DNA from: Chlorokybus atmophyticus
Lineage: Eukaryota > Plantae > Mesostigma and Chlorokybus algae
Length of the DNA: 64,000 bases
NCBI GenBank assembly: GCA_009103225.1
Contig: RHPI01002615.1
Location: forward strand, 132,328-196,327
Direction: 5' to 3'
Below, one piece after another: positions 1 to 64,000 of the stretch. The first letter of the stretch is position 1; each line of letters begins with the position of its first letter. The notes beneath the pieces were generated by a model, which searched no databases, was not told where the DNA came from, and worked only from the letters and a program-made list of their open reading frames with translations. Position numbers and translations under genes: made by a program.

Positions 1-2623
1 CCCCACAGCAGACAACGCTGAACGCTCGTCGGCGGGGAGAAGGCGACGTGGCGTCAAGGAGCTTCTCCTCCACCCGGCGTGCTGCCTTGACGCCTGTGCA
101 GGTGAGGACTGTGCTTTGCATGGTGTTGGTTGAGTGTGTCAGAGGTGGTTAGAAGGTGGTTGAGTGACTGAGCAGTGAAGACGCGGACGGCACATGCATG
201 TCTTAAACCTGCCCTTCCGAAACAGAAAGGAGGAAGAAGAGTCATCCTAGCGGTTCTTTCATCTCTCTGTATGCTTGCCTGCTTGCCTGTCTCCTCAACT
301 GATTGACGATTGTTTCTATTTGTTTTAACTTTTGTATTATGCAAACGTGCTTCAGACGCCGATTTTGCCCGTTTGACAGGTCTTTCTTGGCACTCTTGCT
401 TGCTTAGTTGTCTCACTAGCTTTCTCTCTTTCTTGCTTGCCCTCTTGCAGTTGTTGCAGCTGTTGTCGTTGCCTGTTGTTGTTGTTGTGTTCGTTGCGTG
501 TTGGCAGCTGAGGTTGGTCTGAGCTTGAGGATAGTAGTAGAGCAGCTGCCTGTTTTGCTGTCAAGCTGCGTTGCGAAGCAACAGGCTCGCAGTTCTTGTG
601 CTCTGTTACACGCTGTGGGCCTGTTCGCTACGGCCTGAACGTTGTTGGCTGTCCATTGTGAGCATGCTCATGCCTGACATGCTTATGAAAGAGCATGCTC
701 AAACCATGGCGCTATGCCTTACGCTTGCATGAGAGGCAGAGAGTGCCAGGCTTACGTGATTGACACTGCTTAAGGGTTCCCATGCATGCGTGTGGCTTGC
801 AACCCTGTCTACACTGGGACCACTACGACTTCGTAATTAACTGCTTCATATACGTCTGACAGCATGCATTTTGTGCAGGCGAGGAGCACGCTGCCAGCTG
901 AGCCGCGTCTGGGCCTGCTCGTGGCGCTCACCTCCGCCGCCACCCAAAAGCTGCGCGAAGGTGACTGTTGTTGTGTTAGTTTACTGAACACTTGCATGGG
1001 TAGTTTCAAAATCAATTTGTACGCGTGGACGAGCTTGTACGCGGACATGGGCTTGTTATGGATGACATGAACTGGCGTCCATGCATGTGGTCTGTCGACA
1101 TGTGCAATAACACTACACAACGTGCTGTTACACATGCAGGTGCTCAATCCCTTGCTGAAGAAGCTGGCAAGTATGTGCGTCCCGAGGCGCTTGCTTCGCG
1201 CACACCAGATCTTGAGACCATAGCCTACAGCGTAAGCCTCACCAGATATCAACTGTATACCTGCTAGTGCATCTCACCAATGAGCCTCATGCACATGTGA
1301 AAAAGATTATTTCTCATCTCAAATCAGGTGTTGAGGAAGGGAGATGGGTTTGAGCTGCGCGCAGTGGAGTCGTATGTGATTGCTGAGACTCGTACAAGCG
1401 GCCGGCCGTGGGACTTTGGTGCCGCTTCCAACGGCTTCAACACTCTCGCTGCCTACCTCTTTGGCAGGGTCAGACACTTGTACATCTTGCCTTGCTCTAG
1501 CTCAAGTAAGGTGTGGTTGTTGAACGGTTGGTGCCTTTGTTGTGGCAGAATGCGGGGCGTGAGGAGATGGAGATGACCACACCCGTCCTGCAGCGGCGAG
1601 GCGGTAGCATGGGCGAAAGTATGGATATGACAACACCGGTCATATCTCAGCGTGGGGTACGCTCTGTTGTGTTGTATACACGCACATCACGCATGACGTG
1701 CGTGCGTAGCAGAGCATGAGCCCCTTTCTGCATGCATGCTGTGCAGGTTTCAGCATGCATGCTGTGCAGGTTTCATAATGCATGCACACTGGCATGTAGG
1801 TGTGTGTGGGTGAGTGTGTGTGCACCTGCGCGCGCACCAACCATAGGCGAGTGTACAGCTATTCTACCGCATACGCTCATGTTCTTATATGCGCAGAAGG
1901 AGGGCGATGATGGCAGATGGCAGATGGCCTTTGTTCTGCCACTGAAGTACTCAAGCGAGTCCAACCCGCCTCCGCGGCCGCTTCCCGGCCAAGACGTGAG
2001 CATCCGCACGGTGCCCCCGCGCATGGTCGTCGCCCGCACCTTTGCAGGCAAGCAGGAGTTGGTTAGTATCACACAACTTGGTTCTCAGCTAAAGCTAGCT
2101 GGACAGCTACTGTTGAAAAATCTCTACAACCACAAAACCAACGAGTCTTGTGTTGGTATGATTCTGAGTACATGGTCACTAGCCGTGTGAGCATGAATCC
2201 AAGAATTGTCACAGAAGTAAGGACGTATTATTTCTGCGCCCCAATAACATCACCTTGGCAGTCATGTAGCTCTGCGTGGATAGCTACTAACAGTAGCCGA
2301 GAATAGGCAGCAACTGCAGTTGTTATCAACAATATCACCTTGCGACAACCATAACATTGAACCCTTATTCCAGGTCTGGTGTCGGGTGTTCTGGTCCAGC
2401 GTGAGGAGAATGCCCTGCGGCGGGCTATTGCGTTGGACCCAACATTGCAAGTGAAGCCTGGAGCACCTGCTGAGCTGCTGCAGGTAAGGTGTTGTGCGCA
2501 GCTACAACACTTGTGCATGAGTTACATTCTCTCTCTCTCCTTTCTTTGCAGTACAATCCGCCCTTTACGCCACCATTTCTGCGGCGCAATGAGATTATGC
2601 TCGAGGTTGTGGAGGCTGTATGA
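1..2623 (+). CDS. SOUL haem-binding family protein (plastid HBP-type); start codon lies upstream of the window
   Basis: Exons <1-101, 879-960, 1140-1231, 1328-1468, 1549-1656, 1897-2047, 2374-2483 and 2552-2623 splice in frame. They give SOUL motifs TPDLETIAYSVL, GFNTLAAYLFG, MEMTTPV, WQMAFVLP and YNPPFTPPFLRRNEI, ending at TGA. Intron 6 needs a GC donor (2048). Confidence 0.92.
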
Positions 2624-4736
2624 GCAGTAACGCGCGCACGACTTTTTTGGTTGTATATGTGTAGCTGTATGTTAGGGTTGGTGTGTAGCTGTTTGTAGGG
2701 TAGGCGCCGAGTTTGTGGGTGCTACAGGTCGAGGAGCAGCATTGGGTTGTGCCACTTTGTACAGGGAAGTAAGACTCATATGTGACAAGTAGGTAGTAGG
2801 TCTTAGCTTGTGGTGGTGTGACTTTGTATAGCGAGCAAGTAGGTACTTAGCTCAACCTCATGGTGCTGATGCACAAATGTGAACCAAGGCTAGCTTCATG
2901 ATTGTCAGGTGTACATGACATATGACGTGCTGTTGGGCGCACGCATGCAATATGCACATCACTCAAGCATTGCACGCACACCAATATACATCTCACTGTT
3001 GTCACGACCGGGCTAATGTACTGCACCAAGCTACACCTACATCAAGACGCATCTGCAGGTGCCTAAGTAGCTGGCCGGGCATGCGTGCTTGCCTGCATGA
3101 CGAACAGGGGGGCAGTAGTAGTGGTAGGGGTAGAGGTAGGGGTAGAGGTAGGCGTGGTAGATAGGAGGTGCATTGAGCCCGGCGGTCGAGTTGTTGAGTT
3201 GTTGTGTTGTTAGTAGTGTGCATGTTTTACATTGCACGCACGAATTCCCTGTTCCTTCTTTATACACGTACTAGCCTTCCCCGTTGACATGCATTTGACG
3301 TCAGCTTGTGAGTGATTGCAATTTTGCCATTGACTACTTGCTAAGTGATTAACTGCCTGCTATGCTGACTGCTGTGCTAATTGACTGACTGCTGAGCTGA
3401 CAGTGCACTAACGTGATATGTCAAGTGCTGTCGCTCAGAATGCCTGTGTCTCATCTGACTCAGCAAAGTGTCCGTTGGGCCAGCCATTGTATCGCTACTG
3501 CTCCTGCTGGCGGCGGGTGTTACAACAAGCGGCTGTAAAGACCAGCACGCCATAACCTAGCCCCCCGGCCTGCTGCGCCCCTCACGCACAGCACAACACA
3601 GCATCCCGCTCACCCCCTCGCCTAACCTCCCTTGCCTGCTGCTGCTGCTGCTACCTGCTGGTCGCTTCTACAACTACGCTGACACCAGCCCCGCTGTTGC
3701 TCAGGTCTGCCCTGCCTTGCCTTGCCTTACACCTGCTGTGCTGCTACTGCCCCGCCCCACCTCTCCGCCCACCACCACCAGCATACGCACGTAGCTAGTG
3801 CACATAGCCTTGCCCTTGCCCTTGTAATTCAGTCCTTGCTGGTGTGCCTGTTGGTGTGCTGGCTGGTGTGCTTGCTGGTGCCTTACATTGTGTTGCAATT
3901 GTTGGAAAGCCTATGCATGCACATATTCATCATTGCCTGCCCACACGAGCTTTCGTGTTACAATTACATTGTGCCTGATGTTATGGCGTAGTGAAAAATA
4001 TTATTATTGTTCATGGATTGACTAGATGTAACAATTCATTGATAATAGAGCACTCAAGTGTGCAATAATCTATAATGTAATTTTACCATGATATATATAT
4101 AAATATAATAATAAATACGTACATATATATGTGTATAAATATATGTTTGTATATATATATACATATGTGTATGTATATAAGTATCCGCTTGAAGAAGTCA
4201 CTCAACTATGTTCATGGCGACGGAATTGTCTCGAAGTTGCACAAGTTTGCGTTGTGGAATGTTTACCATAAGCCTTGCTTTTGTGTAATGACAATAGTTT
4301 ATCGGCTAACCTTATGCTGCTTTGGAATAATAAGTACACCTTGATCAATCAGTAAGAAACACTTTGCGTAAGAGCTGTTTTAGCAACATTTATGTTGCAG
4401 ATCATCTTCAAACAAGGAGTCTATGTCAAGAAGAGTTTATGTCATAGTGAAAGAAAGCAGGACATTCGTCACTTTGCCTGGTATTTGCATTTGTCTACAG
4501 GTCTTACAGAAATCTCACATTCTGTGAATTTTCTGGTGAGACTGAGAAGAAATGCATTCTGACTGGGAACAACAATTCCACCGGTCGATCAACGGATAGA
4601 ACCGGCACATGACCCTCAGCGCTGGTGCCACACGCTCCAAGCCTGAGAGGCAAGTCCCGAAGCCTCTTCTTCTGTCACCTGATGTGACTTGAGAAGGCAC
4701 CAGTCCCGTCAAGATGACGGGAGGTCCGGCAATAAA

Positions 4737-6169
4737 ATGGCGGAGAGAAGCGCACTGCTCAGCGACCTTTGGCGTTCGAGCTTAGCGGCGGCGGGGGCTG
4801 CGTCCGTCAAGTCAGTGAACCTGTTGTTGGTGGGCGCTTCCCATCACCTCGCAGTGTACCAAGCCGGCTAGGTCTACCCACCCACCGGTGAGTTGGTTTC
4901 AAAGGTGTTGCGGTTGGCAAGAGTTGACAAAAGTCACGATTGGGTCTATGCGTTTACAGGGCAGTGCCTGTCGGAAGGTAGCGCATTCAAGTGTTGCTTT
5001 GTGGTTGCATACACAGGCGCGTATTTCAGCTGTGTATTCTGGTAGCATAACCAGCGTCCTACTCTCGTCTGGTCCACATTATTACACGAAGGGCATGTGG
5101 GTGCACCGAGTAGGCTGGTCAGGTTGCATTGGTCGGGTCTGGTGGCGGAGAGGGGTGGGCCTAATTGCATTGTGAGGTTGTCCTGTCATGTCTCACAAGC
5201 CTGGAAAGTCTCAGTTGTTGCAAAGAGTGTGCATTCGTATGCTGACTGCGGGTGTCGCGCTGTGTGATGTGTAGGAAGAAGGAGGAGGCTACGGAAGCTG
5301 CAATGGTGCAAGTCACCAACCAACAGCCACCACGCAACAACACTGGGACAGATGGGAAGCCGTCTACTCAAGTGATCTTCAGAGCACCTTCAGAGGAGGC
5401 CGGAACCAGTTCGAGACAACCACCACCAACACATCGCCAAGGGACCAAGCGCAAAGGTGAGAATGCGCACAACTTCTTGCTCTTGCAGAAAGTTTTGGCT
5501 TTGGTAGCATAGCTTGCTGCGCGTATTGTATGTATGCCAGTGACTGAACAGCTGCCTGAACCTTGACCCTTGCCAGCCGAACAAGCTTCGAGGGATGAGC
5601 TGGAAGCCGCGAGGATGGAGCTGCAAGCCCTTATGCTGTCAGTTGCCAAGTTTCATACAAAATGGAGAGGCGACATGAAGCGTGCTGTCACAAGGTGCCT
5701 CAAGGATCTTACGGCGGACAACAACACCGTCATTAGTATGGTGCCTACAGGGAGAACCTACAGGGAGAGGCCTCAGACGCAAATGGCACCACTTGCACAG
5801 CCCAACAGCATCCTTGAGAACTTACAGGCTGAGAAACAGGCTCTCACTACACAGCTTGCAGAGCGCGACGGCCTTGTCAGCGAGCTTCAGGCTAAGAAGC
5901 AGACTATTTCTCACCAGCTTGCAGAGCGCAACAGCAATGTGAGAAGGCTTCAGGCTGAGAAGGTGGAGCTTATACAACGACTTGAACGGCGCGACGGCCT
6001 CGTGAAACAGCTGCAGGTTGACAAGCAGGCACTCGACACGAGGCTGGCAGCTGCTCGGGAGCAGTCTCTGAGGCAGAAGGGGCAGTATGATGGGTTGGCA
6101 CAGCGCATTGCACAGCTCCTGAACACGCTGCCTTCCTCTTCGCAGGGCGCAACTCCCATGGCACCGTGA
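4737..6169 (+). CDS. Orphan NLS + coiled-coil protein, tandem copy 1
   Basis: Exons 4737-4810 (possible upstream coding exon; alternative ATG at 5303), 5275-5456 and 5577-6169 join in frame. There is a KRK motif at the exon junction and 21-aa LQAEKQ...QLAER heptad repeats. Confidence 0.65.
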
Positions 6170-7709
6170 CTATAGTAGTATAGATACTACTTGAGTCAAG
6201 TTTGTCTTAATCATAGCTAGTACATAGCACGCAAATAGCATGCACTTACGGTGTCAAGGATGTAGCGTAACTTATGTTAGCCTGACTGCCTTGTAGTTGA
6301 GCAGCCCAGCATTGGTTGCTAGTGCCTTAATCAGCTGTCTGGCCTTGTGCCACCTGCGCCGACCTGCTGAATGTTGTGAAACAGTCTGGTTCTGCTTAGT
6401 TGCACGCACAGTACAGTGCTGCACATTTAGCAATCAGCACCCACTGCCGACTTAGCAACCATGAACACGGGTACCTCTCCCTATACCCCCCCCACCGCAC
6501 GCATGTACAGCTGTGCTCACGTACGCGCGCACACGGGCACATTTACCGTTCAGGTTGCACACAAGCACGAATTCTTCTGCCTCATGCACTGGTTCTCTGC
6601 TGCCGCTTTGTGCGCTTGATGTACATTCAATGCGTCCCATGGCTCTCAACAAGCAAGGTACGGCAGTGCTGGTGACCAGCTGCTTCCATACTCAGTAGGC
6701 ATGTGCAGTACTCTTCTCTTCCTGCTTGCGCTGCGTTGCCCGCTGAATTTGTGCAGTACCAGCACCGTGACAGCATCCAGCGAGATGCAGCAGCGGTGAG
6801 CGACCCCTCTGAGCCTACATGGCCAGGTGACAGGATGCCTACCTGCATTGCGCCTTGGCAAGTACGATGCTCGCTGTGAGGAGAGGCACCCGTCACATCA
6901 GTGCCACCGCTGCTGTCACATCATTAGGCGGCCAGAACGGCGGCTACACCTGACTGGGGAACAATCCACAGGTCAACCATCAATAGACCGGACGTCAAAT
7001 GACCAGACCCTTGCGCTGGTACCACACGCTCTGAGACCGAGATACATGTACGAGTCTCAAAGCCGCTTCTGTCACCTGATGTGATGTGACTTGACAAGAC
7101 ACCAGTCCCATCAGGAGGTCCTGAGGGAGGTATATTACGTAACATCGGCGGAGAAGCGCACTGCTCAGCTAATCTGTTTCTTTGGCGTGCGAGGTTAGCG
7201 GCGGCGGGCGCTGCGCCAGTCAAGTCAGTGACCCTGTCGGGCTTCCGTTAAGCACACCCCAGTGTCCCCAAACCGCAGCTACCCAACCACCGGTGAGAGA
7301 GTTGTAAAGGTTGTGTTGCACAGTGCAAGAATTTGGTGATTGGTGCTGGGTCTGGGTACTAGGCCCACGAGTCAGGAGCCTGTCACAATGCAGCTCAGGG
7401 GCACCCGCATAGCCTAGCGTAGCGCATCTGTCAGCGAAGCAGGGTCTGGGCTGCTCTAAATGGCCCGTCGCGCAATGTCAGTCTGGCGTATTTCAGCTTG
7501 CCAGGTTGCATCAGTTGTGGTGGCCGAGAGGGTTGGGCCCAGTTGAGGCTGTCGAGTCAAGTCTATTGACTGATTCGCCTTCATCAACCAGTAAGCGAGG
7601 TTCTCAAGCCTGGAAACTCAGTTGTTCAAGTGTGGATCTGTTTGCTGAGTGCTGCGGGTGTTGCGCATGTGCAGGAAGAAGGAGGAGGCTACTAGCGTTG
7701 AAGGCTGCA

Positions 7710-8632
7710 ATGGCGGAAGTTACCAACCAACAGCCTCCAAGCACAAACACTGGGACAGAGCCTGGAACGAACGGCGCCAATAACACATCTGGTGATGGGA
7801 AGCCATCTGCTCAAGCAAATTCCAAAGCACCTGCACAGGATGCCAGAGCCAGCTCGAGAGAACAACCAGCAAACACAAAGAGAAAGCGCAAAGGTGTGTG
7901 AATGAAGACACTCTGTGTTCTAATGTGAAACGTTGAGGACCGCACATAGCTTGCCGTGTGTGTTGTTAGTATGCTAGTCAACAGCTGACTGAGGCTTGCG
8001 CTCGGCCAGCTGAGCAAACCCCCAACGTGGAGCTGCAAGCCCTTCTGCCATCGCTTGCCACGTTTCATAAGAAATGGAGAGGAGGCCTGAGGCGTGCTAT
8101 CACAAAGTGCCAAAAGGAGATGGAGGACCTTACGGAGGAGCGCAACAGTCTTAAGAAGGAGCTTGACACAAAGGAGACAAAGTGTGCACCACTCGAACAG
8201 CGCAACAGCCTTCTTGAGAAGAACCTGCACAATTCGAAGCAGACATTCACTGAACAGCTTGCAGAGCGCAACAGCCTTGTGAGGCAACTTCAGGCTGAGA
8301 AGCAGGCATACATTACACAACTTGCAGAGGGCAAAAACATTGTGAGAGAGCTTCAGGCCGGCAAACTGGAGCTTTCTCAACGACTTGCACGGCGTGACAG
8401 CCTCGTAAAGCAGCTTCATGCTGAGAAGCAGGCAGTGAAGACGCAGCTGGCAGCCGCTCAGGAGCAGACTGTCAAGCATAAGGAGCAGTATATTGAGTTG
8501 GAGATGAAGCATGCCCAGCTTCGCACAGTTTTCCAGGAACTCAGAAGCCACCTTTCGAAGGGAGAGACAGCCGCGCAACGCATTGCGCAGCTGCTGAACA
8601 TGCAGGAGGCAATGCCCTTGAATGGCGTGTAA
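7710..8632 (+). CDS. Orphan NLS + coiled-coil protein, tandem copy 2
   Basis: ATG at 7710, exon to 7893 (TKRKRK), phase-1 intron, exon 8010-8632 open to TAA. Paralogous to copies 1 and 3. Confidence 0.7.
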
Positions 8633-9072
8633 TGTTACTTTATCAGACTCTAATACATAGCTGCTATATGGATATGATAAGCTTGCATCATAGCTTGCAC
8701 TGAGGTTGTAATATATACAGCGCTAACTCACGCTAGCCTGACTGCCTTGTAGTTGAGCAGCACAGGTTGCCAGTTTGGTTGTCATCGCTCTCTCTGTCCT
8801 GTGCCCACCTGCGCCCACCTGCTGAGTGAAGCTTGCGAGATGGTCGTAATGGTCGTAATCTGCCTTGTCCTGCACACAGTAAGATGCAACGCTGCACACA
8901 ATCAGTGATTTGCTATCATCCCCGACTTGCAACCCTACAAGAAGGGTACCGCACGCATCTATAGCAACCAGCGAAAAGCCGAAGGTTGAGTCCTCGTTGC
9001 GCACGCTTGGGCATACTAGGACACTGTGGCTACACGACAAGCATGAGAGCAAGGGGCCTCCCACGCCTTCTC

Positions 9073-9654
9073 NNNNNNNNNNNNNNNNNNNNNNNNNNNN
9101 NNNNNNNNNNNNNNNNNNNNNNNNNNNNNNNNNNNNNNNNNNNNNNNNNNNNNNNNNNNNNNNNNNNNNNNNNNNNNNNNNNNNNNNNNNNNNNNNNNNN
9201 NNNNNNNNNNNNNNNNNNNNNNNNNNNNNNNNNNNNNNNNNNNNNNNNNNNNNNNNNNNNNNNNNNNNNNNNNNNNNNNNNNNNNNNNNNNNNNNNNNNN
9301 NNNNNNNNNNNNNNNNNNNNNNNNNNNNNNNNNNNNNNNNNNNNNNNNNNNNNNNNNNNNNNNNNNNNNNNNNNNNNNNNNNNNNNNNNNNNNNNNNNNN
9401 NNNNNNNNNNNNNNNNNNNNNNNNNNNNNNNNNNNNNNNNNNNNNNNNNNNNNNNNNNNNNNNNNNNNNNNNNNNNNNNNNNNNNNNNNNNNNNNNNNNN
9501 NNNNNNNNNNNNNNNNNNNNNNNNNNNNNNNNNNNNNNNNNNNNNNNNNNNNNNNNNNNNNNNNNNNNNNNNNNNNNNNNNNNNNNNNNNNNNNNNNNNN
9601 NNNNNNNNNNNNNNNNNNNNNNNNNNNNNNNNNNNNNNNNNNNNNNNNNNNNNN
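9073..9654. other. Assembly gap (N run)
   Basis: N bases with a G-rich right flank. Confidence 1.
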
Positions 9655-11157
9655 CGGGGGGGGAGGGGGGGGGGAACTTGAGCATCAACAGTTGCACGCA
9701 TTCAGCACAACCGACCTAGTGCCATGCAGTTAGCCTTTTGCAGCCCCTCTCGGACATTACAACACCAATACGCGCGCGCGTGCGCACGCACACACACGCA
9801 CGCACATGTACCCTTTGAGTTGCACACGAGCACGCATGCTTGTGCCTTATGCACTCATTCTTTGCTGCCGCTCTGTGCGCTTGATGCGCAGTCGATGCTT
9901 CCCATGACTTTTCCAAGCAAGGTACGGCAGTGCTGACGACCAGCTGCTCTTTTACTCGTTTTGCATGCGCTACACTCACTCCTCTTCGCGCTCGCGCTGC
10001 GTTGCCAACTGATTCTGTACAAGACCGACACCGTGACAGCATCAAGCGACATGCAGCAACGGTCAGCGACCCTTTCAGCTACATGGCCATAGAACATGAT
10101 GTCTACCTGCATTCCCGTTGGCATGTACAATGCTTGCTGTGCGGACAGCTTTCTAAAAGAAGGAAACACATCAGTGCCACCACCGCTGTAACAATCTTAC
10201 TCATTGAACATACCGGCACATCACCTGACCCATCCGTTGGTAACACACGCACCAAGCCCGAGAGGCCAGTCCCGAAGCCTCTCTTCTGTCACACCTGATG
10301 TGATGTGATTGACAAGACACCAGTCCCGTCAAGCTGGCGGAGGTCCGGCAATAAAGGGCTGAGAAGCGCACTGCGCAGCTTAGCTCAGTTGTGTGCGACC
10401 TGTGGCTTGCGAGCTGAGCGGCGGCGGGCGCTGCCACAGTCAAGTCAGTGACCCTGTTGTTGCAGGGCGCTTTGTACCTTGCAGTGTCCCAAGCCGCAGC
10501 TACCCACCCACCGGTGAGTTGGTTTCAAAGGTATCTCTCTCACTTTGAAGGTTGTGTTGCATATTGCAAGAGTTGGGTAATATAGTGCAGGGCCTGGTGC
10601 CAGGGCTACATGTCAGGGGCCTGTCACAGCGTAGCGCTGTGCCACACGCATAGCCTGGTGAAGCGCAGCTGTCAAATGAAGCAGGGTCTGGGCTACTCCA
10701 GGTGGCCAGTTGGGTAGTGTAAGTCTTGGCCAGATTGTAACGTGAAAAAGCATGTGGGTGCGCTGTTGAGTAAATGGGAATGGACAGGGGTCTAGTTGGC
10801 ATTCGACGCGTGTTGCCCAAGTTGTGAACCTGGATGGGTGGTGGTGGTGGTGGGGTGGGTGGGTGGGTGGGTGGGTGGGTTTGTTAAACGAATGCGTCTG
10901 GGTGCCTACTTGGTAGACTGAACTAGCAGACCTGCGTTAGTTTAGTCCAGCATGTTGTTCACTTTGCTTTGTACTAGTATCGGTCAGGTTGTCCTGTCAT
11001 GTCAATCGACTCAGGTCTGCCCCCATCCAGTCAGCGGGGGGTAGAAGTTGTTCTCCAGCCTGGAAACTCATTTGTTCAGAGTGTTATCAATTACTGACAA
11101 GCATGCGGGTGTCGCGCATGTGCAGGAAGGAGGAGGCTGTTGGCTGCGGCGGCTACA

Positions 11158-12106
11158 ATGGCGGAAGCCACCAACCAGCAGCCAAGCAATAACACCGGGA
11201 TAGACGTGAAGCCAGGATCAAACGGCGCCAATTACACCAACGATGCGAAGGCATCTGCTCAAATAAATCCCAAAGTACCTGTAGAGGATGCCAGCGCCAG
11301 CGCGAGACAACAACCATCGGAGAAAAAAAGAAAGCGCCAAGGTGTGTAATTGAACACAATTTCTATTCTGCATGAAGTGTTAGGAATTGCGCGTAGCTTG
11401 CCGTGAATGCTGTAAGTATGCCAGTAAACAGCTGACTGAGGCTTGTGCTCTGCCAGCTGAGCAAGCCGTGAAGGTGGCGCTGCAAGCCCCGAGGGTGGAG
11501 CTGCAAGCCCTTGTGCCATCGCTTGCTACTTTTCACAACAATTGGAGAAAACGCCTGAGGCGTGCTATCACAAGGTGCCAAAAGGAGATGGAGGACCTTA
11601 CAGAGGAACGCAACAGCCTTGAGAAAAAGCTTCAGAGGCAGCAGGCACACTGTGCACAACTCGAACAGCGCAACAGCCTCCTCGAGAACCTGAACGCCGA
11701 GCAGCACACACTTACTGCAGAAGTTGTAGAGCGCGGCGCCCTTGTGAAGAAGCTGCAGGTTGAGAAGCTGGCATTCATTGCACAACTTGCACAGGGCAAA
11801 AACCTTGTGAGAGAGCTTCAGGCCGGCAAACAGGAGCTTGCTCAACGACTTGCACGGCGTGACGACCTCGCAAAGCAGCTTCATGCTGACAAGCAGGCAG
11901 TGAAGACGCAGCTGGCAGCTGCTCAGGAGCAGACTCTGAAGCAAAAGGAGCAATATACTCAGTTGGAGACGAAGCATGCCCAGCTTCGCACAGTTTTCCA
12001 GGAACTCAAAAGCCACCTTTCGAAGCTAACACAGGGAGAGACAGCCGCGCAACGCATTGCGCAGCTGCTGAACATGCAGGAGGCAATGCCCTTGGATGGC
12101 GTGTAA
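11158..12106 (+). CDS. Orphan NLS + coiled-coil protein, tandem copy 3
   Basis: ATG at 11158, exon to 11341 (EKKRKRQ), exon 11457-12106 open to TAA. Same intron position as copies 1 and 2. Confidence 0.7.
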
Positions 12107-12510
12107 CGGTATTGCTTGGGTCAACTCTGTCTAATACATACATAGCTACATGGATATGATGAGCTTGCACCATAGCATGCACTGAGGGTGTAACCTTTAG
12201 AGCGTAACTTACATTAGCCTGACTGCCTTGTAGTTGAGCAGCACTGGTTGCCAGTTTGTTTTGCAGCTTCCTCTGTCCTGTGCCCACCTGCTGACTGATT
12301 GCATATCGGACGGATTCTGCTTTGTCCTGCACACAGTAATGCAAACGCTGCACACAAACAGTGATTTGCTGTCCCGAAATAGAGGGTATCTATCCCTTTT
12401 CAAGCACCCAAGCGCACGCACATCACTCAAAGGGTTGCACACATGCGCAAGTACAATCATACACATATAAATAAATACACACACACACACACACACATAT
12501 ATATACATAC

Positions 12511-12544
<34 letters not shown>

Positions 12545-12657
12545 CTGTATATATATAGGCACGCCAGTGGAAAGCGGAAGGTTGGGTCCTCGTTGCGCAA
12601 GCTTGGGCATACACCAGGCTGCCGTGGCTACATGACAAGCCTGAGAGAAGGAGGGGA

Positions 12658-12831
12658 NNNNNNNNNNNNNNNNNNNNNNNNNNNNNNNNNNNNNNNNNNN
12701 NNNNNNNNNNNNNNNNNNNNNNNNNNNNNNNNNNNNNNNNNNNNNNNNNNNNNNNNNNNNNNNNNNNNNNNNNNNNNNNNNNNNNNNNNNNNNNNNNNNN
12801 NNNNNNNNNNNNNNNNNNNNNNNNNNNNNNN
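12658..12831. other. Assembly gap (N run)
   Basis: N bases at the position homologous to the first gap within the repeat unit. Confidence 1.
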
Positions 12832-14332
12832 GGGGGCGTACCTGACTTCAGCCCCAACAACAGTTGCATACATTCAGCATAACCCGCCACCCTTCTGATG
12901 TGAGACTCAGCCTGCCTGCCTTGGCTAGAAGCAGAATACCACATCTACCGTGCTGCAGACACGCTTCTGAGCTACTCACAACAGCGAAATGAGTGAGAGG
13001 CTACATACAAGTCTGTTCATTCATGGCCTGCTTAGGCGCCCATCAGGTCAATGGTACATGCCGCCTTCACGTCTCGTGCAGCAGAGTTGTTAGTGTGGTG
13101 CAAGTGCTACATACACCTGGCCTCCAAACTTCACCAACAACAAAGCAAGCACGTTGCCCGTGCTGCAGCACAGGCACAACAGCGTAGATAATAGATCCAC
13201 ACGGCAAGAACATGCAACAGTCAATGGATATGAACACCGTAAGCATTCAATGGTTGATGCAAAGGAACGTATACATTGACGGCTCGGGAGCGTGTTTGCG
13301 TAGATGTTGATCCTGCCTTGAAGCTCACATGTCGAAACTGGCTGCAAGGGTTTGAGTTTAAACACTTGCAACACCACCTATCACAGTCAGCGACATGTTA
13401 TTGTGCAAGTCCTGGCCGTGAGCGCTGACCATCAGGACTTGCGAGCATGAGCTGGCTTTGCGAATCGCAAAATAATCAGCCTGTTGAGAGGCTTGTACTC
13501 GACAAGAATTTTGATTGGTCGCGCTGACATATCAGCGGCGCTTTCGGTCAACTGAATGAAGCCAGCTGTTCGCGCAAACTGTATTTGCGGTCAAAAGTAA
13601 TATGCGTGACTCAGTTTCAGAGCGTAGTGCCAGCACACAGTCGTTGTGATGACACACTGTTATACAAGTAAGCGTACGTGTTTACGTGCAGTTCTGTGAG
13701 AGACGCCGCCAGCTAACTTTCATTTCGCAGCAGTCATGGTACACTGCGCGGTGCTGAACTACACTGGGCAGGGGCTTTTACGAGTAACGAAGGTGTTATT
13801 GTGCAGGCCTTTGGTGCTTGTCAAAAACACCTCATAAAAGACAGCGGCAGGCGATGTTGGGCATAACATAAACACAAACACAAACACAACCATGAATTGG
13901 CATAATGCAGCTATTGCACCAAGCACTGACAGCCGGCGGGAGTCAGCTCTAGTTAAGGGACTATCCTGGAACCGACGCGCTCGCCGAGCGCCCCGCCAGC
14001 TGTCGTCCAAAGCGCCAAGACGCCCCTGCCCAAACAAAAACCTCCAGCCTGGACGACAGCACCATCACCGCCGCCACCGCCACCCCACCAGATACCCACT
14101 GAGCAGAGCTATGCTGGACAGAAGCCTCTTTGCTTTGCGTGAGACCAGACCAGCTTGAACCACTGTACTGAGGCTCTCGTGACTCACATTGAGAGGCAAG
14201 CGTACTCCTTGACTCACTGTGCTTCGCGAAACACTGTTCAGGGGAAGGGGGATTGATTCACTTCGCGGGATGTGTGTTAGAACGTAGGTCCCTGCAGGTA
14301 ACATTGCTGCAGAGTGTGGTGTCGTGGCGGGC

Positions 14333-15882
14333 ATGGCGACCACCATGGCGGCGGCGGCGGCGACGGCGGCGGGGGCGACGGGGGCGTTGACGAGGTTGAT
14401 CTCTCTGCCCATCCAGCCGTTGCCTGCCGGTCGGAGGAGAAGAACACCGTGCGGGAGGACGAGCAGCAGGGGTTGGAGTGCTCCTCCCCGTGCTCAGCAG
14501 CAGGCGGCGGCGGCGGCTCAGCCTGCCCAGCAGCATGAGCAGGAGCATTCGCCAGCTGGCCAGCTGGCAAGGCCTCTGCCTGAGGCTCATCCAGACCACA
14601 GGTTTCTTAGGAGACTGGAGGACAGGTGGCTTACGGGGAAGGACTGGGGCGAGTTTGAGATAGGGCGGGCTAAGGTGGATGGGCTGAGGGAGAGGGTGAA
14701 GTCCAGCCCGGTGCTGTTCTTCGGGAAGCGGACCGACGCCGCCTCCAACAACGTCTTTAACGCACTCCAGGAGGCCGCCGCAGCCGCCGGCCTGCAGGAC
14801 CAGGTCGACGCCCTGTGGCTGACGGATCTGCGTGATGACGACGAGGAGGAGAAGTGGGTCAAAGCACTCTACCAGGAGACACGCAAGTACACCGTCCCAC
14901 ATCTGTTCATAGGCGGACGCTTCATGGGCTCATCGCAAGGTGGGCATGGGCTTTTGTGTGCAAGTTGTTTGGTTAGGTGTGCAGTCCCTAATTGCACAGA
15001 CGCAAAGAGGTGGTGCATGCTGCAATTGGCGGAATTTGTATACAGTGCAGTACGGTATTCCACCAAGAGCATGCACAATCAAAGAGACTGTGTGCTGCGT
15101 GGAGCATGTGATTTTGGTATGGGTTTTGCGGTTTCTTTCATTCTCTTATATGCACACTTTAGTTTTGTATTAACATCTGCAGTACTTGTTTGGTGAGCAT
15201 GATGCTGCGATATATTGTGCGTATGTCACAGCAAGTCAGCAACACGTGTCAGCAGCGTATGCACAGCAGTGGCGCATTGAGCCATGCCCTTACAGTGGGA
15301 TTCCAAGAGTAGTGCATGGTCTCAACATCTTTTTGACTGAGCCCAATTCATTTGAGCTGGTGAAACCTGTCAGCACGGTTTTGGTACCAAGGGGAGTATC
15401 AACCAACATAGAAGGAAGTGTGTGGAGAAGTTGCTATGTCATTGCGTGCATTATGTGTTGGCGCATGTTGCTGCAGTTTCGTACACACATGTAAGTAAGT
15501 AAGTAAGGTCATTGCACCTTGCTGTGTTCATGCATAAACCACCCCAACAGACGCGTTAAGGAAGGCTTGTAGACGAAGTACCTCAAAAGCTTCTTTCCCT
15601 ATCAAACATATCAAGAGGCATCCTTCCTTGTGTGTATGTGTATAGCGGGTCATCTGGTCACTTGGCATGCGTGTTTCTTTACCAAGTATTTAGTGTAACC
15701 CGGTGCTGTTTATCACTCATCAGTCAACACAAGTGTCAGAATGGTTTGGTTTTACAAGCATTTGCACAAATCCATCCAAGTAGTAAATCTCATATGTGTG
15801 AATTGCAGATGTCCTGCAACTCAAGGAGCAAGGCACGCTGGCGCAGATGATCAAGAACTCAAGGGAGGCGCTCAGGTCATGA
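14333..15882 (+). CDS. Glutaredoxin-like protein lacking the active-site cysteines, with a transit-peptide-like N-terminus
   Basis: Exons 14333-14939 and 15809-15882. Grx fold motifs are VLFFGK, TVPHLFIGGRFMG and DVLQLKEQGTLAQMI. The CxxC position reads RTDAAS. Confidence 0.8.
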
Positions 15883-16607
15883 CAGGGAGCATATATTTTT
15901 TCCTCGCCATTTGCCTGTCTTATTCAGTGGTTGGGGCCTATCAATGCTCAATGCCCAAACATGCCATCATCAGATGTGGATAGGCCCCCCTTTGCAATGG
16001 TAGCCACTGCATGCCTGTTGGCATTAGGATACGCTTGCTGCTGCTATTCGCTTGACCTTGTTGGTTGGCTACACTATGCTACTGGTTTTATGCCTGGTGA
16101 AACGCCTTTTTGGCCGCTGTTGCACCTATGTCTGAGTGTGTGTGCACGCACTGTGCGCATATGTTATGGTATGGGATGTCGCATTTGCAACATGTTCGCT
16201 TATCACCCCTCACTTCGTTACCACTTTGCTCGAATTGTATGGTATGCAACGCTCAGCAGTACTTCAGTGCATCCATAAATGGCGTTTCATATCCTTGACA
16301 GCTTCCCAAACAACGCTGTTGACAGTGCAAGTGTATTCATTTAATGTTGGAGTGTTTGTATGCAAGCCACACGTGCACAGCCCCAAGGCCCGTGCCCGCG
16401 CATGCACGCATGTAGAACTTTGTGACAAAATCCTACACGCACATACATGAACACACGCACACCCACACACTCTTCAGCAAGTCACTTCCCAACGCAAGTA
16501 TGCACGTGTAGTGCATGGGTCCTGTTCAGATAGCATGGAAACGGTGGATGATGCCATGTTGATCAAACACTTTCAACAGGATGTGTGGAACAAAGGAGCC
16601 ATCAACC

Positions 16608-19600
16608 TCATGGAAATGGCAAATCGATATCGGTCACATCCAGCTGCAGGATGTCGGTTTCCACATTACCACCAAGAAGGCTGCCAAGGCTGCACGCACC
16701 ACGGACCCCCTCGCATTAGCCACAAAATAAACATTTGAACCCTTTGCATCAGTGGCTAATCAACAACCATTACTGGCATCACTTACTTTGGGTGCGTGCG
16801 GCCCAAGTCGCCGTGCACAAACTCCTTTATGTACGTGCCCGCCTGTATGCCGCCACATGTACATAGCATCACCACACACACAACCATGCACAGGACTGCT
16901 AATGCAATGTACCTTGCCAACAACCTACTCCAACCAACTCCAAACATAAAAACACCCAACAACAGCAGCCTTTACCTGCGTCCTCAGGTGCAGAACAAAG
17001 CACTGGTCATGTCCAGCAATTCTTTCACACCGCATGCTGCAAAACAGCAGAAAACAGACACAGGCATTGCAGGCATCTGTCAGCAAAGTATGTATGTATG
17101 TATGTATGTATGTATGTATGTATGTATGTATGTATGTATGTATGTATGTATGTGCTAAACAACTACTAGTAGCAGTGATCAAAACATGCTTGCCTGTGTA
17201 TGATGCGTGGTCGGACGAGTGGGCTGCGCCGGTGAAGCACGCGAATGGGAGTCTGCTGCTGAATAACCTGATGGTGTTGGGGGTTGGAGACTTCACAAAC
17301 ATGTGTACAAATAGACTGCGGGAGTTTGGGCATACTGTTTACCAGCTCTTTGGTCTCCTCCATGCGCTTGATATCGTCGTCTGAGACTGGCCGGTCGCAC
17401 CAAACCACCGCCGCATACGTTTTCTGCAACAAGAGAAGAGAAGCATCAATCAAGACACATATTTGAGCACAAGTGTGTGGGTGGGTGGCTGCGTCCGTGC
17501 GCGCACGCACGCACTCACGCACAGACATGTGCGTACGCACACACATGTGTGCACATACACACAGATACAGCTTTACTAAGTTATCTTTGCTGCCATGCTT
17601 TACTACATAGGAAGACACCACATACCTGTTTATCTGCCTCTCCCTCTTTCAGCACCTCGCACGCCTGCTTGCCCACAACCTGCAACCTCGACACCCTCAC
17701 CTGCACTCCCCACACACATACTCACCACCATGTCACCCCATCACACCACAACACCACCACAACCCAACATACACACGTCCTCACCCGCCCGTCGCTCCCC
17801 CGCGCGATTTGTCCCTCGCCCTCCTTGCATTCTGCCGCGGAGGGCACGCGCTTGGCGCCGATGAGCTCGAGTACAAAGGGGCGGCCGGAACCCAACATGC
17901 GCACCTGTGTGTCGGTGTGTGGGTATGTGGGGGGAGGGTACAGGGGAGAGAGTGTGTTTGTTTCTCACGTCGATGTCTTCGCGGCCTGCGGCTTGGAACT
18001 TGCAGTCTGAGGCGTTGAAGAGTGGCAAGGCTACTGCTGCGATCATCTCCTGCGATGCGCATATGTGTGTGTCTGCATGTGTGTACATGTGTTTCACAGA
18101 GGTGTGGCACATGTGTGTACGTGTATGCATGCACGTATGCGCACATCTGTGTGCCCCGTTAGCTTCAACCACGTAACTATGCGTACATCCACGCCAACGG
18201 CTTGTACGCTACGCGCCGTCTGTAATAACCACGACAGAAGAGAGACTCTTCATTCATTGATCACACCTGCACTGAGCTCTGACCGACACGCTCGCCATCG
18301 ACGACCCACGGGCTCTGCGGGACATCCCTTGCCAACTGCAACACTGCACATGTCAACCCTAATAACACACGCACACGCACACGCACACGCACACGCACAC
18401 GCACACACACCTTGAGGTACCGTCCCGCGAGGTAGAGCGCCTCCCTCCTGCACGCCACACTCATCCCGCACGCCTCCTCCACCTGAAACAACGTGGTCAA
18501 CACCTGTCTGTCTGAGCACAACCTTCACGCGAGCACTCACTTGTCGCGGCGGCACGCGTCCTCCCTTCCTCTCAAACTCGTCCGCCGTCGCGACGCGCGC
18601 GAGCGAGCGCAGCACGGCCGCGGCGGACTGATGGTGGGCGTGGCGGTCGCTCTTGCTGAAGCCAACATCTCCTTCTTGTTGATGTGCGTCGCCGCCATCG
18701 CCGTCAACAACAACAGGTGAGGGTCTTCCTCCTCCGCCCCGCCTCTTGCGCTTGCCTGTGGTAGGATGTGTGTGTGTGGGTGGGTGATGTGACGTGTGCA
18801 CGCCGTGGTAATGGTGTGTACAGTGTAGCACAACATAGCATGGTCAAAGCGTGGTATAGCGTCATCATCATCATCAAGTACACATTCGTACGTGTAGTCG
18901 AGTACAGTATGTACGTTCTACAAGACACACACCCACCCACCTGACTGCTGCTGTTGTGTCGCTGCTGCCCTGAGCCCCTCAGGCAAGAACGCCTCCGCCT
19001 CGCGCTCGACGTCGACGGATGCGGTCGGGAGCGCGAACCGCACGGCGATGTGGAAGTCCGCTGCGCTGTCGTGAGAGGCACCCTGTGCGGTGCGTGTGCG
19101 TGTATGTGTGCGTGTGCGTGCGTTTAGGCGTGCGTGCGTTGCAATGGGTTTAGGGAGATATGAAGTGTCACTCACTCACTAGCTCAGCCTCCAGCAGCGG
19201 TGTGGTCCCCCTCTCAAACGCCTCCATCACGCCCTCCACGCTCCCAACAACACCACGCCACCCTCGCCTCTCAAGCCACCACCTTGGGATATGAAAAGAC
19301 ATCGTCGTCCCCGTCACCACACACACCCACACACCCACACACTCTCTCCCTCACCTCATCCCGTGTTGTCGCACGTGCAGTGCGTGCGGTCCCACGCTCT
19401 CGATCAGAAAGGTGTTGACGTGCGTGTGTCCGCCGTCTCGCACGGCTGACGCCAGGGAGGCCGCGTGTGCGACAGCGGGGAGCTGCAGGATGCCCAGACA
19501 GAGACGGCAGGGTGGGGATGTTGTTGCGGTTGGGGTTGGGGTTGGGGTTGGGGTTGGGGTGGTGGTGGTGGTGTGAGTTGTTGAGGTGGTGGTGGGGCAG

Positions 19601-20203
19601 AAGCGTGTGATGCAGCGGGGGCAGACCTGGAGCACGGGAGAGGAGGTGTGGGTGGGTGGGTGCGTGCGCGTGCGCGTGCGCGTGTGCGTGGACACGTGCA
19701 TTCTGCCTGTGTTCGTGCGCTTGCATGCATGCGAAATCAGAGTGCATGCGCACGTCGTTGCATGTGCGTGTATGCGTGTGTTTGTGGCAACCACGGTGTG
19801 TGCGTGTTTCAGTGTGTGCGCGTGTGTTCACGTGTTCGGTGTAGCCACCAAAAGGTGTGCACGTGTTGTTGGTCAGAACACAAGTGCGCACGCGTTGTTT
19901 GGCTGTGTGTATAGATGTAAGCAAAGAGAGAGCAGTGTTGGATCGGTTGGACATGCTCGCAACAAAATGCTCGCTACACTTCTAGCTGACTACTAATTTA
20001 CCTGCCTCGTGCATAGATCATGACAACATAAAAAAACAATAACAACGACAACGACAACGACAACAACAATAACAGCAACAACGACCGCGGCGACAAGTGT
20101 TTGGTCTTGCCTGCAGCTCCGCGAGCAGCGCCGCCGCATCAGCATCCTTCAGCTGTAAAGTATTCCTTCCCTCCTCCGTGCCACCCTCAACCTCACCATC
20201 CAT
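16608..20203 (-). CDS. PUS10: tRNA pseudouridine synthase Pus10
   Basis: Spliced minus-strand exons give VCPRC...CRLCLGIL (zinc site), LYLAGRYLK, VPQSPW, catalytic AGREDIDVRMLGSGRPFVLE, KTYAAVVW, QQTPIRVLHRR, AGTYIKEFVHGDLGRT and DILQLDV. Confidence 0.95.
17087..17151. repeat. (TATG)n microsatellite in a PUS10 intron
   Basis: Perfect tetranucleotide run. Many (CA)/(GT) runs occur in other introns. Confidence 0.95.
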
Positions 20204-20204
20204 G

Positions 20205-20235
<31 letters not shown>

Positions 20236-20270
20236 ATGCACCAACAACCTGCTCCGCCACGGCTCAGGCC

Positions 20271-20930
20271 ATGCCGTCCACAATGTGGGCGCTGAGGAGG
20301 GCGCCGAGGGCGGCGGTGACTGCTGCGCCGCTGTCCAGGCGGCGGCGTCAGCCATCTGCCACGTGGGCATGGCGCCAGGCTGCCGCCGCCGCCGCCGCTG
20401 CGGCTGCAGCTGCCACAGCGGCGGCGGCGTGGCCGACGGTGGCCTTGGCGTGGCACACCGCCGCGTGGGAGCATGAGGAGGCGGCGGCGGAGGACAATGA
20501 CCATGCCACCAACGACAAGGATGCTGACAACAGGGACAAGGAGAGTAGTACAGCCTCCGCCGCCTCCCACTGCTCTCGCCTCTCTCTCCTCATCAAGCAC
20601 GACAAGTACCTCCGTGACAACCATGCAGTAAGCACACACATCCACTCCATCCACAACATCCACCACCACAACAACAACAACAACATCAACATGATCATCA
20701 TCACGAGTATATATACCCAGTGTCAGTGTTAGATGCGTGCGCTGTGGGAAAGCGGATTGATGGACGACGTGCGCTTCAGTTACGCGAAAGACTTCAGGCG
20801 AATCGACGCAGTGTGGCAGTTTGCGGAGTAAGCGGTTAGTGTGTGCGTGCGTGTGTGTGCGCGCGCATGCACGTTTGTGCGCCAGCATGCGAGTATGTGT
20901 GCACGTGTGTGTGAGAGTGCGCGCGCGCGC

Positions 20931-20965
<35 letters not shown>

Positions 20966-21662
20966 TGTGTGTGTGTCACAACGTTGCACCAATGTTGCGT
21001 GCATGAGCAGTAGCATGTGTGGGCATCCAGGCGTGACGCACGGCGGCGTGAGCAGCCTCGCCATCGACTGCACTTTCGGACAGCTCTTTTGTGAGTCCCA
21101 CACTATATGCCAACTCCGTGCTTTCTCCTGATAAACGCACATGCCCACATACTGACTATCATTTGCGTGTGTCCAGACAACTACGCAGTATATGAAGGGC
21201 TTCGACCCGGCTTCACCGTCAATCTCGATGTCAACTTCAGAGCGGTACGCACAACACAAGTGTAGGATACTGAGTCACCTGTGCGTATGCACGCACCACC
21301 ACCACCACCACCACAACAACAACAACAATAACACAGCTTGGCCAAACATAATCTCCAAACTCTCTGTTTGTGACCACCACTCTGTGCCTTTCTTTGCGCA
21401 CGCAGCCCATCCCGACATCCAAGCCGTTCTTGATAACGGCCGAGATCACGCGCGTGGAAGGCCGCAAGGCATGTTGGTTCACCATTGTAACAAGCTTTTG
21501 TTGTTGTGTGTAAGTGAGAAGCGACAGCGGCCTTTTCCACTTGTTGCACTTACCGTCGTGATCGTGTCAAACCAGGTGCACATGAAGGCTGTTGTGCGCG
21601 ACGGTCCGAAGGGACTCGTGTACTCGGATGCTACAGCGGTCTTTGTTATGCCGAGAAACTAA
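20271..21662 (+). CDS. Hot-dog fold acyl-CoA thioesterase (PaaI/THEM4-like)
   Basis: Exons 20271-20627, 20733-20827, 21011-21090, 21177-21244, 21406-21468 and 21576-21662. Motifs are MCGHPGVTHGG, GFTVNLDVNFRAP, EGRKV and ATAVFV. An in-frame upstream ATG exists at 20202. Confidence 0.88.
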
Positions 21663-22805
21663 CTAACTCAGTAGTGATTCAACAACAATCATACAATTGT
21701 ATTTGCGACAGCAGCCAATAAAGGAGCACTGGTTTCCTTTGTAGGTTGTATATGCTTGACTAGTTGATCATGTTCTAGGTCAGAGTTGTCGACTCTGTGT
21801 AGAGCCTGACAGGTTTGTTGGTGCAGCGTATCTTTCATGCTGTGTAGAATTGAAGTGTTGTTTTACGTCTGCATGCAACTCATGTGTACATGCACAACTG
21901 CAGTCGCTACCTATTTGAGGGGTGTTTGGCACTTGAGTTAATGGTGGCGCATGTCGATGTGACCGTGTACGCATAATGCGGAGTGTTACAGCCCATGCAA
22001 GCATTGCAGACTGACTGTGTACGAAGATTGCAATGAGGTGATGTGACCGTGTGTAGCGCATGGCACTTGTTTGTTCATTCGTTTGTAAGTACAAGTAAGG
22101 GTTTGGGGCAGCCCATATGCTTACCTTGTGATCCTTTGCTTGTGCAGTGTCATGTGTGAGTTAGAGCAGCACATTGCGCTGCACGTATGCTTAAAGGTTG
22201 AGAGTATCATCGTCGCAGCATTGCCTCGGGAGCTTATGTGTGTGCCCTTGTGTTGAGTGGGTTATCCCACCCTGCCACATACACACATCACAGTAACTGG
22301 CCTTTTTCTTGAAGATGACAGTTCTACCAACAACGCTTGAAGCAAGGGGTGCAGACTTCTCATGTTGGTGTTTGATATTTAGTGATGTGCACCATGCAGT
22401 CGAAGGGGACAGCACCGAGCCACATGGCGGCGGCGGCGGCGGCGGGGAAGCTCAAGGCCAAGGTGGATGGGTGCGAGCCGGAGGTAGCGTCAGCCTGAAG
22501 CGTGGTGGGTGGGTGGGTAGACAGAGAGGGGGCATTTCGACAGTCGGAGCCTGGGGTCTGGTCAGCCGTTGCATGAGGTGGACGGCAAGGTGCTGGACGA
22601 CTACTCCTTTTCCCAGCCCAGGTCAGCGCTGCGCAGCGCTGCTTAGCTCAGCGCAGTTGATGCATGCATGGCCCAGACTGGCCGATCTTCGCTAAGCTTG
22701 CGTCCGCTTAGCGCAGCTCAGCTCGGCTCAGCTTAGCTCCGGCGCAGTGCAATTGGGCCGAGGCTGACCGCTGCATGCTTGCTGGCTTTCCTTTCCTCCA
22801 AAGTC

Positions 22806-24552
22806 ATGGAGGAGCCTGGGGCGGGCGGCAGCCTCTCACGCTGGAGCGAGCTGCCGGCCGACTGCCTGGAGCGCATCTTCGCGCTGGCGGGGGCCCGGCC
22901 GACTGCCGTTGCGGCGTCAGTGTGCAGGTGGGTGAGCACTGTGTACGTAGTCTACAAACAACGTCTTTGACAGGGAGGCGCGTCACAACGTTCTTTACAA
23001 ATGTTCAGTTACATACTACCCTGACGTGGTGCTTGCCTGCAATTCTCTGTCGCTGCGGTTGTCAATTTTGCAAGAGGTGCGCTGTGCCATGTCAGGGACG
23101 GCTGTCTCGTGTGTTGCAGTGGTCATGTTTGCAAGGACTGTTGAGTGTGCTTGAGCTGTGTGTGAAGCAACTAGTCCTGAGACAGATGTGACTTACTACG
23201 ACCTCCTTATTGCCGATGCGGCTGCGGGTGTCTTTGCCTTCGTGTGCAGGCAATGGAGGGCAGCCTTTCAAAGCAGTCAGGCGTGTGAGCACCTGTGGAA
23301 GGGTTTTTGCCAGCAAGAATTCCCCGACTTCTACGAACGCAGACAAGACAATCCAAGCTGGCTTCCCAACTGGCATGCCAGCTTTGAAGCTGCCATCAAC
23401 TGGCCACACGACCGCTTTAAGCAACGGGAGCATCATTGCAGTCTTGGATCTGCCCCGGCCAACTTCCTGCCTTCTATGTGCGAGCTGTGTGCATTGTGCT
23501 TCTGCGGGGATCGCGTGGTGTCGCTCCTGTCACAAGTAGTTGATAATGCCAGCAAAGCTCTGTGGTTTCATGTGTGGGACTTAAAGGCGGATACGTGTGC
23601 CTTGACTCTCTGCGACACCTACGAGTTACAAAGAAAGCCTCCTACGGACCTCCTGTGGATTCAGCGCTTAGGGCTACTGGCTGTATGCCACTCCAGTCAC
23701 GATGATGGACAGGTGCACGACTACGCCGTATGGACTCTCTCTTCGGCAAGCCTTGAGCATTGGATTGATATACAGATTTCGGACGTGAGGTCCTATTCCC
23801 AACAGTCGCGCACTGATTTGTGGTGCCGCAGCACCGAACCATTATATTTCAAGAGTTGCGAGAGCCGCGTTTCTGCTGTTCGAGATGCAATTCTGGCTAC
23901 GCCATCCATATATCCTGCCTCTTGGAATGCCAATCGAGCCAGTGGTTGCGACAGAAATGCAGCTGCTTTACTGTCACATGGAATGTGTGAAGTGTACGAG
24001 TCTGCTACTTGGGAACCAGAGAGACAGGAGCTAACTGTCCATCACTTGGAGAATGATCGGGAGTCCCCGCCGACAAAACTACCTACCCTGCCACAATGGC
24101 TGCCTCAAGACTGGCTGCAATTTGCGCTACTTCCGTCTGCTGTCGCATCATCTGCAATACGCAATACAGGAATACAAGTTCAGCTGTTTGCCAGGCCCAA
24201 ACTTAAGTTGGTGAAGCACCTGACTTTGGCGCTTCGCTCATCGTCAGCTGGATGCAGAAAGTCGACACCCTCCAAGGGCGAGTTTACGACAAGCGGTGAT
24301 CATTTGGCTTATCACAATCCAAACTTCGGAAGTGTGCTTAATTGGGTTCTGATCAACGCCAGAACCTGCACAGTTCTCTGGGTGACATGCACAGACGACG
24401 GTACATTCGATACTTCGCGATTATGTCCCGCAGAACAGTCGTGCCAGAAAGGTAACTACAAGGCAGCGCTGCATGCGGGGCGGGTGTGCATACAGGAAGC
24501 ACGCTGGCATCCGAGCTTAGGCATGACAATCTTGGACTTCTCCAGTAATTAA
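22806..24552 (+). CDS. F-box domain protein with an unrecognised C-terminal domain
   Basis: Exon 22806-22927 (WSELPADCLERIF...ASVCR) joins exon 23250-24552 (QWRAA...LWKGFC), which stays open for 1.3 kb. Confidence 0.8.
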
Positions 24553-26811
24553 GGTGTTGGACTATGAGGCGATGAGGGCAAGCTCTGCCCCTTGGTGCCA
24601 CTTCCCTGGTAACCAGCGCGTTGTACATTTTGTTAATGGCCTGTTGGCACAATGTGATTCAAGTGTCAAATGTATATTGGCTGCTCCGTCACACACCCTC
24701 AGAGTAGACTGTTGACATGCGCATTATGTTGCTTCATTGCCACACATGCATGCACGCAACCATGCTCGCATACTCACCGTCACATTACACTTACGACCAC
24801 CAGGCCATATTCCTCCTCTAACCTAGCTACCCCCAGCAGTTGGATAATGATTCATCACGATCACGTGCAGATGCAGTTGTGCCTGTTTCAAGCTTGGCAG
24901 GCTTACAAGTTGTGCCTCATCAATGCTGGCTTGCCGCAGGAACTCGTCTTGTATCAGGCATATTCATCCTCCCCCCCCCACACACACACGCGCGCGGTCT
25001 CCCTACATGATCTGAGCAGTGGTTGAAAAATGCTCTTTGAGAGGGATCATTCTTTCATGTATACTTTGGTCAAAAATTAGGTTATCATGATTTAGAAAAC
25101 TGGAAGTTGTAACATAACCTGCCGAATCTGTTGTTGCAGGTATCATAGCTGCAGGTCAAAGTAAGTGTTGATCTTTGCGCTTGCACGCCATCCAAGGGTT
25201 TCCCATGCACCACTGCATTCGCTACCGGTTTGCCCGTTGGCCAGGCCAGGCCAGGGGTGCATTGTCTGCCTGGCCTAGAGTACGAGTGTAGCGTAGTCAC
25301 TCCGCTACCAGTTGGCGGCGTTACTTATAGCAAGACTCCCTTCACAACAAGCGCTCCCCTCCCAGCTGTGTGTGACACGGGAGACACACCGCTCCGCCAC
25401 CAAGCACACGATGACATCTGATGGAGCAGAGATGTCCAGCACGCAAAGGAAGGAGAAGAGAGGCCAGCCCGCCACGCAGCCGCTCAGACACTTGGGATGT
25501 GTGAACCCCTACCATGCAAACAACATTGATGGGGGGCGACCGAAGCTGATGCGCAACAGAGCTGTGTTGCCATCCAAGGAGGTGAGGCCAATCTAGAAGG
25601 AAGCGCTGTGGCATTTACGTCCGACACTCAGCGGTTGCGAGTGCCTACCACAGCGGCGATCAGGTGAACCAACCTCCCAACACAGGCGGGCCAGGATGAG
25701 CCTCATGCACTATGTAGCAGGGCTCCTATTACCCAATCGAGTGGTCTAGCACTCTGTGGCATGGCTCTGCCCACCACCAGCGTGCATCGCCGTCGTGTTG
25801 CATGGAGTAGCATGGAGCTGGAGTCTTAGGTGCCGCATCTGCTGCATTGCATGCTCCTGCAGCTGCATGGGGGGCGGTTATGTGCACCAGACTTCCTGCA
25901 AGCATGCAGCGCATAGACACCTCAAAGGCGTGGCCACGGCGGCTTGGGCACTGTGGTTGCTGCTGTCACGCTTGTTGTCAACGTTGTCACCCTTTGACGC
26001 GTGGCTGCGAAGCAAGGTGTGCGCGTGAGTGCATCAAGGTCTGCGGCGGTCTGAGGGTGGGGAGTGGCAGGAGCTGCTCAGAGAGCCGCATGAGGCAGTA
26101 GAAGCAACCAACAACTATATAAGCGTTCCAATCCCATACCTTCTGTGCGCCTGTCTCGATGCTGCACCCTCATCCTTGTTATATTGATCCGAAGTGGTGT
26201 CGATGTGGCGGCCTCCGGCACAGGCACTCGGCAACAGGCGATGCGCTCGCTGGCTTATTACAGGCATCGGTACCCGCGAGTGGCGCAAGGGAGAGGTGCT
26301 GGCGTGCTTCCCATCCCAGGACTAGTCACCTTGGCGGCCAATTATGATGTGGGCCCGCAAGACGACATGCTGCTAGCTGTGGCAGTGTTGTTTAGTGGAG
26401 GCGCTCCAACGTGGGCTAGTGCGTGCAACTAAACAAGTCGTGTTGGCGTATATCCTTCCACTGGCATGCAAGAACAAGCCCTTGTTGTCTTGCAAGTGGA
26501 AGCATGCCTATTCCAGACCGAAGCCCTTATCGCCACGGAGGTCGTCCATTTCATTGCGGAGTTCCCACGCGTGTCGCAATGAGAGGCATTGGCTGGCATT
26601 CTTTGTAGCTGTGACCGACATTGCGCCAAACAGCCTCCATAAGCGAGTGCATACGGTGGCCTACCATTTCTCACTAGTACTACTAGTACTAGTGTGAGAA
26701 ATGGTACTTGTTGTACGCTGAAACTGAACTGAACCACCCGACTAGACCTCACTCCAACCTGCCTTCCTCTACATCCACCACAAGCCAGTGTAGGAACGCG
26801 CTTGCAAGAGG

Positions 26812-26851
<40 letters not shown>

Positions 26852-28347
26852 GACAACCCAACAGTTGCTGCGTTGGTCTGCGTGCGAATCATTGCGCAAT
26901 GCAAATCGCCTTCAGCAAACCGCACTGCCACGCGCTGCTCATGGGAGTTCTCTTCTGTGCTTGCAACGCAGCAGCAATGTTCATATTACAGTCATTACCG
27001 TCATGCGCGAGGCTGCGTATTTGTTTACCGATGAGCAGATGGGCGCGTACCTGCTGCGATTAACAAGGTTGCCACGGAGCCTGAGCGCGACGGCTCCAAC
27101 CGCTGAGTTGAATCGATGTCACAGTCGCCGGTCACAGGTCTGTTGCTGGCTTTGAGCGCTTGGCCAGCAGAGTTACTCAAAAGTTTTCATGATACAGCGA
27201 CTGCCAACCGCCTAGTACGTTTGTGGCCCATTGGCAACTGAGACGCACGGATTGTTGGACGAGCCATTTGTGACTCTGTTGCTGTAATGCGCGCATCGCA
27301 TAGTTGAGCGTCTCGCGGCTTGGAGGTGTGTAACCGGTTGGTTATGCAGTACTGGTAGTGCGCAACAAGGGGGGCATATCAGAGGGCTCTTGCTTCAGCA
27401 TCGCTCGCCTTGGCTTCGTCTGCTAGCTGATGTGGAATTTGTGGCAGGTGACTTGTGAGTCGTGACTGAGGCTTGGGCTGCAAGTAATGTGGTGGTCGGA
27501 TGTTGTGTACTTCTGTGATAAGCTGGCTCGTGCCCATGCAGTGTATTTATGCATGCTGCCTTGATGAAAACCTGATTGGTCTGTTGGTGTGTATGTGGAC
27601 GTATGCCCTTGTGATGGGGACTGGTCCACCCTGTCACATAACTTGTATAGAGTAAATGAGTGTGCGTTGTATACCAACAATTGGTGCAAGTGGTCTAGTG
27701 TAGTAGCACCAGCAGCTGGCCGTTATACACATGTAGGTATCCAACCAAGGCAGCCCTAGCCAATGCGACTGTCGTACCAGTGCGGCATATATAGCACACT
27801 TTGCTCGCATGGTGGCTTGGCTGACGGATTACAAGGACTTGCTGTTGAGAGAGGGGCTCTGTTGCAGTCGCTCTGCAATTGAGTGGTGTGACATCCCAAG
27901 TCAATAGACGTTGCTGCACCCACTGCAACGTTACCAAGAATACATCTGCAAGTGCCTCTTAAAGACAAACGACATGACGCTACACAACCAACGATATTTT
28001 GACAATAATAACAATAATAATAGCGCGGGCAGACCATAACCCTCATTTCTACTACTAGAACCTGACTGCACACAGTGCGCGGAGTGCCACCGCGCACGAT
28101 GGGCACGCCGGTAGTATGTGTGAGCTCCCACTCTAACCAATCAAGCTATCAATTACCATACACAAAATTTGTTTTGGGGAGACCCCAAAGGTGGATAAAC
28201 CAACAAAACTGCAATCGCCGTGCATCTAAGCAGCCTGTACACGAGTCAACACGTGTCGCCTGTACATCAGGGTGTCTTGGTGGTGCTCAAGTGGAGGGGT
28301 GTATGTGTGTGCACAAACCGTGGGTCTGTCAGTCCATGTATCAATGT

Positions 28348-31300
28348 TCAACCTGGAGTACAATCGGGCATCGCCATGTCTGCCGAAGGCTTGCTTGTGG
28401 GAGGCTGACTCATGCTGAGCAAAGAATTTGCACTGTTGCTGCGGTGCTGTTGCTGTTGTGTCCACGCGCTTGCATGGTTGGTCGCTTGCTGCTGCTGCTC
28501 TTGAGCTCCTCCTCCACCTTCACCACCCGAGCCGGACGTGCTTGCAGTGTTGTTGTTGGTTTGCTGCTGTTGGGTCTGATCTGAGCCCTGCTGCAGTCGT
28601 ACCACGCCGTCGACAACCGGCGCTGGCCGCGTTTGCGCTGGTGTTGATGGCATTGGTGAAGGCGACCCTGCGCCAGCTGGCTCATCCACATTGGCTCCCA
28701 GCTGATCCGATTTGCTCGCCGCCGCGCGATGGTACAACAAGTTGGCAATTGAGCGGTCAAGCCTCTTCGTGAGCTCAGTCATGTCATCGCCAGCTGCGCT
28801 GAAGGTCCCGATAGACATGCTTGCCGGATCTCCAAACCGCCCCCCTCGTTCTTTCGCGCTGTGAGCTAACCGATAAAGACTCTCCTTGAAACTTAGCCTG
28901 GTCTCCACATCCATCTGTTGGGAGAACAAGTTCTTGTGTGAGACAGCAAGGCGAGACACACGCAGCGAAGCCCACAATGTCAAAGGTAGTTAGTATCAGA
29001 TGTATCAATACCAACAAGTAACTCACGTTTTCAATGACAGACGCAATGGCCTCAAGACCCTGCGTCGTGGGTGACTTGCTTCGTGAGCTCGAGTCCGACT
29101 CGCCTGCCTCAGTCATGTCAGCATCAGCCTCGCTTCTGCCACCAGGCGTATCAACAGGGGCGGAGGAAGAAGGCTGCTGCGTGTCTAATGACGGGCCACA
29201 TGACAAGGTGGCCTGCCCGCTTGTTGGCTGCTCAGCCAAAGAAGGCGTTGGAGATATCATGGCAGGAGTGGCAGGCATGCTGTAAGGAAGGGCTGATGAG
29301 GCGCTTGGGACTAGCGGAGGTAGAACCGGGACTACGGGAGTAGAGGACAGGCATGCAGATCCGTGCGGTGAGTGCCGCTGATTGTTGTTTGCGCGCGCCT
29401 TACGCTCTTCAGCGCGACGCTTGTTTGCTTGTCGCCGTGATCTGGGGGTCTAGAACAGCATATATACAACATGAGCTAAAAATGTCACAGAACTGCGCAG
29501 ACAAGTTTGACATGGCTGATGACCGGGCATAAAGAGGCTCATACCTGAGCACTGTGACCAGCATCACGTATCGTTGGTGAAGGCATGGCACCGCTTGAGA
29601 ATACAAGGGAGCCACTCGGAACAGCAGTGAACTGTGTGACCGTTGAGCCTCCGCCTTGGTACCAAGACCCGGCACCTGGATGCACGTAGCCCTGTACCTG
29701 CATCAAAATCAATGTTAAACTTGCATGACAAGCGGCTCAATCAGTTTGCTGTCGCTTGTGATGTAACTCGGGGCTTACCGTTGGTGCTCGAATAGTAAGG
29801 TCAGATGCATTTGAGCTCTCAGGCAACTGCCACTGCTGGACAGCTGTTGCCGCTGCTAAAGAAGGCTGAAGGGGCTGTGGCGTGGCGGGTGAAGTCGCTA
29901 CGCCTTGTGGTGATGTTAGTTGAGTGAGGGGCTGGGGAGGTGCTCGCTGCAGTGCCAGTTGATGCATATGATACTGCTGCAGATGTTGATACTGCTGCTG
30001 CTGCTGCTGCTGCTGCTGCATGGTCTGTAGTGGCGGTTGGATCAGCAACTGGTTTGGCACTGCTGCCCACATTGGATAGCCTGTAGGCATACTCCCGGCG
30101 GGCGACTGCGGCGGCTGTGCTTCGTGATCTGCAAGGCAAAAATGGTTCATACCCAACACATTGACAGAAGACCGCCAGGGAAGAATGAGAGGGGAATGCA
30201 GAGCCAACGGCATCGTCAATGGCCAGGTAAGGGAGCTCACCTGTTTTGATTTTGACAGTACCAGCAGGACGGCTTCGCCCAACTTCAGCTTGCATGTCAC
30301 CCCGCACTGAGCATCTCCAGTGAGCAGGATCAGACGCTTCAGACGTAATTGTGCTGGTGTTTAGTTTCGTTTCAGCCAGGGGCGTCGGCGATGGCCAGGA
30401 ATGGGAGTTGGGCGTAGAAGCAGCAGGCGAACATGAGGGCTCTGCACCACTAGCATGGCGGCCATACTCTTGTAGTGTCTTCGTCCACTGACCGGGCTCC
30501 GGCAGCGGCCCCGACACAGCTTCAAGTACCTCATTTGGTGACGACTGCAGTAGGCGAACAGACGAGAATCAGAACAGCTCGTACGCAGACGGCTGTATGT
30601 GAAAGGCGAGGCAGGCTGCAACAACATACATTGGGTGGCGACTTGTTGTACTGCTGAAGCACTTGCATCCAATGACCGGATTCGGGTATGGTTTCAGATA
30701 TAGACGTAAGTTGGGTGTTGGCAGGATCCTCACCATTCCTGCTAGTGATTACACCAAATAGCATAAGTGTCTGAAGCAGCACACCACATTTCAATAACAG
30801 ATAGCACAGGCAAAAGCCGTACCTGTAAAAGTCAACATCTGTCAAGGTACTGCCGTCCCAACCGAAGCTGGACGTCTGCTGCCGTTCAGAAGTGCCAAAA
30901 CTGAAGCTCGTGGCGAGTGAAGGGGAGGGAATCTCCTGTTGTGACAACATAGCATTGACATCGTCCAGCTCTTGGTCGTTGAGAAAAAGCATGGCGGTGT
31001 CTGAACCACCAGACGACCCAGCTCCATTGCCAGAGTCTTCACGGGCATCTCCGACAGCACGCTCGACCTCCTCCACGTCCACACTGCTGCCGTCCAGTGC
31101 TGATGAAATCACATACTGTTCCGACGGAGGGGTGTTTAGCGAGCTCAGTCCCGATCGTTCAGGCGCTGCCGGCGAGTGTGACCGTTTGCCAGTATGCAGC
31201 TTGTCCAGAGACTGGCGCCTCGGTCTCCGACCTTTCTGCGGCTGCGATGGCTGTTGCTGTTTGGTGCTCTTAGTAGCTGGCAAGGTCCCCGCATCCTCGT

Positions 31301-32201
31301 CTTGCCATGTCAAGTAGTTGTCGTACTGAAATGCCACAACAGAACACGCTCAGTTTTGCTGCAGTGTACCCCCACAGGGCAATGCCAGCACTTGCTCGTT
31401 GAACAGTCACAGGCCACTTTGAGTTGTACTTTACTGCAACAGGCAACAACGGAAGCAGCCTTCACAAGTGCACAAGCTGGAAACAACTAGGTAAGAGCAC
31501 CGCAGCCCCTGCACAAGTTTACAACCACACTAGCTAGCTTGCTCGGGCAAGTAACCCCTTCTGCACCGGCGAGCTTGCCTACTTAAATGTGCGCGCTTTG
31601 CGCGCAACTCCTGCATAACCAACGGCCAGCAAGACATCGAGCAAGCTGTTCTGGGCAAGTAACTCCTGCACAAGGATGCTCGCGTGCTCTTGCTCACAAT
31701 TGCAGTGGCTCCCGGTTGGGCTAACGTAATTCTCCTAGACCACTCAACGAGAGCTAACGCAGCAAGACAGGTACAAAATGAACAGAGTAGTGGTCAGCAA
31801 GCAGCCATGCCGCTGGCACACCTGAGTCAGCTCGCTAACCTACGTTCAACGGTTGACAGACTTACGAGGAGCTGTTGCGACTAACTGCAATGAAACAAGC
31901 AGTAGACCTGGCGAAGAGTGAGTGCGATCAGCAAGGCAACTTAAGCCTTCGACTGCTTGAAATGCCAGGAACTCGCATTCAGTTGGCCGCTGCAAGCATC
32001 GACGGGCGCTTACTATCGACCTAATCAATGGGGCTGTCTCAGTAACAACCGCTGCATACCTTCGTCCCAAGAGTAAGCGTATACGCATCCTCATACACAA
32101 AACAAGCGTCCGCGAACACGCACGCAAACACAACACCCGGCGCAGCGACCCACCTGCCAGCTGCCTACAGCATCTTCTTCTGGCGTTGGCGCCCAGGCCA
32201 T
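28348..32201 (-). CDS. LNK-like (night light-inducible, clock-regulated) transcriptional cofactor
   Basis: About 8 exons: 32201-32154, 31325-30823, three or four middle exons, about 29440-29027, and 28914-28348. The C-terminal blocks SVIEN|MDVETRLSFKESLYRLAHSA and LDRSIANLLYHR resemble the two conserved LNK repeats as I recall them. The rest is low-complexity Q/P/S. Confidence 0.72.
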
Positions 32202-35200
32202 AGCCACGAAGCATTCGTTCTGGACAGCACTGACGGCATCAACTACAGGAGCACCTCGGACGACAACGACAGCTAATCCACCCTCATCTACAACCCGCGC
32301 CAGCAGTTCTCCAGCAAGCCTTCCGAGCCCAGCCCCAGCTCCAGCAACATACACCAGCGCACCAGCTCCAGCGGACCAACCAGCCGAAGCTCTAGCCCTT
32401 CCACCCAAACGCTTCCACGAGTAACCCCAAACCCTAACACCTCCGCTCAATGCCGCCCACGCCGCCCACGCCGCCTCTGCCGCCGCCCGACCCGTCGCCT
32501 CCTTCACACCCACAAGCTCCTAGTCTGCGCCTCCAACCACAAGCTGAGAGGGGCGGAGGAGTGAGAGGGGTTACGCAGGGAGCAGAAAACTTCGCTTAAT
32601 TGACGACCTACGTGCAATCCCCTCCCCACTGACGACCCCGACGGTCCGTTCGATAAACCCGCGGCTCATCTGACGGTCCGCAGCCCCCCTCGATGCGGCC
32701 CTCCCCGTTCCTAAGCCACGCAATTAATAACGGAAAATAAAATAAAGCCTAGAGCTTCAATCGGCGCGACCAAGGCCGTATCAATTTCCACGCTGACAGG
32801 CCGTGGAGATGGAAAATGGCGTAATAACAAACCCCCGTTCTACCTCGGCGTGCCGCGGTTATGATCGAGTCAGTCGCAGTCGATATCGGGGGGCGGTTTT
32901 GTGGGGTCAAGATTTGAAACGGGCCACCGGTCGATTTGACCAAAACACATTGTTATTGAAAGCCGGCAGCAGCCGGTCTTGAGTCCGATGCGGTCTATTT
33001 GATATCGAGCCAGACTGCTGATACGAACCAGTTGACTTGTGGGTTCAGATGAAGGAGGCTTCTGTTTTTGTCTCCATGCTAACCAACTCCATGCGTGGTA
33101 CGTCATAAGAGGTAGTTGATCAGGGCGTTTCTGTGGTCCACACGTTGCATTGCGTGAGCGCATCTATAGCTTGACGCGCATTGGGCGGCTAGCGTTGGGG
33201 GCAGGCCGCGGGGGACGCCAAGCTGGCCGGATGGATGGGGGGCGGGGCGTTGCGAGTCGCAAATTGGGACGGGGTGTGTGTCAGTGAGTCAGTGACAACA
33301 GAGAGGGGCTGAGGCTGTGTGCGCTTGGCGGACCAGTTTGGGCGCTTATCATTGCGCCGTCGTGTTGCCAGGCCCTGGGGGGTGTCAGCGTGCCAGTCCA
33401 GCAGCGACTCCCTGCCTCAAAAAGGACCTTGGTAAAGCTACATGAGAGGTTGGGCTTTATGAACTACCGTTACTGGTAGCTCACAGCTGGTCACTGCAAC
33501 TCAGCTGACAGTGCTCGCAATACGCAAATGCTGGTCAGGCGGCATGATTAATAAAGGGCATTTATAAAGGGCGTCTGTCAGCGTCAGTGCTTGAGTTGCA
33601 TTCTGGGCCATAATCTATGGCGCCATAATTTATGGGCGCTGAAATAGCTAGCTGTGTTCCCGTGCTGATTGCATACACGATACATGTATTGCATGTGGTT
33701 GGAGCAGGGGTTGCTTCAATGTTGCCAAGATAAAACAGCCTTCAACATTATCATAGTTCATCGTGTTCATGTGTAATTGATAACAAATGTACCATTGTTA
33801 ATTTATATAATTTACGTGAGTCTGAGGAATAGAGCAATAAAAACAAGTAAGGAAAATTCAATCCATTGCGAAAGGTACTTGTGCATGCAGACATGCAAGT
33901 TGAGGCAAGGGTCATCCATTAGAGCAACATTTTCGACACTCGTATGGTGGTGGATTTGGCAGCAGCACATATAGCAGCAAGCATAGAAGTGGAAGGGGGC
34001 GGCAGCTGTGGTGCATTTGGTTCAGGCTTGAAGATGGTCTTTATACCGTATTCCGCGTAGGTTTACTTCCTAAACAAGTTGTCTAATCTTGTACAATAAA
34101 TAACACAGCTTAATTTTGGCTTTGCTTGCATAACACAAAACGCGCAATGTCGCAATACCAGTGTTTAAATTCTTCGCCGCCCTGCTGCGCTTCCAGCCCT
34201 GCCTCTACCCCGCTGTTAGAGGCCGCATTGAATTGGGTAAGAGATAGGGGCGGGAAGAACAGGTTAGGTGGCGGCGGCAGGGCGGCGGGTTTCGGTGCAT
34301 CCAAACACATATTTAGACAGGAGGGGGGGAGGGGAGAGGGGGAGGGTGTTTCAGTAATTGGTTAAGGTGCGGACAGATATTGGAGGGATTGCGATTGACG
34401 CCGCAAGGCGAGCCGACGGCGGACGTTCAAGCTCGATCGCCTCTCGTGCTCCGTCCATCCCAGCAGGAGTTACTGCTCAACTCTTTGCCAGTAAATCGCA
34501 ACAGGATTGAAAGCAGGACTATTATATGATATTTCTATAAGCAAAGTCATGGGTTCGCCGCCCAGTCAAAGCACCAAACCCCCCCCCCAAAAAAAAAGAT
34601 ATAAAAAACACTTTAAGGCATGTGCAATTACAAAATCCATCAATCTTGTATTGCAAACAATATATCATGTAAGCTTGGTAAAAAATTACCTTTCACCGAG
34701 GAAATCTGTATATAACCATGTATGGCGCGGACGTCCGCATAAAGGGGGCAGAAGCGGGTGATGGAAGCCGCGAACTAGGGTAAAAATGTGGCGTATAACC
34801 GGAAAACCAACCATGGTCCCAATTCCCTCAATTATCACCACTGATTGAGCGCTGACCGCGCCACATGTAATCTAATATTAGTTAAAGCTTAATATTGTTA
34901 ATCGAGAACGTTAAGAAGCAGCATAAACAAGAGATTGGTATTAATATTGCGCGCGAGAGGTTACCTATATAACGGAGTGCTACTGCTATGCGGTTCCCCG
35001 CCCTTGTTTAATGAGAAACAAGGGTCCCAACGGGATAAACACAGCCATTAAAGTCGTATTAAGGCCTTTATAGGCCCTGATAAGGTGTTATGTTATTTAA
35101 CACCGATGTCGACTTGAGACATGAGTCTCAAGTCGATATCGGCCGCATGGCGGCGCTGCTAACGCAGCGACCGCCATAGCAAGGGGATCTTTTGATCCCC

Positions 35201-35603
35201 TGGCTGCCAGCGGCGGCGGCGGCGACGTGGCTGTGGTTGGTGGTGTTGGGGTAGGGGATTAAAGGGGGCGGTAGCACCTCCCCCTTCTTACATTTAGCAT
35301 CGGAGCGAGGGCGTGGGGGGCCTGGGGGGCGGCGACGGCTTCGGCGGCGGCGGGGCGCAGAAGCGGCAGTCGGCACTGCTCAGTGCCGACGTCAGGCCGG
35401 CGGCCTGATAGCGGCGGCAGCGGCGGCAACTTGCAGCCGCTACCCACTACGGCGGGTAGTGGTAGTTGTTAGCTAATTGTTGTTGTTGTATAGTTGTATA
35501 GCGCTGCTGTTGGCCTAGCCTAGCCTTGCGTTGCCTTGCTTCGCTTGCTTAGCCTAGCCTAGCTTACCTGGCCTAGCCTAGCTTGTTAGTGTGAAGGGGA
35601 GGC

Positions 35604-36139
35604 TGTCACAGCCCACTCGACCACAAAAGACTTGGTGCTTTTATGGTCGATTTGTGGTAATTTAATGTGCCTTCCCGTTACATTCCCCCCCACTTAAGAA
35701 CGCTGACGTCCTCGGCAGCTGGCGCTCTCATCAGCTGGGGAATTTTCTTCCCAGGGGTCTGATAGGGTCGGTCACCGGCCCCACAGCCAAGGACCGGCCA
35801 ATTTAGGCCCATACCGGTCAACGCGCGCATAGCGCGCCGCTACCGGCCCCATAGGTCGCATCGCCGCGATAGGCAGGTCGCGCCCTGCCGCGCCGACCGA
35901 ACTGGTCAGTTCGGCCCGACTGCCATTAAGCAAGTCGCGACCCAACGATGATGGTACTTATAAAGTGACCATTTACGATGTTATTGGATCGAGAAACAAC
36001 GACCGCGGAATTCGTGTGCAAGGCAGGAATCGAACCCGGGTCTCAAGCTCCGATGACCAATGTCACAGCCCACTCGACCACAAAAAACTTGGTGCTTTTA
36101 TGGTCGAGTTGTGGTAATTTAATGTGCCTTCCCGTTACA
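35604..36139 (-). mobile_element. TRIM (miniature LTR element) nested in the 5' leader of the gypsy element
   Basis: 79-bp LTRs at 35604-35682 and 36061-36139 (TGT...ACA, 2 mismatches) and a perfect 5-bp TSD GAGGC. On the minus strand there is a PBS-like TGGTCATCGGAGC and a PPT GTGGGGGGGAA. No coding capacity. Confidence 0.93.
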
Positions 36140-36762
36140 GAGGCGGCCACTCAGGCAGCCTCACCTCAAGTATTGCATCCCAGCACATCACTTGTAACTT
36201 TAATCACATATTACTTGTGATTGTGCTCGTGGGGCTGCCACCACGTGGATTCGTGGTGGTGTCAGGGAGGGTTGTGGTTGTTTACACTTCTCCCACCCCA
36301 AGAAAGCAGTCTTTGCCAACTTGGGCTGTTTTAGCCGCCGTTCGGTGCGGTAGGGCCGCCAGATTCATTCTGGGCGGCCGATATCAAACCCTCGACTCAC
36401 AACTTGTTGAGATCGGCCTGTAGGGCTGATTCAACGAGAGTTTGGCACCTTTGGTGTCGTTTCACAATTGTGATTTGAGAAGGGTTGTACAAAGTGAAAG
36501 CTTTGAGTTGTTGTAGCTTGTGAACCGCCGCGTGGATTCGCGTGCGATTTGTTTACAAGCGAGTGTCTTGTTGAGAGGTGTTGGGTAGTCATTTTACGGG
36601 CTGTTTAACCCAAGTATAGCACCTTGAAATCAACGAAAGAGAAATAACAAATTTTGACACTTTCAGAGTGCACAACTCGTGTGCTTGTGCACTCGTGCAG
36701 TTGCAAACTTCTTAACGGCTTGTCTCCTTGGGCAGATATCTCACCAACGAGAGGAAGGAGGG

Positions 36763-38180
36763 ATGTATCCCGTACCTGAGGATTTATCCTATGAGCCATC
36801 AAGTGATGAGGAAGTGAAGCACTCAGACACGAGTGGTGGTTACAGTGTCAGTGAGGAGGAAGAAGCCAAGTCCAAGAGTGGTGAAGCTTCTTCAAAGAAG
36901 TCCTCTCATGATGACCAACCTATGGACGCTCAGAGCATCATCGGGGCGGCCATAGCGAAGTACGCATCAGAGCGTGAAGCTCTTCTTGCTGCACACCCCA
37001 GCTTCGCAAGGAAGTGTGCGATGAGTGGGCGCAGCAAATCCGTAACGCATATGAGACGGACTTCACGGCACTCCCGCGCACAAGCAAGGAGATGGTGATT
37101 CGCATGATTCAGCATGAGTTGACGCGTAATGTACCGCAACTTATACGCACAGATCCGGCAGTGGCCACTCTTATGGCAATTTATGACAAACCAGGCCCGT
37201 ATCCAGGCCGGAGAATGGCGTTCGAGGCTCTCACCTTATTGACGGTGGAAATTCAGAAGCATTGCAAGGACCTTTTCTGGTACTTAGGGCCTGAGCTAGA
37301 GGAGATGTTAGCTCGAGAAGAGCGCTTGACTGCACGCCTCGATGCTATGCAGTCCGAGTTGGTGGCATTACGCCAGCAGGTGGCAGGGGCTACTACTACT
37401 GTAGCAGGGACATCAGTTGGCCTACCCGTCACAGCGCTGAACAAGCACGAGAAGTTCAAGCCTTATGGGGCTGTGAACATTCATGATTGGGTGGTGAATG
37501 TAAAGCGCTACTCGGCTGCACTTCAGCGACCAGTTAGTGAGCATGCATCTGTTGCTGAGTTGCTCATGCCACCTGACGCTTTGGCCAAGTGGGCGCGTCA
37601 AACGGAGGATGGTGCTTCCAAGACTGTGGAGGCATCATTTCAGTTCTTGGTAGAGCGCTATGGTGGCATGGACCCGGCTACTGCTGCTCGCAACAAGCTT
37701 ACCAAGCTGCGACAGAGTGGTCGGGCGGCTTCAGTGTACTTGCATGAGTTTCAGGCATTGGTTGGCCGTGTTAACACTGGGCTCATGCCCATGGACAAGG
37801 CTGAGCATCTTGACATGTACAAGCGCGGCTTGGATGCACGCTTGCGCGACCAGCTGCAGTACAACACGTCGACGGGGCAACAGTGGGTTCCCGCGGACCT
37901 CGCAACCTTGCAGAGGTTGAGTGTGTATCTGATCAATGACGATGCTGCGGCTGTGCAGGACAAGTCACAGGTGGTGGCTTCAGTCAAGCCACATGGGGGA
38001 GGGGGGAAGCGGTTCCCTCCACCAAGTGCGCATGCGGCGAAAATGGCCAAAACCTCATACGCACCTGCGAGTGGTGCTACGCCTATTGCAGCACGCGCCT
38101 GCTACGTGTGCCATCAGCCAGGTTACATCGCGAAGAACTGCCTAACCAAGGGAAAGGGCAAGGCCAAGAAGGTTGAATAG
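36763..38180 (+). pseudogene. gag: Retrotransposon gag with one frameshift near 37.05 kb
   Basis: Retrotrans_gag-like segment (LTKLRQSG..SVYLHEF) and a degenerate zinc knuckle CYVCHQPGYIAKNC. Confidence 0.88.
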
Positions 38181-38189
38181 GATTACGTC

Positions 38190-41100
38190 GTGACTAATGT
38201 ACCTTCATCTAGTGGCCAGTTGCTAGTGTTACATGCAGCAAACTGGTTTGATGAATTGTCTCGTGTACATGTAATGACACATGCATGGCAAGCACATGAT
38301 AAGCTGCCACTTTTTGATAGTGAAAAAGTGGATGACCAGGCTTGTGTGCTAGTGCATGTAGAATTTATGCTAACAGAAGTTTTGCGCACATTGTGTGAGT
38401 TACAAAATAAACACACGACACTGAGTGTGGTTGTCATGGTGCCGAAGTATCATGGACCGTGGCTAAAGCATACTCGGGGGGAAACTATGATGAAACAATT
38501 CACAAAGCGTGTGACGGGGACAGTGCGGTTGTCAGCAATATTGATTAACCCGCGAATAAGTCACGGAATCTTGGCTACTTTTCAAGGGCGAGTAGTGCCT
38601 TTATTGTGGACCTTCACATGCACGGCACAGAGTATAAGCTCATTCTTGGTTGACACCGGGGCAACGCATAACGTTGAAGAAAACTGGGTTATGCGCAATA
38701 AGATAGCGTGTAAACCCTCAACCTTCTCAGCTGCTGGTGCTGGGGGTACGTTATCGGTAAAAGGTGAAATCAAGTTGAAAGTTTTAAGATTGGTAGTTAT
38801 CAAGCCAACTTAACTTTCATCATAGTACTCATTGACATAGTTGGTGTTGATGTGGTATTTGGCCAAGAATGGCAGAATCAAGTGTCTGTGACATTAGATA
38901 CTGATGCACGGCTGTGCACAGTTAAAAAGGGGCATAAGCGCATCACTTTGTCCGTGCAGGGGTCGCATAGCTTGAAATACAAGCAAACAAACCCTGCGTT
39001 ACTTACGGCAATTCAAGTGAAGCGTGCGTTACGTAAAAACACACCTGCTTTTCTCAAGCAATTAACGTCGAGTGATGATGTTATGCCTGGCAATACAGAA
39101 GGTGTGGCGGACATCATTGAGAAATTTCAGGATGTGTTCTCAGATGAGTTGCCGGGCTTGCCCCCTGATCGAGGTGTCGGACACACAGTACCTTTAATTC
39201 CCAATAGTGAGCCTCTATTTCGGCCTATATATAGGTTGAGCCCTCGTGAGAGGGGGGAAATGGAAACACAGATAAAAGAGTTATTGGAAAAGGGGTTGAT
39301 TGAACCAAGTTCTTCACCCTTTGGCGCACCCATATTGTTTGTTATGGAAAAGAATGGGAAGTTGCGCATGTGTGTGGGTTACCGTGCTCTAAACAAGATC
39401 ACGATAAAGAACAGATACCCGTTGCCAAGGATTGATGATGTGTTTAAGTTGTCAGGGAATGCGTACTTTAGTACGCTAGACTGACAAGCGGCTATCATCA
39501 AATCTGGATTCATCCTTCGGATGTGTATAAGACAGCATTTAGGACACCTACAGGCCATTATCAATACAAAGTGTTACCTTTTGGATTGACCAATGCACCC
39601 GCTGTGTTTCAAAAGGAAATGAATAAAATTTTCGGTGACATGCTTGGTCAACATGTCATGATATACTTGGATGACATCATTGTCTTCAGTAAAACAAAGG
39701 AAGAACATAGGCAAAACTTGGAAGCGGTGTTTGCAAAATTGCGCAAGCATCGTTTGTTGGTAAATCTCACCAAGTGTGATTTTTGTAAAAGAGAGTTGCC
39801 CTTTCTTGGTCACATTGTTAGTGGTGTGGGTATCAAACCTGACCCTCGCAAAGTGCAGATTGTGAAAGAGTGGCCCCAACCTCAGAATATCCATCAACTA
39901 AGGTCGTTTCTAGGGTTGGCAAACTATTTGCGCAAGTTCATGATGGGGTACTTGACAGTTGTCATGCCTTTAACCAAACTGTTGCGTGAAGATGCCCCGT
40001 TCACTTGGACAATAGCACAAGAAACTGCTATGCAAAAGGTGAAGTTGGCTTTAACATCGGCGCCGGTGTTAGCACTGCCCAATTGAGACAAACACTTCAC
40101 AGTGGTCAGTAACGCATCAACACTTGGGTGTGGTGCAGTACTATTGCAAGATGGTAGACCTTATGCTTATAAAAGTAGGAAGTTCATTCCTGCAGAGGTG
40201 AACTACCTTACGACAGAGCAAGAACTATTGGGTATAGTTCATGCTCTCGAGACATGGCGATGTTACTTAGAGGGTGTTCAGTTCACTGTTGTGACTGATC
40301 ACAACCCGTTGGTGTATTTCTAAACACAGCAAAACTTGTCGAGACGGCAAGCGCGCTGGAATGAGATTTTGTTCAGGTTCACCTTTGATTGGGTGTATCG
40401 GCCGGGCGGAACCAATGTGGCTGACCCTTTGAGTCACTGCCCGTCATTACTGGCGGTGATGCGCGCGCAATACTCGCGACACGCAGCACATTGTCTCCCG
40501 ATGATGAGTTTGTGCAAATTGTTGTACAGGGGTACACTTTAAACCCGTGGTTTTTTAAAGACAACTTACAAAAATTTGACAACCGTGACAATCTGTATTA
40601 CATGAGCAACAGTTTGGCGATCCTTGATCATGCTGAACTGCGTGTAAAATGCATAGCGATGTACACGATCCACCTTACGCTGGGCACTTTAGTAGTTGCA
40701 AGACCACTAAGGCAGCGCAACAGTTGTATTAATGGCCATCGTTGCCTGCTGATGTGAAGCGGTATGTGGACACGTGTGACAAATGTCAACGTGACAAACC
40801 GTTATGTCAAAAGCCCGCTGTGCTACTGCGGCCGTTACCAGTTCCTGACAGTAAGTGGGAAAGTGTGAGTATGGACCTTATCACTGAGCTCCCTGAGACA
40901 GTGTTGGGTCATACTGCGGTTGCAGTGCTTATGGATCGATTGACCAAAATGGTTTACATTGTTCCTTGCCGTACGTAGATAGGCTCCCGTGACCTATCAA
41001 TGGTTTTTGTCGCATCAGTGTTCGAGTTGCATGGCTTGCCTCGCCACATTGTCTCTGACCGTGACCCGAGGTTTGTGGCTCAGTTCTGAAAGTCGCTATG

Positions 41101-41934
41101 CAACTTCCAGCAGATACAGCAGCACATGAGTACCGCTTATCATCCGCAGACTGATGGTCAGACTGAACGCGCCAATCAAGTGATTGAGGAAACCATTCGG
41201 CATTATGTGAGTCCGAATCAGTCTGATTGGGACATTATCCTGCAATGGCTGAGTTCGCGATTAACAATGCATGGCAAGAGAGTTTGCAGGAAACTCCGTT
41301 CTTCTTAAATTACGGAGTGCATCCACAAAGTCCTGCGAGTGGTAAGTTGCTAGCTAACGACTTGACTCGCGTGCCTGCAGCGCGCGAGATGGCTGCGGCC
41401 ATGCAAGACAGGTTAGCATTGGGAAAGAGCTGTCTGCGCGCAGCGCAAGACAGACAGAAAGCCCAAGCTGATAAGCATCGTAGGCAGGCCGACTATGATG
41501 TGGGCAATTCGGTGCTTTTGAGCACTAAACACATATCCATCAAGAGAGTGGGTACCCAAAAAATTTTCCCTTGCTGGATAGGCCCCTTCAAAGTGGTTGA
41601 TCGGGTCGGCACTCACGCGTATCGTTTGAAGTTACCACATTCCATACGTATACATAATGTGTTTCATGTGAGTGTACTGTAACCGTACCGTTCAGACGGT
41701 CGGGTTCAACCTCCTCCACCCCCAGTCGCAGTGGATGGCGATGATACTTTCGAGTATGAGGTGGAAACAATCTTGAGTCGCCGTAAGCCCCGACGCGGAC
41801 GCGCGCTGACTTACTTGGTGAAATGGAAAGGGTATGGTGTTGAACACAACACATGGGAACCCGAAAAGAATCTTACCAACTGCCATTGGATTCTGCGGGC
41901 GTACTTGAGTGATGTGTCCGCACGCAGACGGTAA
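38190..41934 (+). pseudogene. pol: Retrotransposon pol (PR-RT-RH-IN-chromodomain), disrupted
   Basis: [61 protein letters not shown] and YLVKWKGY motifs, with multiple in-frame stops. Confidence 0.95.
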
Positions 41935-42682
41935 AAGGGTGCTGGCAAACATCTTTACCGCTTCGGCCCTGATTCCTTTCTCACTTTGGTTTTCAGTGCT
42001 CACGGTGGGGCCTTGCTAACCCTTTAATGAAGACATTGAGACATACGTGGGGGGGAATGTAAGGGAGTGCTACCGCTATGCGGTTCCCCGCCCTTATTTA
42101 ATGGAAAATAAGGGTCCCAACGGGACAAACATAGCCATTAAAGTCGTATTAGGGCCTTTACAGGCCCTAATAAGGTGTTATGTTATGTAACACCGATATC
42201 GACTTGAGACATGAGTGTCAAGTCGATATTGGCCGCATGGCGGCGCTGCTAACGCAGCGACCGCCATAGCCAGGGGATCTTTCGATCCCATGGCTGCCAG
42301 AGGCGGCGGCGGCGACGTGGCTGTGGTTGGTGGTGGTGGGGTAGGGGATTAAAGGGGGCGATAGCACCTCCCCCTTCTTACAACATACCTCGTTTGTCTC
42401 CATCCGGACTCAAACCCAGGCTTGCGGCATACAAGTGATGCACCTTGTCGGCTGCACCATGCGGTTACTTGTGTCGCAGCTGGTGAATGAGGTCAACTGT
42501 AAAGTTATTTTGCGATCAGGTCGCGCCTTTGCTTCGCTGAGCCGTGCAGCAAATGGTGCGACCTATCTGCCGCCAATTGACCGAGGCTATCTCGGTCAGT
42601 TGAAGCAAAAGGTGCGCGATTTTACTGCGGCCAACTGACCGGAGGGGTTGGGACCAGGATGCCCGTTTCAGAGGGCGCGCTA

Positions 42683-43107
42683 CAGTCTAACCTCGATAAG
42701 TGCATACCATCGAGAACGGGCTTATGTATGCACTTATCGCGTTTATGCATCCTCGTTAAGTGCATAAATTATGCATCCGTTTTACGTGCATATATTATGC
42801 ACTTAGGCTTGGCATAAATGCATAATCTATGCACTTATTCAGTAAACCTAATCCTGAGTTACGTTGTAACGTATACGATCGTAACTCTAATACAGCGTAA
42901 TCGTAATTTGTCTGTAACTCAAGCGTAATGTAACTTGATTAGTGCATAGACACACCAAAGGTTAGGCATCTCATAGTATGCACTTATCAATAAGTGCATA
43001 TGCTCTTAACGCACAGATCTTCCCCCTGAAGACGTCGGTAATGGCCGAAATTATGCACTAAACGCGGATATGCACTAATCAAATATGCACTTATCGAGGT
43101 TAGACTG
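42683..43107. mobile_element. pogo/Tc1-mariner-type MITE
   Basis: 24-bp perfect TIRs (CAGTCTAACCTCGATAAGTGCATA), TA target duplication at 42681-42682 and 43108-43109, and internal repeats of TATGCACTTA. Confidence 0.92.
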
Positions 43108-43275
43108 TACTTGGTACAAATTGTCGTAGCAAGCGCGGTTCGCAGTCGTGGACGCCTGCATCGGCGGCATTTTGCAGTGTAGGCTGGTCGCAGCTTAGTA
43201 ACCGGCCATACTAAGAATAAACCATGGTGCGGACTTCCGCGGCCATATATCCGCGCCAAGCATGGCGCATATATA

Positions 43276-43457
43276 TCTCATTGGACCAGGTTTTCGGCGC
43301 GGCCTCCATGGCGCGGCCGGTAGTCACTACGGTACGGTACTAGGCTTGGTTCGGTTCGGCGGCCTCTATGGCGCGAATCTCATAGGACCAGGTTTTCGGC
43401 GCGGCTTCCATGGCGCGGCCGGTAGTCACTACGGTACGGTACCAGGCCTGGTTCGGT
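43276..43457. repeat. About 102-bp GC-rich tandem duplication
   Basis: TCTCA(T/A)(T/A)GGACCAGGTTTTCGGCGCGG...GGTAGTCACTACGGTACGGTAC occurs twice with period 102. Confidence 0.85.
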
Positions 43458-45619
43458 ATTGTGGAACCCCCTATTGCAAAACGGCTTTCCGCCGTCACGG
43501 TGTTTTTAGGCATCACGTCACCCTCGCTGACACATATCACATCGCAGCGCGTGAAGTGCTTTGAGTGCGCGTGAAGGGTGCATTCATTCATAGCTTGCGA
43601 CAGGTTTTCCAATCATAAATGACAACAACCGTATTACTTAAGTAATAAAAATTGTGTTATTGTTGAATACAACAATCATCATCACAATGAAGTCAAAGCA
43701 AAATGCATTGTGCGTATCTTGTTATATGGAGGTTTTGCTCACGTTTTATTCATAAAGTCTGTGGTAAAATTTTGGTAATGAGTCAATTGATCATAAATGT
43801 AAAGCGGTTTTGTAGGTGAACATGCATAAAAACCTCAAGCATCATCGACAACTAGCATATTATGGTGTATATGTATCATATTAACTACAATATGATGCTG
43901 TAATCAAATGGTATGCGTATGGGATTCACATCATCTGGATATCATATATTGTTGTACAATTATGTGATAATAAACATATTATTGTACACATACAAGGCAT
44001 CACACAAAAGTTACATTTGCACACTTGTGCCTTTTAATTCAAGCAAGTTTGCAACACACTGTTGCAAACTGTACATTATCAGATCACGCATGCCACATCG
44101 AAGTCTAATCAAAGCAATACCATTTTACTTCCATTGTAAATCATAATCAGCAGTGCAAAGTTATAAAGTTATTATTATGCACGAGTATACAATGTGATAG
44201 CTTTTACATTCATGCTGGTGTTTCTGTTGAACAAATTGCACAGGCTGCGTAGTGGCACTAACACGTGTTGTAAACGCATTCAAGAACAACAGGCTCAACT
44301 TCAACATGCAATTTTTTAAATTAATGAAAAGCATGCAAACTCAAAACGCATGTTACGTCATAATGTGGCGTTTTTAACTCACATTTTGATAGATTAAACC
44401 CAAAGTGTGGCTCTTTAAGGGGCTATACATAAATTAACGATGATATACAGCCACTTTCGAAGCAAATAAGCACAACAGAGACACTGGAGGGATTCGTGGC
44501 TCCAAAAATGCAAAATCAATAAGCTTAAGACTTTCTTACCGTGACATCTTTTACAATGTATTTATTGCAAACATGTTGAAATAGCTTTTATGGCTTTCAT
44601 TATAACCTTGTGTTACACAAGCAATTATGCCATCCTTCATGGTCACTCATAATTGCAACTCTGAAACGCAGATACCAGGTATCTCAGCCTTGGTATGGAC
44701 ATCATCATTTTAACAACCGTCATTGATGGATCTATCAGACATGTCTCATGGGAATGCAAGAAACGGGTTCTTCGTTAAGCGCACGTCATGCCGCCTACAT
44801 GAATACCAACAGCAAACATTCTTACAGCAATGGCAGACTGTGACACTCGCTCATGCCACCGTGTCCGAGGCACGCGGCGCGACATCAAGCAGTCCGCAAG
44901 CAGTCCGCTGCATGCAAGCTGTCGAGGCGTAGGCGCAGGCGGCGGCGGGGGCGGGAAAATAGAGGAGCTGTATTGAGGCTATCGACGTAGCCTTCTTGCT
45001 TGTGAACATGCATAGCAGTGAGTAGCTGTTTGGTTGCAGTAAATGAAAGCGTTTGGGCGAAGGCACTCGAGGCAGCAGTGCTTTGACCATCGCTGTCAAG
45101 GCTCAGGCTTCAAGCATGTAGCTTCAACCTCTGGTCTACGTGGAGGCAGCTGGCTTGCTGAAGCTTTGTAAGGGTAAGCAAATGTGGCTCTGTCTCACGT
45201 GCCAAAAAGTCAGATCCATATAGGTAAGAGGGCCTCTTAACGTGGTTGCTGCGCGACAGTTACACGACCATTTCTATGACAGTCGCAAGCCTTCGCAGTA
45301 GGCATGCTTGCTGATGCCACAGCACCAATGACTCAGCACATACACTCCACGATTCAACATGCTTCCAAGTCAGTCTCTGGCACACATACATGTGCCTGGA
45401 TACAACTGCTGGCGCTGTAGAAGTCAAGTGCTTTCCACACAGGACAAAGCGCACATGACCTTGTGTCTCGTGTTTGCAACAATGGCAGGCATGAACCTTG
45501 CTGGAACGTTGATAAGTATCCCACAAGTCCAGTGAGATGTCGGGCTGGAAATACTGCACAAATCGCACACGAATCAGCACATCAAGCTGCACACTGTCAT
45601 CGTTACTGGAACTCCATGC

Positions 45620-45669
<50 letters not shown>

Positions 45670-45854
45670 CGCTCGCTCGCTCGCTCGCTCGGGGGGTGGG
45701 TGGGTGGGTGGGTGGGCACTGGGTGCAGTGTTCTGCAGCCACTGCTAGGTGGTCTTCAGAAGTCAGGAACGTGATACCACGTTCCTGACTTCTAAAGTAC
45801 CCGGTCCTAACAACTGTCTCTTCACTGTGCAGTTCCACTAGCTTGCGGTCTGTC

Positions 45855-47183
45855 ATGGAAGCTGAGTACAGCGTGGACGCAGTGTCTGCTGCCAGCCATA
45901 ATGTGTTCTCAAGACAATGGCCCACGCCTCGCAGTGACAATGTTTTTGAGGCTCCAGCTTCAATGCCTTCCTGCGAGCGCTCCGAGAAAGGTAAATCCAT
46001 GGCATGGAGTATGCCCAAAGGAGGAGGCACGGGGACTTGGAGGCGTAGCCCACGTGCCACTGAGCCCCAACGTTGCCCACCGATCAAGCACGAACACGAG
46101 TGCGCTTGCTGCGGCATAAGTTTCATCAACCCTCTTAAAGATGAGCGCACAGATGCGCTATGTGGTGAATTTTCCATGCACGGTGGGTGAATAGACGCTC
46201 TTGTTTTGTCCCGCGTGCTGCATTGTTGCATACTTAAGGTCGTTTTGACATTGTTGGCAGGTTTGCCACGAGCAATGCGCATCGACACCAGCAAGCTGAG
46301 GCGTTTTCTCTGGCTGATGATCTTCTTAGGTGGTCTCGCGGCATTCATTGCATTGGTGGTGATCCAGATCCAGAGCTACAACGACTACAACACCATGAAA
46401 ACCGTCAACATTGTCGATGCATCCAAGCAGGGCGGCCTCTATTTTCCAGCGGTATGTTTGCTTACGGCACCGTGCAGGATGTCTTTAAATGCATCACGGA
46501 CTATGCACGATAGCAATGCTGACTGTGATGACGGCTACGCAGGTTACCATTTGGAATGTAAACACTGTTAGGTAAGCCTGTTTACCATCAAGCAATGGTT
46601 GCGTGCGCATGGCAGCTGTCCAATAGTAGTTTCCTCGAATTGCAATTGACTGTCCGACTGTAACAGCAATGTACATTGCCAATCAGGAAGTCTGCCGTGG
46701 TCAATACGCCTTACTTTGATGAGGTCTGTGGCGACGCCGCTGGTCTTGAGGGAGATGAGAATGAGGGCTTTCAGCGGTATCCTCTCAACTGGACAGACGA
46801 AGACATTGTAACCTCTGCGCATCAGCTTGAGAGGTTAGTTGAGAGCGCACTGGTGGCATGACTGTGCTACACAATGAACCGAGGTATGTTGGTTAGGCGA
46901 CTGGTTGTGTAACCACTTGAAGTGACACACAGCGCTGTCAAGCGCTGTCTTAAGCTGGCCTGCCTTTCTCATGCATTGCTTATGTCAGTGGATTAGCCAC
47001 CAGTACTCTTCACACGCGTCGCCACAACGCACGAGCCGGAGCAGCGCCTCAACCGCATCGAGTGCAGAGCGCAGCATTCAGGCACTGTCACTCTGGTTGG
47101 GATCAGCAACAGCAATGACGACAACAGAAGCAGTAGCAGCCAGGGTGATGAGGGCAGGGGAGAGGATGTACCATTTGTACTAG
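45855..47183 (+). pseudogene. DEG/ENaC channel paralogue 1, internally deleted
   Basis: Exons 45855-46182, 46261-46451, 46543-46571 and 46687-46833 encode EFSMHG, TM1 and FPAVTIWN. Sequence homologous to the C-terminal tail of paralogue 2 then resumes at about 46975. Exons 5-11 and TM2 are absent. Confidence 0.82.
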
Positions 47184-47227
47184 GTTGCAGAGGCTCTCGT
47201 ACACCCGCGCGCGCGCGGTAGGGGGGG

Positions 47228-47483
47228 TTGGCACCTTTGGTGTCGTTTCACAATTGTGATTTGAGAAGGGTTGTACAAAGTGAAAGCTTTGAGTTGTTGT
47301 AGCTTGTGAACCGCCGCGTGGATTCGCGTGCGATTTGTTTACAAGCGAGTGTCTTGTTGAGAGGTGTTGGGTAGTCATTTTACGGGCTGTTTAACCCAAG
47401 TATAGCACCTTGAAATCAACGAAAGAGAAATAACAAATTTTGACACTTTCAGAGTGCACAACTCGTGTGCTTGTGCACTCGTG
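47228..47483 (+). repeat. 256-bp exact copy of the gypsy 5' leader (36442-36697), ending at a single N
   Basis: Base-for-base identity by eye, followed directly by N at 47484. Confidence 0.9.
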
Positions 47484-47484
47484 N

Positions 47485-47862
47485 ACTCCCCAATGAAACT
47501 GCATGGTGTTGCGCAGACCGTCAACGCTTCTCTATAGTATGCACAACACATCAAGGGTGTGCACCCTTACTTTTGAGGTCTCAAGCGCTCACTTCTACAT
47601 ATGTCCCTGCCGACATTGCCCTAGGTATTGCAGCCACATGGTCAAGGTAGCCTACCTTGAGGTAGCGGTTTTCGACCGCGCATGTACCATCATGGTGCAT
47701 GCGCGGCCGAAACTGCTACCTCTCCTGCGCCTTATCATAAGGCGTGACCTGGCGGCGTGACGCTGGATGTGATGCTGCCGCGTTGTGTGATGTGCGTGAT
47801 GCGTGTGTATAAAAGAAGGAATGCAACTTTCGTGCATGCAAGGTCACACATGCCGTGTTCAC
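47485..47862. mobile_element. Possible partial LTR (serial hairpins, TATAAAA, ends TGTTCACA)
   Basis: Adjacent stem-loops such as AAGGGTG/CACCCTT, TCAAGGTAG/CTACCTTGA and CGCCTTAT/ATAAGGCG. No partner LTR is visible. Confidence 0.4.
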
Positions 47863-50633
47863 ATGCAAACTCGCTACACTTACCAATCACACAACCAAAC
47901 ACAACCACAGGGCTGGTCAATAACCATTTCGTTGTTTTACCTATTGCTTACCTACCTACTAACCATCCCCGTTAGTCGTGCATGGACGCTCATAGTCGGT
48001 TGGTTACCTGCAAGCATGTGCAGCAAGTTAGTCTTCACGGTCTTCACAGCAGCAAGTACCAAGAGCAGCAGACGGACTCCCACTCTCCTGTTCTCCTTCA
48101 ACCCGTCACTTCCGCCGCCTTCCCTGGCAGTCCCACATCATGATGTAACCCTCGCACAGGGCCCCTCTGCCCTGCCCCTCAGCCCTCCCCACGCAGCGAC
48201 TGTCGTGTACGACAGTCGCGGGTGCTGTGCTGCAAGTGCTGTCGGTGCTGGCAGTTGGGTGCTGCCGGTGGGGTTGGGTGGTGGGGTTGGTGCGGCGACG
48301 TTCTTGGCACGGGCATGCTGTGCTACCTCACAGCAGCATGCTCCCCGTGCAGGCGATGCAGTTGTGATGTCACCAGCGTTCGTCGCTGCCTCCTCAGCTC
48401 CATCAACACCAGCTTGTAGAGCAAAGGTGGCGGCGTGCAGTATATGTGTGTGCGCGCGCATGACCGTGTGATGTAGAGTAGCACGGCACACATAACCATG
48501 TACATATGTATATAGGTGTACTTATGATAAGGCAAATTACTTGTTTAGCGCAACCGCACTGAACGTAGACTGCCATCAGTGGTAAAGGCCAAGTGCACTT
48601 GGGTAGTGCAACGACATTTACAACAGAGTAAAGCATTGAACTATTGCAAGCTTACAAAAGCCCCTTTATCATGTATGCGCTAGGTGCTTGGTTGGCAGCA
48701 ATGTAGTTTGCAACAATTGTCAATGTAGTAAAGGTGAAGCTTGACGTTTGGATGAATGCAAATGACGTTTAAAAAAGGAACATCCAATAATATGCGACAT
48801 TTCAACTTGAGGGGTTGACGGTAAGCTTGATTTGAAAAGTTCTTTCAGTATAGCATTTAAACAATTGGTGTAAGCCTTGCATAAACATTTATTGAAATAT
48901 GTACATCTTAAGTTAAGTTGAGATGCTTAACATGTTGGTCATGCAATGGCTGAAGATCGTCCTTCATGGAGTATCATCAATAAATTTTGCATTAGCACTA
49001 ACATTTACACGAAAACAAAACCCCCTCAACTCATCTCAAGCTAAAAGGGCGCCCCCTTGAAACCGGCTTTAAACCCTCCCCCCCACCCCCCACCCCCACC
49101 TCTTGTGAGCGGGGTGTGTGGGTAGAGTGCCACTTCCGGAAAGTAAGTGCAATTCCGGCCTTTTGCGTTATTATTAGCACAACGTGTTTACCTAGCGTAA
49201 CTCATATGGCGAATGCATGTGACCACATGTGATTCAAGGTTGCATTTTTCCGAGCTTGTCTGAAGTTTGAAAAATGCATGTTGAAATTAAGATAAGCCCT
49301 TTATGCCTTGCTGAAAATTACATATCGAAAACCATGCATGCTTGCATCTTTTATATATATGCGCGTATACATGATGTATACACACACAAACCACCACACA
49401 CAACACTAGTAAAAGCACACATATAACACATCACATGATCAGCTGTACGGGTGTGGTTTATACCGATAAGGTAGTGCACATGAACACATCCTTCGTAGGC
49501 CTATCGAGGGTAATAACGAGAATATTAGCGCAATATAGATTTAGTAAAATGAAAGTTTGTTACACGGAGGCAACGACCCACAATGCCATGCAAACGGCTG
49601 ATGCTACATGCTAGCTTCACATGTCAACCCAGCACACACGAAAGGTATTGCACGAAAGTCCGGGACATCATGGTCCCGCAGACTTTGAAGGACACCATGA
49701 GGTCCACCATTGGGCATTCCAATAAGAGACATTCCTACAGCGCGGGCAAGCGCCACTGGACACTGCAACCGGCGCTGCATGCAGCAGTGGCGGGGGCGGC
49801 GGCGGCGGGAGGTGCTGCGTGGGAGCTGTCGTTGTGGCTTGTTGCTTACAGGCATGCATGCTGATCGGTAGCTGCTTGAGCTCGCTGGAGTTGGCGCAAG
49901 TTGCTGGGCGGAGGCAGCTGAGGAAGCGTTGACTTGACCATTGTGTGGTAAGGCTCAGCCGACAAGCATGTAGCCCCTAGACCAGCTAGAGCTGCAGCTG
50001 GCTTGATGAAACACTCCGGTGCATACAGGTGAGATAGCGGAAAGCCTGGATGTGTCACTGTGTGCTGATAGCAAGGGTCACATCCCATCGCCTGTGGTTA
50101 GTCATGACGCTTGCAGCGCCCCTTCATGGCAATCGCAAGCCTGGCTTGCATTTGCCAGCTATAGAGTTGCAGCATTAACACAGCAGATTACACTTCTCAA
50201 GAAGCTTCATGGTTGTCGTACGCTCAAGGAGCTTCTGGAGCCAGCTTGCGTTGTGTGTGCTGTGCGCTGTAACTGCACTTGCAGTCACATCACCATTCGC
50301 CACAAGCATAGTCTTGCTTCTTCTATTGCCTCTGGAGCACAGTGCTGATTGTAGCTTGCCTTGTACACGGGCAGAATTCTGTCGTTGAGCTGTTTCGATC
50401 GGTTTGCATGCCATACTGCAGCCGGGCGCCTGAACTGTTCAGTGTGCTGCTGACCTCCAGCACACTAGTAGTTTCACAGGTCTATAAAGCCCACACAATC
50501 TTTCGGTTTCATGTGTGAACCAGTGATGGGGGATTCCGTAAGGGAGCAGAGTTCTTGCAAGCACCACACTCACTAGATCTCATTATCATGTTCAAGCAGT
50601 ACCTCTCTGTGCAGTAGTCCTGTCTTGCCCTCT

Positions 50634-53600
50634 ATGATGGAGGCGGAGCACAGCAACGGCGCAGTGTCTGTTAGCCACAAGATGTCCTCATGGCAAGCTG
50701 CGAGACAACGTGCCTCACTTGACAATGGCCATGCGCTTGATGCCCCAGCTTCCATGCCTCCCTTCGAGCGTTCCACGAATGGTGAATCCACGCAATGGAG
50801 CGAGTCCAAAGGAGGAGGCGAGGGGACCGTCCAGACTTGGCCCAAGTCACTGAGGCTTCCACCTCGATTGGCTGTTGAGCCAGAGCCGTTTTTGCCCGTT
50901 AAACGCGAGCATGAGTGTTTTTGCTGCGGCACGAGCATAATCAACCCTCTTCAAGATAAGCGCACCGACGAGCTCTGTGGCGAATTCTCCATGCACGGTG
51001 TGGGCGCCAGAGGGCATGTGTGCGCGTGTGCGTATGCGTGCTTGTGCGCGCACTCTTGCATGCATGCGTGCCTGCCTGCTTGTGTGCCTCCCTGTCCCAA
51101 GTGCTGCAACTTTACTCACCCACAGTGGATTTGGTTGTTGGTTGCAGGTTTGCCGCGCGCAATGCGCATTGAGACCAGCAAGTTGAGGCGTTTTGTCTGG
51201 CTGATAGTATTCTTGGGTGGTCTCGTGGCATTCATCTCGTTGGTGGTGATCCAGATTCAGGTCTACACTGATTACAACACCAACATGAATGTCAACATCA
51301 TGGATGCATCCCAGCAGGGAGGCCTCGATTTTCCCGCGGTGCGTCCTTTGCTCACTCAGCACAGCACTGACTGTTGTGCAAATGCACTGATGACTTAAAT
51401 ACGACTCCGACCCTTGTTTTGAATGTCTGCGCAGGTCACCATATAGAATGTCAACACTGTCAGGTATGCACTTGTACCAGTAAGCAGCTACCGCCAGTTC
51501 TCATCGTATGAGAACGGCTTTGTGCACATGTCTCAGTAGTATAGTTCTTCCGAGGGGTTGCAACTCTGTCCAATAGCTTCTTGCCATGCAGGAAGTCTGC
51601 TGTGGTCAACACGCCTTACTTTGACGAGGTCTGTGGAAACGCTGCTGGTCTTGAGGGAGACGAGCATGAGGGCTTTCAACGGTATCCTCTCAACTGGACA
51701 CAACCTGACATTTTGGCCACTGCACACCAGCTTGATAGGTTTGTTTGTTTTGTTGGGAGTGCACCCCCTTCACACATGCCTGTGCAGTACAACCACCCAG
51801 ACTCTTCCCCAGGCATGAGTTTTACTCCAGTGGGACATGCACCAATCTGTGGCCTTTGTTGAGCAGCATGCTGGTGGGCTGCCGCTTTAATAGAAGGAAT
51901 TGCACAGCGAGTGACTTTGTCACCAGCATTTCACCTTTCCCGTAAGTACCGGTGCTGACATTGCACAACACATTTAGCGTCTTTGCGTCACGATTGACAA
52001 GCAGCTTGGTTGGTGTTGTTTGCATCATTCCTGCTTGAATAGTCCGTAGCAAGAATATTTCAAACAAAGCATGGGCCTGCTTCTCATTGTGCTGAGGTAC
52101 AGAGACAACCGTTTTGGCGTCGCTTACACCTTCAACATCCTCAATGACTTAAGCACCTACACATCAGGCCCTGATGGCGGTTTATGGCTGGCCTTGAATG
52201 TTAACCAGGCAAGCATGGACTTGCCTGTTGTTGCTTTCTTAGCAAGTACTTGCTGTAGCTTGCATTGGCAAAGCTGGTCTTATGCAACTACTTGGTGTAA
52301 TAGGCGGAGTATTGCCCACGAACTTGGGGATCAGGGGTGTTCTTCGAGTTGCACAGCCACCGGGGGCTGCCACGTGATTTAGCAACTGAGCACATTTCGC
52401 CTGTCCGTCGGCAGGTGCTTGCATCTCAATGGCGTATGCTGCACTACCACAATCGAACAATGCTTGAGACTCATACACCTCTCATCAGATGCTAGCAAGC
52501 GGGAGGTGGTGGCAAGTGGGTATCACGCCAACATTTCAGTCCTTCCTGGGCCCTCCATACAGTAAGCACTGCTGATAATCTGTAACTAGCACGTGCAGTG
52601 AGATTCTGTTGTCTGTCGCAGGCCAACACGTGGCTGTTTGATTGCGTATCACATAAAGTTGATCATGTGCTTTAACTTAAGGTTGTGATCATCCTTTCAA
52701 GACGCACTGCCTGTTTTCGATAGTTCCGCGCTTTCGCACAGCACGTTTTGTCATATGTTGTCAAAGTGCTGCTGTTGAGCGCTCAGTAGGCCTGGCCTGT
52801 GCACTTGTACAGCAGCTTGCATGCATTGTTGCAAGTATGCTGGATGTCTCCTTACCACTGTTTGAGTCTTGTGCTAGTTTTGACTTGATCCTTTTTGCCG
52901 CAGATGACCCGTGCATCGATCCTTCCAAAGGACAGGTAGGGGCTAATCGATTTCTGTCATAAACTGTGTTAGCAGTCAGCTGGTGGTATCGCTTGTGACC
53001 GGTGAAACAGCAACATGTACTGTCACGGACAAGTGACCTACATGAGCTTATGTCCGCTACACCTTTGAGTTGATATGACATGCTCGCGGATCCATTGTCC
53101 TTGTCTGCTGCTAATCGACATTGCGTGGTGCACAGCAAATCCCTCGCAAGAACGTGTCCTTAGAGTGCGCGCTGGGGTGCGCAGGAGTAGAGACATATCC
53201 GGTGTCAACGTTGGCCAAGCTTAGTCGCACTGACTTCCTCGACCTGAGCAGTGACAAAGATTGCATCCTCAAGTGCTTCAACCTCACACAGTATCGGTAA
53301 GTCAATACACAACTGCGTGCTGCACACACCTACCAGGTGACAAGCGTAACCACCGATGCCTGCAGCGTCTTGTCATATGGTACAAACCGTATAACAAATC
53401 AACCGCTTCAGCCGTAGGCATATAGCAGCATAGCCACCTCGCAGTTGTCAACTGCCATGGTTGATATAGATATGCTGATAGCTGAAGTCTCTCTCAGGCT
53501 ATGTGCGCCAGTGGTCTTTGAGACCTACCTTGGATCAGTGGCCATCCCAACTGTCAACGCAGTGCCATCATTCATGCATCGCTTCCCCTCGTTGGCGATG

Positions 53601-54171
53601 GGTTACAACCCGGACAACATCACAGGTGACACCGCTGCTCTCCGGACAGTGAAGGGCAATCTGGAAGACAACCTGGTCATGCTGTCCTTCTACTACAAGG
53701 ATATCACCACCGTCACACAACAAGTCCAGGGCGCAGCGTACACAATAGGCGCACTGATCTCAAATGCAAGTGCATGTGTGTGTGCATGCAGCAGTCCACT
53801 GCCATGCGTGTGCGTGCGGCCATCTGCCTCAACACTTGTCAACATTTGTTATGTGTGTCAAGGTTGGAGGTTTGGCGGGTCTCTTTCTCGGTATGTCCGT
53901 CCTAAGCCTGTTTGAGGCTGCGGAGATACTGGCAGTGCTGTGTATGTTCTTCTGGCACGACTACAAGGTCAGGCGCTACGGGCCATTCATGTACCAAGAG
54001 CACCTCACGCCACGGGCTAGCTTAGAGTTGCGCAACCTCCACCCAAACAAGTCCTACCGAGCGCCTTATGACAAGTACCTACGCAACCAGCAGCCCTCAT
54101 CGCATGCGGCACCCAAACACACCAGCCGGACCAGCGTCTCCATTGAGCCAATCGCAGAGCACAATGTGTAG
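50634..54171 (+). CDS. DEG/ENaC (ASIC-like) channel paralogue 2, 12 exons, about 621 codons, with an in-frame TAG at 51444 (probable pseudogene)
   Basis: Exons 50634-50997, 51148-51338, 51435-51463, 51592-51738, 51867-51941, 52103-52208, 52304-52414, 52489-52561, 52904-52935, 53136-53296, 53498-53765 and 53863-54171 sum to 1866 nt. Motifs are HG, TM1, FPAVT, CRF..NC..SDF, GVAYTFN, GLWLAL, PPY, and YTIGALISNVGGLAGLFLGMSVLSLFE (TM2). Confidence 0.9.
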
Positions 54172-55353
54172 TTGCGGTTGTGACTTGGGTTGTCACAGCA
54201 ACAACGCCAGCAATAGCGCCAATGCCCGTGCCAAAAACAACTGCATTAGAAACCACAACAACAGTACGATTAGCAGCAGCAATGCGGGTGCCCTCCAGAA
54301 CTGGGAGCGAGTTGATTGTTCTCAATGGTGTTGCACAGATTCTGGGAAATGGAGTGTATACGCTGCACTTAGTACTTCAAGTGATCATATGTCCCTGGAG
54401 ACATGTTGCCCATGAGTTAATGCAAATGCACCTATGCTTGGGTTGAAGGCAGCAATGTTTGTCATCTTCCAGGTGAAAAGTTTAATGGCTTCAAGCTGGT
54501 TGATACTCTCTGCAACTTGCGATCAAGTATTGCAACGTGCTTGCTACTGTAGCACTGCTCAATTGCCTTCTTCAGCAGGCGCTAGGTCTGCATCGCCTGG
54601 GGCACGAAGGCACCGTGACAGCCTGTGCTGCAGGCAGATAGCCTGGCTGCCCGTGCTTGACAATTAGGTTTGAGACCCAGATAAACTGCATGAGAATGAC
54701 AATAACGTCTTACATGAAGGTGCATCTGAACCTCTGAAAACTATGATCAAACCATGTCAGTGTGTGAACACTGATCCTTGCCGTCAACATCTGCCAACAC
54801 ACCTACTCTAGAGTCATGACATAAAGTGTGACAGCGCGAGTTTTGCACACACCTGCGTTGCACGCTCCACTCGCATTATGGTAACATAATGTCAGAATCA
54901 TGCAGGAGGAGCACTGGACGCAATGTAGTGCTGTCATCGCGGGGGCCACCGCGGAAGCCATGCTGAAGTGGACATAATATAACCTCATCACGAGAGATCA
55001 GTGCTACGGTACTACGGAAGCATAGTACAACCAGTTGAAAAAGGTTTGGGGACCTGGGACACGTTCCATAGCTGACCTATGCAGCTAGCCATGTGGTGGC
55101 ACGTGAGCGGCCTGAGGGTTACCATCCCACTGTAGACTTCGATTGGTTGGCAACTGTGGCAAGTGCCACTAGCATATTGTACACATGCACAAAGCTGAAC
55201 AATGCGCAACAACGCTAGCTCACACAAACCCTAAGATGACGCCCACCTCCCCCCGCACGCCAAGCCTGTATGTACAACATGTGTGGCGGCTCTCACCACC
55301 ACGCATTACCACTGTGTGCCCGCTGTCGTGCACAAGCGCTTAGATCCATTGTA

Positions 55354-58300
55354 TCACACCGACAGTGCTCCATCTTCGTGAATGGACTGCGAGACGCTAG
55401 CCTTGCTTGCTTGCGAAGGAGCACTTGACCCGTCGCCATCAGCATGCAAGGGACGGCGTTGGTTACGTGTATGGAGGTACTTGTCGTAGGAGGCCCTGCG
55501 CGACGGGAAGGGCTGCAGGTTTCTCATCTCCGAGCTTGCCCGTGGCGTGAGGTGCGCCTGGTATCGGAGCGGCCCGCGACGGTTCAGCTGGTAGTCGTGC
55601 GAGTATATGAGACACAACAGGGCTAGTATCTCCGCCGCCTCCACAAGGGTCAGAACGGACATGCCCAGAAAGAGCCCTGTCAAACCACCAACCTGAAAGC
55701 ACAGGGTCGGTGAGTTGAGAAGCCACAAACACAGCTGTTGCATGCACACCCCACCAACGTACAGACCTATGTCCGAAAATGCACATACCCATGCGCGCAC
55801 GCACAGACACAGACACGCCCGCGCGCACGCGCGCACACACACATGTGGTGCATGACAGTCAGCCACTGACATTTGAGATCAGAGCGCCGATCGTGTACGC
55901 TTTGGTCTGGATCTGCTGGGTCACGGAGCTGATGTCTTTGTAGTAGAAGGATATCAGCACGAGGTTGTTGTGGAAATTGTTGATGACGCTCTGGAGGGCG
56001 ACGGGGTCGTCGGTGATGTTATCCGGGTTGTACCCGAGTGCCAGCGAGGGCCATCGGCGCATGAAAGCCGGCACCGCATTGATTGTTGGGATCTCTATTG
56101 ATCCAGTCTCCGTCTCAAACATTGTTGACGCACACAACCTGAGACACACCACACACAGCACTCGTGGTTGTGATTGTACAGTAGTTTGGGAGAGGCATCT
56201 CAATGCAGCAGCACAGAACTCTGCGCGCGCATGCGTGTCTGCATTTCAAGCAAATGCACTTACTGGTATAGTGTTAAGTTGAAGCAGTCAAGGATGCATT
56301 TACTATCGCTGCTGATAGACAGGAAGTCCTCGCGATTGAACTTGGCCAGCGCGTTGATTGGGTATGCGTCGACCCCGGGGCAACCCAAAGAGCACTCCAG
56401 CGACACGTTCTTGCGAGGAATGAGCTGCACACAACATGCCACGCCGCAAGTGAGTGCTGGCCAGCATAAGACTGTAGTAGCCATTGTTGACATTGCAGCC
56501 CAGCGCAGAGCACTTCTCAACCGTTGAGCGAGATTGGCATGTCGTCACAACATCATGCGCTGCATCATCCAAGCAGTGTGTACCTGTCCTTTGGAGAGGT
56601 CCACACAAGGCTCATCTGCAAGCAATGCGCGTATCAACAATAGTGGTTGAACTTGCTGAAACACAAAGGGCACTCACTATACGGAGGGCCAAGAAAGGAC
56701 TGATAGGTTGGGGTGATGCCCACTTGCCACCATCTCCCGTTTGCTAACATCTGTTGAAGCAACACGGTCAGCAGGCAATGAACAGCAGAAACAAGTGTGA
56801 CAAGTGTTGATAAAGCTTATGTACGCCACTTTTGGGTGTGCTATATGCTCGTACGCTATCAAGCATGCGTACGACATTGTATGGTGTGCTATGCCCTTCT
56901 CTTTGCATTTAAACCTGGCGGCTAGGAGGTGAAATGTGCTCGATGGCAAAGTCAACTGGCAGTCCTTGATGATCATGCAACTCAAAGAACATCCCTGAGC
57001 CCCAGGTTCGAGGGCAGTACTCTGCCTAGAAAACACGTGATGTTGTAAGTTGCAAGCCTGTCAACTCTTTGTGTGGGTAACACCTGATAACGAGCTTGCC
57101 TGATCGATGAACAAAGCCAACCACAAGCCTCCATCAGGGCCTGATATGTAGGTTGTCATGTTGCTGAAGATGTTGAATGTGTAAGCGACGCCAAAGCGGT
57201 TGTCTCTGCACAACAGACCAAAATAAGCAATGCTCCTGATGCGCAAGTATTGACGCATCGGCAATGTGTACAAGTTACAATACATAATCAGCAAAGAGGC
57301 TAGTCAGTTCCTGTTACAGAAGAAGGTGTGCTTACGGAAATGGCGATATACTGGTGTAGAAATCGCTTGCGGTGCAGTTTGTCCCATAAAAGCGGCAGCC
57401 CACCAGCATGCTGCGTAAACAATGGTGCTGCTATTGTGTGTAATGTCACACAGACCAAGCTATGAGAGTCACAAGATCGCTGGGCATTCACATCTTGCTG
57501 CGCTGTTGGGTGATTGTATAGGGTGGTGTGTCATGTGTGCGGGTTCTATGCTTATCAAATGCATGCACCAAGAAACCTGTCAAGCTGGTGTGCAGACGCC
57601 AGTACGTCCTCATCTGTCCAGTTGAGCGGGTAGCGTTGGAAGCCCTCGTTCATGTCTCCACTAAGACCAGCAGTTGTGCTGCAGACCTCATCATAGTCAG
57701 GCGTATCAACGACAGCAGACCTCCTGCATTGCAGACACTTGTAAGTTCTTCATTCTTAACGTAGCTTTCAGCCTATAACTACGCAGAACAAGCGCTTGAG
57801 AGTACACACGCATACACACCTGACGGTATTGACATTCCATATGGTGATCTGCTCAGCCATCAGCAGTACAGAGTCAGTACTGATGCAGCTGACCATAATG
57901 ATAGAATTCAGATGCGATGATGCGGCATACCGAAGGGAAGCGCAGGCCAACGCCATTTCTTGACATGTCGACGATGTTGATATTTATGTTGGTGTTGAAG
58001 TCGGCGTAAATCTGGATCTGGATGATACTCAAGGCTATAAAGGCGGCCACACCTCCGAGGAACACCAGCAGCCAGAGGAACCGCCTCGTCTTGCTTGTGT
58101 CAATGCGCATCGCACGTGGCAAACCTGTGATGAACAAATTAGTGCTGAACACAATCCAAAGCAAGACACGCACACATACTAGCATATGCAGACACGTGAT
58201 TGCGCACATGTGCTAAAGCGCGCGCATGCGCACACATCAGAGACCACAGACGCAGGTGCGCTTCAATCCATTCATGTGTCATGTCAAGTCGCCGACTCTC

Positions 58301-58613
58301 AGCACATACCATGCATGGAGAACTCGCTGCAGAGTTCGTCGGTACGCTCATCTTGGAGTGGGTTGATGCTTTTCGAGCCGCAGCACATGCACTCGTGTTG
58401 ATGTCGCTCCGGCGGGTTCGGCTCAGGCTCGATGCCCGGCCGCACATCCGGCATGCTCCAGTCAGCGGAGTCGCGCTCCCCACGCTCAAAGGGAGCCATC
58501 GCAGCCGGCGCTTCATGCTCGAAACCGGTGCGGCGAGGGGAAGTCCGCCTCACCGTTGAAGATGGAGACAAGACATGAGCAACGGACACGTCCCGACTGT
58601 ACTCGGGCTCCAT
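55354..58613 (-). CDS. DEG/ENaC (ASIC-like) channel paralogue 3, apparently intact, inverted relative to paralogue 2
   Basis: Same 12-exon layout on the minus strand, giving EFSMHG, FPSITIWNVN, FGVAYTFN, FLGPPY and YTIGALISNVGGLTGLFLGMSVLTLVE. I found no stop in the reconstructed exons. Confidence 0.9.
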
Positions 58614-60387
58614 GCCTTCAACAATGCACTGCTGAAAAAGGAGTGAAAGCCAGTAACATAAAATCAGTTGAGCCAGGCTGGCTGGTATGGTTATCAGTGC
58701 AAGCCAGTAACACATGCTCGCCTAGTGCAGAATGAGTTTGACACCATTCTAAAGACAAGGTCGACTTAACATTTGTACACAACCTTGGGAGTAGGTGCAA
58801 CATAGAGATTGAGAGAGTGAAAGAGTGAAAGTGCATTCACCGTTGGGGGTATTTCACCGAAATACCCCCCTACGCACACTGAACACATGTTATTGCACAG
58901 AGGCAGCACGCATGACCGTGGGAGGTGTTGGTAAAACGTTGCGATTAGCAGTGCGTCTCTGCTCTCACACTGGAACAGCAGCATTTTCAAAGGTAAGTTG
59001 ACAATGAACTCGGTCTGCCACAGGGCTGCACATATGCTGGCATTGTCATTGATGTGACACGAGTATGCGTGCCAGCTGCTGAGCCGTGCTGAACAGCACG
59101 CCTGACAAGTGCAGGTGCAAATGTTAAACACAAGCCCACAGCTGAAGAGACCTGCCAGCTGACTGGATCCTTTCATCTGCTTGTCGATGCCAGTTGCGCA
59201 GCAGCAGCACATTCCTTTCAAGTGCAACACAGAAAATCACAGCTAGTAATCTTGCTGCATGCTTCCACAATACCAAGGCACGCATGAGCATTGTGCTGTC
59301 TCTACTGGATTCCAGCAAGCAGGGTAAAGACTAGGGACCGGGGCTTCAGAGGGGTGAAGTGTGCGTTATTTCTTGTTCAAACGCAGACAAGTTGTGACCA
59401 TGTCGACAAACAACACACACCCTGCCCGGCCAATTCAGCATTAAACTCCTCTTACCAATCGCTAGCCAAACTTGCGCAGCTGCTTGCAGCCTGGTTTCAG
59501 CCTAGTTTCAACATCAACTTCAGCAATGCTGGTTCAGGAGAAAGCTTTTGCAGCTTCTTTTGCCCAATTCTTCAACTTCGACCCGTGCGTGGCCAGCGGA
59601 CAACTACGCCGTCATCGACGCCGACATTGCCGTCAACGATGGCGACCTTATCCCCGCCGCCGAGGCGCAGAGGACAGTTCACCACTGCACTGCTGGCAGC
59701 GCCCTCCATGTGAAGCCCAGCAGTTGTTTGACAATTCTGTCATGCACACAGAGATGTGACAGAATGTGTGCTCTTTGTTGATGGCCTCTCCTTTCACGGC
59801 CCGTGCCAGCCTATGGCCATATCATATGGCCATAGGCCGGCCCACATGGCGTAGATGTGGCATCAATGCATGCATAGCTGGGCAACAGTGTGCAACTATA
59901 GTGCAACTATTGCAGATGTGTACGGCGTCAAGTGTGCCGTAAACAGGGTACTGTGTCACTTTGGTAAAGGGCCATAACATCTTTGGCCTTTTGTGGCTCC
60001 GTGCCAGCAGTGATGATTGAGCTGGCAGGATCAGAGCGCTACGTGGCATGCGTAGCGACGCGTTCAATGCTGCGACCTGCATCATGATGAGTTTTGCACA
60101 AATTGTATCAAATCCATCAAACTTTTCAATGGACTTTGGGCAGGATTGCTGGACACGAAAGTACACCCTAATTGTGTACCGTGTCAGCTATGGGCACACT
60201 GTGTGACTGTTTATTCATTATCAAGGCAATGTGGCATTGGCAATGCCATTATAATAATAACAATGTGTGTATATCAATATATAAGTGAGCGGACATTGTT
60301 GCATTACGTAAACAAAACATGGTGATTGTTGCAATGAGATCTTGTGATATGTATGGCAAATTTGATTAATCACAATGTATAGGCCAT

Positions 60388-63030
60388 GTATTTCGTGCGG
60401 GTAGTACACCTCACTGCATGTATTCTCCCTGCGAGATATACCCCGCAGTCAAGTCTTACCCGTCATCTCGCATGGAGAATATATACAGTGAGGTGGACAA
60501 GTGTGAAGAGTGAGTAGTGCTGCAGTCACTGCAGTCACAAGCTGTACTGTATAGCTTGTGAGGTGGTAAGTAGAGGATCTGACAACTGCGGTACTTGATG
60601 TGATACTTGTAGTGAAGGTGGTAGGTGCAGGGGACAGAAGTAAGGGAAAAACAAACCGTGTGGTTTAATAAGCTTGGTATGAGGTCGTAGTTACTCAACA
60701 AGCTCCCCCCGACCTAGTCATCGGCGTTTTCGTGATGAGCTTGGCACTTGTGACAGCGCCATGGCTGGCTGGCATAAGAGGATGGCACATTGGGGTCGAT
60801 GGCAGCAAGTGTGACACTGAGACTGCAAGCCTCATGCCAATATTCTCAGCAAGTGTCGCACTCCATGAAAGGACGACGGTTCAAAGCGCAGCCGATGCAT
60901 TGCATGTTTCAAGCTCATGAGCGAGGTTTGCAGGTCTTCAACATAAAAAAGATGACAGGGGAAGCAGTTTGGCACATGGTCCACTTCAATGTTACCGGAG
61001 GGTTTTGCAAGGACAGAGTGCCTTGTGCGCGCACTTGTACAACCTTGTATGCAGTGTCGTAGTTGGCAGGATCAAGGGTGTTGGTGGTCTATTGCTTGCG
61101 GCAGATGTAGTCTCTAATATAAAACTTGCGTGTCTGTGTAATGTAGCCCCCGCTGCGTACGTTTGCAATTGCGTCGCTTGTCCTGTTGCTGCTCAATCTT
61201 AGGGTTGGCAAAAGCCATGGGCATAAATGCCTTAGGTATTGTGCCTCAGGCTGTCAATAACTCCATCATGTGAGTCGGCTTGTTTATAAGGTCTTCCACT
61301 GCTTGCGTGGCGTGGCGGACGCAAAAAGTAGCAAACGTTCCTTTTAATTTGAGGAAATACAGGAAGACTGAAGGAGCGCAAGGCTGCTGGCTTTATGCAT
61401 TGGTACCTAAGCGCGAGCCAAGGCAAAAATTCATCCCAATCCTCCCGCCGGTGGGTTACGCAATATCGCCGAAGTGCTTTCTTGACTATCTGCACCAATC
61501 TTTCTGCAAGGCCATCAGCCTGCGAGTGATCACGGCTGGTGCGGTGGTGATCAATGAGCGAACGGTTGAGCAAAGTGTTTAACTCCCCTTGGAACTCAGT
61601 GCCGTTGTCTGTACGTAGCTCAAGCGCCGAATGTGCTGAGAATTTGCTCAAGGTAGACCCGAAGCACTTTAGATGCAGCCTTGTCTAGCAGAGGTATCAA
61701 CTCGACCCACTTGCTGAAGTGCTTGATGGCAACAAGTATGTATACATTGCTACGACGCGTGATAGGCAGCTCGCCTACGAAGTCCATACTGCAGCGGTAA
61801 CTAAGCCCCATGATGGGCAAGGGATGAAGCTGAGTGGCGATATGAAAAGCAAGCTCGGATGCGATCACAGGATTCGCACTGCCTCAGAACCTCCGCGACG
61901 TTGCGCGCAAGCCCGTCCCATCAATAGTCACTATGTACCAGCTTGGCAATGCGCTTTATGACGAAATGTCCAAGCTGATGATGCAGGGTGGCGATGATGG
62001 ACGCCCGGCGATTGGGTGGGGGCACCTCCTCGCGCTGGCCATCGTTATGATGCGTCAGAATGCGTCGTTGTTCCGAATGTAGTTCTTTGCTCGGTGCAGA
62101 GCATGGTCAGTCTCTTCGTGGTCCAGCCTAGCAGACAAAGCTTGCTGACTTAATCAATTGCAAGGTGGGTACGTCTGTTTCAATGTCTCCTTCACATGCA
62201 GGGGGTATGGTGGCCCTGAGCAGTGGATTACGGGCCTTGGCGCGTATACCGACTGCAACGATTAACGTGGCGTGCTTACGAAGAGTGTCATCGTCATATC
62301 GTGCATCAGTGGCATCCACCATGTCGGGGTTGTGGTTGCGACTCGGGCCATCAGCATCAGTGTTGCCGATGCCTAGCTTGTAAGTAATGGTGAAGTCGTA
62401 TTCCTGTAGCAGTAAAGCTCAGCGAGCATGCTTGCCTGGGAGTTTGTTGCTGGTGAGAAGCTATTGCAGAGTCTGGTGGTCGGCGATCAGCTCGCATTGG
62501 TAGCAAAAGAGAAATGGCCGAAAGAACTAAATTAAGGCCTAAACAGCTGCGAGCTGCTCCCCTTCATAGCTGATGTGTTGGCTTCCGTAACGTTATTGCT
62601 TCAAATGGCGTAAGCAATGGCTTGTTCTTTGCCCTTGTTGTACATTTTGGCAAAGCACCGCACCCAACTCAAGCCGGCTCCAATCCATATGAAGGATAAA
62701 AGCTTGCTGTAGTCAAGGCGCGCTAGGATGGGGGCCAATTGCAGGTGGCTCTTTAGTGCCTTGAAGGCCTGCTGCTCGGCTTCTCCCCAATGCCAAGCGA
62801 TGACTTCCTTTAGCAAGTCATTAAGGGGTTTATCCAGCCTGGAAGAAGTGAAGGACGAACCGACGGTAGTAGTTGGCCAGACCAAAGAAGGCATGCAGCC
62901 GCGAGATCTCCGTGGGTGGTGGCACCTTCAGCAACGCATCCACTTTTACCTGCTGCACCATTACTTTGTTAGGGACAATGCGGTGGCCGAGGATTTGAAT
63001 CTTGTCAACAAAAAACACCGATAATTTTAA
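60388..63030 (-). mobile_element. 5'-truncated, heavily decayed Ty3/gypsy pol with putative PPT and 3' LTR
   Basis: Minus-strand remnants ILGHRI, FFGLANYYRRF, AIAYA, QEYDFTITYK, SMDFVGELP, LRTDNGTEF and ADGLAERLVQ. GGGGGGAGCT precedes TGTTGAG at 60700. The distal LTR end (about 60388) is uncertain. Confidence 0.85.
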
Positions 63031-63506
63031 CACCCCTAATGTTTTTGCTAACGCCCTATATAATCACTCCATTTACTGTTTGACGCGTTTATCGCGTGAA
63101 TTTCCATGCGTTACGCACATTTGGTACGATCCCGGCCAAACGCAGAATGCGAAATTTATCCATAAATGGAATGAAATTTTCTGCCGTTGCATGGAAGATA
63201 TGATATAAACCATACTCCCATAAACAGCACCATACATGGTACGCCTGCAGTAACCATATAAGGTTTGGTTACAGGCCATGCATGCACCGTATGTGGTGGC
63301 ATATATAATACAAGCCATAATCCTGACATGTTACACCGTATACGTTGTGTGTTCATGCCATAGCAAGGCTGGTGCAAAAAATGAACCATGCGTGGTTCGC
63401 TTTTAATCCACCGCCATACGAGGCATATACATCTTTATGACCATGCACGGCGTCACATGTTCACCACCATATGCGGTGTATGGGGCGCAGCCATGTATGC
63501 GTGCGT

Positions 63507-63690
63507 GTTAGCCATACCTCTTGTATATGCTGCCATGCATGTCTTCAATATTTGACCCGATGTGGCCAGAACCATGTATGGCCATAGGTGGTGTGCTTGT
63601 TAGCCATACCTCTCGTGGATTGCTGCCATGCATAGTCTTGATATTTGACCATGTGGCCATAATCATGTACCACCATAGCTGGTGTGCCCA
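63507..63690. repeat. About 91-bp diverged tandem repeat inside a CCAT(A/G)-rich block (63050-63720)
   Basis: GTTAGCCATACCTCT...GCTGCCATGCAT...ATATTTGACC...ATGTGGCCA occurs at 63507 and 63598. Confidence 0.7.
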
Positions 63691-64000
63691 CATGCGTGTA
63701 CATGGCCTTAATGCATGCCATACGTCCCGAATGACTTTACTTGCCAGTACATGGTGTCATCTTGCCTATGCATTGAGACAATGGCGATCAATGTTGGTAA
63801 TCACTTCAATGGAATTACTTGCCAACAAAAATTGGCAGGCCTATTGTTGCATGCGCATAACGGCAGTCAATGTTAGAAATTGAACAAACTGACTTGAGTG
63901 TGATATTACTTGCCAATAAGCGGCAGGCTTGTCAATAAATGCGCACAATAGCAGCCAGTGTGAATGTTGCAACACTAGTAGCAAATGGCGTGTGTTCATA

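Follow-up and report, generated by a model that had tools for sequence, protein, structure and literature searches.

A DEG/ENaC locus of Chlorokybus atmophyticus

The window (64,000 nucleotides of contig RHPI01002615.1 of the streptophyte alga Chlorokybus atmophyticus, assembly GCA_009103225.1, positions 132,328 to 196,327 of the forward strand) contains DEG/ENaC-type coding sequence in three units, and exon pieces of copies 1, 2 and 3 each pass the Pfam ASC profile (PF00858) alone. One copy is intact and expressed (copy 3), and two are decayed (copies 1 and 2). An earlier note, made from the DNA letters, had described a cluster of three genes; the three units stand, but only copy 3 is an intact gene, copy 2 carrying an in-frame TAG and copy 1 retaining exons 1-4 only. 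The length of about 620 aa and the 11 introns given there agree with the 12-exon models of copies 2 and 3. In window coordinates, the units are:

45855-46861, plus strand: copy 1, exons 1-4 only (45855-46182, 46261-46451, 46543-46571, 46687-46840)
50637-54171, plus strand: copy 2, 12 exons as in copy 3, 620 codons with one in-frame stop
55354-58613, minus strand: copy 3, intact coding region, 12 exons, 11 introns, 612 aa

Gene, transcript and protein of copy 3

The features of copy 3, all on the minus strand, are:

58613-58310, 58124-57931, 57848-57820, 57723-57577, 57410-57336, 57205-57100, minus strand: exons 1-6 of the splice model
57025-56915, 56750-56678, 56615-56584, 56424-56264, 56138-55871, 55692-55354, minus strand: exons 7-12 of the splice model
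57931-58124, minus strand: exon 2, with the HG glycine, TM1 and the first residues of FPSITIWN (ASC positions 1-70, 26.5 bits alone; hydropathy peak at residues 123-133)
55354-55692, minus strand: exon 12, with TM2 and its GLFLGMS (G-x-S) filter and a cytosolic tail with DKYL...RR (ASC positions 432-454; TM2 alignment with ASIC1a and FaNaC)
54929-55353, minus strand: 3' UTR, covered by unbroken RNA contigs of runs X1 and X2 from exon 12 to 54929/54930

The translation of this splice model is identical to the JGI model Chlat1/1069, and RNA contigs from three runs of two studies show the gene to be transcribed and spliced as modelled: introns 7-11 are matched exactly by contig joints, and the splice joints of a 2404-nt contig and of two further runs are those of the model.

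Copy 3 belongs to the DEG/ENaC family, as the earlier note had proposed: it matches Pfam ASC in two stretches with 120 bits (E 1.8e-34; the cut-off is 23.6 bits), a profile of the algal proteins matches human ASIC1a from end to end in one stretch (residues 4-464, 141 bits, E 4.5e-40), and its predicted structure finds the ASIC fold in Foldseek. Its algal relatives reach 139-142 bits with the same Pfam profile. A single-sequence search of the PDB with phmmer gives FaNaC (2.6e-19) and ASIC1 (5e-19), covering the TM1, β-ball and TM2 regions.

The family motifs occur in the order listed in the note, with the small correction that C-x-F-x3-C should read C-x-F-x4-C. From the N-terminus on, the protein contains FSMHG at residues 98-102, TM1 at about 114-142, FPSIT at 164 and GCRFYGTNCTASDF at 229, followed by GVAYTFN, GLWLAL at 276, PPY..C at 344, six thumb cysteines and YTIGALISNVGGLTGLFLGMSVLTLVE. 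FSMHG, present in all three copies, aligns to STLHG of ASIC1a, and in TM2 VGGLTGLFLGMSVLTLVE aligns to IGGQMGLFIGASILTVLE of ASIC1a, the middle residue of the filter being Met in copies 2 and 3. Two hydrophobic segments are seen, their hydropathy peaks centred on residues 123-133 and 505-523; between them lie all six N-x-S/T sequons and ten cysteines. The latter include the retained β-ball pair (C230/C237) and the C-x3-C of the thumb (C368, C372).

Predicted structure

Copy 3 is predicted to have the ASIC/ENaC fold. An AlphaFold2 model of the core, computed as a monomer, is of medium confidence (pLDDT 67.6, pTM 0.62) and places long helices at residues 113-144 and 494-536 of the full-length protein. 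The best 50 Foldseek matches of this model in the PDB are all ASIC1, ASIC2, ASIC5 or FaNaC (E 5e-22 to 5e-19, TM 0.49-0.61), and among the best 30 in the AFDB clusters the named matches are almost all of DEG/ENaC type. The core model was used in place of a first run on the full length with six sequences, which reached a pLDDT of 48 and found ASIC and FaNaC structures throughout, at TM scores below 0.4.

Algal relatives and distribution

DEG/ENaC channels (ENaC, ASICs, degenerins and FaNaC) are treated as animal channels with a few protist exceptions, and reviews describe land plants as lacking them. Copy 3 has its nearest relatives in Chlorokybus itself, as paralogs, and in the chlorophyte Bryopsis, at 33-47% identity. 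The paralogs Chlat1/4575, 4576 and 4583, on another scaffold, are 46-47% identical to it, and GMH43961.1 of Bryopsis sp. KO-2023 is 35% identical; a second Bryopsis relative is GMH44271.1. All of these entries are annotated as 'hypothetical'. They share with copy 3 the T-x-W-N motif, a cysteine-less G-x-x-YTFN, YCP(R/E)xW, six thumb cysteines and GLFLG-x-S, but their filter is GAS or GVS, and HA (or LA) stands where copy 3 has HG. In Bryopsis, the gene lies on a 4.6-Mb nuclear contig and is intronless, against eleven introns in the Chlorokybus gene.

Beyond these algae the subfamily is rare. An N-terminal profile searched against 1.84 billion representative proteins matched only Chlorokybus, Bryopsis and one further run, to which a later search added a second, and a scan of IMG/VR and the JGI metagenome contigs for the subfamily motifs found no relative. 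Animal channels, though they score well by HMMER, are absent from the word-indexed protein searches with copy 3, a six-sequence alignment and the Bryopsis protein, which returned 3-4 matches each. An Iso-Seq table of Dunaliella salina lists, uncommented, two 'Amiloride-sensitive sodium channel' transcripts; contamination is possible there because one of them has an EGF-like label, a domain pair seen only in a nematode cluster among the Atlas matches, and we do not count the table as a prior description.

No description from the plant lineage was found in the literature searched, in keeping with the suggestion of the earlier note that the subfamily is undescribed. A BLAST survey that included Chloroplastida found no candidate there; its candidates were limited to holozoans, a single alveolate and a single stramenopile (Elkhatib et al. 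2023, PMC10507113). The non-metazoan homologues described in that study, from Tunicaraptor unikontum, Cafeteria roenbergensis and Symbiodinium/dinoflagellates, resemble the algal genes in showing the ASC family outside animals in a very patchy distribution; they differ in their hosts, which are a filasterean relative, a stramenopile and alveolates (Elkhatib et al. 2023, PMC10507113).

Inheritance or transfer

Two readings of this distribution carry similar weight. In the first, which is possible but less likely than not, the common ancestor of green plants, or a still older one, already had DEG/ENaC channels, and a few algae (Chlorokybus and Bryopsidales) retain them as a functional Na+ channel subfamily with a different gating. 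In the second, the subfamily was gained by horizontal transfer, from an animal, from a protist or between algae; this is quite possible, at somewhat under an even chance. Transfer would account for the very patchy occurrence (Chlorokybus, Bryopsis and the two further runs, with none in the IMG/VR or JGI metagenome contigs) and for the difference in introns between the two algae, and lateral transfer has been raised for other non-animal members (Elkhatib et al. 2023, PMC10507113). Against it, the streptophyte and chlorophyte members have derived features in common (the Trp of T-x-W-N, the cysteine-less G-x-x-YTFN, and YCPRTWG) and are separated by long branches, a combination that fits either a viridiplant ancestor or one old transfer. 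The scores to the two animal clades differ only moderately (ASIC1 141, FaNaC 111, ENaC gamma 81 bits), and eleven spliceosomal introns and old paralogs speak against a recent event. If the genes were transferred, their presence in algae says little about the age of the DEG/ENaC family; if they are ancestral, the family was not invented by animals or their close relatives, and an ENaC-type sodium conductance would exist in some branches of the plant lineage.

Defects of copies 1 and 2

The two defective copies and the segments near them have the following features:

50637-50997, 51148-51338, 51435-51463, 51592-51738, 51867-51941, 52103-52208, plus strand: copy 2, exons 1-6 of the model
52304-52414, 52489-52561, 52904-52935, 53136-53296, 53498-53765, 53863-54171, plus strand: copy 2, exons 7-12 of the model
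51444-51446, plus strand: in-frame TAG within exon 3 of copy 2, replacing the Trp codon of T-I-W-N (three-copy DNA alignment; TGG in copies 1 and 3)
49905-50010, plus strand: segment preceding copy 2, which a blastn self-comparison of the window pairs with 45054-45162, upstream of copy 1, at 70% identity
47228-47484: 256-nt segment, 100% identical to 36442-36697 inside the upstream LTR retrotransposon, ending at a single N

Only the 5' part of the gene is left in copy 1, which cannot form a pore: it reads on to a stop at 46861 because the donor of intron 4 is lost, and since it ends after exon 4 it is without TM2. The JGI annotation of copy 1 is the 289-aa model Chlat1/1068, which adds an exon further upstream (about 45043-45171), and the match to Pfam ASC covers profile positions 2-89 only. 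Run X1 contains a fraction of 0.36 of the sampled RNA words of the region 45000-47000. Copy 1 ceases to resemble copy 2 at about 46840-46847, and a permissive tblastn search found no further exons up to 50600. The 256-nt segment just downstream is probably a retroelement fragment or an assembly gap. We rejected the idea that the missing exons are hidden in the single-N gap at 47484, because the similarity to copy 2 ends at the border of exon 4 and intron 4, 640 nt before the N. The segment at 49905-50010 marks the 5' end of the tandem duplication unit.

Copy 2 is probably a young pseudogene, separated from an open frame by one TGG-to-TAG change in the assembled sequence. That it is still functional, the TAG being an error (of assembly or strain) or being skipped, with 12 nt, by way of an alternative acceptor that joins FPA directly to NVNTVR, is unlikely but has points in its favour: the TAG is the sole defect in 620 codons, all 22 splice sites are canonical GT/GC-AG, the branch of copy 2 (0.18) is no longer than those of copies 1 and 3 (0.22 and 0.21), its dN/dS is 0.17, and the AG of the TAG is in frame as a possible acceptor. 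However, copy 3 is deeply covered in the same four RNA runs in which copy 2 is without any contig of its own (assembled contigs drop rare transcripts); the share of copy 2 RNA words, 0.20, is fully accounted for by copy 3 exons, and the few RNA pieces that fall on copy 2 differ from it at 16 positions and derive from the transcript of copy 3. The protein database matches include no model of copy 2, the JGI numbers of copies 1 and 3 being consecutive (1068, 1069), and with the 12-nt skip the first strand after TM1, a conserved one, would lose V-T-I-W.

By their divergence (dS 0.7-1.3, dN/dS 0.17-0.26) the duplicates are old; copies 2 and 3 are 68% identical, with a dN/dS of 0.17 overall and 0.15 in the channel core. 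One intact copy among old duplicates indicates gene birth and death, not the ongoing local expansion that the earlier note had suggested. The best explanation of the locus, and in our judgement a probable one, is a small, old DEG/ENaC (Pfam ASC) cluster in the nuclear genome of a streptophyte alga, shaped by the birth and death of genes, in which copy 3 likely encodes a trimeric cation channel and copies 1 and 2 are defective.

The proposed channel

Copy 3 encodes a subunit of 612 aa. Its N-terminus, bearing the HG motif, and its tail are cytosolic; TM1 and TM2, the latter with the GMS filter, enclose an ectodomain of about 350 aa that contains ten cysteines and six sequons for N-glycosylation. 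By homology, such subunits would most likely assemble as a trimer; the channel so formed would conduct cations with a preference for Na+, independently of voltage, and would sit in the surface membrane, opened by an extracellular cue. This cue is probably not protons sensed in the ASIC way, since the key histidine is absent; the label ASIC-like, or acid-sensing, of the earlier note is not supported. Copy 3 has Thr at the position aligned to His73 of ASIC1a: in the phmmer alignment with the human protein the H-H of FHYHHV pairs with N-T, within a loop that aligns weakly. Both His73 and Lys211 are found in all proton-sensitive ASICs aligned by Elkhatib et al. 2023 (PMC10507113). The GMS filter, the missing cysteine pair and the six thumb cysteines suggest that gating, and even selectivity, could differ from those of animal channels. 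We know of no functional data for any non-animal DEG/ENaC protein.

A cysteine pattern and a filter unlike those of characterised channels would also suit a protein that keeps the fold and has lost ion conduction, for example a surface receptor or an adhesion protein. This is improbable, as conservation within the algal subfamily is highest in the pore elements: the HG/HA motif, G502, G503, GLFLG, the G-x-S serine and E518 do not vary. A conducting channel remains the preferred reading.

Significance

An origin of the genes in an animal or protist contaminant, or in a chimeric contig, is very improbable. In its favour are the overwhelmingly animal distribution of the family and the nematode ASC clusters found as language-model neighbours. 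Against it, the JGI model identical to copy 3 comes from Chlorokybus, which has paralogs of it on a different scaffold; RNA of this organism from two studies (2013 and 2021) contains the copy 3 transcript at 100% identity; a retrotransposon is part of the contig too; the closest relatives are Chlorokybus paralogs and Bryopsis proteins (33-47% identity, against 17-20% for animal channels in Foldseek alignments), and the Bryopsis relative is itself on a nuclear contig of megabase size. Copy 3 is a resident gene, as first proposed.

Expressed, intron-rich, multi-copy genes in an early-branching streptophyte, with relatives in a chlorophyte, extend the family to Archaeplastida, and allow a test between an origin of the family long before animals and its spread by lateral transfer. 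Public databases already contain these gene models, unnamed; the value of the present analysis lies in pointing to them. As natural variants with a missing cysteine pair, fewer thumb cysteines and a GMS filter, the algal proteins may help to probe what is essential for gating and selectivity.

Comparison with known channels

The known channel closest to the algal proteins by profile is ASIC1a (PDB 7cfs, 2qts, 6ave), which one unbroken alignment covers from ahead of TM1 through the whole of TM2; the scores fall from 141 bits for ASIC1 to 111 for FaNaC, 92 for ASIC5, and 81, 71 and 68 for ENaC gamma, beta and alpha. ASIC1 has the same fold (Foldseek E 5e-22, TM up to 0.61), at an identity to copy 3 of only 17-20% in structural alignments. 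Common to ASIC1a and copy 3 are HG, FPxxT after TM1, the β-ball C-x6-C, YTFN, GL-x-L-x-L, the C-x3-C at the start of the thumb, and GGxxGLFxGxS..E in TM2. They differ in the Cys of T-L-C-N and that of G-K-C-YTFN, which form a disulfide in the chicken ASIC1 structure; the former is Trp and the latter Ala in copy 3, and neither Cys occurs in any algal sequence aligned. The thumb has six cysteines in the algal proteins and ten in ASIC1a, and the filter is GMS in copy 3 against GAS in ASIC1a, and GAS or GSS among characterised channels. FaNaC (PDB 7yvb/7yvc) is the best single-sequence match of copy 3 in the PDB (72.5 bits) and has the same fold (TM 0.53-0.54); its peptide-binding finger insertions have no sign in the algal protein. 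Lastly, the PPxY of the ENaC C-terminal tail (6wth) is absent from the algal tail, which instead carries DKY[LI]...RR, common to the algal relatives.

Structure of the cluster

The window is eukaryotic nuclear DNA with short introns, and ORF pieces from its six-frame translation match Pfam ASC (PF00858) independently at 45.8-58.7 kb. Self-comparison, at the DNA level and in translation, resolves three related units, the first two lying head to tail and the second and third tail to tail; their TM1 pieces all score 26.5-30.4 bits and the C-terminal pieces 21-24 bits (cut-off, 23.6 bits).

Features of the three units (coordinates, strand, description)
from 45855, +, unit 1 (copy 1), by self-comparison
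50637-54171, +, unit 2 (copy 2), by self-comparison
58613-55354, -, unit 3 (copy 3), by self-comparison
51444-51446, +, in-frame TAG in the 29-nt exon 3 of copy 2; TGG in copies 1 and 3
52209-52214, +, intron 6 donor of copy 2, GCAAGC (GC-AG intron)
57094-57099, -, intron 6 donor of copy 3, GCAAGC (GC-AG intron)
53766-53771, +, intron 11 donor of copy 2, GCAAGT; the copy 3 equivalent is GTCAGT

Gene models for units 2 and 3, in which splice sites were picked where their position is conserved in both and the frame is kept, each comprise 12 exons separated by 11 introns, 62-342 nt long, the intron number of the earlier note; introns 7-11 of copy 3 are backed by RNA. Three introns are GC-AG (intron 6 in either copy, intron 11 in copy 2 alone) and all others GT-AG; as the GC donor of intron 6 is present in both, it has been conserved since their duplication. 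Copy 3 translates without stops into 612 residues and is identical, residue for residue, to a JGI model protein recovered in the representative protein search (P0002, source jgi/Chlat1/1069/Chrsp110S08634). Copy 2, with 620 codons and 68% identity to copy 3, carries the in-frame TAG. In copy 1 only exons 1-4 are present: its likeness to copy 2 ends at about 46840-46847, the border of exon 4 and intron 4, where the intron 4 donor is missing and the frame continues to a stop at 46861; a permissive tblastn with the copy 3 protein as query finds no further copy 1 exons up to copy 2. It is annotated as P0001 (jgi/Chlat1/1068), of 289 aa, including an added upstream exon; between this exon and the conserved ATG lies a (GA/CT)n microsatellite (45603-45719), which reads RERERE or SLSLSL in ORFs. 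A 106-nt segment 5' of copy 2 (49905-50010) is similar to the region 5' of copy 1, the 5' flank thus having been part of the tandem duplication. The three genes of the earlier note are three ASC units, of which copy 3 alone is intact, copy 2 being a probable young pseudogene and copy 1 a fragment: the initial observation is real but overstated.

Expression and residence in the genome

RNA contigs from one organism and two studies were aligned to 51100-57100. A contig of 2404 nt, with a word depth of 256, covers exons 7-12 of copy 3, as do contigs of two further runs; the joints at 55690|55869, 56136|56262, 56424|56584, 56615|56678 and 56750|56915 coincide with introns 7-11 (2-nt ambiguity allowed), and the contigs run on to 54929, through the 3' UTR. 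Copy 2 has no contig cover of its own in this interval, which is absence of evidence only, since assembled contigs drop rare transcripts; the short RNA pieces over 51864-51888 and 52103-52196 show 16 mismatches and are part of the contig of copy 3. The RNA word share for the whole stretch, 0.20, is that expected from the exons of copy 3 alone. None of the protein searches returned a copy 2 protein, and copies 1 and 3 carry successive JGI model numbers (1068, 1069). One RNA run (X1) contains 0.36 of the words sampled from 45000-47000, the copy 1 region, which fits a transcript of the truncated copy.

Copy 3 is a resident gene, as the earlier note had suggested for all three, because it coincides with the JGI model, is represented in the RNA of two studies, has paralogs on another scaffold (Chrsp290) and has its nearest relatives in green algae; on the same grounds an origin by contamination is rejected. 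The contig also carries a Chlorokybus LTR retrotransposon, in keeping with residence.

Features of the retrotransposon (window coordinates, description)
35000-43500, LTR retrotransposon
35000-35292 / 42090-42382, LTR direct repeat pair, 94% identical; may begin before 35000
37014-38180, gag-like ORF
39523-40086, reverse transcriptase (Pfam RVT_1, 89.6 bits)

A stretch of 256 nt at 47228-47484 is 100% identical to 36442-36697 inside this element and stops precisely at a lone N (47484), past which the retroelement sequence is not continued; it has the look of a gap in the assembly or of a collapsed copy of the element, just 3' of the truncated copy 1. Elsewhere in the window, two further assembly gaps appear as N runs, at 9073-9654 (582 bases) and 12658-12831 (174 bases).

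Family membership and fold

Membership of copy 3 in the DEG/ENaC family, as first proposed from its motifs, is secure. At full length it scores 120 bits on Pfam ASC (E 1.8e-34; relatives, 139-142 bits), and its top single-sequence matches in the PDB are Aplysia FaNaC (2.6e-19) and human ASIC1a (5.2e-19). A profile built from six algal proteins matches residues 4-464 of human ASIC1a in a single alignment (141 bits, E 4.5e-40), followed by ASIC2, FaNaC (111 bits), ASIC5 (92) and ENaC gamma (81), beta (71) and alpha (68). By hydropathy, copy 3 has two membrane segments, with six N-glycosylation sequons and ten cysteines all between them. A first, poor model from AlphaFold2 had a pLDDT of 48; for residues 86-545, modeled with nine sequences, pLDDT is 67.6 and pTM 0.62. 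The best 50 Foldseek matches of this core in the PDB are all ASIC1, ASIC2, ASIC5 or FaNaC (E 5e-22 to 5e-19, TM 0.49-0.61), and nearly all named matches among the top 30 AlphaFold DB clusters are DEG/ENaC-type proteins.

Relatives, age and selection

The N-terminal parts of the three copies were made into a profile and run against 1.84 billion representative proteins; at its length it cannot reach animal channels, and no more than fairly close relatives can be expected from it. The search recovers six: copies 1 and 3, the Chlorokybus paralog P0003 on scaffold Chrsp290, GMH43961.1 and GMH44271.1 of Bryopsis sp. KO-2023, and one sequencing-run protein; later searches added the paralogs Chlat1/4575 and 4576 and a second sequencing-run protein. 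The two runs are SRR28002514 and SRR23272284. A scan of IMG/VR and JGI metagenome contigs with subfamily motifs yields no relatives. Bryopsis is a chlorophyte, and its homologue, on a 4.6-Mb contig (L002:10001-11734, BSYQ01000011.1), is one uninterrupted exon, in contrast to the 11 introns of the Chlorokybus genes; its neighbor encodes a 1504-aa protein with Peripla_BP_6 and a weak TRP-channel Pfam match. In a tree of nine algal sequences, Chlorokybus and Bryopsis-like proteins form two well-supported groups with long branches between them; within the former, copies 1-3 group together and the Chrsp290 genes form another group.

Copies 2 and 3 differ by a dS of 1.3, which is near saturation, with a dN/dS of 0.17 (0.15 in the channel core), and copies 1 and 2 by a dS of 0.72 with a dN/dS of 0.26. 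The copies are judged from these rates to be old and long under purifying selection. In the nine-sequence tree, the copy 2 branch is no longer than those of the other copies, so that its stop is recent, bypassed or an error. The local expansion suggested by the earlier note is not supported, copy 3 alone being intact and the duplicates old; the cluster reflects gene birth and death, not current expansion.

Elkhatib et al. (2023; PMC10507113), who cite a dinoflagellate channelome paper, report non-animal homologues only from Tunicaraptor, Cafeteria and Symbiodinium: their BLAST of many groups, Chloroplastida among them, brought up candidates from holozoans only, apart from one alveolate and one stramenopile. 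Aguilar-Camacho et al. (2023) describe the same non-animal distribution; the choanoflagellate homologues credited in a review figure conflict with Elkhatib et al. Land plants are without DEG/ENaC according to a plant paper, and a Dunaliella transcriptome table gives two ASC-labelled transcripts without comment. Our literature search, most subscription journals being outside its reach, found no paper describing these channels in green algae, and the subfamily can still be called undescribed. What is new is the lineage, the family being a known one, and its members here have some features that set them apart; the main weight of the finding falls on the question of DEG/ENaC channel origins.

Comparison with animal channels

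What is observed for copy 3 is its place in the family, its fold, its gene structure and its expression; current, selectivity, stimulus and location we infer. By homology, it would form trimers whose pore, lined by the TM2 helices and the pre-TM1 HG loop, would be voltage-independent and Na+-preferring, and would open through changes in the ectodomain, which cysteines stabilise.

Copy 3 shares with animal channels the HG motif (FSMHG), TM1, FP-x-x-T, a C-x6-C pair with DF after it, YTFN, GL-x-L-x-L, PPY..C, the C-x3-C that opens the thumb, and GG-x-x-GLFLG-x-S...E in TM2. In every algal sequence, however, the animal cysteine of T-L-C-N is Trp and that of G-K-C-YTFN is Ala or Gly; since in chicken ASIC1 these two cysteines presumably form one disulfide, their absence looks like a paired loss. 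In copy 3 the two positions are Trp170 and Ala257. The thumb holds six cysteines in every algal sequence, compared to ten in ASIC1a, and the filter is GMS in copies 2 and 3, and GAS or GVS in the other algal members, the paralog Chlat1/4583 being one with GAS. Ser499 of copy 3 is the counterpart of the DEG site.

Two cytosolic motifs accompany these differences. An N-terminal cysteine cluster, H-E-C-x-C-C-G (58391-58411 in copy 3), is conserved at the same place in all three copies; the Chrsp290 paralogs and Bryopsis lack it. The cluster could serve for lipidation or metal binding. The ENaC-type PPxY motif is absent from the algal C-tails; copy 3 (at 55483-55503), copy 2, the Chrsp290 paralogs P0003 and P0007, and Bryopsis P0005 have in common a tail motif, [DK]KY[LIT] with basic residues clustered after it, which may act in trafficking or regulation and be particular to the algal subfamily.

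In a weakly aligned loop, Thr of copy 3 aligns with ASIC1a His73, which is present in all proton-sensitive ASICs aligned by Elkhatib et al. (PMC10507113). The absence of this histidine argues against ASIC-type proton gating in copy 3, which may still sense pH through other residues. The label 'ASIC-like' is therefore apt for similarity, ASIC1a being the top profile match, but not for a subfamily or for proton gating.
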